The notes under the pieces: model-generated | Databases searched by the model: none | The model's input: the letters and a program-made list of their open reading frames with translations, nothing else | What the model was told of the DNA's origin: nothing | Position numbers and translations under genes: made by a program | Assembly: GCA_964577305.1 (NCBI GenBank) | Contig: CAZNYS010000011.1 | Coordinates: forward strand, 1,507 to 65,506 | Direction of reading: 5' to 3' | DNA from: an uncultured Rikenellaceae bacterium | Lineage (GTDB): Bacteria; Bacteroidota; Bacteroidia; Bacteroidales; VadinHA17 | Length of the DNA: 64,000 nt | In this document: positions 1 to 64,000 of the stretch, piece after piece | How the letters are laid out: each line of letters begins with the position of its first letter | Position numbering within the stretch: position 1 is the first letter of the stretch

Positions 1-1713
1 CGCGATATGCTCAAATACAGACAATCGGCAAATGCATACCGGCAGGCCATGATTATTGATTCAACTTTTTATATCCCGGCCTGGTTTGGATATGGAGAGG
101 TACAATTCCTGATTGGTAATTATTCTGAAGCAAGAAGTAATTTCATGTTATACCTGGACCTTGGAGGAGAACAAACTATCAATGCAGGAAAAACAAAGAA
201 GTATATCAGGGATTGTGATTTTGCGCTGGAGGCTATATTAAATCCTGTTGATTTCAATCCTGTTAACCTGGGTGAATCAATCAATACGAGTGATGATGAA
301 TACTGGCCGGCTATAACTGCTGATGATAATATGCTACTGTTTACACGGCAAAATTCAGTAAGGAGGCGTAACATGATAGGGAAAGAATACCAGGAAGATT
401 TCTATTACAGTTACAGGGTTGATGGAAACTGGGATGTTGCCAGAAATGCCGGGACTCCTCTGAATACCTCATATAATGAAGGTGCTCCAACATTGGAGGC
501 AGCTGGTAATTATATGTATTTCACAGCTTGCAACCGGGAGGACGGTAAAGGTGGTTGTGACATATACTATTCGGCCAGGACAGACAACGGATGGAAAAAA
601 GGCATAAATTTAGGTGGACCTGTTAATACAGCTCACTGGGAATCACAGCCATCACTCTCTTCTGATGGCTCAAGGCTTTTCTTTGTTAGTAACCGGCCTG
701 GAGGATATGGTGGAATGGATATCTGGGTAAGTAACCTGGTAAAGGATGGAAGATGGTCAGAACCTGTTAATCTTGGAGGTATTGTTAATACTCCGGGAGA
801 TGAAATGTCACCCTTTATACACTTTGATGGTAAGACACTGTATTTTTCATCCAATGGAAGGCCGTGTATGGGAGGTTTTGATATTTTTATGTCGCGATTT
901 AACAAAGAAGACAACACATGGTCAGAGCCTGAAAACCTTGGTTATCCAATAAACACCCAGACCGATGAAATTGGCATGGTAATTAATTCCTCGGGAGAAG
1001 TAGCCTATTTTTCATCTAAAATAAATACCCTTAAAGGCAGGGACCTGTATTATTTTAAAATGCCTGAATCTCTGAGACCTGATCCTGTATCTTATCTTAA
1101 AGGGAAAGTAGTAGATAAGTTGACAGGTAAAAAATTAAAAGCCACTTATGAACTCATTAACCTTAGTACAGGCAAGAGGGTGATTCAATCGTTTACAGAT
1201 TCTAAAGGTGATTTCCTGGTATGTTTGCCCACCGGCCATAATTATGGTATTAATGTGAGCAGTAAAGACTACCTTTTCTATTCGGAGAATTTTATGCTGG
1301 AAGGAGAGCACAGTTCAATAAAACCATTTGAAAAGACTATTTCCCTGAGTCCTATCCAGGTTGGTCAGCAGATGTCGCTTCATAATGTATTTTTTGCTTT
1401 TGACTCATGGGAACTGCGTGATGAATCACTACCCGAACTGGAAAAACTGTTTAGTTTGATCGAAAGCAACCATGGTCTGGTAGTTGAAATCGGGGGACAT
1501 ACTGACTCAACAGGCTCTGATGAACACAATCTTGTTCTTTCGGAGAAACGCGCACGTGTAGTTCGGGATTATCTTATCAACCGTGGTATATCACCTGATC
1601 GCTTGCATTATAAAGGTTATGGTGAAAAAGTGCCACTCTATGATAATGCCAGTGAAGAAGGTAAGCGCAAAAACAGACGCACTGATATACGTATACTGAA
1701 AATTTCGGAATAA
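1..1713 (+). CDS. OmpA-family protein with N-terminal TPR and TolB-like beta-propeller repeats (5' partial; frame is open to the window edge)
   Basis: ORF 7..1713, with the frame open upstream to nt 1. Repeated propeller motifs of the WPxxxxDG / LYFxS type. C-terminal OmpA-like domain: FAFDSWEL...GGHTDSTGSDEHNLVLSEKRARVVRDYL...RRTDIRI. Confidence 0.8.
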   Translation, partial: RDMLKYRQSANAYRQAMIIDSTFYIPAWFGYGEVQFLIGNYSEARSNFMLYLDLGGEQTINAGKTKKYIRDCDFALEAILNPVDFNPVNLGESINTSDDEYWPAITADDNMLLFTRQNSVRRRNMIGKEYQEDFYYSYRVDGNWDVARNAGTPLNTSYNEGAPTLEAAGNYMYFTACNREDGKGGCDIYYSARTDNGWKKGINLGGPVNTAHWESQPSLSSDGSRLFFVSNRPGGYGGMDIWVSNLVKDGRWSEPVNLGGIVNTPGDEMSPFIHFDGKTLYFSSNGRPCMGGFDIFMSRFNKEDNTWSEPENLGYPINTQTDEIGMVINSSGEVAYFSSKINTLKGRDLYYFKMPESLRPDPVSYLKGKVVDKLTGKKLKATYELINLSTGKRVIQSFTDSKGDFLVCLPTGHNYGINVSSKDYLFYSENFMLEGEHSSIKPFEKTISLSPIQVGQQMSLHNVFFAFDSWELRDESLPELEKLFSLIESNHGLVVEIGGHTDSTGSDEHNLVLSEKRARVVRDYLINRGISPDRLHYKGYGEKVPLYDNASEEGKRKNRRTDIRILKISE

Positions 1714-1729
1714 TACAGGTAAAAGAGAA

Positions 1730-1756
1730 AGAGCACCTACTGAAGGTGCTCTTTTA
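1730..1756. terminator. Hairpin between convergent genes, a candidate bidirectional intrinsic terminator
   Basis: AGAGCACC (1730-1737) pairs perfectly with GGTGCTCT (1745-1752) around a 7-nt loop. A T-run follows on the + strand and an A-run precedes it. It lies between the OmpA-family gene and the minus-strand kinase gene. Confidence 0.55.
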
Positions 1757-1806
1757 CCCATTTTGTGGCAGACATATAAAGGTAGGTGAAAGGATTCTAC
1801 TAATTA

Positions 1807-2631
1807 TCAGATTGCGATTCTAGATGAAACAGGTTCAGACTTATCCTTTTTCATAGCATTGTGTTCCGGAACTGAGAAATACATAGCAGTTCCGTTAACA
1901 CCATTAGGTCGTATCCATAATTCACCGTCCATACTCTCAATAAGTTTCTTTGAAAGTATGAATGAAACAGTAGTAAATGTGTTCTGATGTTTACTTAGAT
2001 ATTTTGTAAGGTTATTACAGGTAAGCAGTTCTCGATTCTTAGTGTAACCATTTCCTGAATCGATAACGTAAAATTCAACCCTGTTTTTTTGCTTCCTGTA
2101 GCCCAACTTAATATAACCTGATTCCGTATTTTCCAATGCATTGAAAAAGAGATTTCTTAAAACCCGATTAATCTTCTCTTTATCAATGAACATTGAATCA
2201 TGTCCGGATCTTTCATCAAGCAGGAGTGTAACCTTCTTCTTATCGAACCTGCTGATAGAATTGTCCAAATCATTCAGAATATCTCTGAGTAAAGTCCTGA
2301 GATCGCATCTGATGATAGTTGAACTTGGAACATCGGAATCGATTAAAGCTGAATCAAGAAAATTATCAAATAATGTAATTAACTGGTCGCATGAATTCAT
2401 AATATGATTATTATACTCGCTCCGCTCTTCCTCTGTGCAGTTATCATTATTACTCAGGAAGGTGAATGCTACTATGGAGTTCATGTAGGTTCGGACTTCA
2501 TGAGATAATCCGGTTAGTATGGAAGGAGTATATAGCATATCAGTGTTATGTACAGGATTTATCATTTCTGACTTTTCATTATGACCATGTTGTGATCCCT
2601 TCTCAATATTTTTCCCAAAAGTCATAAACAT
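1807..2631 (-). CDS. Small soluble histidine-kinase-like protein (HisKA + HATPase_c only, with no sensor or TM domain)
   Basis: H-box LSHEVRTYMNSIV. The C-terminal GHKL region contains RNLFFNALENT and YVIDSGNGY. No hydrophobic segments. Confidence 0.65.
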   Translation of the reverse strand: MFMTFGKNIEKGSQHGHNEKSEMINPVHNTDMLYTPSILTGLSHEVRTYMNSIVAFTFLSNNDNCTEEERSEYNNHIMNSCDQLITLFDNFLDSALIDSDVPSSTIIRCDLRTLLRDILNDLDNSISRFDKKKVTLLLDERSGHDSMFIDKEKINRVLRNLFFNALENTESGYIKLGYRKQKNRVEFYVIDSGNGYTKNRELLTCNNLTKYLSKHQNTFTTVSFILSKKLIESMDGELWIRPNGVNGTAMYFSVPEHNAMKKDKSEPVSSRIAI

Positions 2632-2661
2632 CTTCCTTATACTTATATTAATTTTTTCCTG

Positions 2662-3396
2662 TTAGCCAATTTTTCTTAAAAGTTTCCTGGCGTCTTTCTT
2701 ATGCCTGTTTTCAGAGTTTACGACACCCTCAAGCAACTCTTTTGCCTTATCTGCCTGGTCTGTTTGTATATAACAGACACCCAGGTAGAATATGGCATCT
2801 TCAATAAAGAGGTTATCATTATCTTCAACTACCTTGCTGAAGGAACCAATGGCCTCATTATATTGACTAATATGCATGTGGGATGATCCTTTAAGAAATT
2901 CAACCTGCATATCTGCATCAACTATCCTGTTGAACCATCTTATAGCTTCAGTGTAATTGCCTGAATTATAATACTCTGTTGCCCTGGTATAGGCTTCATC
3001 CAGTCCTGCCGATGATGAACGGTATGCAGCCAATGGAGCATATCCAGGTGAGTATTTTGTTGCGATATCCGCAATGTTGTTGTTCCTGATATAGAGACTA
3101 ATGGTCCCGATTAATATCAGGCCCGCAAATACAGCAGCATACTGGATGACCTGTTTTGTGGCAACCTTCCTTTTGGCTACAGTTTTTCTATGCCTGGTTT
3201 CAGCATTCATAAGACTCTGCCTGAAGGCAATAGCATCCTGGTTATCAACATATTTGTTTACCTTTCTGCGCAATTCAAGTTCTTTCTTTAAGCCCGGGTT
3301 ACCCTCAAGCTCTGCTTCGAACCATTCTTTTTCAGCGCTTTGCATATTGCCCTCGAGATATCTTTCGATAAAACGGGTGAATTCAATTTTTTTCAT
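2662..3396 (-). CDS. Anti-sigma-factor-like single-pass membrane protein with an extracytoplasmic TPR domain
   Basis: The N-terminus FIERYLEGNMQSAEKEWFEAELEGNPGLKKELELRRK resembles the Bacteroidota anti-sigma N-terminal helix pattern. One TM segment (VIQYAAVFAGLILIGTISLYI). TPR-like C-terminus (YNSGNYTEAIRWF, AIFYLGVCYIQTDQADKAKELL). Confidence 0.5.
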   Translation of the reverse strand: MKKIEFTRFIERYLEGNMQSAEKEWFEAELEGNPGLKKELELRRKVNKYVDNQDAIAFRQSLMNAETRHRKTVAKRKVATKQVIQYAAVFAGLILIGTISLYIRNNNIADIATKYSPGYAPLAAYRSSSAGLDEAYTRATEYYNSGNYTEAIRWFNRIVDADMQVEFLKGSSHMHISQYNEAIGSFSKVVEDNDNLFIEDAIFYLGVCYIQTDQADKAKELLEGVVNSENRHKKDARKLLRKIG

Positions 3397-3658
3397 AACG
3401 TGTAGTATTTCATTTTCATTTCATTTCGAATTTATTATTCTTCTGTTTATGTTAACTACCACATTATCAAAGTAATGTAGATAGATAAAGTACATTCATC
3501 ATCATTCAGTCATTGCCTGATAGCAATGCATTCAAAAACAGTGGTATATAGTATTTTTACATACTTTAGCCACCCCGGCCCTAATTTATTTAGCCGGTAC
3601 CGTAATACGGTTCTAATATTTTACAGATCGCTGTATTTCTTTTCCTTTGATCTGGCTA

Positions 3659-3793
3659 TTAGATCTCAGGTTCTGTGATAGGGGGAACTGTCATTTGTTT
3701 TTCACCATCACCGCCGCGTACGAGCAGCATTTCTTCGTCTGAAAGTAAAAAGTCGTTGAAATTTTCAAATTTTTCCTGATTTAAAGTTCTCAT
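3659..3793 (-). CDS. Double-glycine (GG) leader peptide precursor, 44 aa (not in the ORF track because it is under 60 aa)
   Basis: Manual reverse-complement translation gives MRTLNQEKFENFNDFLLSDEEMLLVRGG-DGEKQMTVPPITEPEI, then TAA. The leader fits the Bacteroidota GG-leader pattern (LN.EKF..F...LS.EEM....GG). A C39-peptidase ABC exporter and an HlyD gene lie 4 kb away. Confidence 0.7.
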   Translation of the reverse strand: MRTLNQEKFENFNDFLLSDEEMLLVRGGDGEKQMTVPPITEPEI

Positions 3794-4021
3794 CTTAATA
3801 ATTTTTTTGGTTACACTTCTAAATAATCGGGTTTATTATTACGTTACATATATACATGTCACTTTAATGCTTTTTGTGACACGAAAATTTCAACTTTTTT
3901 TTATGACAGTTTATAAAACCCAGATATACAAGAGTGTACATTATATATTTTTTTTGGCTTTTAGCTTTCTTATACTGATATTTGGTGCTTGTGTGGTAAA
4001 TAATTGTAAACATAATAATAA

Positions 4022-7021
4022 ATGCGGATTATTTCCAGATATATATTTATACGGATTATCATTATTCTATGTTTCATTCAGGATTTAGAAGCCCGTCAGT
4101 TTAACAATGTAAACGAGAAAGATTCAGTAATCGTAAACAAGCTCAACAGCTTTAAGACTGCTTTGCAGGAAAGCAGTCCCGATGCAAGCTTATATTATAA
4201 CTGGATTCTGAACTATCTTGGAACCAATGATATTAGCGACAGTATACTTATATCAGATTGTTATTACTATACCGGAACATATAAATACATCGGGAACTCT
4301 TACAATGATGCTATAGAATTATTACAGGAGGCAATCAGGTACAGGATTGCCGTTGACAGCATAGATGATATTTATGCCAGGGCTAGAACAAATCTGGCAC
4401 TTTCGTACATGTATACGGGTAAACCGGAGGAGGCTCGTGTAAACCTCGAAATGGCTCTTAAAACCAGGGAAGGGCTATTTGGAACTGAATCACCAATACT
4501 CCTCAGGACACTGTTGAATCTGTCAGCGATATATATTGACATGAATATGCATGAAAGAGCATTACCAATTTCGCTCAGGGGTGTCCATCTGGCAGAAAAT
4601 CACCCGGAAGATATCGATAAGGGGACCCTTGTGAACTTTTATTATAATTCCGGTGTGTCATATATGAATATTCTGGATTATAACAGAGCAAAAAGAAATT
4701 TTGAAATTGCCTATGACCTTGCGCAGGAAAGTTTGAGTTTAGATCCCGAAAAGCTTTTACTTTTATATAATTCAATCGCCGCATGTAATTATGAGCTTGG
4801 CAATTCCGATTTATCTGACCAATATTTTGGAAAAGCATTGGAGCTGATTGATTCAACTGGTTTTTCAGGAAGATTGGTAAATGCGGTATATGAGAATTAT
4901 GCTTTTTTCCTGGCCGGTATAGGGATGTATGACAAAGCAGAGCATTATTTATTATCATCAGTTGAAGAAGCTGAGAAAGAATACGGGAAAGAGAGCAGGG
5001 ATCATATAATACAGCTTCTGAATTACTCTTACTTCCTGATAAATAATATGGCAAATTACAGCGAAGCGGAAGAAATATTAAAAAAAGTACTGCCATATGT
5101 GAATGAAAATAAGCAAGATAAAAGGGTCAGGAGTGAGGCTTTTCTATATTTTTCCAGGCTGATGTATTATACAGGAAGGAATTCAGAAGCTTTGAGATAT
5201 ATTAATAACATAATTAATGATTCTTCAATAGTGGCTTCAAATATCAGGATTGCTTCTTTTATACATAAAAGTAAAATACTATATACGATATACAGGTCAG
5301 GGAATGATAGTCAGAATCTCAGGGAAGCTTTATCAGCAGTAGAACAAGCTATAGCTATTATAGAGGCTACGAGGCTGAGGATAAACGAGGATGAGAGTCG
5401 TAGCAGGGTGTCTGGCAGATATTTTGACGCTTACGATATAGCAATAGCCATATTGAATGAATTGTACAGCCTTACAAAAGATAAGGAATACATCGAACAG
5501 GCTTTTTCTATTTCAGAAAAATCAAAGGCTGCAGGTTTACTTGTAGCAACCAGGAATAACAGGGCAATGAATTTCCACCTGCCCAATGGTCTTGCCAGCC
5601 TTGAAAGAGAACTGCAGGCTGATATCAGAGATTATAACGAGGTGATATATAATGAATCTGCAAAACAAAAACCGGATAATGATCTTATTGATCGCTATCG
5701 CCATCTAAGCGTCAGGGCAGGTAGTAAGTATGATTCACTTGTACGGATCTTTGAACAGGAGTATCCCCGGTATTATAACCTTAAGTTTAACACGGCGGTG
5801 AGTTCTGCTGATGATATACGAAGAAGGATAGGCAGAAAAGGTAACTTTGTTGAATATTACTTATCAGATAGTCTCTTATATATTTTCCTGATAAACCGTG
5901 AAAGATTTGAGATTGAATCAGTGCCGGCAGGTGATGGTTTGCTTGAGATGATCCTTGATTTCAGAAATATTCTCACCAATCCGTCAATAGTCAATGAGTC
6001 CTGGACACAATACCTGGAATATGTTGAGCTCGCCTTAGAATTATATAAAAGACTGTTACTCCCGGTGAGGGATTACTTTATCTCAGAAAGGCTCATTATT
6101 TCTGCAGATGATATACTTTCATATATTCCTTTTGAAACACTGATAAGCGAAATCCCTGAATATAATGAAATAAATTACCGTGAGTTAGCCTATATGATGA
6201 GAGAATATGAGATAATCTATGAATACTCCGGTACCATATTATCAGAAACATTATCATCACACCGTAGCATAAATAATAAAGTATTGAGCTTTGCGCCGGA
6301 ATATACAGGGAGTATCGATATTGAAGAACTTATGATGAGCAGGCAGTTTGATCGTGACAATCTGACCAATATCCCCGGTGCCAGGGAAGAAGCAATATAT
6401 ATCAATAAATTGCTTGGTGGGAAACTATATATCGATGACCAGGCAACTGAAAGCATATTCAAATCAAATGTAATTGAAGGCGATATAATACACCTGGCCA
6501 TGCACACACTGTTGAACGATAATGAACCCATGTATTCGAAAATGATCTTTAACATGGAAGCCGACACAGTTGAAGATGGTATGCTTAATACCTTTGAGGT
6601 TTACAATATACCCGTTAAATCAAAGATGATGTTTCTAAGTGCCTGTAATACCGGAAGTGGTTACCTGCAATCTGGTGAGGGAGTAATGAGTTTGGCCAGG
6701 GGATTCTTCTATTCAGGAAGCCCGTGTGTAATAATGTCTTTATGGGAAGTGGATGACCGTTCGGGAAACGATATTGTAAAAGATTTCTATTCTAATCTAA
6801 AAATGGGCTTCTCAAAAAGTAAGTCACTTAAAAAAGCAAGAACTAAGTACCTTACAGATGCTGATCAGATGAGGTCGCATCCTTACTTCTGGAGTACCCT
6901 GGTGATAATGGGTAATGATGACTCTGTATATTTCCCTTTTAAAAGGTACCTCCTCATAGCAGTCCTTATCATCATCCTTTATTTTCTTGCAAGGTATTAC
7001 TACAGGTTAAAATCGGTGTAA
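4022..7021 (+). CDS. TPR-repeat CHAT-domain (caspase-like) protease with an N-terminal signal/anchor and a C-terminal TM helix
   Basis: Hydrophobic N-terminus MRIISRYIFIRIIIILCFIQDLEA. About 600 aa of TPR-like repeats. CHAT His/Cys dyad context: IIHLAMHTLL and MMFLSACNTGSG. C-terminal TM segment YLLIAVLIIILYFLARYYY. Confidence 0.8.
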   Translation: MRIISRYIFIRIIIILCFIQDLEARQFNNVNEKDSVIVNKLNSFKTALQESSPDASLYYNWILNYLGTNDISDSILISDCYYYTGTYKYIGNSYNDAIELLQEAIRYRIAVDSIDDIYARARTNLALSYMYTGKPEEARVNLEMALKTREGLFGTESPILLRTLLNLSAIYIDMNMHERALPISLRGVHLAENHPEDIDKGTLVNFYYNSGVSYMNILDYNRAKRNFEIAYDLAQESLSLDPEKLLLLYNSIAACNYELGNSDLSDQYFGKALELIDSTGFSGRLVNAVYENYAFFLAGIGMYDKAEHYLLSSVEEAEKEYGKESRDHIIQLLNYSYFLINNMANYSEAEEILKKVLPYVNENKQDKRVRSEAFLYFSRLMYYTGRNSEALRYINNIINDSSIVASNIRIASFIHKSKILYTIYRSGNDSQNLREALSAVEQAIAIIEATRLRINEDESRSRVSGRYFDAYDIAIAILNELYSLTKDKEYIEQAFSISEKSKAAGLLVATRNNRAMNFHLPNGLASLERELQADIRDYNEVIYNESAKQKPDNDLIDRYRHLSVRAGSKYDSLVRIFEQEYPRYYNLKFNTAVSSADDIRRRIGRKGNFVEYYLSDSLLYIFLINRERFEIESVPAGDGLLEMILDFRNILTNPSIVNESWTQYLEYVELALELYKRLLLPVRDYFISERLIISADDILSYIPFETLISEIPEYNEINYRELAYMMREYEIIYEYSGTILSETLSSHRSINNKVLSFAPEYTGSIDIEELMMSRQFDRDNLTNIPGAREEAIYINKLLGGKLYIDDQATESIFKSNVIEGDIIHLAMHTLLNDNEPMYSKMIFNMEADTVEDGMLNTFEVYNIPVKSKMMFLSACNTGSGYLQSGEGVMSLARGFFYSGSPCVIMSLWEVDDRSGNDIVKDFYSNLKMGFSKSKSLKKARTKYLTDADQMRSHPYFWSTLVIMGNDDSVYFPFKRYLLIAVLIIILYFLARYYYRLKSV

Positions 7022-7566
7022 TCACTGAATTCAGGGTCAGCTTTCACTATTTTAATCAGTGCTTCTTTACATAGATATTTTTTTCGGCGAGCGTAATCTG
7101 CTGATTTATAATTCATTTCACGGGCAATATGGCTATAATCATGACCTTTGATAACCATATTAAGCACTTCCTGGCATTCCGGTTTCAGTTTCAGGAAAGA
7201 CCGCTGTACTATTTGTTCCAACGGAGTGTCAAGCAAATTCGAAGGATCAAAATCATCAACCAGTTCTTTATCCATCTCAACATTTTTCCTCTTCTTCCTG
7301 AGATGCTCGTGCCATAAATTCTTGGAAACACCAAAGACATATCCCTTAACATCGGTATTTTCTTCAAGGTTGTTAAGTTGTATCTTCTTGAAAAGTACCA
7401 TCAGGGCATCCTGGAATATATCATATGCATCATCTTCCGTACCTGTATTCTTCAGTACATATGATTTTATGGTATCGAAAAATGAGTCATAGAGGTAGTT
7501 AACTGATTTATCGTCCCCCTTTCGTATTCCCTCTATTAATTTTGTATCTGAGTGTTTATTTAACAC
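7000..7566 (-). CDS. ECF-type sigma-70 family RNA polymerase sigma factor
   Basis: 188 aa. Region 2 (DAYDIFQDALMVLFKK ... GYVFGVSKNLWHEHLRKKRK) and region 4 HTH (CQEVLNMVIKGHDYSHIAREMNYKSADYARRKKYLC). Apparent GTG start. The 3' end overlaps the CHAT gene by 22 nt. Confidence 0.8.
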   Translation of the reverse strand: MLNKHSDTKLIEGIRKGDDKSVNYLYDSFFDTIKSYVLKNTGTEDDAYDIFQDALMVLFKKIQLNNLEENTDVKGYVFGVSKNLWHEHLRKKRKNVEMDKELVDDFDPSNLLDTPLEQIVQRSFLKLKPECQEVLNMVIKGHDYSHIAREMNYKSADYARRKKYLCKEALIKIVKADPEFSDYTDFNL

Positions 7567-7703
7567 TTCATAATAGTATTTGAGGCAAATATAGTATTTC
7601 CAAATAATTAACTCAATGATTTAAGACTAATAAGCAGTTGTAACAGTATGTTTGAATAGAATCAAATAATAGATATATTTACAGACTTTAACTATTGTTC
7701 GGT

Positions 7704-9890
7704 ATGTCATTTCCTTTCGAAAGGCAAGCAGATGCTATGGATTGTGGTCCTACCTGTCTTCAGATGGTTGCCCGTTTCTATGGTAAGAAGTTCAGCCTCC
7801 CTGATTTGAGGGGCAAGAGTTATATTACCAGGGAGGGAGTTTCTTTCCTGGGTATATCCGAAGCAGCAGAATCAGTTGGATTCAGGACTATTGGTGTTCG
7901 TATACCTTTTGCCAAGCTTGCTGAAGAGACTCCATTACCCTGTATTGTGCACTGGAGGCAAAAACATTTTGTTGTAGTACATAAGATTAAGAAAGACAGC
8001 GTGCATGTTGCCGATCCTGCAAGGGGACTGGTGAAATATTCCAGGGAAGAATTTGAGAAAAACTGGGCTATGACAACGATCGATGAGGAAAAGGTGGGTC
8101 TGGTACTGATACTTCAACCCACTCCTGAATTCTATGAGCAGGAAGAGGCAAAAGAGGGGAAATCAGGATTCAGCTTTCTTCTACGTTATATTAAGATGTA
8201 CAGGAAGTATTTCTTCCAGATCTTTCTTGGATTATTCATAGGTAGTCTTATACAGCTGATCTTTCCGTTTCTGACACAGTCGGTTATCGATATCGGTATA
8301 AATACCAATGACCTTGGATTTATTTACCTTATACTTTTTGCACAACTTGCCCTGGTTTTAGGGAGAATGACCGTTGAATTTGTTCGTGGATGGCTGTTAC
8401 TGCATATCAGTACCAGGGTTAACGTGGCCATTGTTTCAGGCTTTCTTTACAAACTGATGGCTTTGCCAGTATCATATTTCGATACCAAGTTAAGTGGTGA
8501 CCTGTTACAGAGAATTGAAGATAACCAGCGGATAGAGTCATTTCTCAGTAACACCTCATTAAGTGTGCTGTTCTCGTTTGTTAACCTCCTGGTTTTCGGT
8601 ATTGTCCTGGCTATATATAATTCAACCATACTGCTTATCTTCCTTGCCGGCACTACTTTTTACATTGCCTGGGTATCCGTTTTTATGCGGTCGCGTGCTC
8701 AGCTTGATCATAAGAGGTTTAAACAGCTGTCTGACAATAATGCCAAACTGATTGATATAATCACCGGTATGCAGGAGATTAAGCTTACTCAAAGTGAAAC
8801 AAGTAAAAGATGGGATTGGGAGAATGTCCAGGCATCACTGTTCAAAACAAGAGTAAAGGCAATGAGTCTTTCACAATACCAGCTTGCAGGTGGAAGATTG
8901 ATAAATGAAGCATCCAATGTGCTTATTACTATTATCGCGGCTGCTGCAGTATTATCAGGGAGCATGACACTTGGTATGATGCTGGCCGTACAGTTTATTA
9001 TCGGCCAGTTAAATATCCCGGTGAACCAGATGGTTGTGTTTTTCAGGACAGCACAGGATGCAAGAATGAGCCTTGACAGGCTTTCTGAAATACAATCCAG
9101 TCAGCCTGAAGAGTTGGAGGATGAAATGAAAGTAAAAAACCTGCCGGCAAACAAGAATATCTATATAAATAACCTATCATTCCAGTATGAAGGGCCACGT
9201 TCACCATTTGTCCTGAAAGATATCGATATAGTAATACCTGAGAAGAAGATCACTGCCGTGGTTGGTACCAGCGGCAGCGGAAAGACAACAATGCTAAAAC
9301 TTATGCTTGGATTCTATAACCCTGTTGAAGGAGATATACTGGTTGGCGACACAAACCTCAGGAATCTCAGTCTCAAAGTATGGAGACAAAAGATAGGTGT
9401 AGTGATGCAGGACGGTTATATTTTTCCTGATACCATAGCTAATAATATTGCTCCCGGCATTGATGTAATTGACAGTGATAAATTATTAAAATCAATCTCA
9501 ATTGCTAATATGAACGATTTTGTTGATACTTTGCCATTGGGCATAAATACAAGGATAGGACATAACGGTCATGGATTGAGCCAGGGACAGAAACAACGAA
9601 TATTGATAGCCAGGGCAGTATATAAAAATCCTGATTACCTGTTTTTTGATGAGGCCACAAACTCACTTGATGCCGCCAATGAAAAGAAGATAGTTACAAA
9701 TCTTAATGAATTTTTCTCAGGCAAGACAGTGTTGATAATTGCTCACAGGCTAAGTACGGTGCGTAATTCTGATAATATTGTGGTTATCGATAAAGGCCGG
9801 ATGATAGAAAGTGGCACTCATCCTGAACTGATAAGCAGGAAAGGCATATATTACAACCTGGTACGTGACCAGTTGGAGCTTGGTAACTGA
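7704..9890 (+). CDS. C39 peptidase domain-containing ABC exporter (bacteriocin/GG-peptide processing and export type)
   Basis: C39 catalytic Cys in DAMDCGPTCLQM and His in IVHWRQKHFVVVH. Six-TM exporter core. Walker A GTSGSGKTT, signature LSQGQKQR, Walker B LFFDEATNSLD. ATG at 7704 preferred over the TTG at 7695 used by the track. Confidence 0.9.
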   Translation: MSFPFERQADAMDCGPTCLQMVARFYGKKFSLPDLRGKSYITREGVSFLGISEAAESVGFRTIGVRIPFAKLAEETPLPCIVHWRQKHFVVVHKIKKDSVHVADPARGLVKYSREEFEKNWAMTTIDEEKVGLVLILQPTPEFYEQEEAKEGKSGFSFLLRYIKMYRKYFFQIFLGLFIGSLIQLIFPFLTQSVIDIGINTNDLGFIYLILFAQLALVLGRMTVEFVRGWLLLHISTRVNVAIVSGFLYKLMALPVSYFDTKLSGDLLQRIEDNQRIESFLSNTSLSVLFSFVNLLVFGIVLAIYNSTILLIFLAGTTFYIAWVSVFMRSRAQLDHKRFKQLSDNNAKLIDIITGMQEIKLTQSETSKRWDWENVQASLFKTRVKAMSLSQYQLAGGRLINEASNVLITIIAAAAVLSGSMTLGMMLAVQFIIGQLNIPVNQMVVFFRTAQDARMSLDRLSEIQSSQPEELEDEMKVKNLPANKNIYINNLSFQYEGPRSPFVLKDIDIVIPEKKITAVVGTSGSGKTTMLKLMLGFYNPVEGDILVGDTNLRNLSLKVWRQKIGVVMQDGYIFPDTIANNIAPGIDVIDSDKLLKSISIANMNDFVDTLPLGINTRIGHNGHGLSQGQKQRILIARAVYKNPDYLFFDEATNSLDAANEKKIVTNLNEFFSGKTVLIIAHRLSTVRNSDNIVVIDKGRMIESGTHPELISRKGIYYNLVRDQLELGN

Positions 9891-9896
9891 TTAATT

Positions 9897-11210
9897 ATGA
9901 CGAAACAGTCACATGAAATAAGATATTCCCGACCCGTGGAGGATATAATGAACACCCCTCCCAGGTCTATGGTTCGATGGGGCACTGCAATAGCGACAAT
10001 AGTAATAATATTGCTTCTGTTCCTTTCCTGGATTATAAAATACCCTTATATAATAAGGGCTGAAGCCGTAATAACAACAGAAAAGCCGCCGGCAAATATA
10101 GTTGCAAGGGTATCAGGTAATATAGAACATCTCTTTGTAAGCGACGGAGAAAAGATTTCATCAGGATCAATCCTTGGAGTAATGGAAACTACCGCTACTT
10201 ACGAGAGTATACAGTGGTTGAGTTCATTGCTCGATACGGTGAAAACAGAAGACATGTCATCTGCAAATGAAAAAGTGATCCGGAAATTACCGAATAACCC
10301 TGTTCTGGGTGAGATACAGGATCAGTATTCAACCTTCAGGAAAAACTACTATGACTATATAAACCATATAGAAATTGACTATTACGGGAAAAAAATAGAG
10401 GCTGTTAATGAGGAAATAAAGAGTATCGAAGACTATATCAGGCAGCTCAAAAGCAAAGAGGCCCTGACAGCCTCTAACCTTGAGGTAGAGAAAAAGAAAT
10501 ACCTGAGAGATTCACTACTGAACGAGCAGAACATTTTACCTGATGCTGAACTGGAAAATTCAAAGCAGAAATTTTATTCCTTAAAGATCGAACTGGTTCA
10601 GGTTGTACTGGAAGCTTCATCAAGACGTATTGACCTTGCATCTAAAAAGCAGGAGTTGCAGGATTTGACTGCTGCCCGCGAAGAAGAAAGACAAAGGTAT
10701 ATTTCCGCCGTTGACGATGAGCTTATGAAACTTAAAGCAAGACTCGAATGGTGGATACAGGATTACCTGCTCGTTTCACCCATTGACGGAAATGTGACTT
10801 TTACGAGGTACTGGTCAGAAAATCAGTCTGTAAGGGAAGGAGAAACAGTAATGACGGTTGTGCCCCAGGGCGAAAGTGAAATATTTGCCCGTATTATGAT
10901 CCCGATGGCAGGCTCCGGGACAGTGAAAGAAGGGCAGAATGTTAACATACAGCTGGAAGGATATCCTTACCTTGAATATGGAATGGTTCAGGGTATAATA
11001 GAATCACGTTCACTGGTCCCACAAGAAGATCTATATGTCCTCGATGTTAGTTTACCCGACGGCTTATCAACATTTTATGGAAAGCAACTCGATTTCAGCC
11101 AGAATATGTCAGGAAGGGCTGAAATTATAACCGAGGATATGAGGTTGATCGAGAGACTGATATATCCTTTTAAATACCTTGTCGAAAAGAACAGGAGAGC
11201 GGGCAATTAA
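9897..11210 (+). CDS. HlyD-family membrane fusion / secretion adaptor protein
   Basis: Single N-terminal TM (WGTAIATIVIILLLFLSWII), a long coiled-coil middle and a beta-rich C-terminus. It starts 6 nt after the ABC exporter gene. Confidence 0.8.
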   Translation: MTKQSHEIRYSRPVEDIMNTPPRSMVRWGTAIATIVIILLLFLSWIIKYPYIIRAEAVITTEKPPANIVARVSGNIEHLFVSDGEKISSGSILGVMETTATYESIQWLSSLLDTVKTEDMSSANEKVIRKLPNNPVLGEIQDQYSTFRKNYYDYINHIEIDYYGKKIEAVNEEIKSIEDYIRQLKSKEALTASNLEVEKKKYLRDSLLNEQNILPDAELENSKQKFYSLKIELVQVVLEASSRRIDLASKKQELQDLTAAREEERQRYISAVDDELMKLKARLEWWIQDYLLVSPIDGNVTFTRYWSENQSVREGETVMTVVPQGESEIFARIMIPMAGSGTVKEGQNVNIQLEGYPYLEYGMVQGIIESRSLVPQEDLYVLDVSLPDGLSTFYGKQLDFSQNMSGRAEIITEDMRLIERLIYPFKYLVEKNRRAGN

Positions 11211-11432
11211 TAATCAGTCGGCATTTTAATACAAAAAATTTAGATTTTTAGCATTCTGTCATCTTCGGCAATAGATATGACCAGTGTTTAAGTTGTTGTG
11301 TAACAGTGATAAAATATAAAAACTCTTATTCTTTGAGTTTTTCTAAATAATTCGATATTTTCGTAACCTTGATTGGTCTCAGATTTAAGTAATTAATAAA
11401 TCTGCAAATGTGCTCAAATAAAAGGATTAGTT

Positions 11433-13529
11433 ATGACTGTTATAAATCCGGATGATTCTGTTCGTGATGAACAATTCGATGCAGAAAATGAATCTGCCGA
11501 AACTAATAGTGAAACCAACAAAGCTGAAACAAAAGCTGAATCAAAAGAAGAAGGATCTACCACCAATGGTGAGGATTTGAAATCCGAACCTGATAAAGAG
11601 GCTTCCGTCTCCGCCATGGCTGCGGAGGATAAGAAGGTTAAGGGAAAAGAAGAAGAATCTACTAATGGTGAAGATTCAAAATCCGAACCTGATAAAAAGC
11701 AAAAAGCTGAGGAGAAAGAGGAGGCTAAGGCAGATGACATTTCAGAGGATAGTGAAGATTCGTCAGGAAAGGGAACTGAGGAAGAACCTGACGAATTGCC
11801 GGAGGTTGACTATACGGGGAGATCTAAGGTTGAGCTCACGGAAACTCTTGAATTACTTATTGAAAACAGGCCGCTGAATGAGATAGTCGATGATGTTGAC
11901 AAGATAAAAACCATATTCTATAAAAAGCATAAGGCAGAACTCGATAAAAAGAAGAAAAAATTCCTGGAAGAAGGAGGGAGAATTGAAGATTATCAGCCTG
12001 CCGATGATCCGTTGGAGCTTAAAATAAAAAACCTTCTTGCCCGCTTCAGGGGTAAGAAAACTGAATACAACAAACAGCTCGAAGTTGAGAAACAGGAAAA
12101 CCTCAGGAAAAAGTATGATATAATTGATAAGATAAAAGACCTGGTTAACAGGGAAGAATCAATTAATAAAACATTCCAGGAATTCAGGGATTTGCAGGCC
12201 CAGTGGCACTCAACAGGCATAGTGCCTCAGTCTTCGCTCAGGAACCTTTGGGAAACCTATAACCTGAATGTTGAAATTTTCTATGATTATATTAAGATTA
12301 ACAAGGAACTGAGGGACCTGGACTTAAAAAAGAACCTGGAAAGCAAAATTAAGCTGTGCGAAAAAACGGAAGAACTTTTATTGGACCCCAATGCTGTGAA
12401 TGCTTTCAGAGCTCTTCAGGAATACCACCAGCAATGGAGAGAAATAGGGCCGGTTCCAAGAGAGTCAAGGACAGAATTGTGGGATAGATTCAAGGCTGCT
12501 ACTTCAAATATAAATAAGAGACATCACGAATATTTTGAAAAGCAGAAGGACGAACAAAAAAAGAATTTGGAAGCCAAAACGGCATTATGCGAAAAAGTAG
12601 AGGAAATAAATAATCTTAAATTAAAAACCTTCAAAGATTGGGAAAGTAAAGCCAAAGAGGTAATTGAAATACAAAAAGTTTGGCGTACTATAGGCTTTGC
12701 TCCCAAAAGACATAATAACAGCATTTACCAGAGATTCAGAGAAGGCTGTGATGCTTTCTTCCAGGCAAAAAGAGAATTCTATGCCGAAAACAGAGAACAG
12801 CAGTTGGCTAACCTTCAGAAAAAAACTGAATTATGCATGCAGGCAGAAACATGGAAGGACAGCACTGAATGGAAAGAAGCAACTGATGCCCTGATAAACT
12901 TGCAGAAAGAATGGAAGGAGATAGGTACTGTTCCCAGAAAACACTCGGATAAAATATGGCGACGATTTAGAAAAGCCTGTGATCGCTTTTTTGAAAGAAA
13001 ATCAGAACATTTTACTGAACTGGACAGCTCCTTTGAAGATAATCTTAAAGAAAAAGAAAAGCTTATAGACGAACTTGAAAATTTCGATCCGGGGGACGAT
13101 ATTAATGAGGCTTTTGAAAAACTTAAGGAGATTCAAAGAAAATGGACTGAAGTAGGTTTTGTACCATATAAAGATAAGGATAAAATAGGAAACCGGTACA
13201 GGAATGCCCTGAATGAACAATTCGACAGGCTGAAAATAGATGAGGACGAGAAAGCTATTCTTAAATTTCAGACAAAGCTGGAGAATATCAAGGAAACGCC
13301 AAAAGCAACAAGAAAACTAAGGGGAGAGAGAGAAAAATTCATAAACAGGATTAAACAACTTGAGAATGACATTGTTGTGTGGGAAAATAATATTGGCTTC
13401 TTTTCAAAATCAAGCAATGCAGAGTCGATGATCCAGGAAGTGCAGTCAAAAATTGACAACGCGAAGAAAACAATAGAAGTGCTTGAAGAAAAAATAAAGC
13501 TGATTGACCAGTCGGGAATTGATAATTAA
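11433..13529 (+). CDS. DUF349 repeat protein with an acidic low-complexity N-terminus
   Basis: Multiple DUF349-type repeats of about 75 aa (W..IG.VP......LW.RF......F..). The N-terminal 120 aa are E/K/D/S-rich. Confidence 0.7.
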   Translation: MTVINPDDSVRDEQFDAENESAETNSETNKAETKAESKEEGSTTNGEDLKSEPDKEASVSAMAAEDKKVKGKEEESTNGEDSKSEPDKKQKAEEKEEAKADDISEDSEDSSGKGTEEEPDELPEVDYTGRSKVELTETLELLIENRPLNEIVDDVDKIKTIFYKKHKAELDKKKKKFLEEGGRIEDYQPADDPLELKIKNLLARFRGKKTEYNKQLEVEKQENLRKKYDIIDKIKDLVNREESINKTFQEFRDLQAQWHSTGIVPQSSLRNLWETYNLNVEIFYDYIKINKELRDLDLKKNLESKIKLCEKTEELLLDPNAVNAFRALQEYHQQWREIGPVPRESRTELWDRFKAATSNINKRHHEYFEKQKDEQKKNLEAKTALCEKVEEINNLKLKTFKDWESKAKEVIEIQKVWRTIGFAPKRHNNSIYQRFREGCDAFFQAKREFYAENREQQLANLQKKTELCMQAETWKDSTEWKEATDALINLQKEWKEIGTVPRKHSDKIWRRFRKACDRFFERKSEHFTELDSSFEDNLKEKEKLIDELENFDPGDDINEAFEKLKEIQRKWTEVGFVPYKDKDKIGNRYRNALNEQFDRLKIDEDEKAILKFQTKLENIKETPKATRKLRGEREKFINRIKQLENDIVVWENNIGFFSKSSNAESMIQEVQSKIDNAKKTIEVLEEKIKLIDQSGIDN

Positions 13530-13543
13530 TATACTCTTTGTAA

Positions 13544-15178
<1,635 letters not shown>

Positions 15179-15204
15179 TATAAAATTAATTACACGTGGA
15201 TTAA

Positions 15205-17190
15205 ATGGACAGAAATACATTAATCGGATTGGTACTAATGGTCCTTGTTTTTATAGGATTCGGCTTCTATAACAGCAATAAGCTAAAAAAATCATACGAA
15301 TCAGCTTTTATCGAAGCCGATTCATTATACAAGGAAGGTGAATATGAAGCAGCAAAGCTCAAATACCTTAAAGCGCTGGAATTTAAGCCCGGTACCCCTG
15401 AAGCTGTTAACAGGATCAATGAAATCAACAGGATTATTCAGCCGGATACAATAGTAGGTATACAGGATACTGTACAACAACGGGAGCAGGTTCCACAACA
15501 GGAAGTGAAGACCGTAGGCGGGGCTGCAGAAACAGAACAACCCATGCAGCCGACAGGCGCTTTTTCTGAAACCTATAATGGTAAACAGGAGTTCTTTATA
15601 CTTAAGAATGATATACTGGAAGTAACAATAGCAACTAAAGGAGGGCGTATCTATTCAGCCTTGCTGAAAGATTATACTACTTATGATCAACGCCCACTGG
15701 TACTTTTTGACGGTGACTCTACTAATTTTGGCTTTAAGTTCTTTACAAGTGATAATAAGCGTATCGAAACGAATAATCTGTACTTTAAACCTGTAAATAC
15801 ATCTCAGGTTACTGATGCTACCAACTCAAAAGCCAGTGCCACATTCAGGTTGGAAGTGTCTGAAAATGAATATATAGAATATGTCTATAGCCTTGAACCA
15901 GACCGTTATATGGTCGATTTTGATGTCAATTTCTTAGGCTTATCAGATATCATGCCTTCAAATATGAACTCTATTTCATTTGACTGGAAATCGTATATTC
16001 CACAACAGGAGAAGGGAAGACAGAATGAGAATAACTGGGCTAATATCAAATACAAACATTATCAGGATAATGTAGATGGCTTCAGGGACAGAGTGCATAA
16101 AGATTTTGAGGAAGCCGACATAACAACCCCATTAAGGTGGGTGGCGTTCAAGGACCAATTCTTTTCATCAGTATTAATCTCAAGTGGAAGTTTTACCAAT
16201 GCTTATGTGTCGTATACAACCATGCCTGAGGACAGCAAATACCTGAGGTATTGTACCGCCGAGCTTGGACTTCCATTTAATCCCGGTGATAAGGTTGAGT
16301 ATGATTTGAAACTCTATTTAGGGCCAAATCATTATAATACTCTTAAAAAATATGATGTTGGACTGGAAGAACTTGTAATGCTGGGTAAAAACGTCATCAA
16401 GTTTTTTAATAAATATGTTATAGTACCTATTTTCAATTGGCTGGATAATTACATAGGGAATTACGGAATAATAATACTGATCCTTACACTGATAATAAAA
16501 ATTGTGCTTTTCCCTCTTACTTTTAAGTCATTCCAGTCGCAGGCCAAGATGAAAGTTTTGAAACCAATGGTTGATGAGATAGGCAAAAAGTATCCTAAGA
16601 AAGATGATGCTATGAAAAAGCAGCAGGCTACAATGGACCTTTATAAGAAGGCCGGTGTAAGCCCGCTTGGAGGATGTCTGCCTATGGCACTGCAGATGCC
16701 CATACTGTTCGCTATGTTCAGGTTTTTCCCAACATCAATAGAATTGAGACAGCAGCCATTCCTTTGGGCGGAGGATCTGTCAACATATGACTCTATACTG
16801 GACCTTCCATTCAATATACCTATGTATGGTGATCATATAAGCCTGTTTACTCTTCTTATGACAGCATCCACAATTATTACTATGAAGATAAACAGCCCGT
16901 CATCAACGGGGCAGGAGCAGATGCCGGGTATGAAAATGATGACTTATATAATGCCTATTATGTTCATGCTTATATTGAATAACTTTTCAGCCGGTTTGAC
17001 ATATTATTATTTCCTGGCCAACCTGATAACATTTGGGCAGAATTTGATTTCCAAAAGGTTTATCGATGAAGAAGCTGTGCTGAAAAGACTTAACGAGAGC
17101 AAGAAAAAGCCATCTAAAAAATCAAAATTCCAACAGCGGCTTGAAGCAGCAGCAAAACAAAGAGGATATCAGCCGCCAAAAAGGAAATAG
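15205..17190 (+). CDS. yidC: Membrane protein insertase YidC
   Basis: N-terminal TM, large periplasmic domain, conserved C-terminal core (GGCLPMALQMPILFAMF, AGLTYYYFLANL) and a basic tail. Sits directly downstream of pyrG. Confidence 0.9.
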   Translation: MDRNTLIGLVLMVLVFIGFGFYNSNKLKKSYESAFIEADSLYKEGEYEAAKLKYLKALEFKPGTPEAVNRINEINRIIQPDTIVGIQDTVQQREQVPQQEVKTVGGAAETEQPMQPTGAFSETYNGKQEFFILKNDILEVTIATKGGRIYSALLKDYTTYDQRPLVLFDGDSTNFGFKFFTSDNKRIETNNLYFKPVNTSQVTDATNSKASATFRLEVSENEYIEYVYSLEPDRYMVDFDVNFLGLSDIMPSNMNSISFDWKSYIPQQEKGRQNENNWANIKYKHYQDNVDGFRDRVHKDFEEADITTPLRWVAFKDQFFSSVLISSGSFTNAYVSYTTMPEDSKYLRYCTAELGLPFNPGDKVEYDLKLYLGPNHYNTLKKYDVGLEELVMLGKNVIKFFNKYVIVPIFNWLDNYIGNYGIIILILTLIIKIVLFPLTFKSFQSQAKMKVLKPMVDEIGKKYPKKDDAMKKQQATMDLYKKAGVSPLGGCLPMALQMPILFAMFRFFPTSIELRQQPFLWAEDLSTYDSILDLPFNIPMYGDHISLFTLLMTASTIITMKINSPSSTGQEQMPGMKMMTYIMPIMFMLILNNFSAGLTYYYFLANLITFGQNLISKRFIDEEAVLKRLNESKKKPSKKSKFQQRLEAAAKQRGYQPPKRK

Positions 17191-17273
17191 CCTATAAAAA
17201 TATTGCATAAGTAGTAAACATTAATAGTGAGAAATATATTATATACAGCAGCTGACAATAAAAGCATTCTTAA

Positions 17274-18305
17274 ATGGGGAAAAGAGTAAAAATAAAAGAT
17301 ATAGCTGAGAAGTGTGGTCTTTCAAACACACTCGTTTCTCTTGTGCTTAATGACAAAGCTTCCTTACATGGCATAAAATCTGATACTCAGGAAAAAGTCC
17401 TTTTTATCGCAAGGCAGATGGGGTATTTTGAAGATATGCCGTCAGAAAAAAGAACTGCCCTAACACCAGCTGGAAGCATGGTTGGTATGATAGTTCCCGA
17501 TCTACAAAATCACTTCCTGTTCGAAATAGGCCCTCTGCTAAATAAAGCATTCTCAAGTATTGGCCTTACTTTCAGTATTATTTCTAAGAATCAAAATGAA
17601 CAAAGGTTTGAAACTATCATCAAAGACCTGAAAAAAATGTTCAGTGGTTTAATACTCTATGGTGATGCTGCCGAGGATATGATAGTACGTACTCTGAAAA
17701 AAACACAGTATCCTTTCGTTGTTCTTGAAAAAAAATTGGCCAGACACAGGTTAAATGAGGTAAACAGTGACTATTTAGAAGCCTGCAGACTGGTGGCGAT
17801 GCATATCCTCAGGCTGGGATATAAAAATATATCGGTAATTGAAAATAAGAAGTGCATAAACTGTATGGTTGAAACCAGCACGTTGATAACAAGTATACAA
17901 CATATTATTCCAGATATTAATATTTCAAGACATGCCCTTGGCAGTAATTTGATACTGGATATTACCGATACAGGAGAAGTAGTAAAGGCTCTGCGCCCAC
18001 CCGAGGCTTCACAATTATTTGTAGTAAAACATTCCGAGCTTGTATATCCGCTGCTCTCATTTTTCAAAAAGAAGAACATCAGGGTCCCATCCGATATTGC
18101 TCTAATTGCCATGGATAGCGGTATAGGCTTTAGCTTACTGGATCCCCCTGTCACAAGAATAAACAGGAAATATTCCTCACTGGCACTCAAGACATCTCAA
18201 ATGTTATGGTCTGAGATTAAGAATAATGGCAGAAGTAAGTATAAAAGATCAGTTAAAATCAGCCCTGAATTAATTATTGAAAAGTCATGTGGGGCTGTAT
18301 TATGA
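17274..18305 (+). CDS. LacI-family transcriptional regulator
   Basis: N-terminal HTH VKIKDIAEKCGLSNTLVSLVLN, followed by a periplasmic-binding-protein-like effector domain. Confidence 0.8.
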   Translation: MGKRVKIKDIAEKCGLSNTLVSLVLNDKASLHGIKSDTQEKVLFIARQMGYFEDMPSEKRTALTPAGSMVGMIVPDLQNHFLFEIGPLLNKAFSSIGLTFSIISKNQNEQRFETIIKDLKKMFSGLILYGDAAEDMIVRTLKKTQYPFVVLEKKLARHRLNEVNSDYLEACRLVAMHILRLGYKNISVIENKKCINCMVETSTLITSIQHIIPDINISRHALGSNLILDITDTGEVVKALRPPEASQLFVVKHSELVYPLLSFFKKKNIRVPSDIALIAMDSGIGFSLLDPPVTRINRKYSSLALKTSQMLWSEIKNNGRSKYKRSVKISPELIIEKSCGAVL

Positions 18306-18322
18306 GTAAATGAAATATTTTT

Positions 18323-20962
18323 ATGAAAACAAAGCTATATCCTTTAATGGCCTTTTTTTTTCTTTCTGTCATATCATGTAATAATAGACATCTTATTAAA
18401 GACAGTGAATACCTGGACAAATTGAATAATAAATTCCTAGAACGAAGAGAACTATTTTCGGGCAGGGATAACCAATTGTTCTCAGTTTTTGACCAGGATC
18501 TAAGCCAGGAGGAATCAGAAGCTTTGAAGTTTCTTTTTGCATACATGCCCCTATGTGATGTGGCTGACTATAATGGCAGGTTTTTCCTTGACAATATAAG
18601 ATTATCACTTAAAGTGCGGGAGCAGACAAAATGGGGTAACAGTATACCTGAAAACATTTATCTCCATTATGTTCTGCCCCTGAGAGTGAACAATGAAAAC
18701 CTTGACTCCTTCAGGATAGCTTATTATGATGAAATTCTTGACCGCATTGGCAACTGTAAAAGCATAGAAGAAGCGGCACTTGAAATTAATCACTGGTGCC
18801 ATGAAAAGGTATCTTATCAGCCTGCCGATATCAGGACTTCGGCACCTATGGCTACTATTTTATCGGCCAGGGGGAGGTGTGGAGAAGAATCTACCTTTAC
18901 AGTAGCGGCTTTACGTACTGCCGGTATCCCTGCCCGACAGATTTATACCCCGAGATGGGCTCATAGCGATGATAACCATGCATGGGTTGAAGTATGGGTA
19001 AATAGCGAATGGAAATACCTTGGGGCATGTGAGCCTGAACCTGTGCTCGACCGTGGCTGGTTCACCGAGCCGGCACGAAGGGCAATGCTCACACATACAA
19101 AGGCTTTTGGCTTGTACAGGGGTGATGAAAGCCTGGTAAAAAACGGAAAGAACTATTCAGAGATAAACACTCTGTCAAAGTATGCAAGGACAAAAATAAT
19201 CAGCATAAAAGTTATTGATCCTGATCAAAATGTTGTTGACAGAGCATTGGTAGAACCCAGACTCTATAATTATGCTGAATTTTATCCTCTGGCAGAAATT
19301 CAAACTGCTGAAAATGGCTTGTGTCAGTTCGAAACAGGACTGGGGGATCTTATAATATGGGCACGTAAAGACAACTGCTTCGGCTTTAAAAAGATAACAG
19401 TTGCTGAGACAGATACCGTGATAATAACACTTGGAACACATGCTGATATAAAAGATTATTATGAATTTGATATGCAGGCACCTTTAAAGCACACACCTTA
19501 TCCTGATACACTTTCAGAGCAGTTGAAAATTATAAATAAGGAAAGACTGAGAAAGGAAGACAGTATACGTCATGCTTATATTGATACATGGATGGATGAT
19601 AAACAGGCAGTGGAGCTTGCTGTTGCAATGGGACTTGATACCATGCAGGTAAAGGATATAATACACAGAAGCATGGGTAATTATAAAGAGATATCCCGGA
19701 TGATCAGGTCAACACCAAAGGAATACAGTGATATCCTCATGGAACTGCTTGAAGTTATTTCTGATAAGGACCTGAGAGATACCAGGGCATCTGTTCTTGA
19801 AGATCATCTGCTTAATGTAACAGGCTATTTAATCTCAGATGACTATCCTGAAGAAATATTTGCAGAATATGTTCTGAATCCACGTATATCATTTGAAATA
19901 ATAAAACCATGGAGATCATATATTCGTGGCTATTTTGAAAGTGAGACAGCTGATGCATTCATACGGAATCCTTATATGCTTGCTGACTGGATAGTTGCTA
20001 ATATAAAACTGACCAGTGAGGCAAATTATTATAATGTACCCGTATGCCCGGCTGGAGTGCTTGAGACCTGTTATGCCGATGTGCTCTCCCGTAATATACT
20101 GTTCATTGCATGCTGCAGATCTTATGGCATTCCGGCGAGGATTGAGCAAGGAACCAGGATACCTCAATTTTACCATAAAGGTATGTGGAATGATGTGCAT
20201 TTTGATGATAATAAATATGAAGGAAGGGAGGATGCTTATCTTGCTTTTTCTTATGAGGGAGGCATTCCGGTACCTGAGTATTATATTCATTTCATCCTGG
20301 CAAGATTTGAAAAAGGCAGATATATTACACTGGATTACGATTATAACAGGAAAATAACTTCATTTGATGGTTATTTGTCCCTGCCGGAAGGAAAATATAT
20401 GCTTGTTACTGGAAACAGAACAGATGAATTAACTGTCCTGAGTTCTGTTAGATTTTTTGATCTCGAAGCAGGAGAAAGGAAAACAGTTAAAATAGAATTG
20501 AGAAAGCAGATAAAACCTGCCCTGGTAATGGGAAAAATTGACCTTGACCAGGCTTTTGAACATGATAGTATCAAAAGAAACCTGGCAGCTTACGCAGACA
20601 CTGGACTAATAATTATATGGATAGATAATGATAAGGAACCAAGTAAACATATACTTAACGATATACCCCTTGTTAGGAAAGAATTTGATGAGCTGGGTTG
20701 CCAGCTTATTTTTCTGTCCGCCCCTTTCTTAAAAAGCGCTTCATATAAGCCTGAACTGGTCAAAGGATTACCGGGAAAATCATTGTTTGGTTTTGATGAG
20801 GATCTGAGTATACTCAAATCTGTTTATGGAAGATCACCCACTGAAATTCAAATGCCGTTCGTTTTGTATACTGATAATCACGGCAATATTTATTATAAGT
20901 CTGAAGGCTATCGTATAGGTATAGGAGAACAAATTCTGAAAAGTATTTTAAACAGTAAATAA
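18323..20962 (+). CDS. Transglutaminase-core (papain-like Cys/His/Asp) domain lipoprotein
   Basis: Lipobox LSVISC. Transglutaminase-like core GRCGEESTFTVAALRTAGIPARQIYTPRWAHSDDNHAWVEVW. Confidence 0.7.
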   Translation: MKTKLYPLMAFFFLSVISCNNRHLIKDSEYLDKLNNKFLERRELFSGRDNQLFSVFDQDLSQEESEALKFLFAYMPLCDVADYNGRFFLDNIRLSLKVREQTKWGNSIPENIYLHYVLPLRVNNENLDSFRIAYYDEILDRIGNCKSIEEAALEINHWCHEKVSYQPADIRTSAPMATILSARGRCGEESTFTVAALRTAGIPARQIYTPRWAHSDDNHAWVEVWVNSEWKYLGACEPEPVLDRGWFTEPARRAMLTHTKAFGLYRGDESLVKNGKNYSEINTLSKYARTKIISIKVIDPDQNVVDRALVEPRLYNYAEFYPLAEIQTAENGLCQFETGLGDLIIWARKDNCFGFKKITVAETDTVIITLGTHADIKDYYEFDMQAPLKHTPYPDTLSEQLKIINKERLRKEDSIRHAYIDTWMDDKQAVELAVAMGLDTMQVKDIIHRSMGNYKEISRMIRSTPKEYSDILMELLEVISDKDLRDTRASVLEDHLLNVTGYLISDDYPEEIFAEYVLNPRISFEIIKPWRSYIRGYFESETADAFIRNPYMLADWIVANIKLTSEANYYNVPVCPAGVLETCYADVLSRNILFIACCRSYGIPARIEQGTRIPQFYHKGMWNDVHFDDNKYEGREDAYLAFSYEGGIPVPEYYIHFILARFEKGRYITLDYDYNRKITSFDGYLSLPEGKYMLVTGNRTDELTVLSSVRFFDLEAGERKTVKIELRKQIKPALVMGKIDLDQAFEHDSIKRNLAAYADTGLIIIWIDNDKEPSKHILNDIPLVRKEFDELGCQLIFLSAPFLKSASYKPELVKGLPGKSLFGFDEDLSILKSVYGRSPTEIQMPFVLYTDNHGNIYYKSEGYRIGIGEQILKSILNSK

Positions 20963-20963
20963 T

Positions 20964-23165
20964 ATGAAGAAGCTCAATATCATTATTTTACTGATTCTCT
21001 TAATGATTATCGGTTCCTGTAATAATAAACAAGGTTTTGAACCGGTTAACTATGTTGATCCATTTATAGGTACAGCATATCACGGCCATGTATTCCCGGG
21101 GGCAACAGTGCCTTTCGGAATGGTTCAGCTGAGCCCTGATAATGGGACCAATGGATGGGACTGGTGTTCAGGTTATCATTATTCTGATACCGTAATTGCC
21201 GGATTTGGACATACCCATCTTTCAGGAACGGGTATAGGTGATCTGACCGATATTGTATTCCTGCCATCAATGAACGAATTCAAAGAAGGATACAGCGATG
21301 AAAGATCATCCATTGCTCAAGAAAACAGGTCTTCATTCAGTCATGATAACGAAGAAGCAGAACCAGGATATTATTCTGTAAAGCTGGATAATGGAGTAAC
21401 TGTTTGTCTTACAGCTACTAAAAGAGCAGGTTTCCAGAAATATATTGCTGAACGTGACGGTATAATGAATATACTTCTTGACCTGGGCTTTGCTATAAAC
21501 TGGGATAGACCTGTTGAATGCTCTGTCGTATTTGACGGGGATATGCTGAAGGGTAAAAGGATATCAACAGGCTGGGCATCCCGGCAGTACCAGTATTTCG
21601 CTACCATGTTTTCCGAGGAACCTGTAATGGTTAAAGGGATTAAAGAAGGAAAATTCAGTGACAATCTAACAGTCGAAGGCGAAAAGGCAGGTATGATACT
21701 GTCATTCAATGTTCAGAAAGGAGATGAGATCCTGGTCAAGACAGGTCTTTCAGCAGTGGATGAAGAAGGAGCTGAAAAAAACCTGCAAACAGAAATTCCC
21801 GGATGGGATTTTAACCGGGTCAGAAAATCAGCATCGTCTGAATGGAATAAGGAATTATCGGTTATTAATGCTTCTGTAAGCGATCCTGAAGTGCTTAAAG
21901 TGTTTTATACAGCCATGTATCATAGCATGATTGCTCCATATATCTATTCAGACCTTGACGGTCGCTACAGGGGAGCAGATGGTAAAATTCACCAATCTGA
22001 TAAATTTACCAACTATACAGTTTTCTCATTATGGGATACCTTCAGGGCAGCTCATCCTTTATTTACCGTGGTGCAGCCTGGGAGGGTAGCTGATATGATA
22101 AATGCTATGCTGAATATTTACCTTGAGCAGGGGAAACTCCCGGTCTGGTCGCTCATGGCTAATGAGACGAATACAATGATAGGATATCATTCAGTGCCGG
22201 TAATTGCTGATGCTATAACAAAAGGGATAGAAGGTTTTGATTATGAACTTGCCTTTGAAGCTGCGAAACATTCATCATTGCTTGATTTTGAGGGCCTTGA
22301 TCATTTCAGGGAATACGGATATATACCGGCTGACCTGGAAAATGAATCTGTATCAAAAACACTTGAATATTGTTATGACGACTGGTGTATAGCACAGATG
22401 GCCATGATTCTCGGTAAAGAAGAGGAATATGATCAATATATAAAACGGTCAGCTTATTACAAAAACCTGTTTGATGCTGAAACAGGCTTTATACGGGGAA
22501 AATTATCAGACGGCAGATGGAAAATCCCATTTGACCCCTTATATTCCAGCCATCGCCAGGATGAATATACAGAGGGGAATGCATGGCAATACACATGGTT
22601 TGTGCCTCATGATGTAAACGGCCTGGCAGAATTGATGGGTGGCAAATCCCTGCTTCTTCAGAAACTGGATTCCCTGTTCCTTCAGGAAGAAGGGGTAACA
22701 GGAGAAAATGCATCCTCGGATATTTCAGGCCTGATAGGAGCGTATGCACATGGTAATGAACCCGGACATCATACCGCTTATATGTTCAGTATGGCAGGTA
22801 AACCTCACAGGACAGGGGAAATTGTGCGAAGAATTATGACCGAGATGTACCATACCGGAAAAGATGGTTTATGCGGTAACGAGGACTGCGGAGAGATGTC
22901 AGCCTGGTATGTATTTTCAGCTTTGGGATTATATCCTTTCAACCCTGCTGACGGAAAATACGTGTTTGGCAGCCCCCTGCTCGATGAAGCTGTTATAAGC
23001 CTTCCGGAAAATAAGGTATTTATTATAAGAGCTGTAAACAATAGTCCTGCAAATCTATACGTTAGCAGTGTTTCATTAAACGGTGAAGTCATTAACCGTA
23101 ACTACATAAGCCATGAAGAACTTATGGCCGGCGGATTACTGGTTTTTACAATGAGTAATGAATAA
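20964..23165 (+). CDS. GH92 family alpha-mannosidase (lipoprotein)
   Basis: Lipobox IIGSC. GH92 motifs GHTHLSGTG, GNEPGHHTAYMF and NEDCGEMSAWYVFSALGLYP. Confidence 0.85.
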   Translation: MKKLNIIILLILLMIIGSCNNKQGFEPVNYVDPFIGTAYHGHVFPGATVPFGMVQLSPDNGTNGWDWCSGYHYSDTVIAGFGHTHLSGTGIGDLTDIVFLPSMNEFKEGYSDERSSIAQENRSSFSHDNEEAEPGYYSVKLDNGVTVCLTATKRAGFQKYIAERDGIMNILLDLGFAINWDRPVECSVVFDGDMLKGKRISTGWASRQYQYFATMFSEEPVMVKGIKEGKFSDNLTVEGEKAGMILSFNVQKGDEILVKTGLSAVDEEGAEKNLQTEIPGWDFNRVRKSASSEWNKELSVINASVSDPEVLKVFYTAMYHSMIAPYIYSDLDGRYRGADGKIHQSDKFTNYTVFSLWDTFRAAHPLFTVVQPGRVADMINAMLNIYLEQGKLPVWSLMANETNTMIGYHSVPVIADAITKGIEGFDYELAFEAAKHSSLLDFEGLDHFREYGYIPADLENESVSKTLEYCYDDWCIAQMAMILGKEEEYDQYIKRSAYYKNLFDAETGFIRGKLSDGRWKIPFDPLYSSHRQDEYTEGNAWQYTWFVPHDVNGLAELMGGKSLLLQKLDSLFLQEEGVTGENASSDISGLIGAYAHGNEPGHHTAYMFSMAGKPHRTGEIVRRIMTEMYHTGKDGLCGNEDCGEMSAWYVFSALGLYPFNPADGKYVFGSPLLDEAVISLPENKVFIIRAVNNSPANLYVSSVSLNGEVINRNYISHEELMAGGLLVFTMSNE

Positions 23166-25413
23166 CCCTGCATATTGGCAGGTACCGGGTTTTATTATGA
23201 ATACTTATTTCCCCATATCACACAATATTTCAGGCCAGTGCTGGTTTATTACCAAGTGTTTGATATTTAACATGTTACTAGCCTTATCATTTAATGGATT
23301 CTCCCAGATAGTATATAGCCCCGGATGGCCAGATAAAGATAAAATAGTCTTTTCCAATGCCATACTGAAGGAAATATACTTTGACAATAATGTAATCGAC
23401 AGTATGCGTATCGCATTCTACGAAATCCCGGGAAATACAACATTTGCTGTTAAACGTGCTGTCAATTATACTCCTGAAAACTCAGGAAAGGTGATCAAAA
23501 ATGAAGCAGGGGAGAGGGTTTGGTATCTCAGGATCAGATCTAAAGGTGCAAAATCTCTTAATATCATATTCAGTGATTACAGGCTGCTGAAAGATGAAAA
23601 AGTTTTTGTTTATGATAACATGATGCAATCACTTAGAGGTCCTTTTACATGGCGTAACAATAAACTGGCAGGTGGGCTGGCAATCATTCCTGTTGCAGGT
23701 GAAGAAATCATTGTTGAATATCATATGAAAGCTCCTTACGGGAACAATCGTCTGGAGATAGGGCAGGTAGCATATGATTATATAGGAATAATGGGTCAGG
23801 ATCAGTCAAAGGATATATATTACGGTAATTCCCAGCCCTGTAATGTTGATATCATCTGTGAGTCAGGTGATGAATGGCAGGTAGAGAAAAATTCAGTGGT
23901 AAGAATAATTGCAGGTGGAACGGAGCTGGGTAGCGGTTTCCTGGTAAATAATACAAGAGGTGAAAATCTGGCTTTTGTTGTAACGGCTAATCACGTAATA
24001 AGAACTCCGGAGAATGCAATAAATTCAATCTATGTATTCAGGTATGAAAGTCCATATTGCGATGGCCCGGATGGGTTAACAGATTACAGCCTGTCAGGAG
24101 CCGAGATGATGGCCGAGGATACAAGCACTGACTTTACAATAGTCAGGCTTGATGATTTTCCTCCTATCACATACAAGCCATATCTGGCAGGCTGGGATGT
24201 CAGAGGCGTAATACCGGCCAGCACCGTTACTATTCACCATCCTTCAGGAGATGTTAAAAAAATCAGTACCGACAATGACTCTCCTGTTATTGCTACATTT
24301 CAGGACTTGTACCAGAACGGGTTCTGGAAAGTGCTGCAATGGGATGAAGGAACTACCGAAGGAGGTTCATCAGGATCCCCATTATTCGATCAGAACCACA
24401 GGGTGGTTGGTTTTCTTACAGGAGGTGAAGCAGTATGTGGGAACAGTGTGAATGACTATTTTGCACGTCTGGATGTAGCTTATGACATCAGTCCTGATAT
24501 TCATAAAAGCCTGAAACCATGGCTCGATCCTGCAAGGTCCGGCTTACAGGTACTTGATGGTCGAGACCCATACGGGGAGATTAAGTCAGAATTTGATACC
24601 CTGTGTAATTGTGCCGGAGATGAGCGGGACCTTACTGAATATGAACTCCCCGGTACAGGGTATACAACCGGATTTAACAGTGACAGTATAATAATGTATG
24701 CAGAGAAATTTACTGTAGATGCAGGGAAGGAGATTACAGAGGTGATAATGGAAATAGGCGACCGCAGACTCATTCAGAATAATGACAGTATTACAATATT
24801 TATTATGTCCGGAATTACAAAGCCAGAATCGGTTATAGCCCGCCGTTCAATATTTATCAGGGAAGCCCTGGATTCCTCTGATTTACACTTCGACTTTTTT
24901 ACTTCTATACCGCTGCCCGAGGTATTTTTTGTTACCTGGCACCTGTGGTACAGGGAGCAGGCTCAGGATGAACAGCAACAATTCGCTGTTTTTCACGGGG
25001 CACCTGTAAGTATTTCTGAGAACACAGCATATTTCAAAGACCTGATAAACTGGTATCCGTTTTATGATCATCCATACCAGCCTGATGCGTTGAATTTATG
25101 CGTTAAGGTAATTACTGCTGATAGTACTTTATATACTAATATTGATATCGTTCCCGAAAATAAAGAAATGGGATATATATATCCCAATCCGGTTTCTCAA
25201 ATACTGAAGATAAAAATGCTGGATAAAAATCTTGGTGAGATCAGGTATTCAGTAATTGATTATTCAGGAATAACAGCCATTGAAGGATATTTTCAAAACA
25301 ATGGTTCGGGATCTGTTTTTGAGCTCGATGTGTCAACACTCCATCCAGGTATATATTACCTAACACTTGAGAATGATTATAGTTATGCTGTTTACAAACT
25401 GATCAGAAAATAG
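23158..25413 (+). CDS. Secreted trypsin-fold serine endopeptidase with a T9SS C-terminal sorting domain
   Basis: Triad contexts VVTANHVI (His), DFTIVRLD (Asp) and EGGSSGSPLF (Ser). C-terminal Por/T9SS tail YIYPNPVSQILKIKM...GIYYLTLEN. The true start may be the ATG at 23197. Confidence 0.8.
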   Translation: MNNPAYWQVPGFIMNTYFPISHNISGQCWFITKCLIFNMLLALSFNGFSQIVYSPGWPDKDKIVFSNAILKEIYFDNNVIDSMRIAFYEIPGNTTFAVKRAVNYTPENSGKVIKNEAGERVWYLRIRSKGAKSLNIIFSDYRLLKDEKVFVYDNMMQSLRGPFTWRNNKLAGGLAIIPVAGEEIIVEYHMKAPYGNNRLEIGQVAYDYIGIMGQDQSKDIYYGNSQPCNVDIICESGDEWQVEKNSVVRIIAGGTELGSGFLVNNTRGENLAFVVTANHVIRTPENAINSIYVFRYESPYCDGPDGLTDYSLSGAEMMAEDTSTDFTIVRLDDFPPITYKPYLAGWDVRGVIPASTVTIHHPSGDVKKISTDNDSPVIATFQDLYQNGFWKVLQWDEGTTEGGSSGSPLFDQNHRVVGFLTGGEAVCGNSVNDYFARLDVAYDISPDIHKSLKPWLDPARSGLQVLDGRDPYGEIKSEFDTLCNCAGDERDLTEYELPGTGYTTGFNSDSIIMYAEKFTVDAGKEITEVIMEIGDRRLIQNNDSITIFIMSGITKPESVIARRSIFIREALDSSDLHFDFFTSIPLPEVFFVTWHLWYREQAQDEQQQFAVFHGAPVSISENTAYFKDLINWYPFYDHPYQPDALNLCVKVITADSTLYTNIDIVPENKEMGYIYPNPVSQILKIKMLDKNLGEIRYSVIDYSGITAIEGYFQNNGSGSVFELDVSTLHPGIYYLTLENDYSYAVYKLIRK

Positions 25414-25416
25414 TAT

Positions 25417-26586
25417 ATGAGGTATGCAAAGACTGTAATATTGGGTGTAATAATACTGTTATCCTGTTGTAAAACAGGGCCTCCCGATAAGACCACAACT
25501 GGGGATGGTACAAATAATGAATATTCAGATCGTTTTATTATTAAAAAATTTAACGGGTACAGTAAACTAACAGTGATAGATCCGTGGCAGGGTGCGAATG
25601 ACCGGCATATTGACTATTATATTTCAGACGATATTTCACAAATACCTGCCGGTGCAGAAAGATCAAAAATTATTATTAGACCGGTTAAATCAATAGTGTG
25701 TACATCTACAACTCATATTGCTATGCTGGATGCTCTTCACGGAATAGAACTGGTAAAGGGAGTCTCGGGTACCGGCTTTGTTTATAATGAAAAACTCAGA
25801 AGCAGGATAGATAAAGGTATGGTATATGATATAGGATACGAGAACGGTTATAATACAGAGTTGATATACAGTATTGATCCTGATATAGTTATAGTGTACG
25901 GTGTTGGTAGTGAATCAGTTCCAGCCTTCAGCAGGCTTGCAGATATGGGTATCCCTGTTTTGTATATTGCCGACTACCTTGAGAATCACCCCCTGGCCAG
26001 GACTGAATGGATAAAGGTATTTGGCGAGTTACTTGATAAGCAGGATATGGCTGAAAGAATATTCCGCTCCGTCAGCAATGAATATAAAGGTATAGTGAAA
26101 AAGATAGATAATGAAGGTAAGTCAAAGCCTGATGTGTTGTTAGGATTACCTTTCAAGGATAAATGGTTCGTTTCACCAGGTAATTCATACATTTCCAGAT
26201 TAATAGAAGATGCAGGCGGCAAATATTTATGGGCTGAATCAAAATCGGATGTTTCCATCCCCATGAGCCTTGAGGCAGTCTGTCAGAAAGCCATGGATGC
26301 AGATGTATGGCTTAATGCAGGTGTTGCCCGATCAATTAATGATATTCGAATGGTCGATCCAAGGCTGGCTGATTTACCGGTTGCATCCGAAGGCTCAGTG
26401 TTTAATAACAACAGGAGGTTAAATAAATATGGAGGTAACGACTACTGGGAATCGGGTATTGTTAATCCACATCTTTTGTTAAAAGATATTGCCAGTATAC
26501 TTAACCCTGATGTCTTCCCGGGGCATGAACTTATATATTATACTGAATTGAAAGACGAATCAGATAGCACGGATGATAATGAATAA
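25417..26586 (+). CDS. ABC transporter substrate-binding lipoprotein (FecB/BtuF-type; iron-complex or corrinoid)
   Basis: Lipobox LLSCC. Class-III/8 PBP-like layout. Followed by a FecCD permease and an ATPase. Confidence 0.7.
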   Translation: MRYAKTVILGVIILLSCCKTGPPDKTTTGDGTNNEYSDRFIIKKFNGYSKLTVIDPWQGANDRHIDYYISDDISQIPAGAERSKIIIRPVKSIVCTSTTHIAMLDALHGIELVKGVSGTGFVYNEKLRSRIDKGMVYDIGYENGYNTELIYSIDPDIVIVYGVGSESVPAFSRLADMGIPVLYIADYLENHPLARTEWIKVFGELLDKQDMAERIFRSVSNEYKGIVKKIDNEGKSKPDVLLGLPFKDKWFVSPGNSYISRLIEDAGGKYLWAESKSDVSIPMSLEAVCQKAMDADVWLNAGVARSINDIRMVDPRLADLPVASEGSVFNNNRRLNKYGGNDYWESGIVNPHLLLKDIASILNPDVFPGHELIYYTELKDESDSTDDNE

Positions 26587-27637
26587 TAGTAACAATAAGC
26601 AGAATAGAGAGGTGACAATTCCACGCTCATATATTTTTATAATGCTTGGTATAGTATTAATTACATTATTCGTTGTTGATCTGTTAACAGGATCTGTTAT
26701 TATAAGCCTGGGTGATTTGGCAAGGGTTTTATCAGGGAAAGGGGACAGGGATATCATAAATATATTGTATGATTTCAGGCTACCCAGGGCTCTCACGGCC
26801 TTGATCGCGGGCATGGCACTATCGGTGAGCGGACTGCAGATGCAGACAGTCTTCCGTAATCCTCTGGCCGGGCCGTATGTTCTTGGTATCAGTTCAGGAG
26901 CAAGTCTTGGTGTTGCCATCCTGATACTTGGATTGTCATCTGTTATTTCTGTTAATATTTCAATGGTGTTCAATAGCTGGGCAATCGTTGGAGCAGCCTG
27001 GCTCGGATCAGGGCTGGTACTGGTGCTGATAATGATAGTGTCAGTCAGGGTAAGAGATATTATGACAGTGCTAATCCTGGGAATTATGTTTGCAAGTGCA
27101 GTCTCTGCCATTGTCAGCATTATGCAGTATTTCAGTGATGAATCTATGTTGAAATCATTCGTTATATGGACCATGGGTAGCCTGGGAAACCTGTCATGGC
27201 AGCAGTTGAATATATTGATTATATGTGTTATTGCAGGATTATTCCTGAGTATAAATACTACCAAGATGCTCAATGCACTACTGCTGGGCGAGGAACATGC
27301 AAGGAGTTTAGGGCTCAGACTTCGAACGGCTAGGATACTGATCTTTTTAAGCACAAGCATATTGGCTGGCAGCGTAACAGCTTTCTGTGGGCCTCTTGCA
27401 TTTATAGGAATAGCTGTTCCCCATATCTGCCGCCTGGTTTTTGCCACCTCGTCGCATAACTACCTCATACCTGGCACCATATTGGTTGGGAGCATCGCCC
27501 TGCTGACAAGCGATATTATCAGCCAGCTTCCGGGGAGCGGCAAAATACTGCCGGTTAACTCGGTGACTGCGTTAATTGGTATACCGGTGCTTATATGGAT
27601 AATCATACGGAGAAATAAATTTATCAGGCTTTCATAA
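26573..27637 (+). CDS. FecCD-family ABC transporter permease
   Basis: Highly hydrophobic multi-TM protein with FecCD-type motifs (RLPRALTALIAGMALSVSGLQMQ, NPLAGPYVLGISSGA). Overlaps the upstream gene by 14 nt. Confidence 0.85.
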   Translation: MIMNNSNNKQNREVTIPRSYIFIMLGIVLITLFVVDLLTGSVIISLGDLARVLSGKGDRDIINILYDFRLPRALTALIAGMALSVSGLQMQTVFRNPLAGPYVLGISSGASLGVAILILGLSSVISVNISMVFNSWAIVGAAWLGSGLVLVLIMIVSVRVRDIMTVLILGIMFASAVSAIVSIMQYFSDESMLKSFVIWTMGSLGNLSWQQLNILIICVIAGLFLSINTTKMLNALLLGEEHARSLGLRLRTARILIFLSTSILAGSVTAFCGPLAFIGIAVPHICRLVFATSSHNYLIPGTILVGSIALLTSDIISQLPGSGKILPVNSVTALIGIPVLIWIIIRRNKFIRLS

Positions 27638-28656
27638 TGGCTTTTAATGATGACATATTAAATTTAGAGTTACTCTGTATAGGTTATAATGCCGGCACAA
27701 GGAATGAAAAAGTATTATTGCCACCCTTAAATTTATCTGTAAGGAAGGGTGAGATGGTTGCTTTACTCGGACCTAATGGAATAGGTAAAAGCACATTATT
27801 GCGAACAATAGCCCGGTTACATCCAAGGATAAATGGAGAAATAAAGCTTTCAAACCAAAAACTTGAACACTATTTAAACTCAGAGCTTGCCAGGAAAATA
27901 AGCTTTGTCTTCACAGGTGGTATAAATGTATATAATATGTCGGTTTTTGAGATTGTTTCATTGGGCCGTTTTCCCCATACAAACTGGCTGGGTCGGCTGA
28001 CTAAGTCTGACAGGTTCATTGTTGAGAGATCTATTAACGCAGTGGGACTGGCGAAATACTCCGGTAGTAATATAGGGGAATTATCGGACGGTGAAATACA
28101 GAGAGCAATGATAGCCAGGGCACTGGCCCAGGACACAGAGCTTATTGTGCTGGATGAGCCAACTGCTTTCCTTGATCTTCCCAACAGATATGAACTGGTC
28201 TCATTGCTCAGAAAATTGTCTGTAGAAAGTAATAAATCAGTTATTTTCTCTTCTCATGATATCCATATTGCAATACGTGAGGCTGATAAAGTGTGGCTGG
28301 CAACCAGGGATGGCATTGTGCAGGATTCTCCCGAAGATCTTGCACTGTCAGGAACATTCAATCATCTTTTTCCTGATTCAGACCTTAGCTTTGTACCCGG
28401 TGAAGGTGTTTTTAAATATCCAGTGCGTACCAGGATGACAATAAAACTTGAAGGTAAAGGCCTGGTCCTGTACTGGACTGAGAGAGCTTTGAACAGGCTG
28501 GGCATCAAAGCAAAACCCGGTGAGGGAAGCCCATCTGTTACAATTTTATCGGATGAGGGTAAATATACATGGGTATATGAGAGTTCAGTAGTGAAAAAAC
28601 AGTTTGCTGATATCTATAACCTTATTCTTTATATGAAAGAAGTACTGAAAGGATAA
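27637..28656 (+). CDS. ABC transporter ATP-binding protein (FepC/BtuD-like) with a C-terminal extension of about 90 aa
   Basis: Walker A GPNGIGKST, signature LSDGEIQR, Walker B LIVLDEPTAFLD. The start codon overlaps the permease stop codon (TAATG). Confidence 0.85.
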   Translation: MAFNDDILNLELLCIGYNAGTRNEKVLLPPLNLSVRKGEMVALLGPNGIGKSTLLRTIARLHPRINGEIKLSNQKLEHYLNSELARKISFVFTGGINVYNMSVFEIVSLGRFPHTNWLGRLTKSDRFIVERSINAVGLAKYSGSNIGELSDGEIQRAMIARALAQDTELIVLDEPTAFLDLPNRYELVSLLRKLSVESNKSVIFSSHDIHIAIREADKVWLATRDGIVQDSPEDLALSGTFNHLFPDSDLSFVPGEGVFKYPVRTRMTIKLEGKGLVLYWTERALNRLGIKAKPGEGSPSVTILSDEGKYTWVYESSVVKKQFADIYNLILYMKEVLKG

Positions 28657-28662
28657 TCTTGC

Positions 28663-30087
28663 CTAACGATTCAAACGCCTGTAACTATCTATGAAATCTT
28701 CCAGGTTGTCGACCGGTAATTTCTTGGCAATAATTTCTTTATCCTCATTTAGAATGTAAAGAAGAGGAGTAGCCCTGACATTATAATAAAAATCATAGCC
28801 AGTGGTCCTCATAGGATCCCAACCATTTATCCATTCCAGATTGTTTTCAGCAATATATTTCTCCCACTCTTCCTTGTTATTCTGCGTGCAAATGGCAAAG
28901 ACTTCTATACTTTTATCCTTGTATTTTGTGTAAAAGTCCCTTAATTTGGGCGTTACAGTTTTGCAATGCCCGCAGTTCGGTTCCCAGAAATACAGGATTG
29001 TAAATTCTGAATTAATGTCATAAAGTGACTTCCAGAGCCCTGAATAAGTTTCCATAGTAATATCTACTGCTTTCTTGCCTATGAGGCTTGGGCGTATATT
29101 TGCCACATCTTTTTTCAGATTATCCTGAAACTTATCGTCTACCCAGTCAGCCCTGCCGTTTAAGTAATACTCGTCGGCGAGCATCACTACAATAGCGTCA
29201 TGACCCATTATCTGGCTATCGCGGAAATGGTTGAAAAGAAAAACTAAAGCATATTGGAAAGTCTCCGGATTACTTTCGGTCATACTTACAATTTTCCTTA
29301 TCTCTGAAATCACAGAATCAGGGGCCTGGATAATTATATTGGTGAAAAATGTTTTAAGCTTGTTGTGGAGAACAGGAGTGCGGATAAGCCTGGGATCATC
29401 AAGGCTGACTTTATCAAAGAAATGATTTTTATTATAGTTGTAACCCATTACCCACCGCATTGAATCCCTGTTTGATACATTATCAGGGATATCAAAGTCA
29501 GGCACTTCAACCGGTAACATCGAGTATAGCATGGCTGACAACAGGCTGCCCCTGTATTTATCAGCTGTGCTTTCAATATATCCTAGTATCTCCTGCTCCA
29601 TATTCTTAAATTCTTCCTGGAGCATATTTATTGAATCCTTATTGGAAACATTAGCAAGTTGTTGCCTGTAGCTGGTGGCTTCAGACTGGAAATGCATCCA
29701 TTTTTTCCTGTACGCAAGGAAAGCACTGTTTTCTTCGGAATCGCTGAACTTAAGAGTGTTTATTATATCATTACTGTTACAGCTAATACCAAATTCCTGG
29801 TCATCAGATATTATAAGCTCAAAAAGATTGTTATCGGGAAAGACGATCATGTAAAGACCCTTTTCAAGAGCTTCTTCCTCCCGATACAAGGCATGTCCAT
29901 TGGCATCGGTATGTATAGTATCCTTTATATATTGCTTGTCGTCCAGGTGGTAGGCAAGGCTCACAAAGCTATTCCTATGGCCTTTGAAGTTAAGTGATAT
30001 ACTGCAGCCACCCTGATCCTGTGCTGTTGAACCAACTGCAAGGATTAGTGCAAAAAACGCTATTATTCCTCTTAACATTTTCTTCAT
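28663..30087 (-). CDS. TlpA-like thioredoxin-fold thiol:disulfide oxidoreductase family protein
   Basis: Signal peptide MKKMLRGIIAFFALILAVGSTA (internal ATG at 30087 preferred). C-terminal thioredoxin fold with the CxxC motif in YFWEPNCGHCK. Confidence 0.75.
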   Translation of the reverse strand: MKKMLRGIIAFFALILAVGSTAQDQGGCSISLNFKGHRNSFVSLAYHLDDKQYIKDTIHTDANGHALYREEEALEKGLYMIVFPDNNLFELIISDDQEFGISCNSNDIINTLKFSDSEENSAFLAYRKKWMHFQSEATSYRQQLANVSNKDSINMLQEEFKNMEQEILGYIESTADKYRGSLLSAMLYSMLPVEVPDFDIPDNVSNRDSMRWVMGYNYNKNHFFDKVSLDDPRLIRTPVLHNKLKTFFTNIIIQAPDSVISEIRKIVSMTESNPETFQYALVFLFNHFRDSQIMGHDAIVVMLADEYYLNGRADWVDDKFQDNLKKDVANIRPSLIGKKAVDITMETYSGLWKSLYDINSEFTILYFWEPNCGHCKTVTPKLRDFYTKYKDKSIEVFAICTQNNKEEWEKYIAENNLEWINGWDPMRTTGYDFYYNVRATPLLYILNEDKEIIAKKLPVDNLEDFIDSYRRLNR

Positions 30088-30193
30088 TTTTTCTGAATAA
30101 ACAGAACAAAAGTAATTGTTACAAATACCTTTCCAAATTTTACTGGTTTCATACAGCATTATTTTCTATATTAGAGGTTCAATTAAGGAGGGT

Positions 30194-31117
30194 ATGATTT
30201 CAATTTTAATCCCGGTATATAATTATGATATTGCATCACTGGTAACCGGACTTCAGCAGGCAGTGAAGGATATTGAAGAGTATGATGAGATAATCATAGG
30301 TGCCGACGGTTGTTCAGATGATTACATTAGCATGTATAAAGCATTAAGTAAACTGGATAAAGTGAGTTTGCTTGTGAGTGAGGATAACGTTGGAAGGGCA
30401 ACCATACGGAATATGTTGGCAGACAAGGCCAGTGGCGATTACCTGCTTTTTATTGATGCTGATGCACTTATCCAGGGCAATCCGAAAGATTACCTTACTC
30501 GGTGGCTGGAAAATTATAAAACAGCACCGGTTGTTTGTGGTGGAACAGATTATCATAAAACACCTCCGGATAATCCCGATAAGTACCTGAGATGGCATTA
30601 TGGGTACTATAACGAAAAAAAATCACTGAAAAAAAGAAGGAAACGTCCATATTCTTCCTTTTCTGGATTTAACTTTCTTATTGAACGTCAAATATTGAAT
30701 AAATTCAAGTTTAACGAAGAACTGAAGAAATATGGCCACGAGGATACACTGTTTGCTTACCAGCTTAAAAAGGCAGGAATTAATCTGGAACATACTGATA
30801 ATAGCCTGATACATGATGGTCTGGAATCGAACCGTGATTATGTTCTTAAAACAAGAGACAGCATCAGTAATCTCAATATCCTCTATGATAAAGTGACTGA
30901 TAAAAGAACCTTTGCCAGTATCGTCAAACTTCTAAGAAACTATCGCAGGCTCAGGTTACTGGGTATTACAAGACTCCTTTCTTATATCTACAGGAAAAGA
31001 CAAAGAAGAATAGAGATAATGCTGCGGTCAACAAAATGTTCGTTGAGAATATTTAAGATTTATAAACTAGGCCTCTTTTGTTACCATCGTTATAATATAG
31101 AATATTCTGAATCCTGA
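30194..31117 (+). CDS. Family 2 glycosyltransferase
   Basis: ISILIPVYNYD start, GADGCSDD, and DxD in LLFIDADA. ATG at 30194 preferred over the track start at 30116. Confidence 0.75.
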   Translation: MISILIPVYNYDIASLVTGLQQAVKDIEEYDEIIIGADGCSDDYISMYKALSKLDKVSLLVSEDNVGRATIRNMLADKASGDYLLFIDADALIQGNPKDYLTRWLENYKTAPVVCGGTDYHKTPPDNPDKYLRWHYGYYNEKKSLKKRRKRPYSSFSGFNFLIERQILNKFKFNEELKKYGHEDTLFAYQLKKAGINLEHTDNSLIHDGLESNRDYVLKTRDSISNLNILYDKVTDKRTFASIVKLLRNYRRLRLLGITRLLSYIYRKRQRRIEIMLRSTKCSLRIFKIYKLGLFCYHRYNIEYSES

Positions 31118-32217
31118 GATACCTGTCGCATGTGGTCAATATTCTCGCCACTTGTAAGCATATAGCTTCCCATGCAATCGGCTGTAAGACAAGAATGTAC
31201 TGGTATGACTGCAAGTAGGTCTCCGGGTAGTACTTTCTTAATAAGCTTGTTCTTTGAACAATCAATTATACCATGCTCCTGTGAAAGAGAGGATATATAT
31301 ATATCATCTTCAGGTTGGTACCAACCCGTATTATCCAGCCCGACTACCATACCATAAACATGTCTGTTGTTTATGACAATATTATCTTTTGAAAAGTGAA
31401 CTGCACCTCCATGTACAACAATAGTCCTGGAATCAGGTCTTATATCTATTACGGGACATAAAAGGGCGACAGCTATATTATCAAACCGGCATGAACCGTT
31501 TATATACTGCATGAGGTCATAAAAAATAAAATTTCCGGGTCTCAGTTCATCTATTCCGTTGAAATTTTCCACCACTGAAGCTGATGGGGTATCACCAACA
31601 GATATTATAAGATCATTAATGCCTGAATTTTGGCAGCTGGTGTTTATCCTGTGAACAGATGTTTCATAATACTCCAGTATTTTCTCCCTGCTGTTTAAAC
31701 CATAGGTGCTGCCATCGTGGGTCATTAACCCCCGGATTTTTATCATGCTGTTGGTACTGAGGTGTTCGATGCTTTCTTTCAGGCTTTCAATATCATTCCA
31801 CCTGATACCTGTCCTGTTATAACCTGTGTCAATTTTTATCATTACTTCAAGGGGGAACCGGCACTGACTGGCAAGGATACGGCATGTACCGGGGCAGCTT
31901 ACCGTAGCCTGCAGCCTGCATTTGCCAGATAATTTTTCATATAAAGCATATTCCCTGGGATTATATGCTATACCAACCAGGATATCTTCCCACCCATCAT
32001 TTGCGAAGTAATATGCCATCTTAATGGATGATACAGTGATCCTGTCCACCCCATATTTTTTGAACCATCGCCCGATGGCAATTGATTGGTGAGTTTTGAA
32101 ATGAGGCCTGAATATTAAATTGTTATCCTTTGCCTTCCGCAACATATATTCAATATTGGCAATGCATTTCCCCTTGTCAATTATTAATTGAGGACCTGTT
32201 ATGTTAGTGGTTTCCAT
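31090..32217 (-). CDS. D-threonine aldolase / D-serine dehydratase-like (alanine-racemase-fold) PLP enzyme
   Basis: PLP-lysine motif FRPHFKTHQS. TIM-barrel-like N-domain and a C-terminal beta domain. The start is either 32217 (METTN...) or the track start at 32256. Confidence 0.65.
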   Translation of the reverse strand: METTNITGPQLIIDKGKCIANIEYMLRKAKDNNLIFRPHFKTHQSIAIGRWFKKYGVDRITVSSIKMAYYFANDGWEDILVGIAYNPREYALYEKLSGKCRLQATVSCPGTCRILASQCRFPLEVMIKIDTGYNRTGIRWNDIESLKESIEHLSTNSMIKIRGLMTHDGSTYGLNSREKILEYYETSVHRINTSCQNSGINDLIISVGDTPSASVVENFNGIDELRPGNFIFYDLMQYINGSCRFDNIAVALLCPVIDIRPDSRTIVVHGGAVHFSKDNIVINNRHVYGMVVGLDNTGWYQPEDDIYISSLSQEHGIIDCSKNKLIKKVLPGDLLAVIPVHSCLTADCMGSYMLTSGENIDHMRQVSQDSEYSIL

Positions 32218-32313
32218 AATACCCTGCTTTTCTTCGAAAATAAATAAATTTAGCATAAAGGCAATTATTATCCCAATTAGTATCTTTGTTGGATGTACAC
32301 TAATAAGGGATCA

Positions 32314-33651
32314 ATGAAAAAGATAAGTGAATGGATCAGTCGTAAAATAAAATATATTACGGAAGATATCTGGCGTATTCCACTGGGTGAGCTGCCAAAA
32401 CGAAAGACGTTTCTCCTAAGGGAAATACGGATACTGGTACTTGCATTTAAAGGTTTCAGGGAAGATAAAGTACAGCTAAGGGCTTCTGCATTAACTTTTA
32501 ATACCTTGTTGTCGATTATCCCCGTTGCAGCAATAGCATTTGGCATCGCTCAGAGCTTTGGTTTCAAAGAGAGACTGGAGATAGAGATACGTAATGCACT
32601 GGAAGGTCATGAAGAAGTGATGAACTGGATACTGGCGACCACTGAGAATTTCCTGCAAACTAGCAGTGGTGGTTTTATTGCAGGTATAGGACTTGTTATT
32701 CTGTTATGGTCGGTTATGCAGGTTCTTAATCATATTGAGAAATCATTCAACCATATCTGGCAGATAAAAAGATCAAGACCATGGGTACGAAAATTCGCTG
32801 ATTATCTTTCTATTATGGTGGTGGCCCCCATATTCATTGTCTTATCTGGAAGTGTCACGGTTTACCTTAATACAAAGATGAGCAATATATCTGACCAGGC
32901 CCTGATATTGAGCACCATAAAACCAGCACTGGTCTTTTTACTGAAATTTATTCCCTATGTAATTATGTGGCTTGTTTTAACGATGCTGTATATGATAATG
33001 CCAAATACAAGGGTTAAATTCAAATCAGCTTTTGTTGCCGGTGTTATTGCAGGTACAATCTTCCAGCTTGTACAGATGCTCTACATTAACTCACAGATTG
33101 GAGTGTCAAGGTATTCCGCAGTATACGGCAGCTTTGCCGCATTTCCCCTGTTTATAGTGTGGATGCAGATAAGCTGGTTAGTAGTACTGATGGGAGCAGA
33201 GATATCGTTTGCAAACCAGAATGTTAACAGGTACGAGTTTGAATACGAATCACTGAATATAAATTCATACCAGAAAAGGATACTCACACTCCTTATATTG
33301 AATATAATAGTGAAAAGGTTTATTGCCGGTGATAACCCGGTAAGTGCATCAGAGATTTCAAAGAGTATTCAGATACCGGTAAGACTCGCAAGGGAAATAT
33401 TGTATAACCTTAATGCAGCCGGCCTTATAACCGAGATCAATATTGAAAAGCCAAGGGAAAGACTTTACCAGCCCGCCATGGATACCCGCAGGATGACCAT
33501 GGAGCATGTTCTTTCCAGAATAGATAAAGCGGGAGGTGAAGATATACCGGTAAAGCAAACAAATGAATACAGAAAATTCAACAGTATTATTAGTGAATTT
33601 GGTAAGAAGCTGAAGGAGAGCGATATGAATCTACTTATAAGCGAAATTTAG
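32314..33651 (+). CDS. YihY/BrkB-family inner membrane protein
   Basis: RASALTFNTLLSIIPVAAIAF motif, six predicted TM segments and a soluble C-terminal extension of about 120 aa. Confidence 0.75.
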   Translation: MKKISEWISRKIKYITEDIWRIPLGELPKRKTFLLREIRILVLAFKGFREDKVQLRASALTFNTLLSIIPVAAIAFGIAQSFGFKERLEIEIRNALEGHEEVMNWILATTENFLQTSSGGFIAGIGLVILLWSVMQVLNHIEKSFNHIWQIKRSRPWVRKFADYLSIMVVAPIFIVLSGSVTVYLNTKMSNISDQALILSTIKPALVFLLKFIPYVIMWLVLTMLYMIMPNTRVKFKSAFVAGVIAGTIFQLVQMLYINSQIGVSRYSAVYGSFAAFPLFIVWMQISWLVVLMGAEISFANQNVNRYEFEYESLNINSYQKRILTLLILNIIVKRFIAGDNPVSASEISKSIQIPVRLAREILYNLNAAGLITEINIEKPRERLYQPAMDTRRMTMEHVLSRIDKAGGEDIPVKQTNEYRKFNSIISEFGKKLKESDMNLLISEI

Positions 33652-34332
33652 TCCGCTTTTGTCCAGCAGGTCTTTTATCATATTATCAAAACTACCCCAG
33701 TAATAAAAAGGATAATGGGGCTGGTCAATGGTGAAGTGCCTGGTGTCTTTCCTGTTGCTCCAGTAGTTAATCTGGTTGCTTGGAGGGAAAACCCTGTCGT
33801 TAATACTCGATACTGCTATATCCCATCTGTATTTCTTGTCAGGATTCTCCATTATCCTGTTATATAACCACCTGAGTTCAGCACCATAAGAGTCAATATT
33901 TCTCTTTGATAATTTATCTGTATTATTTTCCAGAACAGCCTTACTCCCGAATAACCGTATATTAAACTTATCAATCCCCGATTCATTCATATTATTAAGG
34001 GTACCCTCAAAGATATTAAGTGGTATTCCGTATTTGTCATCTGCCGGTACAGGTGTCCCGTTAACGGCAATTGTAAGGTTGGGATTCAGATTCATTGATT
34101 CAGACATATATTCTGCAGCCCATACACCCAGCGACCAACCAATAAGAACTACCTGCTTGTATGTTTTACGGTCGGGCAGGACCAGGGGTTCATTAGCTGA
34201 ATAATTATAATATAGAATAAAATCATGTGACTCGGTGCACAGGGGAATAAAAGCATTCTGATCTATCCCCCAGCCACTAAAAACTATAATCAGTTTTTCA
34301 TTATTTTCTCTTCGCCTTATATGAGTTTTCAT
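33631..34332 (-). CDS. DUF452 / BioG-like alpha/beta hydrolase (pimeloyl-ACP methyl ester esterase family)
   Basis: LIIVFSGWGID near the N-terminus. Nucleophile elbow VVLIGWSLGVWAA. About 230 aa. No other bio genes are nearby. Confidence 0.55.
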   Translation of the reverse strand: MKTHIRRRENNEKLIIVFSGWGIDQNAFIPLCTESHDFILYYNYSANEPLVLPDRKTYKQVVLIGWSLGVWAAEYMSESMNLNPNLTIAVNGTPVPADDKYGIPLNIFEGTLNNMNESGIDKFNIRLFGSKAVLENNTDKLSKRNIDSYGAELRWLYNRIMENPDKKYRWDIAVSSINDRVFPPSNQINYWSNRKDTRHFTIDQPHYPFYYWGSFDNMIKDLLDKSGLNFAYK

Positions 34333-34657
34333 AAGGGCAAGAATTTTTTGCTAAGATAACTAGATTTTTTTAAGACTGTGAATCAGGATTTTTTCAATAA
34401 AAAAAGAGGAGCGAAGGCTGGTTATGGAAGACGGGAACGGGTTCTCTTAAAAGATAATCCCGGAATCTACTGTCTGATAATAAGGAAGACTCTCCTTTCT
34501 CGGAGGTCCTAATTGTGAAAGTCAATGTCTGCAATACAATCCTGTTCTTTCACATAACCATTACCTTAATTCACTCCTCTTATGCTAATAGCATGAGCTT
34601 CTACACAAATATACATTATAAATATTGAATTTTCAAATAATTCTGGTTAAAAAAAAA

Positions 34658-34749
34658 TGGTTGTTCGGCCTTTATTCATGACTCCACGCAATATAAATGC
34701 TTTGGATCTGATTTATAGTAAGGTCTATTAAGAAATGGCCGAACAACCA
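34658..34749. repeat. Perfect 13-bp inverted repeat with a 66-nt spacer, inside a 680-nt gene-free region
   Basis: TGGTTGTTCGGCC at 34658-34670 and its exact reverse complement GGCCGAACAACCA at 34737-34749. Confidence 0.8.
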
Positions 34750-35011
34750 AGTACCCAATTGAACCCTGACTTTGAATCTGTGGAAATGATTCAAAATCGA
34801 TTGTAAAATAAACAATAATAATCCAGAAATACCATAAAAATGTCAGAAATATGTAATAATATGTTAAATATATTTAGATATACACTTTCCCTGGTTGATT
34901 ATAAGTACTTTGGTATAATGTGGGCTTATGGTCTTATTATGTTCCTTAAAACATCCTCTATTTGAATAACATTTCATACTTTTATTTTTTAAATAATCAA
35001 TACGACGGAAA

Positions 35012-36472
35012 ATGAAGAGAATAAACTTTGTTCTGATATTTTTACTTTTTGCCGGTTTCATTACCGGACAGTCCATTTCCGGAGAATTTAACTGTTCAAC
35101 TATAATAGTAGGGAAAAATGCCTCGGCTACCGGAAACGTACTTATTGGCCATAACGAGGATGATGGAGGAATGCAGGTTGTGAATTTCTATAAGAGGTAT
35201 GCAGATAATAATCCCGGGGAGAAAATAGTATTAAAAAATGGGGCTGTTATAGACCAGTCAGAAAGCACCTTTGGTCATATATGGCTGGAAATGCCGGGGC
35301 AGGATTTTGCCGACAGTTTTCTCAATGAGAATGGGGTGCTTATAACTTCAAATTCTTGCCCTTCGATAGAAAGGTATGGAGAAATAATTGATGGCGGCAT
35401 TGGTTATAATTTGAGAAAAATAGTGGCTGAAAGAGCCGAATCAGCCCGCCATGGAGTAGAAATTGCAGGTGAAATTTTATCAGCCGTTGGTTATAATGCC
35501 TCGGGGAGGACATATACCATTGCTGATACAGAGGAAGCATGGATGCTTTCAGTTGTTAGAGGGAAACACTGGGCTGCAATGAGGATACCTGATAACCATG
35601 TTGTATACCTTCCTAACTTTTACATAATCAGGGAAATTGATTTTGAGGATCACGAAAAATTCATGACATCACCAGGTCTTAAAGAATATGCTATTAGAAT
35701 GAAATGGTATGATCCGGAAAGTGGGGAATTCAATTTCAGGCAAGTATATGGTAGCCCGCGATCTGCAGAAAGTATGTCAAACATAGGCCGTATGTGGACC
35801 GGGGTCAATTTACTTTCAACTGATAAATATGATATCAGCAATGAACTGCCTGAGTGCTTCATTCCTGCGAAACCTGTTACTATTGAGGATCTCATAGATA
35901 TCCTGGGAAACCATTATGAAGGCACCCAACTTGATGATTCAGAACATTATACCCTGCATAATCCTCATGAAAATAAGATTATGAATATTTGTGCTCGTCA
36001 TCAGCAATTGTCATTTGTTGCCGAACTGAGGAGTGGTCTGCCTGTGGAAATAGGATGCCGTTTATGGATAGCACCAAGGAGAGGATGTGTTCATACATAT
36101 ATAACTGTATATTATGGTATTAATGACTTTCCAGCGTCTTACAGGTACTATGAAGATGATAATAAGGTGTACGAAATGCATTTTCAGCCACCTGATGATA
36201 TGTATAATAAGGAAAACGGGAAAGCATGGTGGGCATTTATGGAAGTTACTGACTATGTAGATGAAGATTATAAGGCAAGAATAGGGGAGAGGAGAAAATT
36301 CAAGAATGAACTGCAGCAGGAATATTTTAAACTGGCTGAAGGCGTTGATGCTGAGATTACCAGTTTGTGGCAAAAAGATCGGTCAAAAGCTCTTGAGGAG
36401 ATTACAGAATTCAGTAATATGATATTTGATAAAGCCCTGAAGAGCAATATCAGATACATGGAAGAAAAATAA
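35012..36472 (+). CDS. C69-family dipeptidase
   Basis: Signal peptide followed by the N-terminal nucleophile context FNCSTIIVGKNASATGNVLIGHNEDD. Confidence 0.8.
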   Translation: MKRINFVLIFLLFAGFITGQSISGEFNCSTIIVGKNASATGNVLIGHNEDDGGMQVVNFYKRYADNNPGEKIVLKNGAVIDQSESTFGHIWLEMPGQDFADSFLNENGVLITSNSCPSIERYGEIIDGGIGYNLRKIVAERAESARHGVEIAGEILSAVGYNASGRTYTIADTEEAWMLSVVRGKHWAAMRIPDNHVVYLPNFYIIREIDFEDHEKFMTSPGLKEYAIRMKWYDPESGEFNFRQVYGSPRSAESMSNIGRMWTGVNLLSTDKYDISNELPECFIPAKPVTIEDLIDILGNHYEGTQLDDSEHYTLHNPHENKIMNICARHQQLSFVAELRSGLPVEIGCRLWIAPRRGCVHTYITVYYGINDFPASYRYYEDDNKVYEMHFQPPDDMYNKENGKAWWAFMEVTDYVDEDYKARIGERRKFKNELQQEYFKLAEGVDAEITSLWQKDRSKALEEITEFSNMIFDKALKSNIRYMEEK

Positions 36473-36551
36473 ATCAGCTTCTTTTTAAGCGGTTATAATC
36501 TTTGCATTCTTAATGCTAAATTTGTTGAGATAGAACCGCAAAAATACTATT

Positions 36552-38363
36552 ATGGGAATGACAATTATTGAAAAAATACTCTCCGGCCATTCTGACAGCA
36601 AGGTGGTAAAACCGGGTGATATTGTTGATGTTACTATTGATGCAAGGGTGGCACGCGATTTCGGTGGGGCCAATGTGGTTAAAAATATACTGGAATACAA
36701 TCTGGGTATTGACGATCCAGAAAAAACCCTGTTCACATTTGACTGCAATCCTACAGGCTCAGACCAGAAATACGCTGTCAATCAGCATTTATGTCGCTTA
36801 TTTGCCAGGAAGCAGGGTATAAAAGTTTATGATATCAATTCAGGCATAGGTACCCATTTGCTTATTGATGAAGGATATGTGTACCCGGGCTCTACTGCGG
36901 TTTCGACCGATTCGCATGCCAATATCCTCGGCGCAGTTGGCGCCTTTGGCCAGGGTATGGGGGATAAGGATATCGCAGCTGCATGGAACAAAGGGAAAAT
37001 ATGGTTCAAAGTGCCGGGATCAGTCAGACTTAACCTGCATGGTAAATTACCGGGTAATGTATATGCGAAGGATGTTGTCTTAAACCTGCTGAATGAATTT
37101 GGTGCAAATTCATTACTGGGATATTCAGTTGAAATTTATGGCAATTGTGTTGATAAGATGGGAATTAGTGACAGAATAACAATATCATCAATGGCAACTG
37201 AAATGGGAGCTATAATAATACTCTTTCCTCCCAATGAGGATGTAATCAATTATTGTGCAGAACGTACAGGTAAAAATTTTAAAGCAGTATATGCAGATAA
37301 GAATGCTCAATATGAAAAGATATTCAATATTGATGTTAATACATTCAGGCCTATGCTTTCAAGGCCGGGCAAACCTCATGATACGATTGTTCTGGATAGT
37401 GAAAAAGGGACCAAAATAGATTCAGCTTTTATTGGCAGCTGTACAAACGGCAGGATCGAAGATATGAGAGCTGCGGCAAAAATACTGGAGAAAAGGAAAG
37501 TGGCACCAGGAGTAATCCTGAAAATAGTTCCTGCTACTGACGAAGTCTGGAATAAATGCCTGAACGAGGGCATAATTGATATCTTCAAAAATGCAGGGGC
37601 ACTTGTATCAAATGCAGGCTGTGCAGGTTGTGCAGCCGGACAGGTTGGACAGAACGGACCAGGTGAAATTACCATAAGCACAGGTAACAGGAATTTCCCT
37701 GGCAAACAGGGTAAGGGAAGTGTATATCTTGCTTCACCAGCCGCAGTAGCTGCATCTGCTGTGGCAGGATATATTACACATGAAAACGATATCCCGGATA
37801 AACCGGCAGTGTTTAAAACAATAAGCACAACAGAGAAAATTGAAAAAAAGGAGAAGGTAAAATATAAAAAAGCAGATATGCCTGAGATTATTAAAGGCAG
37901 ATGCTGCATAATAGACAGGGATAATATTGATACTGATATGATATTTCATAACAGGTACCTGGCAATCACGGATATTAAAGAGATGGGAGCATATACATTT
38001 GATAATCTCGAAGGATATGAAGATTTCGCCAGGAAAGCAGGAAAAGGAGATATTGTTATATCAGGTAAAAACTTTGGATCCGGTAGCTCAAGACAACAGG
38101 CTGTTGATTGTTTTGTTTCACTGGGTGTCCAGGCTATCCTGGCTGGGTCATTCGGGGCTATCTATGAAAGAAATGCAATAAATGCTGCATTCCCGGTACT
38201 TACATATAGTAACCTGACGGATTTAAACCTGGAAAACGGAGATGAAATTGAAATTAATCTCAGAGAAGGCAATATGATTAACCTGAAAACAGGTGACAGA
38301 ATAAAAATAAATCCCTTCAGCCAGGTGCAGATGGAAATATATAAAAACGGAGGCCTCCTGTAA
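36552..38363 (+). CDS. Aconitase-superfamily dehydratase, fused large (LeuC-like) and small (LeuD-like) subunits, paralog 1
   Basis: Fe-S ligand contexts GSCTNGR and NAGCAGCAAGQ. Swivel-domain motif GKNFGSGSSRQQA in the C-terminal 180 aa or so. Confidence 0.8.
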   Translation: MGMTIIEKILSGHSDSKVVKPGDIVDVTIDARVARDFGGANVVKNILEYNLGIDDPEKTLFTFDCNPTGSDQKYAVNQHLCRLFARKQGIKVYDINSGIGTHLLIDEGYVYPGSTAVSTDSHANILGAVGAFGQGMGDKDIAAAWNKGKIWFKVPGSVRLNLHGKLPGNVYAKDVVLNLLNEFGANSLLGYSVEIYGNCVDKMGISDRITISSMATEMGAIIILFPPNEDVINYCAERTGKNFKAVYADKNAQYEKIFNIDVNTFRPMLSRPGKPHDTIVLDSEKGTKIDSAFIGSCTNGRIEDMRAAAKILEKRKVAPGVILKIVPATDEVWNKCLNEGIIDIFKNAGALVSNAGCAGCAAGQVGQNGPGEITISTGNRNFPGKQGKGSVYLASPAAVAASAVAGYITHENDIPDKPAVFKTISTTEKIEKKEKVKYKKADMPEIIKGRCCIIDRDNIDTDMIFHNRYLAITDIKEMGAYTFDNLEGYEDFARKAGKGDIVISGKNFGSGSSRQQAVDCFVSLGVQAILAGSFGAIYERNAINAAFPVLTYSNLTDLNLENGDEIEINLREGNMINLKTGDRIKINPFSQVQMEIYKNGGLL

Positions 38364-38387
38364 ATTCACTTATCAATCCTAAAACCC

Positions 38388-38427
38388 TTAAACACTTCAA
38401 CAATTAAACACTTAAACACTTAAACTT
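38388..38427 (+). repeat. TTAAACAC octamer repeat (one copy plus three tandem copies, the last partial) in the 69-nt spacer before paralog 2
   Basis: TTAAACAC at 38388-38395, 38404-38411 and 38412-38419, then TTAAAC at 38420-38425. The ATG is at 38433. Confidence 0.85.
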
Positions 38428-38432
38428 TCTAT

Positions 38433-40214
38433 ATGAAACCCCGCACATTTGTAGAAAAAATATTTGATGCTCCTGCAGGAGCAATTGTATTCAAAAAGCC
38501 TGATATTATTCTTACCCATGATAATACAGCCAGTATATACGAAACTTTTAATAAAATGGGTTCAGGTAAAATCTTTGACCCCGGGCAATTGCTTGTTGTA
38601 CTTGATCATAATGCACCACCCACCAATGCAAAACTTGCCACACAGTATGAAAAGATACGTGAAATGGTCAGAAAACATAAAATCGAAAAATTCTATGATG
38701 CAGGCAGGGGTATATGCCATCAGTTAATGTCATATCATGCCCTCCCGGGGATGATTATCGTGGGAAGTGATAGTCATACATGTACAGCGGGAGCTTTTAA
38801 TACTATGGCTGCAGGAATCGACAGGACTGAGTCAGCTGGAATATGGACACGGGGGGAAACATGGTTCAGGGTGCCTGAATCGATAAAAATTACATTGCAT
38901 GGCAAACTGAATAAAAATGTCTATGCTAAAGATCTATCATTGTGGATCATAGGGATGATAGGAACAGCAGGTGCAAATTATATGTCAATTGAATACCACG
39001 GTGAAGGGGTTAGCTCATTGAGTATTTCTGACAGAATGACCATAGCTAACCTGGCTTCGGAGATGGGAGCAAAGAATGCAGTATTCCCTGCTGATAATGT
39101 TCTCAAAGAATATCTGCAGGATAAAGAATATAAAGAAGTATGGGCTGAGGAGGGAGCTGAATATACGCGGGAAATTGAAATTGACCTGGATAAAATTTAT
39201 CCCCTGGTTGCTGCACCACATAATGTCGACAATATAAGGGGAATTTCCGAAGTTGCAGATACTCAAGTTCAGCAGGGATTGATTGGTACATGTACAAACG
39301 GAAGAATTGAAGATATTCGTATAGCAGCAGAAATTCTCAGGGGCAAAAAAGTTAAATCAGGCTTTCAGTTGCTGGTAATCCCCGCAAGCCGCGAAATATA
39401 CCTCCAGGCTATTGAAGAAGGCCTGGTAACAGTGCTTATACAGGCCGGCGCAAATATTCTCAGTCCCAGTTGTGGTCCTTGCCTCGGCACAGGCCAGGGT
39501 ATACCTGCTGATGGTTATACCGTAATATCTACTGCCAACAGGAATTTCCCTGGCCGGATGGGAAACAAGAATTCAGAGATATACCTGGCTTCACCGGCAA
39601 CTGTCGCCTGCTCAGCTATTGCAGGCACAATTACTGATCCGCGTGAAAAAGCTGGAAATGAAAAATATATTATCGACAGGAAAGAGGCCGGCAGCGTATA
39701 TATTGATGACGATGAAAACAGAAAGGTCAACGGTGTTTGGAACTACAGCGATTGCAACAACCTTAATACAGACCAGATGTTTGCCGGAAATCTTACTTAT
39801 AATATACTCAGCTCTGATCCCGAATCTATTTTGCCACATTTATTCGAAGGGTTTGATAAATCATTCCGTGCAAATGCAGAAAAAGGTGATATAATAATTG
39901 CAGGAGATAATTTTGGTTGCGGCAGCTCTCGTGAACATCCGGCTGTGGTGCTTGCACATATAGGTATTAAGGCTGTTATTGTTAAATCGGTTAACAGGAT
40001 ATTCTACCGGTCATCTATAAACCAGGGTCTGCCTGTTATCGTTCTTCCTGAAGCAGTGAAAGCATACAGGGGAGGCGACAGGGTTGATATTGATTTTGAG
40101 CGGGGTAAGGTGATAGTAGGGGACAGGGCAATAAATTTTGAGCCCCTTCCGGATAAGCTTAACGAGATAATACAGAGCAAGGGATTGGTTAACTGGATCT
40201 CAAGTAGAACCTGA
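38433..40214 (+). CDS. Aconitase-superfamily dehydratase, fused large and small subunits, paralog 2
   Basis: Fe-S ligand contexts GTCTNGR and SPSCGPCLGTGQ. Swivel-domain motif GDNFGCGSSREHP. Confidence 0.8.
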   Translation: MKPRTFVEKIFDAPAGAIVFKKPDIILTHDNTASIYETFNKMGSGKIFDPGQLLVVLDHNAPPTNAKLATQYEKIREMVRKHKIEKFYDAGRGICHQLMSYHALPGMIIVGSDSHTCTAGAFNTMAAGIDRTESAGIWTRGETWFRVPESIKITLHGKLNKNVYAKDLSLWIIGMIGTAGANYMSIEYHGEGVSSLSISDRMTIANLASEMGAKNAVFPADNVLKEYLQDKEYKEVWAEEGAEYTREIEIDLDKIYPLVAAPHNVDNIRGISEVADTQVQQGLIGTCTNGRIEDIRIAAEILRGKKVKSGFQLLVIPASREIYLQAIEEGLVTVLIQAGANILSPSCGPCLGTGQGIPADGYTVISTANRNFPGRMGNKNSEIYLASPATVACSAIAGTITDPREKAGNEKYIIDRKEAGSVYIDDDENRKVNGVWNYSDCNNLNTDQMFAGNLTYNILSSDPESILPHLFEGFDKSFRANAEKGDIIIAGDNFGCGSSREHPAVVLAHIGIKAVIVKSVNRIFYRSSINQGLPVIVLPEAVKAYRGGDRVDIDFERGKVIVGDRAINFEPLPDKLNEIIQSKGLVNWISSRT

Positions 40215-40388
40215 GGCTAAGGCACAGATTATCCCGCTGGCGCGGATCTCCAGCTTCGCCCGCCGAAGCTCTGCGTAGGTGGGTTCCGTGCCAAAGGGAT
40301 TCGTCGAGCTCACTACCCTCACTTGCTTACGCGAACTTGGGTAGCTCGGTTCCAGATTCGTTTCTGACTACGGCGGACAAGGCAAGAC
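40215..40388. repeat. GC-rich structured intergenic repeat, long copy (A)
   Basis: Starts GGCTAAGG immediately after the TGA stop and ends TACGGCGGACAAGGCAAG. Contains GGATCTCCAG and CTGCGTA, both shared with copy B. Hairpin AGCTTCG/CGAAGCT at 40252-40270. It fills the whole convergent gap before rsgA. Confidence 0.75.
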
Positions 40389-40396
40389 TATTATCT

Positions 40397-41464
40397 TTAG
40401 TGATTATTCTTCTTCATGGTTTTCTTATAGTCCTTTACGATCTTCCCAAATTCTTTTTCCTTTTTCCGTATCTCTGCAACACTCGAATTGAAATGTTTTT
40501 TTTCTCTCTCCATCTTCAGGTAATTCTCATATGAAGATTTATCTATTATTCCCTTTTCAACAGCTTCAATAACAGCACACCGGGTCTCATGAGTATGAGT
40601 GCAATCCTTGAATTTACAACGTTGTGAAATAATGGCTATCGTGTTAAAAGTGATTTCCAGGCCTCCTGTTGTGTCTGCAATTCCAACTTCCCGCATGCCG
40701 GGGTTGTCAATAAGAATTCCCCCTTCTTCCAGAATGATCAACTCCCTGTGACTGGTAATGTGTCTCCCTTTATTTGTACTCTGACTTATTTCGCCAGTTC
40801 GCATTATGATTTTGCCGGAAAGATTGTTTAATAGTGTTGATTTTCCGACACCAGAAGAACCGAGCATACAGTAAGTTTTCCCCTTTTCAAGTATTATCTT
40901 TATTTTATCGTATCCAACCTGTGTCTCATTACTTAAAGCAATTACCGGAACATTTTTTATCCTTAGTTTTATGCTATCTGAAATCCCGGAAATCCTCTCC
41001 TTACTTACTAAATCAGTTTTACTGAGTACTATTATAGGGCTTATTTTAGATGAATTACAAACAGTAAGGTATCTTTCTAACCGGTTAATATTGAAATCCC
41101 TGTCAACAGCCTGTACTATAAAAGCATAATCAATGTTTGCTGCAATCACCTGTATCTCTCCAAATTGCCCGACTGCCTGTCTTTTAATTATTGAGAATCT
41201 TGGCAGGATTTTATGTATTATCGCGATATCTTCATTATAAGTTATTAATGCCACCCAGTCACCAACAACTGGAAAATCTTCACGATTTTTTGCAGTAAAA
41301 CGTAAATTACCTGTTACCTCGGCTTCAAATTCACCATTAATTGTCCTGACAATATACCGTTCCTTATGTTCTGAGGTAACTCTCCCTATCTCAAACCTGT
41401 CGAGATTTTTCTCAATCCTGAATCTTTCAATTTTATCATTGTATCCAAAATCTTCTAACCTCAT
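40397..41464 (-). CDS. rsgA: Ribosome small-subunit-dependent GTPase A
   Basis: OB-fold N-terminus. Circularly permuted GTPase with GSSGVGKSTLLN. Zn-finger CKFKDCTHTHETRCAV. Confidence 0.9.
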   Translation of the reverse strand: MRLEDFGYNDKIERFRIEKNLDRFEIGRVTSEHKERYIVRTINGEFEAEVTGNLRFTAKNREDFPVVGDWVALITYNEDIAIIHKILPRFSIIKRQAVGQFGEIQVIAANIDYAFIVQAVDRDFNINRLERYLTVCNSSKISPIIVLSKTDLVSKERISGISDSIKLRIKNVPVIALSNETQVGYDKIKIILEKGKTYCMLGSSGVGKSTLLNNLSGKIIMRTGEISQSTNKGRHITSHRELIILEEGGILIDNPGMREVGIADTTGGLEITFNTIAIISQRCKFKDCTHTHETRCAVIEAVEKGIIDKSSYENYLKMEREKKHFNSSVAEIRKKEKEFGKIVKDYKKTMKKNNH

Positions 41465-41470
41465 TTCAGT

Positions 41471-42340
41471 TTATTGTTTATCAGTGATCATATATGCCAC
41501 TAATTTATTTGTTAACAAAGTTGGGACTATCAGTATATTTTTACTCTGTATCAATTCGAAATCAGCAATCCAGTTCTGTTCACTTTCTGTATTCAGTATT
41601 ATCTGAAAAGTGCCGGATTCCTTTATCACAAACATCTCGTATCTCCAGGATACAATATAATCCTTTTTGAACTTCTTTATCCCATCAATCCCAACGGAGA
41701 TATTTGATGCTATTACCCTGGTTTTCTTATCAGGTATTGAAACAGATATCAGGTTCGAATTACCCTGATTACCGATTATCAGATGATTATTATCAATATA
41801 GAGTCCATTTATGTTATGCAATAATGTATCAGTCAGCCATAACTCACATTTCTTATTGGTGATTCTATGAATACTGCTCTGTCCCATATCAGAGATGTAA
41901 ATATCCCCTTTTTTATCTATGGCAATATCGTTTACAAACCCTGAGTTATTAATCGGTATTCTCTCTACAACAGATTGATTATCAATATCAATTTTAGTCA
42001 GATAACCTCTCTCAATAACATATAAAGTATCATTATAAATAGAGACACCGGTAGGTCCTATTAAATGATCAACCCACCTTAACTCTATGATATTGCCATC
42101 AACATCCACTTTAGAAATACACTCATCATATATTGTATCTCCACTGTTTCTGAATCCTCCTTTGTCATTGAAGTTGCTCACATATAAACAATTCCGGATA
42201 CTGTCATATACTACAGATTCGGGTGTCATGAATACACTATCCGTTTCCCATAATTTAGTTATATTGATTTCAGTCCCGGTAAATGATAAAGATTGAATTA
42301 CCAGGGGTACCACTATTATAATGATCAGTGTTTTCTTCAT
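41471..42340 (-). CDS. Secreted six-bladed beta-propeller (SMP-30/NHL-like) protein, function unknown
   Basis: Signal peptide. Repeated blades of about 45 aa with LYVSN / IYISD / LIIGN-type strands. Confidence 0.45.
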   Translation of the reverse strand: MKKTLIIIIVVPLVIQSLSFTGTEINITKLWETDSVFMTPESVVYDSIRNCLYVSNFNDKGGFRNSGDTIYDECISKVDVDGNIIELRWVDHLIGPTGVSIYNDTLYVIERGYLTKIDIDNQSVVERIPINNSGFVNDIAIDKKGDIYISDMGQSSIHRITNKKCELWLTDTLLHNINGLYIDNNHLIIGNQGNSNLISVSIPDKKTRVIASNISVGIDGIKKFKKDYIVSWRYEMFVIKESGTFQIILNTESEQNWIADFELIQSKNILIVPTLLTNKLVAYMITDKQ

Positions 42341-42396
42341 GTTTCTTTTTTTTGGTTGGTAACTAACATTACCCGGAAACCCGGGATTACAGTCGG

Positions 42397-43650
42397 TTAT
42401 TTAACTATGAAATTATATAATTCTTCCTTAAGATCTTCCTTTTTCATTAGGTTTTCGATCTGCCTGGCTTTTTTCTTATAGCTATTATTATTAATTAATT
42501 CCAGGATTTTCGGTTCAAGATTATTTCTGGTGATTTTACCTATTTTAATTCCTTTTGGCCCGGCACCGAGATCAGAGATAATCTTATTCCATACAAATTG
42601 GTCAATAATATGAGGAATAATCATTGTTGCACAACCGTATTTAAGTGCCAGGTGAGTTGTTCCTGAACCACCGTGGTGAATGACGCCGTATATTCTTGGA
42701 AAAATCCAGTCATATGGGATCTGGGATACAAAATGTGTTAGCTCAGTATCAGATTTAACAGGTTTGATAAGTCCACCAGAAGCAGTATTTATGATTGCGG
42801 GAATTTTATTTCGTTTAAGTATGTCAAGAATTATTTTAGTCTTTTTTTCAGGCTCGGGATTTATCATGCTTCCAAAAGTGATAAACAGTATTTTATTGTG
42901 TCTTTCTATAAAATCAGCTAAAGCTTTGTCGGGTTGCCAGTTAAATGTTTTTTTTCTCTCGTGATATCCTAGTACCTTAAGATTTTCATTCCAGTTTCCC
43001 GGTCTTGAGAAAAGGGAAGGGGAAATTGTATAAATTGATTTGTTATTCCTGAGAATGGTTAGTATATCTTTCCTACTTATCTTTTCAGTGATTTTCAGCC
43101 ACCTTCTGGTTATCATTATGGTTGTGACCATTCCAAAATGAGCCAGGGAAAAACTTAATTTATTAAGAACAGTCCCAAAATTGCTGTTAAAGGCAACATG
43201 TGTATGTCCTTTTGCATAGTGCATATAAGGCACAGGGCTAATAAAAATTGTCTTACCTCTGTTTTTCAATTCCCAGATCATAGGATATACAGCCTTCCCG
43301 TTGTAAACAACTCTGTCAGGCTTTTCCCCTTCAATTAACTCATATTGTTTATTGACAAGTTCTTTATTGACTTCTGTTTGATGCATGGCAAGCCTGACAT
43401 AAGCAATAAATTTACTAAAACCAGAACCGCTCCCACCCATAGCAGCCCTGCCGTCATCACTATCAAGCAGGTCAATAAATCTTGATCCCAGGGAAGCAAA
43501 TGCAAGATTTGACTCTTCAGCAATTTCTCTGTACTGCTCCGGGAAAGCGCAGATCACCCTGTGTCCTTTCTCTTTTAATATATCACCTATTGACACAAAA
43601 GGTTCCATATCACCACGGGTTCCTATTGAGATTAAAATTATATTCATCAA
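42397..43650 (-). CDS. GT1-family (MGT/UDP-glycosyltransferase, GT28 N-terminal-like) glycosyltransferase
   Basis: N-terminus IGTRGDMEPFVSIGDILKEKGHRV. C-terminal nucleotide-sugar motif HHGGSGTTHLALKYGCATMIIPHIIDQFVW. Confidence 0.75.
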   Translation of the reverse strand: MMNIILISIGTRGDMEPFVSIGDILKEKGHRVICAFPEQYREIAEESNLAFASLGSRFIDLLDSDDGRAAMGGSGSGFSKFIAYVRLAMHQTEVNKELVNKQYELIEGEKPDRVVYNGKAVYPMIWELKNRGKTIFISPVPYMHYAKGHTHVAFNSNFGTVLNKLSFSLAHFGMVTTIMITRRWLKITEKISRKDILTILRNNKSIYTISPSLFSRPGNWNENLKVLGYHERKKTFNWQPDKALADFIERHNKILFITFGSMINPEPEKKTKIILDILKRNKIPAIINTASGGLIKPVKSDTELTHFVSQIPYDWIFPRIYGVIHHGGSGTTHLALKYGCATMIIPHIIDQFVWNKIISDLGAGPKGIKIGKITRNNLEPKILELINNNSYKKKARQIENLMKKEDLKEELYNFIVK

Positions 43651-43703
43651 TCCTTAAATTCAATTCTATCTTACCTGTCTCTTATATATGTTGTCATGTT
43701 TAA

Positions 43704-44252
43704 TTAACTATTCAATTCTTCCTCGATTAATTTAATATTATCCTTTTCTAAACTTAAAACATGTGTAAGGTTATCAATTTGTTTGCTGATTATATCATCA
43801 AAATATGTGCGGCATAACAATCCTGGCTTGTTTTTTAAATAGCCCGTAATTATTCCCCATTCAGGGCAAGCTTTCAAATTGATAGCAATGACCGGGATAG
43901 CATGGTTAATCTGTGTAATTATTTTCTGATATAAATCTTTAATGTCATCAAAGCTATTATCATCAATAGTATGTAGTTCGCATTTATATCCGAGCGAATT
44001 AAACAATACTCTGGAAACATCAAACCCTGTTGTAGAATCACCGGAGCTTGGACAAAAATCCGGATGAAAATGCAATCGGAAAGCTGCTCCTGAAATACCC
44101 ATTAAAAAATCATATGTGTAATTCTCTCCAAGTGAATTTAAAGTCAGTTGAGCAGATCTAATAAAACTATTATCAGTGTTTTTTCCCCATTCAAGTGGAG
44201 GGATATTATCTATGTAGATTTTATCATTTGATTCTGTAGCTTTTAGTTTCAT
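43704..44252 (-). CDS. Hypothetical protein (possibly a papain-like / BtrH_N-like fold)
   Basis: 182-aa ORF whose start overlaps the S41 peptidase stop codon by 4 nt (ATGA). No confident motif. A Cys sits in FHPDFCPSSGDS. Confidence 0.4.
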   Translation of the reverse strand: MKLKATESNDKIYIDNIPPLEWGKNTDNSFIRSAQLTLNSLGENYTYDFLMGISGAAFRLHFHPDFCPSSGDSTTGFDVSRVLFNSLGYKCELHTIDDNSFDDIKDLYQKIITQINHAIPVIAINLKACPEWGIITGYLKNKPGLLCRTYFDDIISKQIDNLTHVLSLEKDNIKLIEEELNS

Positions 44253-45262
44253 TGTTTTAAAAATTCAATTGCGTATTCTAATTGTTTATCTATACCATTT
44301 TCAATATCTTCTTTTGTTTGCTGGATAAGAATATCAGGTGGAACGCCAATCCATTCATAGGGTAATCCATCATAACGACGCCAATCTGTTGTACCGACAA
44401 AAATTCGTTTACCACTTGGCAGTTCAAACTCGGCAGGGGCTTGACCAGTGGATCCCGATGATCCACCGGCAGTTGTATCCCCAACCAGGGTAACAGTTGA
44501 TATCTGCTTCATTATTTCAGGAAAGATATCACCTGTACTGTAACATACCCCATTAATTAAAACAACAACGGGATTAGTATATTGGAATTGGCCTTGAGGT
44601 TCAAAAGGTGGTAATGGAATTAGCTCGCCCAGCACATAATATTCAGGTTTATTTAGAGGGGAAGTAATAAATCTGCTAACACCCGCCACCAGATTCTGGT
44701 ATGATCCGCCATTGTTATGTCTTATATCTAAAATAATTGATTTCGTATTTTTAACATATTCAAGTGCTTCTGAGAAATAGTTTAATATGTAATCTTCATC
44801 AAAGGAAGCCAGGTAAACATAGCCAATATTCCCTGGAATTATTCCATACTCTATCCTGCCTTTACCGGTGACTTTCAGTTCCTTATCAAAATATTTTCTA
44901 ACAACAATTGGATCGTATGCATATTTGTCTTTCTTCCATCTTGGCGCCAGATAAGTACTTAAATATCCCCCTCCATCAGTTTTTACATGAACATGCATGT
45001 CTTTTAGTTCTCCCAGCATCTCAATGAGCACTGTATAAATTTCATCTCCCCTGGCTTGTTCTGCAAGAGGTTTGTAAACGAAGTATAAACTATCCCAGTT
45101 AATATTTTTAAATTCAAGATAGGGATAAACTGCATTTACTCTTTGCCAGGTCGCCTCGAAATCTTCAACGTTAAGATCTGATTCTGCCGGTTTAACAATT
45201 ATATCTTCGCAGCTGAATAAAATGAATGCAGAAATTATTGCAATGGTTAATCTTATTTTCAC
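44249..45262 (-). CDS. S41-family peptidase lipoprotein
   Basis: Lipobox ILFSC. S41 active-site region SIILDIRHNNGGS, with a downstream GDTTAGGSSGS segment. Confidence 0.75.
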   Translation of the reverse strand: MKIRLTIAIISAFILFSCEDIIVKPAESDLNVEDFEATWQRVNAVYPYLEFKNINWDSLYFVYKPLAEQARGDEIYTVLIEMLGELKDMHVHVKTDGGGYLSTYLAPRWKKDKYAYDPIVVRKYFDKELKVTGKGRIEYGIIPGNIGYVYLASFDEDYILNYFSEALEYVKNTKSIILDIRHNNGGSYQNLVAGVSRFITSPLNKPEYYVLGELIPLPPFEPQGQFQYTNPVVVLINGVCYSTGDIFPEIMKQISTVTLVGDTTAGGSSGSTGQAPAEFELPSGKRIFVGTTDWRRYDGLPYEWIGVPPDILIQQTKEDIENGIDKQLEYAIEFLKQ

Positions 45263-45267
45263 CGTTA

Positions 45268-46047
45268 TTAAAATTTATATTTTAAAGAAATGATTACATT
45301 ATCACTTGCAGCAATATACGGGTTCCATTTATTAATCCTGGAAAAATCAAATTTATAACCAAGACAGATTGAAATTCTATTGATAAAATAATAGTATATG
45401 GAAAAGTCAAAATCAAGTTTTGTTGCAGTAAAAACTGTAAGTAACCCCGGACTTGATTCATTATGTACCTCTTCGTCAATTAATTTATTTGAAACTGAGA
45501 TCAAATTTGATCTTAAAAAACCATCTATGCCTAATTTCCTATTAATCTGATAAATAAACTCCGTATTAATTCCTAAAGAACCCATATTCCCAAATGATTT
45601 AGGAACTATAAAAGTCCCGGGCTGAACAAAATTGTAATTGATATCATAATAGAAATATTGTAAAGAAGGTCCCAAAAAAACATAAATACTTTTGGAAAAA
45701 AGCGAAAAACTTCCAACTGGATAGAAAAAATCTTGATTAAGAGCGAACTGCTTTGCTTCAGCAGATATATTGTTGTTTTTAATACTGTTTGAGTTCCGGT
45801 ACTCAAACTCTAAACGGTAACCATTATTATTATGAAATCGTACCCATTCAACATTTAAATATGGTAGATTCCCTGAATATTTCTCTTCTGAAACATATTC
45901 ATCCTTCACGGAATATAGACCATGTCCGTATCCAACTGAAATACCTGAAGGAAATACAGTTCTATAGTCTATGGTATCTTGTCCGGGTAATCTTATAGTT
46001 ACCAAAAGTGCTATAGTCAAAATAACAATCATTATTTTGGTTTTCAT
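45268..46047 (-). CDS. Putative outer-membrane beta-barrel protein
   Basis: Signal peptide. Alternating hydrophobic/aromatic beta-strand pattern. C-terminal ...ISLKYKF. It is the first gene of the minus-strand operon. Confidence 0.5.
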   Translation of the reverse strand: MKTKIMIVILTIALLVTIRLPGQDTIDYRTVFPSGISVGYGHGLYSVKDEYVSEEKYSGNLPYLNVEWVRFHNNNGYRLEFEYRNSNSIKNNNISAEAKQFALNQDFFYPVGSFSLFSKSIYVFLGPSLQYFYYDINYNFVQPGTFIVPKSFGNMGSLGINTEFIYQINRKLGIDGFLRSNLISVSNKLIDEEVHNESSPGLLTVFTATKLDFDFSIYYYFINRISICLGYKFDFSRINKWNPYIAASDNVIISLKYKF

Positions 46048-46458
46048 AGGTTTATATTTTATGGAAAACTTTCATTTAAAGGTTGCACATAAATGTCTGT
46101 ATATAAACACCTGTGGTTTTATTTCTCTTATCTTATTGTTTTATTGCTTATATACACCTGAAATAAGGTTATATGAACATCATTCCTGTTATATGAACTA
46201 ACTATGCAATTTAAAGAAATAATAGATTACAGGCATTAAAAAATTCTTTTTCATTGCTCATTTTTTTGTCATAAATTAGCATTATATAAAGTGTATGATT
46301 AACATTTATTAATATACACCTCAGATATCTGATCTTAAGATCCGATCCGGGCAAGACCAATAGGATTTATAAAAATGGAAGTGAATTCAATGGGGAAATA
46401 AAAAACATAATCATAGAAGTACTCGACGAAGATTAAAACTAACTAACTACTTATAAAC

Positions 46459-49200
46459 ATGTTGCGATCTGCTTTTTTATTATTCGTGTTACTGTTTACT
46501 TCAGCTACAGGTGCGGTATCACAGAGGAATGTTACCCTGACGACAGGGAACATTCAGGCTGAGTTTACAGGCCGTGGACTATCATCACTGGTGTGTACTG
46601 ACGATCCATACCGGGTAAGCCCTGTCACAGGTGCATTTGGAAGACCAGTGATAAGGTACAGAATTGCCGAAGGTGACTGGCTGTCACATAATACAGGCAG
46701 CACCGAGATGACCAGCGGAGAAGATTTTGTGAATTACATACACTTCATTGAAGGTATGCCCATGAGCCTTGAGCAGGAATTCAGGGCAGAGAATGGGGGT
46801 ATTAACTGGAAAATGAAGCTGAAAACCGAAATGGAATTCCCGGTGAAGATAGGCGATTTTGCTGTCCCAATTCCCTGGAACAGGCCACGCGGTGGTAATC
46901 CTGAAGATATATTTGAAAAAGGATTTACCAAGCATCACTATATCGCAGGGGATGGTTCTTTTATCTATTTTACCAGACCATCGGGCAAACCGCCTTACTT
47001 TATCATAATGGCCATGCCTGGAACCAAACTGGAGTATTTTGATTCTGAAAACGACTACCAGGTGTTTATACATTCAGGACATGCAGGAAACCTACAGGAA
47101 GGTAACTGGCGTTATGAACATACTTATATTGACCTTGCACCTGCAGGAGAGGATGGATCTGAGGTTGAGTATAATTTCAGGATGGAATGGGCTGGCAGCT
47201 ATGATGAGCTTCGTGAAATACTGTACAGGAACGGATTGCTGGATATAAGGGTGGTGCCCGGAATGAGTGTCCCTGCAGACCTGGAAGCAAAAATAGCTAT
47301 ACGTTCAGAAGATGGTGTCAAACAAATAAGGGCTGAATACCCCGGAGAAACAGATATTGAATTTATTGAAAAAACTGCTGACGATCATTATATATACAGT
47401 ATAAAGTTCAACAGGCTGGGCGAGAACATGCTCTATGTCGATTATGGCGATAACCTTACCAATCACCTCGAGTTCTTCTCAACTGAGGACCTGGAAACAC
47501 TTTTCAAAAAGAGATCATCTTTCATAGTGAACAGCCAGCAGCATAAAATGCCGGGCAAATGGTATGACGGATTGTATTCTGTTTACGATATGAAAAACAG
47601 TGTACTGCGCGGACCAGAAAATACTGATGGCTTTGATTACTGGTGGGGGTATGTCCTGGCCTGTGATGATCCTGCCCTGTGCAAAGCCCCATATGTGGCA
47701 GCTAAAAACGTATATTATCCTGATGATAAAGAGATAGCATCAGTAGAATATTACCTTCAAAATTTTGTCTGGGGAGGCCTCCAGAGAACAGATGAAGAGA
47801 CCCCCTATCCCTATGGGATATATGGGACTCCCAACTGGAAGGTAAACCGTGATCCCCTGCTCAGGGCAGGAGTTAAGAACACAAACCTTGATAAGATGAA
47901 CGTATGGCGCTCATATGATTATCCTCATATCGTGATGCTCTACTATCATATGTACCAGATTGCTAAAATGTACCCGGATAAGGTTAAATATCTTGATGCT
48001 GACGGATACCTGGAACGGGCTTGGCAAACGGCAAGAGCTTATTTCATTTATCCTTACGAGATACTTCCATGGTACGATACTTATAAATGGGGTTGTTATA
48101 ATGAATTGGTAATTGAAGATCTTATTATTGCCCTTGAGGAAGCAGGAAGAAATGATGAAGCATCGTGGCTGCGTAACGAATACGAAAAAAAGGTTAAATA
48201 TTTCATTTATGACGATGATTATCCTTACAGGTCTGAATATGCTATAGACCGTACGGCTTTTGAATCATCCTACGCATTTGCTCGTTATGGTGCAACAACA
48301 GATATGAAACCCGACTCAAACCTATGGTATGATGTCAAACTTGAGAAATGGTGGTCGCATCCAGAAGTGAGTAAAGAGGATGCACTTGATTTCATGGAGC
48401 AGCAACATTACGCCGGGCTGGCAGTAAGAGGATGGCTTGAAACAAAATATTTCCTGCTGGGATCGGACTTCACAACCAGCTCCGACAGGCATTGTCTTTC
48501 ATATATGGCAAGAATGGGAGGATGGTCAATACTTGATTACGGTTTAAGGTTCTCAGATAATCCCTGGGATTGGCTTCAGCTTGGATATGCTTCTTATCTC
48601 AGTGCCTGGTCGCTTATGAACACGGGGACAGAGGAAAGCAATTATGGATACTGGGCCCCGGGGAAAGAAAATGACGGGGCTACGGGCTGGGCATTTATGT
48701 CGGCAAAAAAGGGCAGGGCATGGATAAGAAAAGATGTGGAAAGAGGAACATGGTTCTATGATGGAGAACAGGACCTCGGGCATGGCTCAGCGGTAAGAAT
48801 AGCATCAACAATTCTGGCTGAAGATCCTTTGTTCGGATGGTTAACTTACGGTGGATTGCTCAGTATTAATGGATCAGAATTACATATAATCCCCAGGGAT
48901 GGCCTCAGGTGCAGGTTCTGGGTGGTAACTGAAGATGAACGTGTTGGACTTGAACTCGAAAGGGACGGTTTTAAGAAAGATTCAGAGATTGTATATGATA
49001 GCGTTAAGGACAATATTAGTGCAATAATTGAGAATAGGACAGGTAACAGGCATATCTCTCGTATTTTCCTGAGCTCGCCTGGTAACCGGGAATTGAAAAT
49101 TGATGGTAAAAAAATCAGACTCAGAGAATCAGGAAATAAGGTGTATGCCGACCTTATAATATCGGGCGATACTCATTTGCTGACTCTTGAAAAAAAATAA
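46459..49200 (+). CDS. Large secreted protein of unknown function, leading a glycan-degradation cluster
   Basis: 913-aa ORF with a cleavable signal peptide (LLFTSATGAVSQ). Rich in W/Y/D, as carbohydrate-active enzymes are. I recognise no catalytic motif. Confidence 0.6.
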   Translation: MLRSAFLLFVLLFTSATGAVSQRNVTLTTGNIQAEFTGRGLSSLVCTDDPYRVSPVTGAFGRPVIRYRIAEGDWLSHNTGSTEMTSGEDFVNYIHFIEGMPMSLEQEFRAENGGINWKMKLKTEMEFPVKIGDFAVPIPWNRPRGGNPEDIFEKGFTKHHYIAGDGSFIYFTRPSGKPPYFIIMAMPGTKLEYFDSENDYQVFIHSGHAGNLQEGNWRYEHTYIDLAPAGEDGSEVEYNFRMEWAGSYDELREILYRNGLLDIRVVPGMSVPADLEAKIAIRSEDGVKQIRAEYPGETDIEFIEKTADDHYIYSIKFNRLGENMLYVDYGDNLTNHLEFFSTEDLETLFKKRSSFIVNSQQHKMPGKWYDGLYSVYDMKNSVLRGPENTDGFDYWWGYVLACDDPALCKAPYVAAKNVYYPDDKEIASVEYYLQNFVWGGLQRTDEETPYPYGIYGTPNWKVNRDPLLRAGVKNTNLDKMNVWRSYDYPHIVMLYYHMYQIAKMYPDKVKYLDADGYLERAWQTARAYFIYPYEILPWYDTYKWGCYNELVIEDLIIALEEAGRNDEASWLRNEYEKKVKYFIYDDDYPYRSEYAIDRTAFESSYAFARYGATTDMKPDSNLWYDVKLEKWWSHPEVSKEDALDFMEQQHYAGLAVRGWLETKYFLLGSDFTTSSDRHCLSYMARMGGWSILDYGLRFSDNPWDWLQLGYASYLSAWSLMNTGTEESNYGYWAPGKENDGATGWAFMSAKKGRAWIRKDVERGTWFYDGEQDLGHGSAVRIASTILAEDPLFGWLTYGGLLSINGSELHIIPRDGLRCRFWVVTEDERVGLELERDGFKKDSEIVYDSVKDNISAIIENRTGNRHISRIFLSSPGNRELKIDGKKIRLRESGNKVYADLIISGDTHLLTLEKK

Positions 49201-49243
49201 AACCTGGAAATCACAAAATAAAAATACAGAAATAAATGAAAAT

Positions 49244-51772
49244 ATGAAGACATATAAACACCAACCATTAACAGCCATAATATTTATGATCCTTGTTCTG
49301 TTAACAGGATCTTGTAAGGAAAAAGAAATTGCTGCAGGACCAGATTATACTTACTCAGATTGGCCTCATCCGGTGCCGGCAAGGATCTCAGATGAAAACA
49401 ACGATGAACTTTTCCTGATGGCACTCGGGGATGTTAAAACAAGTCTTGCCGACGGTACTTTTGACCCGGTGAAAGATGAGATTACCCTCAATGATGGAAC
49501 AATAATCCCGGACTGGTACAGGGATAGCCTTGGACTTAAATACTACAGCCCGATAAATAAGGAAATATTCCCTCTGCCGCCTTCAGGTTTATGCACATGG
49601 TATTATTATTACCAGCATATTAATGAAGACGAAGTTAAGCTTAATGCGAAATGGATAGGTGAAAACCTGTTGGATTATGGTGCTACATATGTCCAGGTTG
49701 ACGATGGATGGCAGAAAGAAAGGGCAGATGGAGGGCACGGCTCACGCGACTGGACCGGTATCGATATGGCATTTCCTTCGGGAATGGCAAAACTGGCTGA
49801 GTACATAAGAGAGCAGGGATTAATTCCCGGTATCTGGATAGCCCCGCATGGCCAGTCAAACGATTCCGTGGTAATGGCTAGTCCGGATGTTTTTATTTTC
49901 AGGCCAGACAGCACATCAGCATCAAGTACATGGGAGGGAAACTGGTTAATTGATCCGACCACTGAAGCTGCCAACAAATATCTTTTCGATCTGTTCGAAA
50001 TGATGGTTAAATGGGGCTATGATTATTATAAGATTGACGGACAGCCAATTGTTGTCAGGGAATATGAACGTGTAAATGAGTTTATGCGATCACCCTGGCA
50101 GGATAATGAAGAATTGTATCGTAAAACCCTGAATACTATCAGGGAGGCAATAGGGCCAGAAAGATACCTGCTGGGTTGCTGGGGGATTCCTACTGAAGGT
50201 ATTGGAATAATGAACGGTTCAAGAACAGGTGGTGACGTAGTCCTGGGATGGAGTGGCTTTGATGTGGCATTAATGCCTACCATGAGTTATTATTACCAGC
50301 ATAATATTGTGTGGTATACTGATCCGGATGTTATGATGTTACGTCAACCACTTACCCTGCAGCAAGCACAGGTATGGGCAACCTTGCAGGGACTGACCGG
50401 ACAGGCACTCATGACCAGTGACAGGCTTACAGATCTCTCAGATGAAAGAATAGAGCTTCTTAAAAAAGTATATCCTGCCGTTGATATCAGACCGGTAGAC
50501 CTTTTTCCTGCGAATAGGAGAAAAACCCTGTGGGACCTGAAAATTAATCACCTGAGCAGGCAATATGATGTGGTTGGCCTTTTTAATTTTGGAGAAAAAG
50601 AATTGCAGCAGCATGTACTGAAATTCTCTGATATCGGCATTGAACATGATGGCCCATGCCATGTATTCGATTTCTGGAATGATGAATATCTTGGAGCGTG
50701 GGAGAAAGGATTGGCATTTGAAATACCCCCCACAAGCTGCAGGGTAATTACAATTATGCCGGATAATGGAGAGATAAAGTTGATATCTACAAACAGGCAT
50801 ATTACGCAGGGCTGGATTGACCTGGAGGATATTGATTATGATAATGGAAATAAAACATACTCGGGCTTAAGCAATGTGATAAAAGACGATCCTTACCAGC
50901 TGCATTTTGCATATCCGAGAGGTGAATATTATAAAATCAGTAATGTTCAACTCAAAGGTGCGGCAGGATTAAAGAGCGAGATAACAAATCACCAGGGTTG
51001 GTCAACACTTACAATATACTCACCCCGGACGACTGAAATAAGATGGACTGTATCTTTTGATACAGCATATTCATATAAGTACATGACCAGGGAACCTGGC
51101 AGGTTGTCAGCAGAGGCAGTAGGCATTGATGCAGTTAAGCTGAGCTGGGGAGCACAATACTACCTTAATTCAGGATACCAGGTTTATCTTGATGATGAAC
51201 TCATTGGCTATTCTCCTGCCACTTATTTTACTTTAAATGGATTGGATCCTGAAAAGGAATACACAGCAGATGTGAGAACAGTATGGAAAGACGGTGAGGT
51301 TAATCAACGACCTGAAGGAGATGAACAGGAACATGGAATCAAGATAAGGCTTAAATCACTTATACCTGATGTGGTAGAACTCACAGATGTTAAGTCTTCA
51401 GAAGGTGAACCACGATTCACATGGACAGCAGAAATGAATGACAATAGCTTCACCAAGAGTATAGGTGCCTTCGCAGGTAGCAGAACAACATATGACATAA
51501 ATGGTATCTTTAATGAATTTACTGCCATAATAGGAGTTGATGATAAGTCAAGAGTTAGTGATAACAGTGAAGGCATGGTTTTCATTGTTGAAGGTGATGG
51601 GAAAGTTCTTTACAGAAGTAATAGTATGAAATTATCACATAAACCTTTAAATATCTCGGTGAATATATCAGGTGTTAGAAAACTTGTTCTCACATCTGAG
51701 AGCACAGGCGATAATTCACGCCGTAGATTTGGTTTGATGGGTAACTGGGCTGACCCGCTAATAAAAAAGTAG
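49244..51772 (+). CDS. Clan GH-D (GH27/GH36-like) alpha-galactosidase-like lipoprotein with a C-terminal NPCBM-type carbohydrate-binding domain
   Basis: Lipobox LLTGSC. TIM-barrel motifs VQVDDGWQ and YDYYKIDG. The C-terminal 150 aa or so resemble NPCBM/NEW2 (IIGVDD...FIVEGDGKVLYRS...LVLTSESTGDN). ATG at 49244 preferred. Confidence 0.65.
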   Translation: MKTYKHQPLTAIIFMILVLLTGSCKEKEIAAGPDYTYSDWPHPVPARISDENNDELFLMALGDVKTSLADGTFDPVKDEITLNDGTIIPDWYRDSLGLKYYSPINKEIFPLPPSGLCTWYYYYQHINEDEVKLNAKWIGENLLDYGATYVQVDDGWQKERADGGHGSRDWTGIDMAFPSGMAKLAEYIREQGLIPGIWIAPHGQSNDSVVMASPDVFIFRPDSTSASSTWEGNWLIDPTTEAANKYLFDLFEMMVKWGYDYYKIDGQPIVVREYERVNEFMRSPWQDNEELYRKTLNTIREAIGPERYLLGCWGIPTEGIGIMNGSRTGGDVVLGWSGFDVALMPTMSYYYQHNIVWYTDPDVMMLRQPLTLQQAQVWATLQGLTGQALMTSDRLTDLSDERIELLKKVYPAVDIRPVDLFPANRRKTLWDLKINHLSRQYDVVGLFNFGEKELQQHVLKFSDIGIEHDGPCHVFDFWNDEYLGAWEKGLAFEIPPTSCRVITIMPDNGEIKLISTNRHITQGWIDLEDIDYDNGNKTYSGLSNVIKDDPYQLHFAYPRGEYYKISNVQLKGAAGLKSEITNHQGWSTLTIYSPRTTEIRWTVSFDTAYSYKYMTREPGRLSAEAVGIDAVKLSWGAQYYLNSGYQVYLDDELIGYSPATYFTLNGLDPEKEYTADVRTVWKDGEVNQRPEGDEQEHGIKIRLKSLIPDVVELTDVKSSEGEPRFTWTAEMNDNSFTKSIGAFAGSRTTYDINGIFNEFTAIIGVDDKSRVSDNSEGMVFIVEGDGKVLYRSNSMKLSHKPLNISVNISGVRKLVLTSESTGDNSRRRFGLMGNWADPLIKK

Positions 51773-51781
51773 AAGAGAAGT

Positions 51782-53404
51782 ATGGGACTTTCAGGAAATA
51801 TTGTAATTAAGTCTATTATACTTGCATTTGCTTTAACTCTCTTATCATGCAGCAAATCTGAAGATAAACCGAACATCGTTCTTATTATGGCCGATGATAT
51901 GGGTTTCTCTGATATAGGATGTTATGGTGGAGAGATAGAAACACCTAATCTTGACCGGCTGGCATCAGAGGGTATACGTTTTATACAATTTTATAATAAT
52001 GCAAGATGCTGCCCTACCAGGGCAGCCCTGTTGACCGGCCTTTATCCACATCAAGCAGGTCTTGGCCATATGGTTGATGGAGTGGTACGGGATGGTGGTT
52101 ATTATGGTGAAATAAACAGGAATTGTGTTACAATAGCTGAAGTATTGGGCTCTTCGGGTTACTCAACATATATGTCGGGTAAATGGCATGTTTCACGCTC
52201 CGTGCGACCTGAGGATAAGCGTAACTGGCCTCTGCAGAGAGGATTTGATGACTTTTTCGGCACAATTACAGGTGCTGGCAGTTTTTATGACCCGGCAACT
52301 CTAACTCATATGAATGAACCAATAGAAGCAAACTCTGGTTTTTATTATACAGATGCTATATCTGATACAGCCTGTGCATTTATTGAATCGCACTGTCGTA
52401 AAAGAAAAGAAATACCATTTTTCCTGTATGTTGCCTATACCGCCCCTCACTGGCCGCTTCATGCTCCTGATGAAGTTATACAAAAATACCAGAAACTATA
52501 TGAGCAGGGCTGGGATTTACTCAGGCAGAAAAGGTTTGACAGACTTAAAGAACTGGGCATTATGGGCTATGACCTGGTCTTATCTGACAGGGATAGCAGG
52601 GTGCCCGAATGGAAGTCGGTTGAGGAAAAAGAATGGCAGGCCAGGAGAATGGCAACCTATGCTGCCCAGGTTGATATTATGGACCAGGGTATCGGACGAA
52701 TAGTGCAAACACTCCGTGAAGAAAAGCAACTGGATAACACGCTAATACTTTTCCTCTCTGATAATGGAGGATGTGCAGAAGGATGGAATTCCGAAACGGA
52801 GTGGGTGAGAAGATACGCACCGGAATTTAATTTTGATGGCGTCGAACTTCAATTTGGCAATAATCCTTCAATAATCCCCGGGCCCGACAGTACTTACGCA
52901 AGTTACGAGACCGAATGGTCCAACCTGAGCAATACACCATTCAGGTGGTATAAACACTATGGCCATGAAGGAGGTGTGGCTTCACCTTTTATCATGCACT
53001 GGCCAAATAGCCTGGATGATAAAAATAGCCTGAGAAACCAGGTAACTGGAATTATAGATATAATGGCAACCATAGTGGATGTAACAGGAGCTGAATATCC
53101 TGAATTGTACAATGGCAATGCAATAATACCAATGGAGGGCCTGAGCCTTATTGATGCAGCAATAAATAATTCCCCTCTGGACAGGGATGCATATTATTTC
53201 GAGCATGAGTGGAACAGGTACATAAGGAAAGGAAAATGGAAACTGGTGGCTTTATGGAATGGCGACTGGGAATTATACGATATGGAGAAAGACAGAACCG
53301 AGTTGAATGATCTTTCGGATGAATATCCGCAACTGGTGGAGGAACTTAGAGATGAATGGGAAAGATGGGCATGGCGAACCGGTGTTCTGCCAAATGACAG
53401 ATAA
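51782..53404 (+). CDS. Arylsulfatase-family (formylglycine-dependent) sulfatase lipoprotein
   Basis: Lipobox TLLSC. MADDMGFSD metal site. CxPxR motif in RCCPTRAALLTG. Confidence 0.9.
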   Translation: MGLSGNIVIKSIILAFALTLLSCSKSEDKPNIVLIMADDMGFSDIGCYGGEIETPNLDRLASEGIRFIQFYNNARCCPTRAALLTGLYPHQAGLGHMVDGVVRDGGYYGEINRNCVTIAEVLGSSGYSTYMSGKWHVSRSVRPEDKRNWPLQRGFDDFFGTITGAGSFYDPATLTHMNEPIEANSGFYYTDAISDTACAFIESHCRKRKEIPFFLYVAYTAPHWPLHAPDEVIQKYQKLYEQGWDLLRQKRFDRLKELGIMGYDLVLSDRDSRVPEWKSVEEKEWQARRMATYAAQVDIMDQGIGRIVQTLREEKQLDNTLILFLSDNGGCAEGWNSETEWVRRYAPEFNFDGVELQFGNNPSIIPGPDSTYASYETEWSNLSNTPFRWYKHYGHEGGVASPFIMHWPNSLDDKNSLRNQVTGIIDIMATIVDVTGAEYPELYNGNAIIPMEGLSLIDAAINNSPLDRDAYYFEHEWNRYIRKGKWKLVALWNGDWELYDMEKDRTELNDLSDEYPQLVEELRDEWERWAWRTGVLPNDR

Positions 53405-53430
53405 CTGTAGCTTATTAAAAACAAAATAAC

Positions 53431-55788
53431 ATGAAAAAACTGATTTTCTTAATTCTTGGAGCTTTATACATTGCTTCATGCGGTAGCGATGAAAACCAGC
53501 CCCTGACAGGATCACAATGGGGTGAACTGAGGAACGGATCAGCCGAAGATGTAGTATCTTCCGAGGTATTATTCTGGACCCCTGAAAGCCGAAGGGGAGG
53601 AGCAGTGCTTTTCTATGATTTTGATGCCAGAGAAGGAAATAAGAGCCTTACAATATACAGCGACAATCCTTCATATGGCAGGTGGTTCAACAAGGTTAAC
53701 CTGAAACCCTGGTCAAAATACAGGTTTACCGGGTGGGTAAAAACCGATAATCTTGTCCCAGGCGGAAAAAAGGGGGCAGGTATAAGGATAGATGGTATGC
53801 CTGTGGAAACAACAGGCTTTAACGGAACAAATGACTGGACGCAGGTGGAATATGTATTTGAAACAGGTGATAACGATGCGGCAATTGTATCCTGCGTTTT
53901 CGGCCTTGACGGAAGGGCAACAGGAAGAGCATGGTTTGATGATATGAAGTTTGAACTGATATCTGAAGAAAAATTAACTACTTCAATTTCCATTAACATT
54001 GAGGATACCGGGGCACCAATCTCAAAATATATATATGGTCAGTTTATCGAACACCTGGGCCGCTGCATATACGGGGGTATCTGGGCGGAGATGATCAATG
54101 ACAGGAAGTTCTACTATCAACCGGGTACTGAAGAATCAACATGGAGAATCCATGGGAACCGTGAACTTCTTAAAACAGATAATATAAATTCTTATGTTGG
54201 TGAAATTACACCAGTTCTCAGTATCATGCCGGATGATGATGTATCGCTTGTTCAGAGTGAACTGGGACTGAAAGAGGGAATGGGATATACCGGCAGGATA
54301 GTGTTGAAAGCTGACAGTGGTATTGAGAAAGTGACCGTTAACCTGTCCTCGGGAGATTATGTAGAGTCAGTTACAATAGATTCTTTAGAATCCGGTTATA
54401 AAGATTATCCTCTAAATTTTACATCGGATGTGTTTACTCATAATGCATCAATAGAAATTAGTGCTGAAGGAACGGGGAATCTGTATACAGGCACCATCAG
54501 TCTTATGCCAGCTGACAATATTGATGGTTTCAGGAAAGATGTTATAGCGCTTTTAAAAGAGCTTAACTCACCTGTTTACAGGTGGCCGGGAGGTAATTTT
54601 GTAAGCGGCTACGACTGGAATGATGGTATAGGACCACGTGACAAAAGGCCGCCCCGCAAAAACCCGGCATGGACAGGTGTTGAGCATAATGATGTCGGAA
54701 TGCATGAATTCATACAGTTCTGCCGCCTTCTCGGCACAGAACCTTATATAGCCGTGAATGCAGGACTTGGTAATGTGGAACAGGCCCGCCAGCAGGTTGA
54801 ATATTGCAATGGTGATCAAAGTACACCTATGGGCAGGCTGAGGGCTGAAAACGGTGATCCTGAACCATGGAAGGTTAAATGGTGGTCAATAGGTAATGAG
54901 ATGTATGGCAGCTGGCAGCTGGGACATATGTCAACCGAGGCATTTGTTGATAAGCATAATGGTTTTGCGAAAGCAATGAGATCGGTCGATCCTGACATTG
55001 AACTAGTGGCAGTGGGTGAAGTAGGAGAATGGGATGAAATGATCCTTGCCAACTGTGCAGATAATATGGACCTGATAAGTGAACATTTTTACCGCCAGGA
55101 CTGGCATGGTGGCGGATTAATGACACATGCACTTCAAATACCCAGGGCAATAAAAGGTAAAGCCGATGCCCACCGAAGGTACAGGGAAGAAATACCGGGA
55201 CTGGCTGATAAAGATATCAGGATATGCCTTGATGAGTATAATTACTGGTATGGTCCACATATTTATGGTGAACTGGGAACAAGATATTTTATGAGAGATG
55301 CACTGGGAATTGCAGCAGGTATGAACGAATTTTACCGGCAATCGGATATTATTTATATGGCCAATTATGCACAGACCGTTAATGTTATAGGATGTATAAA
55401 AACAAATACCACACATTCAGTAATGGCCTCAACAGGACAGGTGCTTAAGCTTTATCGTGCCAGGTACGGGACTATTCCTTTAAAGGTGGATGGTGAAGCT
55501 CGACCTCTTGATATTGCTGCCGCTCTCAATGATTCATCTGATACCCTGGTGATTTCAGCAGTAAATCCTACATGGAAAAAGGTGGTTATGAATTTTGATA
55601 TTGAAAATGCTGATATAGGTTATGTAGCTGAACACTGGTCGATTACAGCTCCTGATGATATGGCATATAACGAACCGGGCAAACCTGAAAAAGTGGTAAT
55701 TAACGGACCTGTGAGATTATCCGGTATAAAAACCATGGAAATAGATCCCGTGAGTATCAATATTTTCAGAATCCCGCTCAACAAGTAA
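53431..55788 (+). CDS. GH51 alpha-L-arabinofuranosidase with an N-terminal CBM4/9-like module
   Basis: Lipobox YIASC. GH51 motifs YRWPGGNFVSGYDW and WWSIGNEMYG (acid/base Glu). An N-terminal beta-sandwich of about 170 aa ends in RAWFDDMKFE. Confidence 0.8.
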   Translation: MKKLIFLILGALYIASCGSDENQPLTGSQWGELRNGSAEDVVSSEVLFWTPESRRGGAVLFYDFDAREGNKSLTIYSDNPSYGRWFNKVNLKPWSKYRFTGWVKTDNLVPGGKKGAGIRIDGMPVETTGFNGTNDWTQVEYVFETGDNDAAIVSCVFGLDGRATGRAWFDDMKFELISEEKLTTSISINIEDTGAPISKYIYGQFIEHLGRCIYGGIWAEMINDRKFYYQPGTEESTWRIHGNRELLKTDNINSYVGEITPVLSIMPDDDVSLVQSELGLKEGMGYTGRIVLKADSGIEKVTVNLSSGDYVESVTIDSLESGYKDYPLNFTSDVFTHNASIEISAEGTGNLYTGTISLMPADNIDGFRKDVIALLKELNSPVYRWPGGNFVSGYDWNDGIGPRDKRPPRKNPAWTGVEHNDVGMHEFIQFCRLLGTEPYIAVNAGLGNVEQARQQVEYCNGDQSTPMGRLRAENGDPEPWKVKWWSIGNEMYGSWQLGHMSTEAFVDKHNGFAKAMRSVDPDIELVAVGEVGEWDEMILANCADNMDLISEHFYRQDWHGGGLMTHALQIPRAIKGKADAHRRYREEIPGLADKDIRICLDEYNYWYGPHIYGELGTRYFMRDALGIAAGMNEFYRQSDIIYMANYAQTVNVIGCIKTNTTHSVMASTGQVLKLYRARYGTIPLKVDGEARPLDIAAALNDSSDTLVISAVNPTWKKVVMNFDIENADIGYVAEHWSITAPDDMAYNEPGKPEKVVINGPVRLSGIKTMEIDPVSINIFRIPLNK

Positions 55789-55797
55789 ATAATAGTC

Positions 55798-57249
55798 ATG
55801 AAGAAATACGGATTATTTCTTATGGCAGTTATATTATCCATGCTGTCATGCCAGGAGAAAAAAAGACAGCCTGACGTGCTTTTTATTGCCATTGATGATA
55901 TGAATGACTGGATTACCCCGCTGGGAGGCAGGGATGATATGCATACACCCAATCTTGATGCACTGGCTGCCAGGGGGATGATCTTTGAGAATGCACATTG
56001 TACGGCTCCTGCCTGCTGCCCTTCGCGCACAAGTGTGATGACAGGTGTTCGACCCAGTACATCAGGTGTATATGCAAACACTCAACTATGGAGAAAATCA
56101 CCGGTACTGGGCAAGGCCTTAACCATTCCTGAATTTTTCAGGAAACAGGGATATATAGTAAAAGGAGGTGGAAAAATATTCCATGCACTGTCGTGGATCC
56201 AGACAGCATACGGTATCGACCAGAATGATTCAACAATATGGGATGAATACTTTCCTTCCAAATCAAGGTCACTACCACCTTCAATATGGCCTGAGTCATA
56301 TGAAATTAATGATGTTGGGACAGTAACGTGGGATAATATTGCAGGGGCAGGTACAGAAAACAGGCCACCATATTACTTTGACTGGGGGCCCCTGGGTAAA
56401 GAAGAGAATATGGCTGATTATAAAGTTGTAGAATGGGCAGTTTCTGAACTGCAGAAAAAACATGATAAACCACTATTTCTTGCTGTTGGTATTTTCAGAC
56501 CTCATATACCATGGTTTGTACCCCGGGAGTACTTTGATATGTACCCGGTAGATGAAAGGGAATTGCCTAAAATACTTGAGAATGACCTTGATGATGTATC
56601 ATCTGCATCATACCCCTGGCTGAGAAGGCAGTGGCAGAAGTGGATACTTGAGAATGACCAGTGGAAATCTGCCGTTCAGGCTTACGAAGCCTGCATTTCA
56701 TTCTCTGATGCCATGCTTGGTAAACTTATCAGGGGACTTGATGAAAGCGGCAGAGCTGATAATACAATTATTGTACTTTGGTCAGACCATGGTATGCATA
56801 TAGGGGAGAAAGAGCAATGGGAGAAATTTACCCTTTGGGAAGAATCAACAAGAGTACCCTTGATATTTATTGCTCCCGGAATAACAGCACCAGGCTCCCG
56901 CACAGCTGAAGCCGTCAGCTTGCTTGATGTATACCCTACACTTGTAAGCCTGGCAGGAGGGGAGCAATTTGAACAACTTGAGGGAACCGACCTGGTGCCA
57001 CAACTCAGAGATCCCGGAGCCCAGAGAGATGAACCGGCAATAACAACTTACCATAAGGATAATCATTCAGTGAGGACGGAAAGATGGAGATATATCCGCT
57101 ATTATAATGGTGATGAAGAATTATATGATCATAAGAATGACCCTGATGAATTTCATAATATTGCCGATTCCGCCGAACTGAGACCATTAATAGAAGAACT
57201 GTCTAAATGGTTGCCCGAAATCAATGCAGAGGAATTTAGGAATAACTGA
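55798..57249 (+). CDS. Formylglycine-dependent sulfatase lipoprotein (iduronate-2-sulfatase-like)
   Basis: Lipobox MLSC. IAIDDMNDW metal site. CxPxR motif in PACCPSRTSVMTG. Confidence 0.9.
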   Translation: MKKYGLFLMAVILSMLSCQEKKRQPDVLFIAIDDMNDWITPLGGRDDMHTPNLDALAARGMIFENAHCTAPACCPSRTSVMTGVRPSTSGVYANTQLWRKSPVLGKALTIPEFFRKQGYIVKGGGKIFHALSWIQTAYGIDQNDSTIWDEYFPSKSRSLPPSIWPESYEINDVGTVTWDNIAGAGTENRPPYYFDWGPLGKEENMADYKVVEWAVSELQKKHDKPLFLAVGIFRPHIPWFVPREYFDMYPVDERELPKILENDLDDVSSASYPWLRRQWQKWILENDQWKSAVQAYEACISFSDAMLGKLIRGLDESGRADNTIIVLWSDHGMHIGEKEQWEKFTLWEESTRVPLIFIAPGITAPGSRTAEAVSLLDVYPTLVSLAGGEQFEQLEGTDLVPQLRDPGAQRDEPAITTYHKDNHSVRTERWRYIRYYNGDEELYDHKNDPDEFHNIADSAELRPLIEELSKWLPEINAEEFRNN

Positions 57250-57316
57250 ATTATCAGACATTAGCCACAAAATATTATCTATTTTTGCTTGAAATTATCT
57301 ATAATTTCAATTTAGA

Positions 57317-58612
57317 ATGAAGATCGAGAATATCCTGATCACTCCATTCCAGAAATTCGTTAAAGTTGAAAGCCTGAGTGGTGTTTTACTGTTCGGGGCA
57401 ACTATTATAGCGCTTATATGGGCAAATTCACGCTTTGCCACGGTATATGATTCCATCTGGCAATATGAAATTGGGATTAAGACAGCTGATTTTGAGTTAT
57501 CCAAACCACTGATATTATGGATAAATGATGGTTTGATGGCTATCTTTTTCTTCCTGATAGGCCTGGAGATAAAGCGTGAAGTGATGATAGGGGAACTGAA
57601 TAACCTAAAGAAAGCCTCATTCCCCATATTTGCTGCACTTGGAGGCATGATAATACCTGTTAGCCTTTATATCATACTCAATAAAGATCCCGGAACATCA
57701 CATGGCTGGGGTATACCTGCAGCAACAGATATTGCCTTTTCACTTGCCATATTGCAATTACTTGGGAAAAGAGTGCCTGTAAGCCTTAAGGTTTTCCTGG
57801 CCGCTTTTGCAATTGTTGATGATATTGGAGCTGTTGTCCTTATAGCAGTATTTTACAGTACTGGCATAAAATGGGCTTTGCTGATAATCGCATTGGCAAT
57901 AATTATCATTCTTATTATCCTGTCTTCCAGGAGTATATACTCAAAATATTTATTTTTTATCGCAGGGTTTGTGGTCTGGCTCCTTTTCCTTAAAGCCGGT
58001 TTTCATCCTACTGTGGCTGGTGTTTTACTTGCCTTCACGATACCAATAAGAAAAAAGATTGATGTTAATACATATGCCGTTAATTTGTGCAGCATAGCAG
58101 ATAAGTTCAGGGATGCAGGCGATGGCAAAAGTCCTGTGCTGTCGAAAGAGCAGGTTGAATATATTGACGACCTGGAAGACTGGACAAGCAAGGTGCAATC
58201 CCCACTGCAGCATCTGGAGCACAGCCTGCATAACTGGGTGGCCTATCTAATTATACCAATTTTCGCTTTTGCAAATGCCGGTATTAACCTGAGCACAGGT
58301 ACTGATCTTAATTATGACCTGATACTGACAATAATGGTAAGCCTTTTTGCAGGAAAGTCAATTGGCATTTCATTGTTCACCTGGTTGGCCAGGAAATTCA
58401 AGCTTACAGTAATGCCGAAGGGAATAAACAACTGGCAATTAACGGGTATTACTTTCCTTGCAGGAGTGGGATTTACAATGTCAATATTTATTTCAAACAT
58501 CGCTTTTGCTGATAATCCTGCCGTGGTAAATTCAGCTAAAATAGGAATAATAGCCGGGTCATTGATCTCCGGGCTGACCGGCTATTTAATTCTCAGGTTC
58601 ACAGCAAAATGA
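57317..58612 (+). CDS. nhaA: Na+/H+ antiporter NhaA
   Basis: Typical NhaA N-terminus (FVKVESLSGVLLFGATIIALIWANS). Conserved IPAATDIAFSL and AIVDDIGAV motifs. About 11-12 TM segments. Confidence 0.9.
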   Translation: MKIENILITPFQKFVKVESLSGVLLFGATIIALIWANSRFATVYDSIWQYEIGIKTADFELSKPLILWINDGLMAIFFFLIGLEIKREVMIGELNNLKKASFPIFAALGGMIIPVSLYIILNKDPGTSHGWGIPAATDIAFSLAILQLLGKRVPVSLKVFLAAFAIVDDIGAVVLIAVFYSTGIKWALLIIALAIIIILIILSSRSIYSKYLFFIAGFVVWLLFLKAGFHPTVAGVLLAFTIPIRKKIDVNTYAVNLCSIADKFRDAGDGKSPVLSKEQVEYIDDLEDWTSKVQSPLQHLEHSLHNWVAYLIIPIFAFANAGINLSTGTDLNYDLILTIMVSLFAGKSIGISLFTWLARKFKLTVMPKGINNWQLTGITFLAGVGFTMSIFISNIAFADNPAVVNSAKIGIIAGSLISGLTGYLILRFTAK

Positions 58613-58616
58613 TTCA

Positions 58617-58683
58617 GGCTAAGGTCTGGATTGATGAAGTGGATCTCCAGATCCATACCTGCGTACGGCGGACAAGGTGAAGT
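58617..58683. repeat. GC-rich intergenic repeat, short copy (B)
   Basis: GGCTAAGG lies 4 nt after the nhaA stop codon. GGATCTCCAG, CTGCGTA and TACGGCGGACAAGG appear in the same order as in copy A, but the roughly 95-nt middle of A is missing. Confidence 0.75.
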
Positions 58684-58894
58684 TTATAAATGATGGAGAT
58701 TTTATACCGTATCCCCATATCAAACATTTTAGCAGTCAAACGATCAAACCTTTTTAAACCCACTCTCAACCCATTCTAAACCTTTTCAACCTAATAAGTA
58801 TTTATAGTTACTCAAATACCATTTTTTATCCTATTGCTGTATAAAAGCTTATTCTTTTCATTTGCATTTAGAATTATCCTAAATCAATTCCGAA

Positions 58895-59314
58895 ATGGAA
58901 GAGATTATAAAAGAAGCGGGAAAGCCCGGGGAATCAAGCGAAACAGTAGAGGCTAAAACTGCTGCAAAGACTAAAAAAAGATATCGCGGGAAAGTGCCTG
59001 CGCCACCCACTGTGCGCAAACAAAGGGTAACCCGCGACCGCCCGATTAAAAGTATAGTAAAAGCTATAACCTGGCGATTGATTGCTTCTGCTACAACTTT
59101 TGGGCTGGCATACCTTTTCTTTCACAAGGACCCGTATGCTGCCCAGAAGGCTACAGGCATAGCAATAGCTGAAGCATTTATAAAAATGTTATTATATTTC
59201 TTTCATGAAAGATTATGGGAACGTATTAGGTGGGGACGTATGCTGGTGATCATACGAAGGGGCACACGTAAGTCGAAGAGGTCAATAAGGAGGATAATAT
59301 TAATGAAACCCTGA
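58895..59314 (+). CDS. DUF2061 family membrane protein
   Basis: KAITWRLIASATTFGLAYLF ... IAIAEAFIKMLLYFFHERLW with basic N- and C-terminal tails. The stop codon overlaps the cysH start codon by 1 nt. Confidence 0.7.
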   Translation: MEEIIKEAGKPGESSETVEAKTAAKTKKRYRGKVPAPPTVRKQRVTRDRPIKSIVKAITWRLIASATTFGLAYLFFHKDPYAAQKATGIAIAEAFIKMLLYFFHERLWERIRWGRMLVIIRRGTRKSKRSIRRIILMKP

Positions 59315-60021
59315 TGATGGATAATAAAGCTGAAGAATTACTGTCTGTTTTGCATGATAAGAGCCCTGTAGATGGATTACAACTCCTTGCTGAGCTATAT
59401 CCCGGCGAGATTGTTTTTACAACAAGCTTCGGTATAGAAGACCAGGTTATCACCGATATGATCTTTTCAAATAATATTAAGATTGAAGTGATAACACTTG
59501 ATACCGGCCGGCTGTTCAAAGAAACATATAAGGTATTCAGCAAGACCATTGAAAAATATGGAAGGAACATAAAAACATATTTTCCTGATGCAAGCTCCGT
59601 AGAAAAGCTGCTTTCAGAAAAAGGTCCGTATAGTTTCTACGAATCAATTGAAAACAGGAAAGAATGCTGCCATATACGCAAGGTTGAGCCTCTCAACCGG
59701 GCCCTGGAAGGAATGAAGTGCTGGATCACTGGTATCCGGGCAACACAATCCTCAAGCCGTGATGAACTGGAAATGATAGAAACTGATGAAGAAAGGGGTA
59801 TATACAAATATAATCCTTTGCTTAACTGGGAATTAAGCGATGTGGAGGAGTATATTAAAAAGCATAATGTCCCATACAATATATTACATGACAAAGGTTA
59901 TGCAAGCATAGGTTGTGAGCCATGTACACGTGCTATTAAACCAGGCGAGGACCTCCGCGCCGGAAGGTGGTGGTGGGAATCCGGCTCCAGCAAGGAATGC
60001 GGCCTGCATGAGAATAATTAA
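59314..60021 (+). CDS. cysH: Thioredoxin-dependent adenylyl-/phosphoadenylyl-sulfate reductase (CysH), Fe-S cysteine-pair type
   Basis: PAPS_reduct fold. C-terminal redox motif KECGLH. Cys pairs KECCHIRKVEPL and SIGCEPCT, as found in the [4Fe-4S] APS-reductase class. Confidence 0.85.
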   Translation: MMDNKAEELLSVLHDKSPVDGLQLLAELYPGEIVFTTSFGIEDQVITDMIFSNNIKIEVITLDTGRLFKETYKVFSKTIEKYGRNIKTYFPDASSVEKLLSEKGPYSFYESIENRKECCHIRKVEPLNRALEGMKCWITGIRATQSSSRDELEMIETDEERGIYKYNPLLNWELSDVEEYIKKHNVPYNILHDKGYASIGCEPCTRAIKPGEDLRAGRWWWESGSSKECGLHENN

Positions 60022-60125
60022 GGCTAAGGTAAGACAGAAGGTTGTTTTATTTTTAAAGTTCTTAGCACTTCGCCCTTTGATTTGTGCCCTACGTAACCCA
60101 AAACCCAAACCGAGCTCCGAGAATA
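60022..60125. repeat. Possible divergent third copy (C) of the GGCTAAGG-initiated intergenic element
   Basis: GGCTAAGGT starts on the nucleotide right after the cysH TAA stop. Internal stem GCTAAG/CTTAGC. Only patchy similarity to copy A otherwise (TTCGCCC, CCTACG, AACCGAGCT). Confidence 0.4.
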
Positions 60126-60477
60126 GTGTAAATTTACTTAACCTCAACCTGTATAGAATTCACTTTCAGTATTTCTTTAAAGGTATTCAGCTCGTAATCC
60201 AATTTTATCCAAATCAAAATATTATTTAGGATATTACCGTTTATTAAAGCAGCTGGCAACTTGTTTGTTGCATATTTCATTTATCTGACATAAAAATACG
60301 ATAGCTGAAAGATGAAGTCAAATATATTTTTATATGCTTATAATCAGGATTTTTATTTAAGGTTCTTAGGGAGATTGATTGCTATTGACTAAATTGCATC
60401 TGATAATGCATTTTATATTGATATTGTGCAGACTCAATACTGTCAGTTTAATATATGTCAAATCAAATTGATAAGCA

Positions 60478-62142
60478 ATGGTAATATCAGACCGAATACC
60501 GATTACTGTAGGTGTTATAGGTCATCTTGATGTTATAACAACAGACGAACACAGGGTACAAATAGAAAAATTGTTCAGCGATCTGGCTGCAAAGTATCCC
60601 AATACACCTGTTCACCTTTTTTCCTCAATTGCAGAAGGTGCCGACAGGTTCGTTGCTGAAATCTTCTTAAATATGAAATGGGAAAATGAAGAATACCATG
60701 ATAGGTTCGAACTGATTGTCCCTTTGCCTTTTGATCCTGAAGAATACAAGGCAGACTTTGATGATTTTTCTGATAAAGAATTTGATGCCCTGCTTAAACA
60801 GGCAAAAAGAAGTTTTATCGTTGGCTATGATGGTAAAGAGATTGACAGGCCCCGTCAGTATTTAAAAACCGGCAAACTGGTAGCAGACAGTTCTATGATT
60901 CTGATTGCCCTGTGGGATGGAAAGGTGGGAAAGAAAGGAGGAACGGCTGATATAGTAAAACACAAAATAACGGGGGACGATGATACAGTTGCTGAAAGCA
61001 CATTTGAATATGATGGTACTGTCTTTATTTTACCCAGTCAAAGGGAACAGTCTCCAGATAATATTTCAAAAAAATATAAAAACATCGAATCTCTGTCCCT
61101 GGATCTTGTTCTAAAAGATGTTACACTGAGAGAGGCCCTTGAAAAAATTGAAGAGATAAACAGGGATTCAGTTCATATTGGTCAGGCCGACCTTGAAAAA
61201 TCACAACCATATTTGTTTAATAAGCCTGAGAAACTGAATATTCCTCAGAGGTCATTGATGGTATGGTATTCACTTCTTGATCAGTTATCACTGAAATGCA
61301 GGAAGAAAGATCTGATGGCTACTGCCTTGCTTTTTGTTTTAGGATTGTTCTTTATCCTGGGACTGGAAATATATTCAAATATATGGGTTAACAGACTTGT
61401 ACTGGCAGTTACTATGTCTCTTCTTGTTCTTGCGACCGCAGTATTGATTTATTCGAGGATAAAAAAAGATCATGCTAAATATTTATACAACAGGACCCTG
61501 GCAGAAGCTTTAAGAATCCAGTTTTACTGGAACTTTGCAGGGTTGCAGGAAAATGTCTCTGATTATATCCTGAGAATACACCGCAAGGAATTCACCTGGG
61601 TAAAACACATTCTTTCTGCTCTTTATGGACTAACATATAACACTAGATCCATAAATCCTGAAACAATAGAGGACCTTACAGATAACTGGATTAAAGACCA
61701 GGCCTCTTTTTTCAATTCTTCAATAATTAAGATGAACGAACGAATAACCCGTTATCACAGGGTATCCAATGTGGCATTTGTTATGGCATTTATTCTTTTT
61801 GTTTCAATATTCTTTCTGGGTACTTTCTATGCATCAAATGATTTTCTGCTTAACATATTACTGGTTATAGCTCCAATATTACTGGGGATCTTTGCTTTAA
61901 TCAGGACATATATTAATATGAAGGGATATGAGCAGTTAGTGAATCAGTATGAGCTGATGCAGGTTATTTATAAAAGAGCTGAAGCTAAGATTGCCGAGCT
62001 GCATCAAACACCTCTAAAATCAGGGGAGAGGGATTCGTATTTCAGGGAACTGTTTTTTGTTATCGGGAAAGAAGCACTTATCGAGAACGGTATCTGGTAC
62101 CTGATATTTAAAGAGAAAGAGCCGGAGCTTGAAGTTGGATGA
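60478..62142 (+). CDS. SLOG-like (LOG/DprA-type Rossmannoid) N-terminal domain fused to two 2TM SLATT/DUF4231-like membrane modules
   Basis: N-terminus ITVGVIGHLDV ... SSIAEGADRFVAEIFL ... LIALWDGKVGKKGGTADIVKH. Two hydrophobic hairpins follow: ALLFVLGLFFILGLEIY/LVLAVTMSLLVLATAVLIY and VAFVMAFILFVSIFFLGTFY/LLVIAPILLGIFALI. Each is preceded by an amphipathic helix. Confidence 0.55.
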   Translation: MVISDRIPITVGVIGHLDVITTDEHRVQIEKLFSDLAAKYPNTPVHLFSSIAEGADRFVAEIFLNMKWENEEYHDRFELIVPLPFDPEEYKADFDDFSDKEFDALLKQAKRSFIVGYDGKEIDRPRQYLKTGKLVADSSMILIALWDGKVGKKGGTADIVKHKITGDDDTVAESTFEYDGTVFILPSQREQSPDNISKKYKNIESLSLDLVLKDVTLREALEKIEEINRDSVHIGQADLEKSQPYLFNKPEKLNIPQRSLMVWYSLLDQLSLKCRKKDLMATALLFVLGLFFILGLEIYSNIWVNRLVLAVTMSLLVLATAVLIYSRIKKDHAKYLYNRTLAEALRIQFYWNFAGLQENVSDYILRIHRKEFTWVKHILSALYGLTYNTRSINPETIEDLTDNWIKDQASFFNSSIIKMNERITRYHRVSNVAFVMAFILFVSIFFLGTFYASNDFLLNILLVIAPILLGIFALIRTYINMKGYEQLVNQYELMQVIYKRAEAKIAELHQTPLKSGERDSYFRELFFVIGKEALIENGIWYLIFKEKEPELEVG

Positions 62143-62223
62143 CTTCAGTAACAGAAAGACCTGCGATAATGATTTTATCCAGGTTATATTTTTTTCGTAA
62201 CTTTATTTAAATGAATTGTTGAT

Positions 62224-64000
62224 ATGGCAAGTATAATTGAAGGATACGAATACGATATCTTTATCAGCTACAGGCAAAAGGACAACAAATACGATGGGTG
62301 GGTCACCGAGTTTGTCAATAATCTCCAGCGGGAACTGGATGCTACCTTTAAGGAAGATGTGTCGATATATTTCGATGAAAACCCACACGATGGATTGCTT
62401 GAGATTCATAATGTCGACAAAAGTCTTGAAACAAAACTCAAATCTGTGGTATTTATACCAATTATCTCCCAGACATACTGTGATCCGAAAAGCTTTGCAT
62501 GGCATAATGAATTTGTTGCATTCAACAAAATGGCAGGTGAAGATCAGTTTGGCAGGGATATTAAGCTGCCAGATGGCAATGTCTGCAGCAGGATTATACC
62601 TGTGAAAATTCATGATCTTGATCCGACCGACACTGAACTGGTTGAAAATGAGCTTGGCTGCAGGCTCCGTTCAATAGACTTCATTTTTTCGAGTGCCGGG
62701 GTGAACAGACCTTTAACACCTCACGATAATCCGGACAAGAATCTCAACAAGACTTATTACCGAGACCAGATCAATAAAGTGGCGAACGCTGTTAAGGAGA
62801 TCATTTACGGACTTCATCCTGATAAGAAAAAAAGGATCACAAAAACATACCAAACCAGGACTCAGGCAGGATACATTGATGAACCTGCTAAAATAATGGA
62901 TGGAAGAGATGCAAGACCAAAATGGTTGACCGGTAAGATAATTGCTCCCGTAGCCATAGGGATACTGGCAATACTTGCAATAATATATGTAATACCCAAA
63001 TTGTCGCAGAAAGCCGAAAAGCAAATATTACCTGACATATCAATAAGAAAAGCGGTTGCTGTAATGCCCGTTTCCAATTTTACAGGCGACCCTGAGATGG
63101 GCTGGATCGCTGATATGATCCAGAGTGATCTGACCGGCCAGCTTCAGGGTATCAGTAACCTGGTCGTAAGGCCAAAACAAACAACATTGCAGTTCAGGAA
63201 CAGTCAGGAACCGGTACAGGATATCGCCAGGAAACTGAGTGTAAATAACCTTATAGAAACTTCTATAAAGGGAACCGAGGATAAGCTTCAGGTGGAAATA
63301 ACGGTTCTTGAAGCATTCCCGGAAGAAAAATACCTGTATCGTTCTTCATTCACCCACAGTTTTTCTGAACTGGCAAATATATACAGTGATATGGTCAACC
63401 GGATACTCAAGGAAATGGAGGTTAAACCAACAGAAGATGAAGAGGCAACAATATCAGCAAGAACCGTTAACCCTGAAGTACGAAAAGCCTGTGCGCGGGG
63501 ATCATATTATATGAGTCAGCTTACCCAGGAGGGGTTTGAAAAAGGGGTGGAGTATTATGAAGAGGCTATAGCTATTGATCCTGCTGATCCTGAACCATAT
63601 ATAGGACTGGCACTGGGTTATGGAAGTGCCGGCCATGGTGCCGGTATTGCATCCCTTAATATGGCTAAAGCCTATGCCCTTAAAGCCATAGAACTCGATC
63701 CTGAGGAACTGCATCCCAATCTTGCCGATGCCCACGTAGTACTGGCTGAAACATATCTTTACCATGATTATGATTTTGTGAAAGCCGAACACCACCTGAA
63801 ACGAGCCATCGACCTTAATCCAAACAGCGCACCAGCCCATTATACATATGGATGGTATATTGCCCTGACCGACCAGGTGGATGAAGCCGCAGATGAGATG
63901 AGGATAGCCATGCAGATAAATCCCCTTGCTCCCATATGCCCGGGATACCTTGGCTGGATGTTTCAGTGGTTCGGCCGTTATGAGGAAGCAATAAGCTATG
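62224..64000 (+). CDS. TIR domain - TM - TolB_N-like - TPR protein (3' partial; not in the ORF track because no stop codon lies in the window)
   Basis: Manual translation from the ATG at 62224 (in-frame TGA at 62212) stays open for 592 codons to nt 64000. TIR start YDIFISYRQKDN and W..E motif FAWHNEF. TM segment IIAPVAIGILAILAIIYVI. Then VAVMPVSNFTGDPEMGWIADMIQSDL and TPRs (YYEEAIAIDPADPEPYIGLALGY...). Confidence 0.8.
   Translation, partial: MASIIEGYEYDIFISYRQKDNKYDGWVTEFVNNLQRELDATFKEDVSIYFDENPHDGLLEIHNVDKSLETKLKSVVFIPIISQTYCDPKSFAWHNEFVAFNKMAGEDQFGRDIKLPDGNVCSRIIPVKIHDLDPTDTELVENELGCRLRSIDFIFSSAGVNRPLTPHDNPDKNLNKTYYRDQINKVANAVKEIIYGLHPDKKKRITKTYQTRTQAGYIDEPAKIMDGRDARPKWLTGKIIAPVAIGILAILAIIYVIPKLSQKAEKQILPDISIRKAVAVMPVSNFTGDPEMGWIADMIQSDLTGQLQGISNLVVRPKQTTLQFRNSQEPVQDIARKLSVNNLIETSIKGTEDKLQVEITVLEAFPEEKYLYRSSFTHSFSELANIYSDMVNRILKEMEVKPTEDEEATISARTVNPEVRKACARGSYYMSQLTQEGFEKGVEYYEEAIAIDPADPEPYIGLALGYGSAGHGAGIASLNMAKAYALKAIELDPEELHPNLADAHVVLAETYLYHDYDFVKAEHHLKRAIDLNPNSAPAHYTYGWYIALTDQVDEAADEMRIAMQINPLAPICPGYLGWMFQWFGRYEEAISY

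Follow-up and report, generated by a model that had tools for sequence, protein, structure and literature searches.

In the Sigma-E/RseA/DegS/RseP pathway of E. coli, the free C-terminus of a peptide activates the periplasmic protease DegS, the periplasmic domain of RseA is cut, and intramembrane cleavage then frees the ECF sigma factor. In Firmicutes, GG-leader peptides serve as pheromones in circuits including ComC/ComAB/ComDE, BlpC/BlpAB/BlpHR and plantaricin A, and the induction peptides tend to be cationic or hydrophobic. Such cell-to-cell signalling by peptides is well known in Firmicutes, and we know of no established equivalent in Bacteroidota, which are among the dominant phyla of guts, sediments and oceans. 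The cores of bacteroidetocins are about 40 aa long, class IIa-like and contain a disulfide. These bacteroidetocins are GG-leader peptide toxins of Bacteroidetes (PMC6671954). In Myxococcus xanthus, the ECF sigma factor DdvS is paired with DdvA, a transmembrane anti-sigma factor with a fused periplasmic TPR-CHAT (PMC11506125), and DdvA-like proteins were confined to Myxococcota and one Comamonas species by the authors' search (PMC11506125). Furthermore, Craspase combines the type III-E Cas7-11 with the TPR-CHAT protein Csx29, Csx30, Csx31 and RpoE (PMC10028731).

As in DdvS/DdvA, the locus analyzed here would have an ECF sigma factor held by a single-pass anti-sigma protein and a periplasmic TPR-CHAT with a His-Cys dyad as the proposed site-1 protease ahead of RseP; DdvA is also among the best structural matches to the CHAT model from the window, which denotes the whole 64-kb stretch of DNA that was analyzed. 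However, DdvA is one polypeptide that joins an anti-sigma domain to TPR-CHAT and has a cytoplasmic zinc-binding CHCC domain, whereas these functions are located on separate genes in the window (2662-3396 and 4022-7021, encoding 244 aa and 999 aa, respectively), the TPR anti-sigma protein has no Cys/His zinc ligands in its residues 1-80, and DdvA, whose regulon is CBASS/CRISPR, has no associated peptide or exporter. The separate genes and the lack of zinc ligands led us to reject assignment to the DdvA-type anti-sigma factors. The regulated-proteolysis logic of Sigma-E/DegS is proposed for the module by analogy only. DegS, a serine protease of the PDZ type, responds to the C-termini of misfolded porins as a stress signal, whereas the protease of the window is caspase-like with TPRs, and its candidate ligand is a dedicated, self-produced and sigma-induced peptide. 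The Firmicutes circuits and the locus have in common a short GG-leader peptide, its processing by a C39-ABC exporter (predicted for the locus), a positively autoregulated peptide gene, and an apparent regulon holding bacteriocin clusters with their own GG peptides. In contrast, a membrane histidine kinase and a LytTR response regulator are used there, and an anti-sigma factor, CHAT and an ECF sigma factor would be used here, in a Gram-negative host with a periplasm and with acidic, proline-rich peptide cores. Craspase likewise has a TPR-CHAT protease genetically tied to an ECF-type sigma factor and a cleaved protein, but it works in the cytoplasm, where RNA activates it via a CRISPR effector, and it lacks membrane, peptide and exporter components. 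Bacteroidetocins are from the same phylum and share the GG leader and the C39-ABC exporter, whereas the window core is a 16-aa, acidic, Cys-free sequence linked to regulators and not to immunity or oxidoreductase genes. The first-pass annotation had known of no described system of this composition; no published description of such a module was found, and it is apparently undescribed, yet DdvA/DdvS of Myxococcus provides a partial precedent, and Craspase with Csx30 and RpoE is a further precedent.

A conserved gene module in Bacteroidota

The seven genes listed by the first-pass annotation, with their coordinates and domains, were all borne out by the ORF listing and by Pfam/NCBIfam scans. The features of the locus are:

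1728-1754, minus strand: terminator-like hairpin (11-bp stem, then a T-rich tail) that closes the peptide/anti-sigma/kinase-like operon
1807-2631, minus strand: kinase-like HisKA + HATPase_c protein, 274 aa (Pfam/NCBIfam)
2662-3396, minus strand: single-pass anti-sigma-like TPR protein, 244 aa (Pfam/NCBIfam, AF2)
3659-3793, minus strand: GG-leader precursor peptide, 44 aa (ORF listing)
3853-3881, minus strand: ECF-type promoter motif TGTCACAAA-N12-GACATGTA, 59 nt 5' of the peptide ATG
4022-7021, plus strand: TPR-CHAT caspase-like protease, 999 aa (PF12770, E=1e-47)
7000-7566, minus strand: divergent ECF-type sigma factor, 188 aa (Sigma70_r2 above cutoff)
7586-7593, minus strand: housekeeping-type Bacteroidetes -7 box TATATTTG, fitting TAnnTTTG, upstream of the sigma gene
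7674-7681, plus strand: housekeeping-type -7-like box TATATTTA, upstream of the ABC gene
7704-9890, plus strand: C39-peptidase ABC exporter of the PCAT type (Peptidase_C39, E=5e-37; ABC_membrane; ABC_tran)
9897-11210, plus strand: HlyD-family periplasmic adaptor (Pfam/NCBIfam)

The sigma and CHAT genes are convergent and their 3' ends overlap by 22 bp. The hairpin is located directly 3' of the kinase-like stop codon, and the genes that flank the locus are housekeeping genes (OmpA/PD40, DUF349, CTP synthase and YidC).

Gene linkage was counted in 49 species-level loci, in each of which CHAT was flanked by 2.5 kb or more of sequence on either side. An ECF sigma gene and a gene for a single-pass TPR protein each adjoined the TPR-CHAT gene at 48/49 loci, and a short GG-leader peptide did so at at least 45/49, while the kinase-like protein, C39-ABC and HlyD were present at 34/49, 32/49 and 24/49, respectively. 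The outcome of this neighbourhood comparison, which had been proposed as a check for CHAT, sigma and C39-ABC, was thus positive. The composite seven-gene unit originally suggested stands with one refinement: peptide, TPR anti-sigma, TPR-CHAT and sigma constitute the conserved core, but C39-ABC, HlyD and the kinase-like protein are only accessory. At least five gene orders occurred among the 49 loci, in unrelated genomic contexts. In contexts unrelated to that of the window, peptide-TPR-kinase-LytTR-ABC-HlyD formed a single operon at some loci, and sigma-then-TPR operons were common, the TPR gene at many loci directly following the sigma gene in the same orientation. Because the same gene set recurs in dozens of species with varied orders and contexts, the association is far beyond chance, and the gene linkage is functional, more than synteny. 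The seven genes are a real, conserved Bacteroidota module. Its carriers number hundreds of species in Bacteroidales, Marinilabiliales and related groups, and cultured carriers include Labilibaculum, Ancylomarina, Sunxiuqinia and Mangrovibacterium.

Peptide, exporter and promoters

The 44-aa peptide consists of a leader, MRTLNQEKFENFNDFLLSDEEMLLVRGG (residues 1-28), and a predicted 16-aa core, DGEKQMTVPPITEPEI. The leader ends in LLSDEEMLLVRGG and fits, with hydrophobic/acidic spacing, the GG-leader pattern L..EE[LM]..[IV].GG that is common to more than 50 homologous loci; besides the homologous peptides that adjoin CHAT, such peptides were found in about 43 metagenome contigs. Among 55 cores compared, the median length was 16 aa (range 10-29 aa), 46 were net negative, 40 contained a PP motif, and none had two or more Cys. 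The core began with D or E in 26/55 cases, placing an acidic segment straight after the GG site. Cores were alike within clades and unlike between clades, and that of the window is net acidic, Cys-free and proline-rich. Class II bacteriocins and bacteroidetocins were defined by a cationic/amphipathic core that is about 30-60 aa long and often contains a disulfide, together with adjacent immunity or thiol-oxidoreductase genes. Pfam/NCBIfam scans detected no immunity, modification or oxidoreductase genes in the window locus, and with its short acidic, Cys-free core the peptide was not placed in this class. At distant CHAT/sigma/TPR loci, such as Psychroserpens L005, no peptide was detected.

The exporter retains the catalytic Cys, His and Asp of C39 peptidases (Q...DCG...C, DCGPTC, HFVVVH and ADP motifs read in the translation), and its gene has an alternative TTG start at 7695. 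It is predicted to cut the leader after GG and to export the core, and it is co-operonic with the peptide in loci L046, L051 and L075. Many loci have no exporter beside them. HlyD is kept in 24 of the 32 loci with ABC, namely most window-clade loci, and is missing from the whole 'PPVIIEI' clade; this clade retains every other component, consistent with action in the periplasm. If HlyD and an outer-membrane channel carried it out of the cell, the peptide, at about 1.7 kDa, would need a way back into the periplasm.

The divergent region at 3794-4021, rightly flagged by the first-pass annotation as a promoter, contains the TGTCACAAA-N12-GACATGTA motif at 3853-3881, its only site in the 64-kb window. 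The TGTCAC...GACA framework was exact in 32/34 window-clade loci, while the flanking sequence drifts. Judged by sequence, the promoter of the peptide operon is conserved, non-housekeeping and ECF-type. In other clades, GGGT(T/A)ACCTTTT-N9-10-GGAATAAA was located about 30-45 nt 5' of the sigma gene in at least seven loci, and six loci with this sigma-upstream site had the motif 5' of the peptide gene as well. The occurrence of the same motif class before both genes is a hallmark of ECF autoregulation, and the family as a whole exhibits an autoregulated promoter with an AAC-type -35 element together with a co-encoded anti-sigma factor (at least seven loci). The sigma gene of the window clade has a housekeeping-type box in place of the special motif. 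Assignment of the motif to the sigma factor in this clade is by homology with the other clades, and another sigma factor could read it. The alignments contained the conserved blocks G.CAAATATA..ATTTCC upstream of the sigma gene and ATAT.TTTAC upstream of the ABC gene, and the sigma, ABC and CHAT genes have upstream boxes resembling TAnnTTTG, the consensus of Bacteroidetes sigma-A promoters. Housekeeping-type promoters appear to drive constitutive expression of the sigma gene, the CHAT gene and the ABC/HlyD pair. Against the ECF superfamily model TIGR02937 the window sigma factor scored 40.7 bits (cutoff 42.9), and in Pfam Sigma70_r2 alone passed; five of six relatives from other loci exceeded the TIGR02937 cutoff at 57-72 bits, and the sixth (L052) scored 38.8.

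In metagenomes, the window-clade motif was found 5' of a pheromone-like peptide in about 43/80 contigs; the metagenome matches are not assignable to module-carrying genomes, and about ten resemble chance matches. In other contigs it was located before HTH / 5-TM / thioredoxin-like / C39-ABC clusters, before HlyD / C39-ABC followed by class-II-like GG peptides, before LytTR / LanC-like genes, and before S74 / Por_Secre_tail / SpvB-RHS operons. The first of these gene sets, with a 5-TM protein, a thiol oxidoreductase and C39-ABC downstream of the motif, is that of bacteroidetocin clusters (PMC6671954). These motif matches suggest that, at other sites in the genome, the sigma factor probably drives bacteriocin-like and RiPP-like clusters as well as Rhs toxin operons.

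The TPR-CHAT protease and the anti-sigma-like TPR protein

The CHAT protein has the architecture of the TPR-CHAT protease family, a TPR superhelix ahead of a CHAT domain with a conserved His-Cys dyad. Residues H824, H828 and C875 were invariant in 17 sequences of 20-81% identity. The best Foldseek matches for the AF2 model (mean pLDDT 84) were Csx29 (8eey_B, top), DdvA (8rot and 8rw5) and separases, with E values of 1e-10 to 1e-13. With a signal-like helix at its N-terminus and a TM anchor at its C-terminus, the protein is predicted to have its bulk in the periplasm.

The TPR protein has a basic stretch and a single TM helix at about residues 83-103, and its TPR domain is C-terminal; the predicted topology is an N-terminal cytoplasmic three-helix domain, the TM helix and then a periplasmic 3-TPR domain. 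A juxtamembrane Y..Y......RS motif is conserved. No anti-sigma model in Pfam or NCBIfam matched this protein. When the AF2 model of residues 1-110 (pLDDT 76) was searched with Foldseek, the cytoplasmic domains of RsiW, RslA, MucA or RseA made up 10 of the top 11 matches, with rmsd values of 1.1-2.7 A and weak E-values of 0.7-9. As modelled, the N-terminus thus best resembles these four anti-sigma factors, if weakly.

Candidate circuit and alternative readings

We give about an even chance to the module being a self-inducing peptide/ECF-sigma signalling loop. As family knowledge suggests, the C39 domain of the ABC exporter would cut the 44-aa precursor after GG, and the 16-aa acidic, proline-rich core would cross the inner membrane via the exporter. 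The periplasmic core would be bound by the TPR domain of the anti-sigma factor or of the membrane-anchored TPR-CHAT, and this binding would let CHAT act as the site-1 protease and cut the periplasmic part of the anti-sigma factor, with the conserved juxtamembrane RS motif as the candidate cleavage site. By analogy with DegS/RseA and the DdvA model, intramembrane proteolysis would come next and free the sigma factor. The freed sigma factor would recognize the 3853-3881 promoter and transcribe the peptide/anti-sigma/kinase-like operon, so that positive feedback through the peptide would be coupled to negative feedback through the anti-sigma factor. The loop may also switch on bacteriocin and toxin genes, the metagenome motifs pointing to bacteriocin-like and RiPP-like clusters and Rhs toxin operons. 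The wiring of the module is well supported; peptide sensing and cleavage we infer. The loop is weakened by the poor E-values of the anti-sigma fold matches, the sub-cutoff ECF score of the window sigma factor, the lack of the special motif before the sigma gene in the window clade, the loci that have no exporter beside them and the return route that an exported peptide would need. The idea that a GG peptide is read out through ECF sigma, anti-sigma and CHAT had been raised at the outset, and it gains support from the ECF-type promoter within 3794-4021, the same motif class 5' of the sigma gene in other clades, the anti-sigma-like N-terminal fold, and the predicted periplasmic position of the CHAT and TPR sensor domains. 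More tentatively, and somewhat short of an even chance, the module may represent the first Bacteroidota peptide-pheromone (quorum/kin sensing) pathway, in which periplasmic TPR domains read a self-made GG peptide, CHAT cuts the TPR anti-sigma factor, and the ECF sigma factor boosts the peptide and the bacteriocin/RiPP/Rhs-toxin loci. Its receptor type would be new for pheromones.

The peptide could instead be an output, with the sigma/anti-sigma/CHAT trio sensing envelope damage, a protein of a competitor or phage, or another ligand; it would then be the tightest-linked regulon member, for instance a secreted effector, a chaperone-like or adhesion-modulating peptide, or an unusual bacteriocin. 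The arrow from promoter to peptide is the sole firmly supported one, the remaining regulon candidates are secreted toxins, distant loci such as that of Psychroserpens have no detectable peptide, and the closest known system, DdvA, responds to an external signal (PMC11506125). However, the peptide gene adjoins the sensor genes also at loci with no exporter close by, the peptide is co-transcribed with the anti-sigma factor, the locus contains no immunity or modification genes, and the 10-29 aa acidic, proline-rich cores without Cys pairs are unlike Bacteroidota GG toxins or class II bacteriocins (PMC6671954), so that we consider this reading unlikely. It is decidedly unlikely that the peptide works only in the envelope of its producer, as a CHAT substrate, pseudosubstrate, securin-like inhibitor or secretion checkpoint, and is no intercellular signal or quorum sensor. 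Periplasmic delivery seems sufficient in the clade that lost HlyD and kept all else, CHAT shares its fold with separase, a protease kept inactive by securin, and the acidic segment right after the GG site would also suit such a role. Nevertheless, most window-clade loci keep HlyD, the peptide bears no mark of a protease substrate, and pheromone circuits are classically built on a dedicated, exported peptide under positive autoregulation.

A two-component-like/LytTR peptide quorum-sensing system of the ComCDE/Agr type, with the kinase-like protein as the receptor and sigma and CHAT as unrelated neighbours, is very improbable. A HisKA-HATPase protein is present, its H-box SHExRTxMN with the phospho-acceptor His is at least 90% conserved (41 loci), and stand-alone LytTR proteins follow the kinase-like gene in L044, L046 and L051. 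Yet these LytTR proteins all have no receiver domain, and a crude tblastn with CheY and AgrA found neither receiver nor LytTR domains in the 64-kb window (best E=0.4), in agreement with the first-pass annotation, which had seen no response regulator there. The kinase-like protein is predicted to be cytoplasmic, with no TM or sensor domain. Its ATP-lid box G2 has degenerated in the window clade, L044, L046 and L051 have lost G1, and the protein occurs at fewer loci (34/49) than sigma and the TPR protein (48/49 each). Given the missing sensor, the degenerate or lost ATP boxes and the absence of a receiver in these searches, it was not classed as part of a two-component system. Nor is it a stray orphan: it is a co-transcribed module member, its gene lying between the TPR and ABC genes in a single operon in L046, L051 and L075. 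The signalling-loop model accounts neither for the kinase-like protein, whose phospho-acceptor His is conserved, nor for the stand-alone LytTR proteins. Regulation of anti-phage defence, as by DdvA/DdvS for CBASS and CRISPR, has an exceedingly small probability. Defence islands repeatedly contain CHAT proteases and ECF/anti-sigma pairs (PMC11506125, PMC10028731), and the fold resembles Csx29 and DdvA, but PADLOC detected generic ABC-domain ATPase similarity only and hence no known anti-phage system, the flanks are housekeeping genes, and the targets to which the motif points belong to bacteriocin and Rhs loci instead of defence systems.

Thanks to the promoter motif and the small size of the peptides, the signalling hypothesis can be tested directly in cultured carriers. 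If true, it would reveal a widespread pheromone system of Bacteroidota and a new input into ECF sigma/anti-sigma pairs, a dedicated peptide that activates a caspase-like site-1 protease. It would likewise supply a bacterial TPR-CHAT protease with a natural ligand and substrate, the piece missing for DdvA, and offer a regulatory means of influencing the production of bacteriocins and Rhs toxins in gut, sediment and ocean communities.

Composition and conservation of the module

All seven genes that the first-pass annotation had grouped were recovered in the ORF list and by Pfam and NCBIfam scans:

1807-2631, minus strand: HisKA-HATPase (kinase-like) protein, 274 aa, without a sensor or TM segment
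2662-3396, minus strand: TPR protein, 244 aa, with a cytoplasmic N-terminus, one TM helix and a C-terminal TPR domain
3659-3793, minus strand: GG precursor peptide, 44 aa, with leader MRTLNQEKFENFNDFLLSDEEMLLVRGG and predicted window-clade core DGEKQMTVPPITEPEI
4022-7021, plus strand: TPR-CHAT protein, 999 aa
7000-7566, minus strand: sigma factor, 188 aa, passing Sigma70_r2 and scoring 40.7 bits with the ECF model TIGR02937 (cutoff 42.9)
7704-9890, plus strand: C39-ABC exporter with intact catalytic motifs
9897-11210, plus strand: HlyD adaptor

The module is flanked by housekeeping genes encoding a PorE-like OmpA/PD40 protein, DUF349, CTP synthase and YidC. The annotation had also noted the lack of a response regulator, and a crude tblastn search of the 64-kb window detected neither a receiver nor a LytTR domain. 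CHAT and sigma are convergent and share 22 bp at their 3' ends (7000-7021), as likewise annotated in two other loci, L001 (12985-13006) and L003, and in a JGI contig; the overlap could let the two genes interfere with each other's transcription or exert antisense effects. Rfam returned zero matches in window 1-17500 at E up to 1. The module has no model in PADLOC or NCBIfam, and the PADLOC search matched no defence system. No curated NCBIfam family fits the peptide, TPR protein, CHAT or sigma. The 'GFO_1088/PG0214' sigma model reached 28-45 bits against a cutoff of 130, and ECF54, a CHAT-associated group, was ruled out as actinobacterial and without an anti-sigma.

CHAT homologues of 33-68% identity carry the same seven genes, yet their flanks are also shared with the window, so plain synteny was a possible explanation. 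A CHAT-alignment scan of one genome per GTDB species gave at least 583 relatives, of which the best 80 loci were analysed; components were counted in the 49 loci (L-numbers denote loci and contigs compared with the window) having at least 2.5 kb on each side of CHAT. The sigma factor and the TPR protein each occurred in 48 of the 49 and the GG peptide in at least 45, with the kinase-like protein in 34, the ABC exporter in 32 and HlyD in 24. Simple lineage synteny, as suggested by the housekeeping flanks of the first four relatives, was ruled out by loci with other gene orders and contexts. Decisive were L046, L051, L052 and L075, which are without housekeeping flanks. There, the peptide, TPR, (kinase-like, one to two stand-alone LytTR), ABC and HlyD genes form a single minus-strand operon divergent from CHAT, and sigma is convergent to CHAT, accompanied in L046 and L051 by a second TPR paralogue. 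Further orders included sigma-TPR-CHAT, CHAT-sigma, and sigma-TPR convergent with CHAT. Among more distant CHAT relatives, Psychroserpens has only sigma, TPR and CHAT, another shows a divergent arrangement, and one has CHAT alone. The grouping first seen in the window thus recurs across Bacteroidota loci in several gene orders. The counts and varied orders define a conserved core of peptide, TPR protein, CHAT and sigma, to which the C39-ABC/HlyD pair and the kinase-like protein are accessory.

A HlyD-less clade (L022-L025, L028, L030, L032, L047 and L062), whose cores end PPVIIEI/L/F, retains the other six genes of the module, with DUF349 directly after ABC. In L062, CHAT and ABC both appear fragmented, as pseudogenes or through assembly errors. 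Carriers include Bacteroidales MAGs, Prolixibacteraceae, Lentimicrobiaceae and one Cytophagales MAG; among cultured carriers are Labilibaculum manganireducens, Ancylomarina longa, Sunxiuqinia dokdonensis and Mangrovibacterium. Several loci hold additional genes. L006, a Bacteroidota metagenome contig, encodes a 626-aa homologue of thiol-activated (cholesterol-dependent) cytolysins (PF01289; 3819-5699) between the sigma/TPR pair and CHAT, and in L051 a gene for a 23S rRNA intervening-sequence/bAvd-like protein (3538-3912) sits between ABC and HlyD. An acyl-ACP thioesterase gene lies directly 3' of HlyD in L046 (2667-3389) and L051 (1088-1819), with 59% identity between the proteins; it either closes the operon or belongs to a conserved flank.

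Peptide and protein components

Peptides with a GG leader directly adjoin CHAT even where no exporter is nearby. The 55 cores have a median length of 16 aa (range 10-29); 46 carry a net negative and 2 a net positive charge, a PP motif is present in 40, and none contains two or more Cys. Their C-terminal motifs differ by clade (PPITEPEI, PPIKI, PPVIIEI, IPIIITE or acidic tails). Neither a class II bacteriocin nor a bacteroidetocin (PMC6671954) matches these cores in length, charge, PP and Cys content. From the same properties we infer that the core may be a ligand such as TPR grooves bind, extended and with its C-terminus free. The TPR of Hop, which binds an EEVD C-terminus, provides a precedent for such a ligand.

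In the TPR-CHAT protein, H824, H828 and C875 are invariant across sequences spanning 20-81% identity. In its AF2 model (pLDDT 84), a signal-like helix at the N-terminus and a TM helix at the C-terminus bracket a TPR solenoid of 25 helices and the caspase-like alpha/beta domain behind it; the best PDB matches were Csx29 of Craspase, DdvA and separases. By the positive-inside rule, we read the bulk of the protein as probably lying in the periplasm.

The TPR protein of 2662-3396 starts with a conserved domain, after which come a basic stretch, the TM helix, a Y..Y......RS motif next to the membrane and three TPRs; R and S of the motif are at least 85% conserved in 59 sequences. Public labels for its family are only 'TPR protein', 'CDC27 family' and 'TolA-binding', and a PDB profile search with the protein gave generic TPR proteins only. 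Residues 1-110 were modelled by AF2 with three helices, and 10 of their 11 top Foldseek matches were the anti-sigma cytoplasmic domains of RsiW, RslA, MucA and RseA (rmsd 1.1-2.7 A, with weak E-values of 0.7-9).

The kinase-like protein retains its phospho-acceptor H-box in at least 90% of 41 loci. Members of the window clade have a degenerate G2 box in the ATP lid, and others have lost G1. Stand-alone LytTR proteins without receiver domains are encoded directly after the kinase-like gene, within the peptide operon, in L044 (7092-7454), L046 (7025-7853) and L051 (6742-7098); no phosphotransfer partner for the conserved His is apparent in these three loci.

Promoters and candidate regulon

In 32 of 34 window-clade loci, the DNA before the peptide gene keeps the TGTCAC...GACA framework of the consensus TGTCACAAA-N12-GACATGTA and otherwise drifts; within the 64-kb window the motif has a single site (3853-3881, minus strand). 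This motif, together with a hairpin found after the kinase-like gene in a generic promoter/terminator scan, makes the peptide, TPR and kinase-like genes look like one operon. The peptide-TPR gap is long in the window (262 nt, 3397-3658) and poorly conserved between clades, except for a hairpin just past the peptide stop codon in many loci; this may terminate transcription in part and so yield peptide transcript in excess. The sigma, ABC and CHAT genes of the window clade are preceded by TAnnTTTG-like boxes, typical of Bacteroidetes housekeeping promoters, and not by the special motif. A generic sigma-70 promoter scan performed no better than on shuffled background.

The peptide gene of other clades is preceded by GGGT(T/A)ACCTTTT-N9-10-GGAATAAA, with an ECF-like 'AAC plus T-tract' -35 element. 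The same GGGT(T/A)ACCTTTT motif lies ~30-45 nt upstream of sigma in L041, L052, L064, L076, L077, L081 and L086, and at less defined distances before it in L048, L078, L080 and L082. Since autoregulation is a hallmark of ECF sigmas, the shared motif ties the peptide promoter to the sigma of the locus in these clades; for the window clade, the tie would hold by homology only.

Metagenome contigs searched for exact matches to the motif of the window clade gave at least 120 stretches. In ~43 of the 80 loci examined, a pheromone-like GG peptide follows 40-70 nt downstream, and the remaining matches were considered if likewise in A/T-rich upstream DNA. In L103, L104 and L124/L125 the motif lies before genes for HTH_11, a 5-TM protein, a thioredoxin-like protein and C39-ABC, the same set as in bacteroidetocin clusters (PMC6671954). 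In L152, L160 and L087 it lies before HlyD and C39-ABC, behind which come class-II-like GG peptides whose hydrophobic cores measure ~40 aa. L094 has it ahead of a stand-alone LytTR gene together with LanC-like and glycosyltransferase genes. In L095, L093, L099/L155 and L137/L153 the motif is followed by operons encoding a secreted, tail-fibre-like Peptidase_S74 protein, a Por_Secre_tail protein of 150 aa and a giant toxin of the SpvB/FG-GAP/RHS type. It also precedes genes for a lipoprotein, DUF4249 and a TonB-dependent receptor. About ten of the metagenome matches look like chance, and the contigs are not assignable to module-bearing genomes, so the link between the motif and antagonism genes is suggestive only. 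A 114-aa protein of no assigned family (MASISETGHAKNV...) is encoded ~90 nt downstream of the motif in L089, L096, L133 and L166; a Pfam scan of the L096 copy gave zero matches, and L159 has the promoter region in common with these contigs, yet the ORF was not found there. In Labilibaculum manganireducens (L041, 10954-12942), a third copy of its own clade's motif precedes genes for an HTH protein of 65 aa, a GG peptide that contains Cys (core IHDRDASPDDHCLCNGNDIDGCIKSADA) and a protein of 408 aa in whose sequence we read a CxxxCxxC radical-SAM-type motif. This set looks like a RiPP cluster and may belong to the sigma regulon.

Proposed mechanism and precedents

In the proposed mechanism, the GG-cleaved core would be delivered to the periplasm and bind a TPR domain, CHAT would act as site-1 protease on the anti-sigma, and the released sigma would transcribe the peptide operon and antagonism loci. 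The analysis shows that the module is conserved, how its promoters are laid out, that the catalytic residues are retained and which folds the proteins have; we infer the steps of the mechanism, core-TPR binding and anti-sigma cleavage by CHAT among them. Export through HlyD and an outer-membrane channel would place the peptide outside, and the model would then need a route back to the periplasm. A weak point is that, judging from its promoters, sigma of the window clade appears not to be autoregulated, whereas the putative anti-sigma would be co-induced with the peptide. Another is that the mechanism does not account for the kinase-like and LytTR proteins.

DdvA/DdvS, a system whose signal is unknown, comes closest as a precedent; in DdvA, anti-sigma and TPR-CHAT form one fused protein (PMC11506125). 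A literature search found no paper on a periplasmic TPR-CHAT besides DdvA. The proposed logic is also like that of Firmicute GG-pheromone circuits controlling bacteriocins and of DegS/RseA, whose site-1 protease is switched on by the C-terminus of a peptide. The first-pass annotation knew of no described system of this composition; nor did a full-text literature search find a published description of the module, matches to CHAT and 'double-glycine' being false positives from the author name Chatzidaki. We rate the module as a combination of known kinds, namely ECF/anti-sigma regulated proteolysis and GG-peptide autoinduction. Its interest is potentially high, as Bacteroidota are practically unexplored for peptide signalling.

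Follow-up and report, generated by a model that had tools for sequence, protein, structure and literature searches.

Our analysis of a 64,000-nucleotide stretch of DNA (hereafter the window, the whole of what was analysed) identifies a conserved signalling module of Bacteroidota that has apparently not been described before. The core of the module is made up of a double-glycine (GG) peptide, an anchored TPR-CHAT protease predicted to be exported, a sigma factor of ECF type and a single-pass anti-sigma factor with a small periplasmic TPR domain; a sensor-less histidine kinase and a C39-ABC/HlyD exporter are accessory to it. We propose that the peptide, a periplasmic TPR-CHAT site-1 protease, the anti-sigma factor and the sigma factor may work together as a self-inducing switch, and we give this proposal, taken as a whole, slightly less than an even chance of being right.

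A conserved gene neighbourhood

The minus strand of the window carries the genes for a soluble histidine kinase (1807..2631; 274 aa, HisKA and HATPase_c), the anti-sigma-like single-pass TPR protein (2662..3396; 244 aa), the double-glycine peptide precursor (3659..3793; 44 aa) and the divergent ECF-type sigma factor (7000..7566; 188 aa), while the plus strand carries those for the TPR-CHAT protease (4022..7021; 999 aa), a C39-ABC exporter (PCAT; 7695..9890; C39 peptidase, TM domain and ATPase) and a HlyD-family adaptor (9897..11210; HlyD_3 and TIGR01843). A distance of 3.6 kb, in which the CHAT gene lies, thus separates the sigma and anti-sigma genes on their common strand, and re-translation of the ORFs confirmed that the convergent 3' ends of the CHAT and sigma genes overlap by 22 nt (7000-7021). 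The sequence features from which a sequence-only reading of this DNA had started were each found in place by ORF translation, Pfam searches and hydrophobic segments.

That reading had paired the CHAT protease with the sigma factor, and the synteny of the two genes holds elsewhere, in rearranged orders and between unrelated flanks. Of the 52 loci whose two flanks each extend over 4 kb or more, 47 have a sigma gene within 4 kb of CHAT and 48 an anti-sigma gene; among the 25 loci whose flanks differ from those of the window, which show at least four gene orders, the corresponding figures are 20 for sigma and 21 for the TPR anti-sigma. In the 558 kb searched that lie no more than 4 kb from a CHAT homolog, a profile of the sigma family matched 69 ORFs, against none in 648 kb of more distant sequence. 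[quoted passage not shown] In one such rearrangement (L005) the sigma, TPR-protein and CHAT genes are arranged divergently, and in Psychroserpens (L006) sigma, anti-sigma and CHAT form a single operon. This recurrence supports the view that CHAT, the ECF-type sigma factor and the TM-TPR protein truly function as a unit. CHAT relatives occur in at least 597 species-level genomes, and the best 80 relative loci are all from Bacteroidota. In the lineage of the window the module is fixed between a PorE-like gene and DUF349-pyrG-yidC, with CHAT identities from 100% down to 33%, and such a fixed position in the core genome suggests vertical inheritance, which is atypical of defence islands.

The sigma factor and its anti-sigma-like partner

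By its profile matches, the 188-aa protein is a divergent ECF-type sigma factor, one that was placed in no group of the ECF classification. It matches Sigma70_r2 above the cut-off (E=1.9e-7), with TIGR02937 (sigma70-ECF) scoring 40.7 bits, slightly below the cut-off of 42.9, and its orthologs match Sigma70_r4 or r4_2. Among solved structures, SigW and SigE are its best relatives, in alignments that cover sigma2 and sigma4 (aa 31-180 in those with SigE), and the architecture is limited to these two domains and a short conserved C-terminal tail, K.DPE[YF].

The 244-aa protein is predicted to consist of a cytoplasmic three-helix N-terminus (aa 1-~70, from the AF2 model), a TM helix (aa 83-101, nt 3094-3150, minus strand; a hydrophobic segment), a disordered periplasmic linker (aa 102-131, minus strand) and a periplasmic domain of three TPRs (aa 133-242, nt 2671-3000, minus strand), the last supported by both TPR matches and AF2. 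In the AF2 model (m930259a20c7f), pLDDT is 86-93 for the TPR domain, below 50 for the linker and 63-79 for the three N-terminal helices. The C-terminal part (aa ~134-243) matches TPR_2, ANAPC3 and TPR_19 in Pfam, and PDB profile matches of this ectodomain include the TPR domains of STI1 and FKBP4. Public annotation calls the protein only 'tetratricopeptide repeat protein', 'CDC27 family protein' or 'TolA-binding protein', so that a regulatory role is invisible in current databases.

The same reading had likened this protein to an anti-sigma factor, and features of the family support the likeness. In relatives its gene is translationally coupled downstream of sigma; the two genes abut or overlap where both are on the minus strand and CHAT is on the plus strand (e.g., L043, L073), and they are also adjacent or overlapping in L006, L038, L042 and others. 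The zinc-finger anti-sigma domain profile zf-HC2 (PF13490) is matched by five of 14 family N-termini (best E=5e-4), the N-terminus of the window protein itself matching no anti-sigma Pfam. The latter has no Cys/His zinc ligands and no Cys in aa 1-80, and the profile of the family matched no anti-sigma factor in the PDB. Across 62 homologs the net charge is +3.61 before the TM helix against +0.23 after it, the basic side being the N-terminal one. Coupling, profile matches in relatives and charge bias together support a role for the 244-aa protein as the anti-sigma factor cognate to this sigma factor.

Within the disordered linker lies a juxtamembrane motif, Y119...R126-S127 (KYSPGYAPLAAYRSS; 3016..3042, minus strand), which is a candidate for protease recognition or cleavage. 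R126 is invariant in 28 homologs, the R-S column is kept across an alignment of 52 diverse family members, and 61 of the 62 homologs, long forms of ~500 aa included, carry the motif in a permissive version. Judged by this conservation and by its location in a segment modelled with pLDDT below 50, Arg126-Ser127 is a candidate cleavage site. Specificity for Arg at P1 is an assumption carried over from other clan CD proteases; Csx29 does not cleave after Arg.

The TPR-CHAT protease

By profile, catalytic dyad and modelled fold, the 999-aa protein is a TPR-CHAT protease with predicted peptidase activity. The CHAT profile (PF12770) is covered completely by a match at aa 670-965 (E=1e-47, 163 bits against a cut-off of 24), and TPR_12 and TPR_10 are also matched. 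The AF2 model (pLDDT 86.9, pTM 0.81) and Pfam place a TPR superhelix at aa ~32-600, some 60% of the protein in the model, and a caspase-like CHAT domain at aa ~605-965, and hydrophobic segments (aa 1-19 and 971-989) mark an N-terminus that resembles a signal peptide (aa 1-~24) and, towards the C-terminus, a TM helix (aa ~971-995), which a basic tail follows. Foldseek searches with the model returned Csx29 as the best match (8eey_B, 1.2e-16), followed by human separase (9hma, 5.9e-14) and DdvA (8rw5, 4.6e-13; its two structures, 8rw5 and 8rot_A, are both matched at about 5e-13), the top matches to these three proteins spanning E values from 1e-16 to 1e-10.

The catalytic residues (6491..6646, plus strand) are H824 (nt 6491-6493) and H828 (nt 6503-6505), both within HLAMH, and C875 (nt 6644-6646), within LSACNTGSG. 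The dyad picked out in the sequence-only reading is kept in orthologs, since alignments of 25 and 47 homologs whose identity goes down to 16-18% (16% in the 47) show no variation at H824, H828 or C875, and the surrounding GEG and SLW motifs are near-invariant down to 16% identity. This conservation argues for retained catalysis.

An N-terminal hydrophobic segment with A-x-A/AQ-like sites is kept across CHAT homologs, and 67 of 70 have the C-terminal TM helix, with a net charge of +0.04 before it and +3.57 after it and with more positive charge after it than before in 64 of the 67. From the charge bias at the TM helices, together with the signal-peptide-like N-termini, the TPR-CHAT body is predicted to be on the periplasmic side and anchored C-terminally, a location that had been raised as a possibility and called unusual for CHAT. 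Periplasmic CHAT domains are rare indeed, although no longer unprecedented, because the periplasmic domain of DdvA in the DdvA-DdvS pair is itself a TPR-CHAT (PMC11506125).

The peptide, its exporter and the kinase

The partner most tightly linked to CHAT is the peptide gene, a linkage that the earlier reading overlooked. We found 52 homologous small peptide ORFs; 48 of the 51 counted are within 1 kb of the CHAT gene, almost always in divergent orientation, and in 43 of 63 loci CHAT has the peptide gene immediately upstream, while none was detected in 19 of the 36 loci of non-window type. The precursor has a leader (aa 1-28, nt 3710-3793) that ends in LLVRGG (...EEMLLVRGG), the double glycine being G27-G28, and a core of 16 aa (aa 29-44, nt 3662-3709; DGEKQMTVPPITEPEI) that is acidic, Pro-rich and without Cys. 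G27-G28 is invariant in 16 aligned homologs, and the alignment of the cores shows no conserved residue that could serve as a common P1 site. Two classes were considered for the peptide and rejected: the rSAM-modified GG peptides of TIGR04149, for which the best match reached only E=0.092 (12.7 bits against a cut-off of 25), and the class II bacteriocins, given an acidic, Cys-free core and a locus in which ORF and Pfam searches found no immunity gene and no modification enzyme or maturase.

The exporter matches Peptidase_C39 (5e-37), ABC_membrane and ABC_tran, as well as the bacteriocin/NHLP exporter families of NCBIfam, and its C39 domain has both the catalytic Cys, in DAMDCGPTC, and the catalytic His. 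The adaptor matches HlyD_3 in Pfam and TIGR01843 type_I_hlyD in NCBIfam and accompanies the C39-ABC gene in all arrangements, and a C39-ABC exporter recurs beside the module in another arrangement in L056, L071 and L076. By these domains, and with a GG-leader substrate, the C39-ABC/HlyD pair qualifies as a double-glycine peptide export system. The histidine kinase matches HisKA and HATPase_c in Pfam and has neither a TM helix nor an input domain. Its gene is the last of the peptide/anti-sigma/kinase transcription unit, with a terminator-like hairpin (1754-1728, minus strand) past it, and homologs are found downstream of the anti-sigma gene in window-type loci and in seven of the 25 loci with other flanks.

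Promoters and an implied feedback loop

Also overlooked in the earlier reading was the ECF-type promoter of the peptide gene, recognizable as a bipartite element, GTGTCACAAAAAGCATTAAAGTGACATG (3855..3882, minus strand), with a -35-like GTCACA, N14 and a -10-like (C/T)GAC. The motif is situated 50-70 nt upstream of the peptide start and is kept in window-type loci, where the pattern GT[CT]AC[ACG]-N13-15-[CT]GA[AC] precedes the peptide gene in 26 of 30, and the same GT[CT]AC[ACG] pattern was found upstream of sigma in none of 32, of CHAT in none of 35 and of anti-sigma in none of 32. It is partly dyad-symmetric (TGTCAC...GTGACA) and could, by its sequence, be an operator for another regulator. 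Upstream of the sigma gene there is a Bacteroidetes sigmaA-type TATATTTG box.

In sister clades, a GGTTACC...CGAAT motif of the same geometry is found upstream of both the sigma and the peptide genes. A search for G[GT][TG][TA]AC[CGA]TTT-N10-15-GAAT gave 22 matches in 2.95 Mb, nine of them 13-18 nt upstream of sigma ORFs, eight upstream of peptide ORFs and one in front of the kinase gene of L063. The sigma4 recognition helix reads YARRKKY in the window and YAKKRKF/Y in the GTTACC clade; it differs according to which -35 type the neighbouring peptide promoter has, a co-variation that is confounded by phylogeny. An ECF-type promoter on the peptide gene, and on the sigma gene in sister clades, implies a feedback loop from sigma to peptide. 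Upstream of CHAT genes, ECF-type motifs were found in none of 35 window-type loci and in one of 49 elsewhere, the exception being L005, which suggests that CHAT acts upstream of sigma rather than being part of its output.

A possible mechanism and its alternatives

In the switch that we propose, the 44-aa precursor would be cleaved behind G28 and leave through the C39-ABC/HlyD pump, as the domains present suggest. A housekeeping-type promoter would drive the sigma gene, and the 244-aa anti-sigma factor would, through its cytoplasmic N-terminus, keep the sigma factor at the membrane, a step based on the family features and on the sigma/anti-sigma operons of relatives. Anchored by its C-terminal helix on the periplasmic face, TPR-CHAT would precede sigma in the pathway, both as the sensor and as the site-1 protease, whose cut would fall at Arg126-Ser127 in the disordered juxtamembrane linker of the anti-sigma factor. 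The trigger would be the binding of the mature peptide, or of some other periplasmic cue, to one of the two TPR modules. An intramembrane protease would next free the sigma factor; this whole step is drawn by analogy with DdvA and with classical regulated intramembrane proteolysis. Free sigma could then transcribe the peptide gene together with the downstream anti-sigma and kinase genes, as the promoter evidence suggests, and the outcome would be positive feedback that carries its own reset, in effect a quorum-sensing-like switch based on peptide autoinduction. We infer that CHAT may, by analogy, be the site-1 protease for the anti-sigma factor, and that its TPR array may bind the peptide. The cargo of a C39-ABC/HlyD pump is normally expelled across both membranes, and it speaks against autoinduction that periplasmic sensing would require the exported 16-aa peptide to leak into that compartment or to come back into it. 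That this is the first peptide-autoinducer circuit of Bacteroidota, with the acidic 16-mer read by CHAT, the anti-sigma factor cut at Arg-Ser and the sigma factor transcribing the peptide gene, is conceivable, if doubtful.

An alternative that we regard as unlikely is that CHAT processes or degrades the sigma-induced secreted product instead of the anti-sigma factor, with the three TPRs of the latter sensing that product, for example through its acidic C-terminus, and with sigma under conventional control. The adjacency of peptide and CHAT, the tightest in the family, would fit this, and so would the anti-sigma ectodomain, a compact three-TPR module of the kind that binds short peptides. So too would L005, where a 626-aa thiol-cytolysin homolog takes the place of the peptide gene behind the same type of promoter, with CHAT downstream in the same operon, so that the sigma-driven neighbour may be an effector or substrate rather than a signal. 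However, the peptide cores share no common P1 residue, whereas R-S is near-universal in the anti-sigma linker; the linkage of sigma and anti-sigma to CHAT in loci where no peptide gene was detected would be left unexplained; and the fused DdvA ties a CHAT domain to the anti-sigma itself. Cleavage of the anti-sigma factor by CHAT is the reading that we prefer.

The cytolysin-like output gene of L005 would also suit a DdvA-type switch for envelope stress or invaders, in which a foreign or damage-related periplasmic protein is sensed and the peptide or pore-former is an antagonistic effector and not an autoinducer, an explanation that we find distinctly improbable. [quoted passage not shown] GG leaders and C39-ABC exporters are classically those of bacteriocins, and our peptide gives weak matches to bacteriocin leader families. 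Nevertheless, its short, net acidic, Pro-rich and Cys-free core is unlike the cationic class II bacteriocins, the locus has neither an immunity gene nor a modification enzyme, PADLOC found no match for CHAT, sigma or anti-sigma, and the fixed position of the module points to vertical inheritance. Finally, that CHAT is a non-proteolytic co-receptor or scaffold, its TPR array holding the anti-sigma ectodomain or the peptide while sigma is freed by a conformational change or by another protease (Prc/CtpA, DegS-like), would agree with the large share of the TPR array in the protein, with the unrelated site-1 proteases that serve many anti-sigma systems and with DdvA, whose proteolysis is still unproven and whose dyad mutation is expected to be silent in unstimulated cells (PMC11506125), yet it is very improbable in view of the strictly invariant H824, H828 and C875 and the near-invariant GEG and SLW motifs.

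For the autoinduction switch, the module supplies a candidate at each step (signal peptide, exporter, caspase-like protease with a TPR sensor, cut site in the linker and promoter read-out), so that a few mutants and one synthetic peptide would be enough to test the whole pathway. To our knowledge, peptide-based cell-cell signalling is essentially uncharted in Bacteroidota, and we know of no signal or site-1 protease for most ECF sigma/anti-sigma pairs. With relatives in so many species-level genomes, CHAT proteases predicted to be exported are a large family and not a single oddity. If the proposal is true, a caspase-family site-1 protease would be joined to peptide communication in hundreds of species.

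Comparison with known systems

[quoted passage not shown] Unlike our module, these have an EACC2 adaptor, variable C-terminal domains and a TPR protein of another family, and they are predicted to be intracellular conflict systems for which neither a GG peptide nor a signal-peptide-plus-TM topology has been described. The double-glycine peptide pheromones of streptococci, ComC/ComAB/ComDE and BlpC/BlpAB/BlpRH (PMC7595303), share with our module a GG-leader precursor cleaved and exported by a C39-ABC protein, an autoinduced peptide gene and a kinase gene in the locus. However, they sense the peptide by a membrane histidine kinase and a response regulator, whereas the kinase found here has no membrane or input domain and no adjacent response regulator, the output is an ECF-type sigma factor, and the host is a Gram-negative with an adaptor protein. 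Peptide autoinduction through an ECF sigma/anti-sigma pair is known from MibX/MibW and PspX/PspW of lantibiotic (microbisporicin) producers (PMC4973701), where, as proposed here, an exported ribosomal peptide and an ECF pair form a feed-forward loop with sigma driving the peptide gene. Those systems differ in belonging to Actinobacteria, in the heavily modified antibiotic nature of their peptide and in having no CHAT protease.

Classical proteolysis of class I anti-sigma factors is represented by RseA/DegS/RseP with sigmaE and by RsiW/PrsW/RasP with sigmaW. The regulated intramembrane proteolysis of such anti-sigmas has been outlined (PMC11506125), and the likeness lies in a single-pass anti-sigma with a cytoplasmic sigma-binding and a periplasmic sensor domain and in a dedicated site-1 protease on the periplasmic side, for which CHAT is the candidate here. 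This candidate, however, is a clan CD CHAT protein with a TPR sensor of ~570 residues and not a serine or metalloprotease, and it is encoded in the same module as sigma and anti-sigma.

The sequence-only reading had seen in this locus an analogue of the Craspase-Csx30-RpoE system, and the fold and general logic of that analogy stand. Craspase (Cas7-11, Csx29, Csx30, Csx31 and RpoE; PMC10028731) likewise couples a TPR-CHAT protein to an ECF-family sigma factor and to a sigma-binding presumed substrate, and Csx29 is the best structural match of our CHAT model. The comparison fails in that Craspase is cytoplasmic and activated by the RNA-guided Cas7-11, whereas the protease found here is predicted to be exported, and in that there is no CRISPR-like array in the 64-kb window and no cas gene, Cas7-11/gRAMP or Csx30/Csx31 homolog among the neighbours in Pfam, NCBIfam or PADLOC. 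Membership of type III-E Craspase was rejected on this basis.

The closest precedent is the fused DdvA-DdvS of Myxococcus, described in 2024, where the periplasmic domain of a TM anti-sigma factor is a TPR-CHAT, proposed to be its own site-1 protease (PMC11506125). In both cases the inner membrane has on its periplasmic side (here by prediction) a TPR-CHAT of separase/craspase fold that is genetically tied to an ECF sigma factor, a flexible linker between the anti-sigma TM helix and the ectodomain is the proposed cut site, and site-1 cleavage is proposed to be followed by intramembrane proteolysis. DdvA-like proteins have been reported only in Myxococcota and one Comamonas (PMC11506125), whereas ours are a Bacteroidota family. 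DdvA is one polypeptide (ZASD-TM-linker-TPR-CHAT), whereas here protease and anti-sigma are separate: the CHAT protein has no anti-sigma domain and is predicted to have a signal peptide and C-terminal anchor of its own, and the anti-sigma factor lacks the CHCC zinc ligands in its N-terminus and bears its own small TPR domain, ending after three TPRs. The regulon also differs, including a GG-leader peptide here and not CBASS/CRISPR genes. For DdvA, the proposed self-cleavage by CHAT could not be verified and the signal is unknown (PMC11506125). The module described here can be seen as a naturally split DdvA, with the likely signal encoded next door.

Results

The core of the module, as read from an ORF map, domain scans and re-translation, consists of a 999-aa TPR-CHAT protein (4022-7021, plus strand; CHAT domain match E=1e-47), an ECF-type sigma factor of 188 aa (7000-7566, minus strand), a 44-aa peptide (3659-3793, minus strand) whose leader ends in LLVRGG and whose translated core is the 16-mer DGEKQMTVPPITEPEI, and a 244-aa protein (2662-3396, minus strand) with a helical N-terminus, one transmembrane (TM) helix (aa 83-101) and a C-terminal domain of three TPRs. 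The CHAT and sigma genes converge, with an overlap of 22 nt, and the CHAT motifs HLAMH and LSACNTG provide H824, H828 and C875. The TPR-CHAT architecture, the dyad, the overlap, the sigma factor and the TM-TPR protein had all been described in a sequence-only reading of this DNA, and all were confirmed. To the right lie a C39-peptidase ABC exporter (7695-9890), an HlyD adaptor (9897-11210) and a DUF349 protein (11433-13529), all on the plus strand; to the left lie a soluble HisKA+HATPase kinase of 274 aa (1807-2631, minus strand) and, from the ORF map and domain scan, a PD40/OmpA protein related to PorE (7-1713, plus strand). The window begins inside this last gene, conserved as the left neighbour of the module in the window's lineage; against the PorE (T9SS) and CHU_0125 OmpA-like models its product scores ~300 bits, under their cut-offs. 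Antisense to the start of the DUF349 gene, where the encoded N-terminus is acidic and of low complexity, runs a 108-aa Ser-rich ORF (11414-11740, minus strand), in all likelihood an artefact of composition. Scanning for E. coli-type promoters and terminators gave 32 matches against 25.8 expected, which is uninformative for this phylum.

A search of one genome per species with a 10-sequence CHAT alignment found relatives in at least 597 genomes. The best 80 of these loci (designated L001 onwards), all from Bacteroidota, had their ORFs called, and iterative profiles started from the window proteins were run against them. Cultivable carriers include Draconibacterium sp. IB214405 (L077), Sunxiuqinia dokdonensis DH1 (L041), Ancylomarina longa (L064) and Psychroserpens (L006). 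Close CHAT homologs (33-68% identity) keep the gene order of the window and also its flanks (OmpA-family gene, DUF349, pyrG, yidC), and because the flanks are identical too, these loci, taken by themselves, point to nothing beyond inherited synteny. The linkage goes further, however. In L005 (CHAT 29% identity) the sigma gene and that of a 253-aa TPR protein are divergent from a cytolysin-like gene and CHAT, and in L006 (26%), which belongs to a Psychroserpens isolate, three successive genes on one strand encode sigma, a 241-aa TPR protein and CHAT. The genes are arranged in at least four ways: the window type, CHAT+/anti-sigma-/sigma-, anti-sigma-/sigma- ... CHAT+, and a single operon. Where at least 4 kb was available on both sides (n=52), sigma lies within 4 kb of CHAT in 47 loci and the TPR protein in 48; among the 25 loci with flanks unlike those of the window, the corresponding figures are 20 and 21. 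All 69 ORFs matched by the sigma profile lie within 4 kb of CHAT; the 648 kb farther out gave no match. Since the linkage persists across different flanks and gene orders, a merely inherited neighbourhood is rejected, and the CHAT-sigma pairing on which the sequence-only reading depended clearly extends to distant homologs. Two loci have two tandem CHAT genes beside one sigma/anti-sigma pair (L065:9120-15861, L069:9392-16128). The kinase, which has no TM helix, sensor or adjacent response regulator and is co-operonic with the anti-sigma gene, has sensor-less counterparts in 7 of the 25 loci with other flanks (e.g., L056:6658-7581 and L063:7659-8432), and in L063 an ECF-type promoter motif precedes it.

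Judged from sequence, the GG peptide is also a core component of the module. A profile made from the 44-aa ORF recovered 52 small ORFs with a common leader (...EEMxxVRGG); 48 of the 51 counted lie within 1 kb of a CHAT gene, nearly all divergent from it. Of 63 loci with sufficient sequence upstream, 43 have a peptide gene; outside the window-type context it occurs in 17 of 36. The cores, of 10-25 residues, are Pro-rich, end in acidic residues (PPITEPEI, PPVIIEI, DVFDFEEE) and have no Cys; curated peptide families gave no match above threshold. C39-ABC/HlyD genes, differently arranged, adjoin the module in three further loci (L056, L071, L076). In some loci two or three paralogous peptide genes with nearly identical cores stand in tandem (L077:8822-9306; L034:9100-9492; L059:976-1146 and 3301-3462), and Draconibacterium has three copies ending in DVFDFEEE. 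In L005 the peptide's position is taken by a 626-aa thiol-activated-cytolysin homolog (3633-5699; PF01289, 5e-39), upstream of CHAT on the same strand, and GGGTAACC...GATAT motifs precede both this gene and the divergent sigma gene. A small radical SAM gene upstream of the module in L001-L004 was considered as a peptide maturase and rejected: it encodes 207 aa, occurs beside window-type loci only, and has the OmpA-family gene between itself and the module. The spacer between the peptide and anti-sigma genes in the window (3397-3658) is unusually long (262 nt), contains short palindromes such as ACCGTAATACGGT at 3599-3611, and could be a leaky terminator or second promoter setting the peptide:anti-sigma ratio.

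The peptide genes are preceded by a conserved bipartite element, whose form in several clades is GGTTACCTTTT-N11-13-(C)GAAT. Both strands of 2.95 Mb together hold only 22 matches to the pattern G[GT][TG][TA]AC[CGA]TTT-N10-15-GAAT: nine are 13-18 nt upstream of sigma ORFs, eight upstream of peptide ORFs and one upstream of a kinase gene, and a wider pattern search agrees with this placement. In L057, L058, L074 and L077 the element precedes both the sigma and the peptide genes, the signature expected of an autoregulated ECF sigma factor with the peptide in its regulon. The window clade has an element of the same geometry with different letters, GTCACA-N14-(C/T)GAC (window 3855-3882, minus strand), which precedes the peptide gene in 26 of 30 loci and never the sigma (0/32), CHAT (0/35) or anti-sigma (0/32) gene. 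Its sigma genes carry a housekeeping-type TATATTTG box instead, and a k-mer search upstream of sigma genes returned chiefly the Bacteroidetes housekeeping TAnnTTTG box; sigma would thus not be autoregulated through a peptide-type promoter in this clade. The window-clade element resembles the TGTAAC...CGAC/CGTA promoters of Bacillus ECF sigmas. Between clades, the sigma4 recognition helix tracks the type of -35 (YARRKKY with GTCACA, YAKKRKF/Y with GTTACC), a covariation that is suggestive, though confounded by phylogeny. The window element is also partly palindromic there and in several orthologs (TGTCAC-N13-GTGACA), and because of this dyad symmetry it could be an operator for another, dimeric regulator. 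Beyond sigma4 the sigma factor ends in a short tail (aa ~174-188; window 7000-7045, minus strand) with a family-conserved motif, K.DPE[YF]...

CHAT homologs begin with a hydrophobic stretch followed by A-x-A- or AQ-type sites; this stretch is kept across the family, so an artefact of start-codon choice was rejected. At the other end, 67 of 70 homologs have a TM helix with a mean net charge of +0.04 in the 12 residues before it and +3.57 in the 12 after. Positive charges flanking TM helices mark the cytoplasmic side (the positive-inside rule), so the tail would be cytoplasmic and the TPR-CHAT body is predicted to lie outside the cytoplasmic membrane. The periplasmic protease domain raised by the sequence-only reading is therefore what both conserved ends predict. 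As a PDB sequence search matched kinesin-light-chain-type TPRs alone, the fold required structure prediction and Foldseek. The AlphaFold2 model (47 sequences) is confident (pLDDT 86.9, pTM 0.81). In it a low-confidence segment (aa 21-30) separates the N-terminal helix from a TPR superhelix that extends to ~aa 600; an alpha/beta CHAT domain follows, and then a terminal helix at aa 973-998. Its PDB matches are headed by Csx29 of Craspase (8eey_B, 1.2e-16), followed by human separase (9hma, 5.9e-14), DdvA (8rw5/8rot_A, about 5e-13) and yeast separase (5u1t_A, 1.1e-10). Loss of the catalytic residues in orthologs, which would have spoken against a protease, is not what we found: all 47 homologs, with identity down to 16%, have H824, H828 and C875, which argues for retained catalysis.

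The 244-aa protein is likely, though unproven, to be an anti-sigma factor. In CHAT+/anti-sigma-/sigma- loci its gene directly adjoins the end of the sigma gene or overlaps it, as in a standard sigma/anti-sigma operon. The family N-terminus has the consensus F-I-E-R-Y-L-x-G-E-M-x3-E-x3-F-E-x-E-L, and the N-termini of 5 of 14 members match the Pfam anti-sigma domain model zf-HC2 (best E=5e-4); the window protein itself falls below this model, and a PDB profile search with the N-terminus found no solved anti-sigma, the top match being a Nif11 leader. In public records the family appears under no other names than TPR, CDC27 or TolA-binding protein. The model has three N-terminal helices leading into the TM helix, whose charge bias is opposite to that of CHAT (+3.61 before, +0.23 after), predicting a cytoplasmic N-terminus and a periplasmic TPR domain. 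A linker of ~30 residues, disordered in the model (pLDDT <50 at aa 102-109 and 123-131), joins the TM helix to the TPRs. Within it R126 is invariant among 28 close homologs, the R-S pair stays in register in an alignment of 52 diverse members, and a permissive Y..Y..R-S pattern occurs in 61 of 62, including forms of ~500 aa. These long forms (497-530 aa; L046, L047, L057, L058, L059, L074, L077, L078) place ~330 cytoplasmic residues before the TM helix and keep the periplasmic linker motif and TPR domain. Clan CD proteases often need a fixed P1 residue such as Arg. A site-1 protease would need a flexible stretch next to the membrane that carries a conserved motif, which makes the R-S motif a candidate cut site; in DdvA, CHAT is proposed to act on the corresponding linker (PMC11506125).

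Discussion

The best reading of the module is a peptide-ECF autoinduction switch, in which CHAT would act upstream of sigma as periplasmic sensor and site-1 protease cutting the anti-sigma, and sigma would drive the peptide gene. Such an upstream role is consistent with CHAT genes having no ECF-type promoter in nearly all loci. Several observations weigh on the other side. Cleavage of the anti-sigma by CHAT is the step we infer, a pump with an adaptor protein should export the peptide out of the cell, about half of the distant loci have no peptide gene, and in L005 the cytolysin homolog sits in the peptide's position, upstream of CHAT and under the same promoter type. Because of these points three other readings stay alive: CHAT may process the secreted product; the module may, like DdvA, sense stress or an invader and have an effector as its output; or CHAT could be a non-catalytic scaffold, a reading at odds with its invariant catalytic residues. 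A defence-island version is weakened by PADLOC, which found no defence-system match for CHAT, sigma or anti-sigma, and by the fixed core-genome position of the module in the window's lineage at CHAT identities from 100% down to 33%.

A full-text literature search, which covered part of the journals, found no description of a Bacteroidota CHAT/GG-peptide/ECF module; CHAT goes unmentioned in the main text of the ECF classification paper (PMC7826278), and a T9SS review proved a false lead, since the whole word 'CHAT' is absent from its text. The sequence-only reading had likened the locus to a CRISPR-independent Craspase-Csx30-RpoE system. That likeness extends to the fold and to the broad logic of a protease coupled to a sigma factor, but goes no further: the window locus has no CRISPR array, cas gene or Csx30-like protein, and its protease is predicted to work in another cell compartment. 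Among known systems DdvA-DdvS of Myxococcus, published in 2024 (PMC11506125), comes closest, and the module described here is a split form of it, in a different phylum and with a peptide and its exporter attached.

Follow-up and report, generated by a model that had tools for sequence, protein, structure and literature searches.

Does a previously unannotated 44-codon open reading frame (ORF) in the 64-kb window, that is, the whole stretch of 64,000 nucleotides analysed here, encode a real peptide, and if so, is that peptide a toxin or a signal? The first-pass annotation of this DNA had proposed a hidden gene for a double-glycine leader peptide and had favoured an exported signal over an antimicrobial bacteriocin.

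A gene for a precursor peptide

The ORF lies on the minus strand at 3659..3793, where 44 codons and a stop read ATG...TAA and translate as MRTLNQEKFENFNDFLLSDEEMLLVRGG followed by DGEKQMTVPPITEPEI, exactly as had been given before. Codons 1-28 (3710..3793, minus strand) form the leader, with the terminal residues VRGG, codons 29-44 (3662..3709, minus strand) form the predicted core DGEKQMTVPPITEPEI, and the stop codon occupies 3659..3661 on the same strand. It is the sole ORF of its kind in the window. When ORFs were judged solely by the published C39 recognition positions (a hydrophobic residue at -12, -7 and -4, an acidic residue at -8 or -9, and then G-[GAS]), one passed in the window against 0.23 per shuffled window, which means that the GG motif by itself is only mildly improbable. 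The case for a gene is carried by conservation, not by the rarity of the motif.

All genomes compared were uncultured MAGs. Among the 81 loci with upstream DNA, from species-level Bacteroidales MAGs, 80 had an in-frame ORF in the same slot. The reading frame, the GG junction and the core motif were kept in 80/81 loci, even though the nucleotides cannot be aligned between clades. Across nine protein clusters with 73-100% identity all indels were in frame, and the nucleotide differences between the window and the locus L001 were distributed over the three codon positions as 1/1/12. An A-rich stretch directly 5' of the ATG was also conserved, and among close relatives the DNA upstream of the ORF was conserved as strongly as the ORF. 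A single locus, L044, no longer carries the peptide ORF. We conclude that a ribosomal precursor peptide is genuinely encoded here, and the hidden gene with a double-glycine leader that had been proposed is borne out by the codon pattern, the in-frame indels, its presence in nearly all loci and the leader columns described below.

Leader and core of the peptide family

The family comprises 577 clusters at 90% identity and 39 at 50% identity, and in all cases its members are annotated as hypothetical or carry no annotation. The leader columns conserved to at least 90% are L17, M22, V25, G27 and G28 (positions -12, -7, -4, -2 and -1), and also E21 (-8). In the co-crystal structure of LahT150, positions -12, -7, -4, -2 and -1, within the last 13 leader residues, sit in the groove of the C39 domain (PMC6363468). 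The conserved leader columns coincide with these groove positions, which supports export by a C39 transporter. The cleavage junction across 82 peptides is [VI][RKH]G[GS], with GG in 81 and GS in one, and reads VRGG/D in the window; the leader is 28-29 aa long in 76 of the 82.

The cores of the same 82 peptides are 13-21 aa long, contain 23% Pro and have a net charge of -6 to +1. A PP motif occurs in 79, a C-terminal Ile in 74, Asp or Glu as the first residue in 66 and Cys in two. The conservation pattern indicates that the PP motif and the C-terminal Ile are under purifying selection throughout the clade. The first-pass annotation had described an atypical acidic, Cys-free core of 16 aa. The length and the absence of Cys are correct for the window peptide, and the acidity is true of this copy, with its net side-chain charge of -4, but not of the family, in which most cores have -1 or 0, so that acidity marks the clade of the window. 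The partner proteins of this acidic-peptide clade are also more acidic: the periplasmic domain of the anti-sigma-like protein has -4.7 versus +0.2 and the TPR region of the CHAT protein -21 versus -10, and the CHAT domain behaves likewise. The acidic cores are one side of a compositional trait of the whole clade, for which a link with saline habitats is possible. Electrostatic complementarity between the core and the periplasmic TPR domains was rejected, because the partners of acidic cores are more acidic and the charges are not opposite.

The leader had also been said to resemble the TIGR04149 and TIGR01847 families, and the search against the two models that had been suggested as a check failed: the window peptide scored 12.7 bits (E = 0.092) with TIGR04149, whose curated cutoff is 25 bits, and had no match to TIGR01847, the bacteriocin_sig model for GG leaders of class II bacteriocins. 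Among 45 family members, 16 matched TIGR04149 at E <= 1 (best E = 3.4e-5) through the leader, and one matched TIGR01847 (E = 0.47). The resemblance therefore stands as far as the leader is of the Bacteroidota type, while membership of either family is denied by the scores.

A conserved seven-gene module

The peptide gene is always found within a module of seven genes, present in well over 80 uncultured Bacteroidales species, which encode the peptide, a single-pass anti-sigma-like TPR protein, a soluble histidine kinase, a probably periplasmic TPR-CHAT protease, a divergent ECF sigma factor, a C39-ABC exporter and an HlyD adaptor. The association was also recovered with the peptide as the starting query. 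The module is kept down to 35-40% identity of the partner proteins and stands at one chromosomal position, between DUF349 and PorE-like genes. It is a single-copy locus at a fixed site in the ~80 species, and its inheritance looks vertical. Two modules in one MAG (L018 and L019) are ~94% identical over 16.7 kb including the flanks. We set aside the idea that they are paralogues, since the flanks share this identity, and they are most likely co-binned relatives.

The peptide gene and the CHAT gene are divergently paired in every locus, and the suggestion that a small ORF would be conserved beside TPR-CHAT genes was confirmed, as it occupies the same slot in 80/81 loci. Most of the decisive context was missing from the first-pass annotation, namely the C39-ABC exporter and HlyD adaptor ~4 kb away, the divergent ECF sigma factor, the anti-sigma-like TPR protein and the histidine kinase.

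The gene downstream of the peptide gene (2662..3396, minus strand) encodes a single-pass membrane TPR protein of 244 aa. Its predicted parts are a cytoplasmic three-helix N-terminus (aa 1-50), a TM helix (aa 82-104), a periplasmic linker that is disordered, and a 3-TPR domain (aa 134-244), which has a pLDDT of about 90 in the AF2 model. In the linker, R126 is invariant (82/82) and S127 near-invariant. The fold of the 3-TPR domain matches YbgF, SycD/PcrH/IpgC and the peptide-binding TPRs of RPAP3, Sec72 and CHIP. Two anti-sigma NCBIfam models each gave weak, sub-threshold matches in 9/21 members (best E = 0.004), profile searches of PDB and Pfam with residues 1-80 gave chance-level matches only, and the protein has no Cys/His zinc motif. 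The predicted topology and three-helix N-terminus fit an anti-sigma factor, which is the probable identity of this protein. Beginning 30 nt after this gene, a soluble histidine kinase of 274 aa is encoded (1807..2631, minus strand; HisKA and HATPase_c). It has a conserved G1 box and neither a TM segment nor a sensor domain. The phospho-acceptor His44 is present in 63/75 loci and replaced by Arg in 12/75.

Divergent from the peptide gene, the plus strand at 4022..7021 encodes a caspase-like TPR-CHAT protein of 999 aa (clan CD), in which TPR repeats (TPR_12, E = 8e-21) precede a CHAT domain with a His-Cys dyad (PF12770, E = 1e-47 over aa 670-965). Residues H824, H828 and C875 are invariant in 69/69 loci. 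An N-terminal hydrophobic segment is found in 57/69 and a C-terminal TM segment in 65/69, and this signal-like segment together with the TM anchor suggests that the protein is probably periplasmic. In sequence and profile searches of the PDB only its TPR part was matched, and no sequence-level match to DdvA was obtained.

The sigma factor gene (7000..7566, minus strand; 188 aa) and the CHAT gene share 22 nt at their 3' ends. The product of the sigma factor gene is a divergent ECF-type sigma factor, which matched TIGR02985 with E = 7e-13 and, at 40.7 bits, stayed just short of the 42.9-bit cutoff of the general ECF model TIGR02937. The homologues match Pfam Sigma70_r2 or Sigma70_r4_2, and the gene is present in every locus with enough flank. 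The same is true of the two transporter genes. The exporter is a peptidase-C39 ABC transporter (PCAT; 7695..9890, plus strand) with Peptidase_C39 (E = 5e-37), ABC_membrane and ABC_tran domains, which scored 401 bits with TIGR01193, below the cutoff of 523.85. Its start is likelier the ATG at 7704 than the listed TTG at 7695, because the homologues have 728 aa. The catalytic Q11, C17, H91 and D107 of its C39 domain are invariant in 65/65 loci. It is followed by an HlyD-family periplasmic adaptor, or membrane fusion protein (9897..11210, plus strand), which has one N-terminal TM segment and scored 96.6 bits with TIGR01843, below the cutoff.

The earlier remark that no peptide-modifying enzyme is encoded nearby proved right, as the sole neighbouring radical-SAM gene is that of a QueE-type queuosine enzyme. 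No radical-SAM/SPASM maturase occurs in the module, and the recurrent radical-SAM gene beyond the PorE-like gene encodes QueE (~209 aa); a RiPP was rejected on these grounds. A defence system, as known for CHAT proteases in CRISPR/CBASS contexts, was also rejected, since PADLOC matched only generic ABC ATPase similarity. The module contains no outer-membrane channel gene and no response regulator, and no gene of the usual immunity type and no small TM ORF besides that of the 244-aa protein were found in it; the sequence of the 244-aa protein leaves room for an immunity function.

A promoter-like motif and predicted RNA hairpins

A bipartite promoter-like motif, TGTCAC-N14-TGACA, lies at 3857..3881 on the minus strand, ~63 nt upstream of the peptide ATG, and is a single copy in the 64-kb window. 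Its form in the family is TGTCAC-N14-YGACA, with the consensus TTTTnnTGTCACAAAA-N10-CGACATG. It occurs once per locus in 76/93 loci, always just 5' of the peptide gene, on the peptide strand and with fixed spacing. The locus L044 keeps it before the anti-sigma-like gene despite the loss of the peptide ORF. No further copies were found in the window or in ~1.2 Mb of loci, and hence no regulon output is visible. The motif may be recognised by the ECF sigma factor of the module. Classical ECF promoters have spacers of 16-17 nt, and the 14-nt spacer of the motif is shorter. Being partly palindromic, the motif could alternatively serve a different regulator as its operator.

The 262-nt gap between the peptide stop and the next gene contains two adjacent hairpins (3574..3623, minus strand; MFE -14.8 kcal/mol). 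In 79 loci the best 50-nt hairpin within the 150 nt downstream had a mean of -14.7 versus -10.4 in shuffles, and 75% of the loci were below -12 versus 16% of the shuffles (Wilcoxon p = 1.5e-14). Termination or attenuation of transcription is a possible role of these hairpins. No known RNA family was matched when the first 12 kb were scanned against Rfam.

Upstream of the sigma factor gene, at 7584..7601 on the minus strand, lies a box ACTATATTTG that fits TAnnTTTG, which we take to be the housekeeping-type consensus of Bacteroidota, from Bacteroides promoters. TATATTT was present in 70/72 intergenic regions and ATATTTG in 62/72. A near-consensus box of the same type, TATATTTAC, stands upstream of the exporter operon (7663..7682, plus strand). 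These housekeeping-type promoters suggest that the sensing and export machinery is constitutively present. A scan for sigma-70 consensus promoters and terminators around the ORF gave no promoter enrichment, with a consensus that does not cover Bacteroidota promoters.

Evolutionary rates and co-variation

No part of the module evolves faster than the core and the CHAT TPR region, and the rates of these two match in all four divergence bins. Leader distances follow the C39 domain, not the sensory proteins. With the transporter body controlled for, core distances gave a partial r of 0.27-0.37 with the anti-sigma-like protein, the sigma factor and the CHAT TPR region, and about 0.1 with the C39 domain. 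Within the anti-sigma-like protein, the agreement with the core is as good for the cytoplasmic part as for the TPR domain. These co-variation signals are modest and confounded by phylogeny, and the matching rates of the core and the CHAT TPR region may mean no more than that both regions are under weak constraint.

Signal, toxin or protease substrate

On the evidence above, the peptide is probably cut and exported by the neighbouring transporter. The C39 domain of the co-encoded exporter is predicted to recognise the 28-residue leader and to cut after VRGG, and the PCAT with the HlyD adaptor would move the unmodified 16-residue DGEKQMTVPPITEPEI out of the cytoplasm; both steps are well supported. 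Because it travels with a sigma factor, an anti-sigma-like protein and a CHAT protease, the product resembles a dedicated signalling peptide more than a toxin. The conserved context suggests that the mature Pro-rich peptide would be the dedicated extracytoplasmic ligand of the accompanying regulators. By analogy, it may bind a periplasmic TPR surface, likeliest the CHAT TPR region and alternatively the 3-TPR domain of the anti-sigma-like protein. Binding would activate the CHAT protease, as DegS/RseA and the proposal for DdvA/DdvS lead us to expect, and the protease would clip the anti-sigma-like protein in its disordered linker, where Arg126-Ser127 is the candidate cleavage position. Intramembrane proteolysis would then free the ECF sigma factor, which could transcribe from TGTCAC-N14-CGACA the peptide gene and, by read-through past the hairpin, the anti-sigma-like and kinase genes. 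The circuit would thus have a positive feedback loop acting on the signal and a negative one running through the anti-sigma factor. Outputs might include targets phosphorylated by the soluble kinase. The peptide may either leave the cell as a cell-to-cell signal or stay in the periplasm as a private one. Our overall reading, an exported peptide ligand for a CHAT-protease/anti-sigma/ECF cascade with positive feedback, seems to us about evenly balanced between right and wrong. The earlier preference for a signal over a bacteriocin, itself an inference, agrees with all the context evidence.

The main rival, which we consider rather unlikely, is a small unmodified bacteriocin (class II microcin-like or bacteroidetocin-like) that would be exported by the PCAT and HlyD proteins, with the other module genes regulating its production and the 244-aa or the CHAT protein conferring immunity. 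A GG leader, a PCAT and a membrane fusion protein are indeed the canonical export set of bacteriocins and microcins (PMC12219008), and the distant relationship of the leader to the Bacteroidota RiPP leader model TIGR04149 points the same way. However, the 28-29 aa leader contrasts with the about 15-18 aa of class II microcins, and cores of only 13-21 aa that are neutral to strongly anionic, Pro-rich and essentially Cys-free hardly suit this class. The core evolves faster than any other part of the module, and 5/17 core positions differ between the ~94%-identical L018 and L019 genomes, as in a possible arms race, but the PP motif and the C-terminal Ile appear to be held by purifying selection across the clade, and the locus sits at a fixed single-copy site in ~80 species, not in a variable accessory island. 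A membrane protein gene directly 3' is in the usual place of an immunity gene, yet the 244-aa product, with its cytoplasmic helical and periplasmic TPR domains, is unlike the small multi-TM immunity proteins. Nor would a toxin call for a periplasmic protease whose active site is invariant in all loci.

We give a similarly low probability to the idea that the peptide is no diffusible signal but serves the CHAT protein as substrate or cis-acting partner, in which case the sigma/anti-sigma pair would sense the product and not cell density. In one version the clan-CD enzyme would trim the peptide or ligate its C-terminus to an envelope component. Some clan-CD enzymes act as transpeptidases, among them legumain-type ligases, the GPI transamidase and PorU of the T9SS. 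In the other version the peptide would act in the periplasm as an inhibitor or bait, and the rate of its export would serve as a readout of the condition of the envelope or exporter. The divergent pairing of the two genes in every locus, the invariant CHAT dyad and the matched rates of the core and the CHAT TPR region are consistent with both, and the frequent Asp or Glu at the core start (66/82) and the conserved C-terminal residue are possible processing determinants; since the module has no outer-membrane channel gene, release of the peptide from the cell is not assured. On the other side, no acceptor molecule or further processing site is identifiable, the HlyD-type adaptor normally implies export through both membranes, and a promoter specific to the peptide gene itself suits autoinduction at least equally well. 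Computationally the substrate and the ligand are indistinguishable, and the export and ligand steps are common to both.

It is very improbable that the ORF is translated but functionless, or that the conserved element is an ncRNA or a regulatory leader of the anti-sigma-like/kinase operon with a frame kept by chance: the equally conserved upstream DNA among close relatives, the structured RNA 3' of the ORF, the 0.23 GG motifs expected per window by chance and the locus L044, which manages without the ORF, would fit, but the 1/1/12 codon pattern with in-frame indels only, the frame, junction and core motif maintained in 80/81 loci over unalignable nucleotides, the conserved A-rich stretch before the ATG, the lack of an Rfam match and the constant presence of an exporter with an intact C39 site argue against it.

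Significance of the module

Cell-cell signalling by peptides is textbook knowledge in Gram-positive bacteria and is rare and poorly documented in diderms. We found no description of it in Bacteroidota in the literature searched. The finding defines a large family of precursor peptides and a strictly conserved seven-gene module whose component roles are individually testable, and it illustrates that annotation blind to small ORFs hides the key gene of a conserved regulatory system.

If the ligand reading is true, the module would link a secreted peptide to transcription in a new way, with a caspase-like protease, an anti-sigma factor and an ECF sigma factor as the intermediates, and quorum-sensing-like signalling would run through regulated proteolysis and not through a two-component or RRNPP receptor. 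The module would also provide a concrete class of ligands for periplasmic TPR-CHAT/anti-sigma systems such as DdvA, the only characterised case, and its compact set of peptide, sensor and promoter, which comes in many natural variants of specificity, could be reconstructed in a heterologous host. Only tentatively do we suggest that this may be the first dedicated peptide-pheromone circuit described for Bacteroidota, with a new architecture in which a Pro-rich 13-21-mer exported by a PCAT would be sensed by CHAT TPRs, a site-1 cut would fall at Arg126-Ser127, and an ECF sigma factor would autoinduce the peptide.

Comparison with known systems

Double-glycine pheromones with PCAT exporters are known from Streptococcus pneumoniae as ComC/ComAB-ComDE and BlpC/BlpAB-BlpHR (PMC7595303, PMC7018657). 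The family described here shares with ComC and BlpC a short GG-leader precursor for a C39-ABC transporter, a mature peptide predicted to be unmodified and shorter than 25 aa, a gene beside sensory and regulatory genes and a core that diversifies fast between close relatives. The dedicated promoter of the peptide gene suggests autoinduction, as for ComC and BlpC. Unlike these, the host is a diderm of the Bacteroidales, an HlyD adaptor is present and the module has no response regulator. The module kinase cannot be a ComD-like receptor, because it is soluble, has no sensor domain and has lost the phospho-His in some lineages; the predicted transducer is instead the ECF sigma/anti-sigma-like pair with a periplasmic CHAT protease.

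Class II microcins and bacteroidetocins have a leader of about 15-18 aa, a core of tens of residues, often Cys pairs and a small inner-membrane immunity protein (PMC12219008). The Gram-negative host, the GG-leader peptide and the nearby PCAT and membrane fusion protein agree with them, whereas the much shorter anionic or neutral Pro-rich cores, the longer leader, the fixed chromosomal site, the lack of a recognisable immunity-type gene and the constant presence of the sigma, anti-sigma-like and CHAT genes differ. The radical-SAM-modified RiPP precursors of TIGR04149 (GG_sam_targ_CFB) have the same leader style, MK.L...L..EEM..I.GG, but the window peptide differs from them in its score (12.7 versus 25 bits), the absence of a radical-SAM/SPASM maturase and an unrelated core.

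The CHAT TPR region gave weak profile matches to NprR and Rap. In these RRNPP receptors TPR domains also serve as receptors of short secreted peptides, a generic resemblance, and unlike the module they are cytoplasmic transcription factors or phosphatases that sense re-imported peptides. In Nostoc, one of the heterocyst-forming cyanobacteria, the CHAT protease HetF acts in the same pathway as HetC. HetC is a PCAT in a developmental pathway patterned by peptides (PMC10986499); unlike the module genes, those of HetC and HetF do not form one unit with an ECF sigma factor.

In the DegS-RseA-sigmaE system of E. coli, a periplasmic protease, activated when a peptide C-terminus docks on its accessory domain, makes the site-1 cut in a single-pass anti-sigma factor and frees an ECF sigma factor (PMC8103513). 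The likeness is one of analogy only, with no homology between the components. The conserved C-terminal Ile of the cores would suit recognition of a C-terminus as in DegS. DegS differs from the module in being a serine protease with a PDZ sensor, and its ligands are the C-termini of misfolded outer-membrane proteins and not a dedicated secreted peptide.

DdvA/DdvS of Myxococcota includes a periplasmic TPR-CHAT protein with a His-Cys dyad, which is the proposed site-1 protease and has an unknown activating signal. In DdvA the TPR-CHAT part is fused to an anti-sigma factor with a zinc-binding CHCC N-terminus, and the regulon is a CBASS/CRISPR defence island (PMC11506125). Both systems have an ECF-type sigma factor and a single-pass protein, in which a small helical domain on the cytoplasmic side is followed by a TM helix and then by a long, flexible linker in the periplasm; this protein controls the sigma factor in DdvA/DdvS and is predicted to do so in the module. 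In the window, unlike in DdvA, the CHAT protein is separate and membrane-anchored, and the anti-sigma-like protein has a 3-TPR domain of its own and no zinc motif. The module contains no defence genes and, in a further difference from DdvA, includes a dedicated peptide predicted to be exported together with its exporter.

Identification and conservation of the peptide gene

The minus-strand ORF at 3659..3793 runs from ATG to TAA over 44 codons, and its translation (MRTLNQEKFENFNDFLLSDEEMLLVRGGDGEKQMTVPPITEPEI) agrees exactly with the double-glycine (GG) leader peptide described in the first-pass annotation. Scanning all six frames with a regex brought up no further credible small ORF with a GG leader anywhere in the 64 kb. 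When solely the published C39 recognition positions were used as the criterion, one ORF in the window qualified, and shuffled windows averaged 0.23; the GG-leader motif alone is suggestive of a gene, but it is not compelling evidence.

Among 5.8 billion proteins searched, nine clusters matched the peptide at 73-100% identity, and all their length differences were in frame and confined to a variable G/D linker. Between the window and the related locus L001, the DNA differences in the ORF numbered 1, 1 and 12 at codon positions 1, 2 and 3, and the changed codons were synonymous in nine cases and non-synonymous in four. Distant relatives were reached with the downstream gene as the anchor. With a strict regex, 64 of 83 loci showed a small ORF at the same slot, and an HMM built from these 64 ORFs gained 16 further loci. 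Two of the 83 loci stop at a contig edge, and the remaining 81, from ~80 species-level MAGs labelled Bacteroidales, Bacteroidia, 'Rikenellaceae' or 'Marinilabiliaceae', were testable; the ORF was present in 80 of them, and L044 was the sole true absence. Since the in-frame clusters, the codon-position pattern and the same-slot ORFs agree, we regard the window ORF as a gene with near certainty. The expected conservation of a small ORF beside TPR-CHAT genes was thereby borne out, and three look-ups begun from the peptide instead of the anchor gene, covering four loci, all led to the same module.

At 50% identity the family forms 39 clusters (1.84 billion representatives, searched exhaustively with a profile), and at 90% identity it forms 577 (word-indexed profile search), the latter called 'hypothetical protein' wherever a source gives a name. 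No Pfam or NCBIfam model covers it. By score the peptide belongs to neither TIGR04149 nor TIGR01847, the families proposed as similar, as the window copy scored 12.7 bits against the TIGR04149 cutoff of 25 and TIGR01847 was essentially negative for the family; TIGR04149 was touched, via the leader, by 16 of 45 family members.

Leader and core of the peptide

Among 82 peptides (80 unique), the leader is 28-29 aa long in 76, and the leader/core junction reads [VI][RKH]G[GS]. The leader columns conserved at 90% or more are L17, E21, M22, V25, G27 and G28 (-12, -8, -7, -4, -2 and -1). In the LahT150-leader co-crystal structure, leader residues sit in the hydrophobic groove and active site of the C39 domain, and the conserved columns include these residues (PMC6363468). 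The peptide thus has a GG-type leader and is very probably a substrate of the C39-ABC exporter (PCAT).

The core has 13-21 aa (median 16) and is 23% Pro, with PP in 79 of the 82. It starts with Asp or Glu in 66, ends with Ile in 74, Leu in 6 and Val in 2, and contains Cys in two. The acidic core noted in the first-pass annotation is true of the window's clade, with its tail ...VPP[IV]TEPEI, but not of the family, where the net side-chain charge ranges from -6 to +1 and 54 of the 82 cores stand at -1 or 0; the tail in most of the other clades is ...PP[IV][KIR]I.

One locus, L066, carries two tandem peptide genes in one module (7480-7620 and 7671-7796), whose leaders and cores are similar but non-identical (...DPVVKPNIPPVIL and ...DPVVKIVIPPVIL). 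L018 and L019, both from MAG ASO36, are ~94% identical over the whole locus of 16.7 kb, the PorE-like flank included, which probably reflects the co-binning of two relatives and not paralogy; the two cores disagree at 5 of 17 positions, and directly after the peptide gene the alignment breaks off.

The seven-gene module

The peptide gene always lies in the same module of seven genes, together with those for a soluble histidine kinase (1807..2631, minus), a single-pass TPR protein with an anti-sigma-like N-terminus (2662..3396, minus), a TPR-CHAT protease (4022..7021, plus), a divergent ECF-type sigma factor (7000..7566, minus), a C39-ABC exporter (7695..9890, plus) and an HlyD adaptor (9897..11210, plus). 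The five partner genes examined by tblastn were all present wherever the contig was long enough, down to 32-45% identity. The module is strictly conserved, and an intact cognate exporter is always there. Its place on the chromosome is always the same, with a DUF349 gene on one side and a PorE-like OmpA gene on the other, and this indicates vertical inheritance.

In the window, the PorE/CHU_0125-like PD40-OmpA outer-membrane protein gene is at 7..1713 (plus). A QueE-type radical-SAM gene, just past the left end of the window in syntenic loci, also always flanks the module, and both flanks look like fixed synteny without evident functional link. In the distant clades the DUF349 and HlyD genes are separated by a conserved ORF of ~59 aa that matched no family (about 1281-1460 in L090-L093; 100-282 in L009); none was seen in the window's clade. 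The sigma and CHAT genes are convergent and their 3' ends overlap by 22 nt (7000..7021), similarly in L001, L004, L008 and L009, which may cause transcriptional interference or antisense effects. The exporter ORF was listed from TTG at 7695; the ATG at 7704 (MSFPFERQ...) is the likelier start, because homologues are called at 728 aa.

Regulatory DNA

Upstream of the peptide ATG, at a distance of 45-83 nt, lies a directional motif with a fixed spacer. Its consensus across the family is TTTTnnTGTCACAAAA-N10-CGACATG, or TGTCAC-N14-YGACA in short. Of 93 loci, 76 contain exactly one copy, and the 64-kb window has one (3857..3881, minus), with none elsewhere in the window or loci; the promoter motif is private to the peptide gene. 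The consensus of the Bacteroidota housekeeping -7 element is TAnnTTTG, and the boxes upstream of the sigma gene and the exporter operon fit it, unlike the motif of the peptide gene.

In L044 (MAG fen_974) the peptide ORF is lost, but TGTCAC-N14-CGACA persists at 7872-7896, ~100 nt ahead of the anti-sigma-like gene (upstream of 8001). This shows that the promoter serves a peptide/anti-sigma-like operon. The kinase gave no match in this locus, perhaps a naturally occurring variant that is 'listener-only' or in decay. The gap from the peptide gene to the next gene measures 192-663 nt, and stable hairpins 3' of the peptide stop codon are far commoner than in shuffled sequence (p = 1.5e-14).

Partner proteins

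The C39 domain is invariant at Q11, C17, H91 and D107 (65/65 loci), as is the CHAT protein at H824, H828 and C875 (69/69). The latter is predicted to be periplasmic because it has a signal-like segment at its N-terminus and a TM anchor at its C-terminus. In the AlphaFold model of the 244-aa anti-sigma-like protein, three N-terminal helices are followed by a long TM helix, a disordered linker (aa 104-133) and a confident 3-TPR domain. The top structural matches of this domain were YbgF, SycD/PcrH/IpgC and RPAP3/Sec72/CHIP; the last two groups are classic peptide-binding TPRs, RPAP3/Sec72/CHIP with C-terminal peptides bound. The linker is otherwise variable but keeps Arg126 (82/82), Ser127 (93%) and Tyr119 (95%), and residues 119-127 of this predicted-disordered periplasmic stretch are a candidate protease site or docking motif. 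In 12 of 75 loci, forming one subclade, the kinase has Arg (SREMRT) at the position of its phospho-acceptor His44 (SHE[VM]RT) and retains an intact ATP-binding G1 box, which suggests that the kinase does not always act by canonical autophosphorylation.

Possible function of the peptide

With the transporter body controlled for, core distances were more strongly linked to those of the anti-sigma-like protein, the sigma factor and the CHAT TPR region (partial r 0.27-0.37) than to those of the C39 domain (about 0.1), which leader distances followed. This signal is modest and confounded by phylogeny. Over divergence bins 1-4, the core (0.35, 0.54, 0.56, 0.75) and the CHAT TPR region (0.32, 0.53, 0.58, 0.74) were rate-matched throughout, and they were the fastest parts among close relatives; the closest bin had much lower rates for the TPR domain of the anti-sigma-like protein (0.16), the CHAT protease domain (0.19) and the C39 domain (0.10).

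Charge complementarity between the core and the periplasmic domains of the partner proteins was looked for and not found. In the window's clade the module proteins are markedly more acidic than in distant clades, in their periplasmic and in other domains; as saline sites (Salar de Ascotan, for example) are the source of some members, the acidity may reflect proteome salt adaptation.

A toxin role was compared with class II microcins and bacteroidetocins (PMC12219008). The peptide differs from them in its longer leader and its far shorter, anionic or neutral core, and the module differs in that no typical immunity gene was seen in it and in its locus, which is not an accessory island. The reported absence of a modifying enzyme also stands, as no maturase was found near the peptide gene and the sole nearby radical-SAM gene is QueE. 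The search for a defence system gave no PADLOC match. On balance we lean towards a signal or ligand rather than a toxin.

We propose that the mature peptide would act as the ligand for the periplasmic sensory proteins encoded alongside it. Its binding would lead to CHAT-mediated cleavage of the anti-sigma-like protein and free the ECF sigma factor, which would auto-induce the peptide operon. That the peptide is an exported regulatory ligand of the seven-gene module seems to us an evenly balanced proposition, and the full proteolytic cascade is tentative and rather doubtful.

No published description of such a module was found in the full-text literature (CHAT, ECF, C39, double-glycine, Bacteroidetes). 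Every component is of a known kind, and the combination and the peptide family appear to be undescribed; there is a substantial chance that the module represents GG-leader peptide signalling with an architecture that is itself new. The nearest mechanistic precedents are DegS/RseA, which is activated by a peptide C-terminus (PMC8103513), and DdvA/DdvS, in which DdvA is a periplasmic TPR-CHAT anti-sigma factor whose own signal is unknown (PMC11506125).
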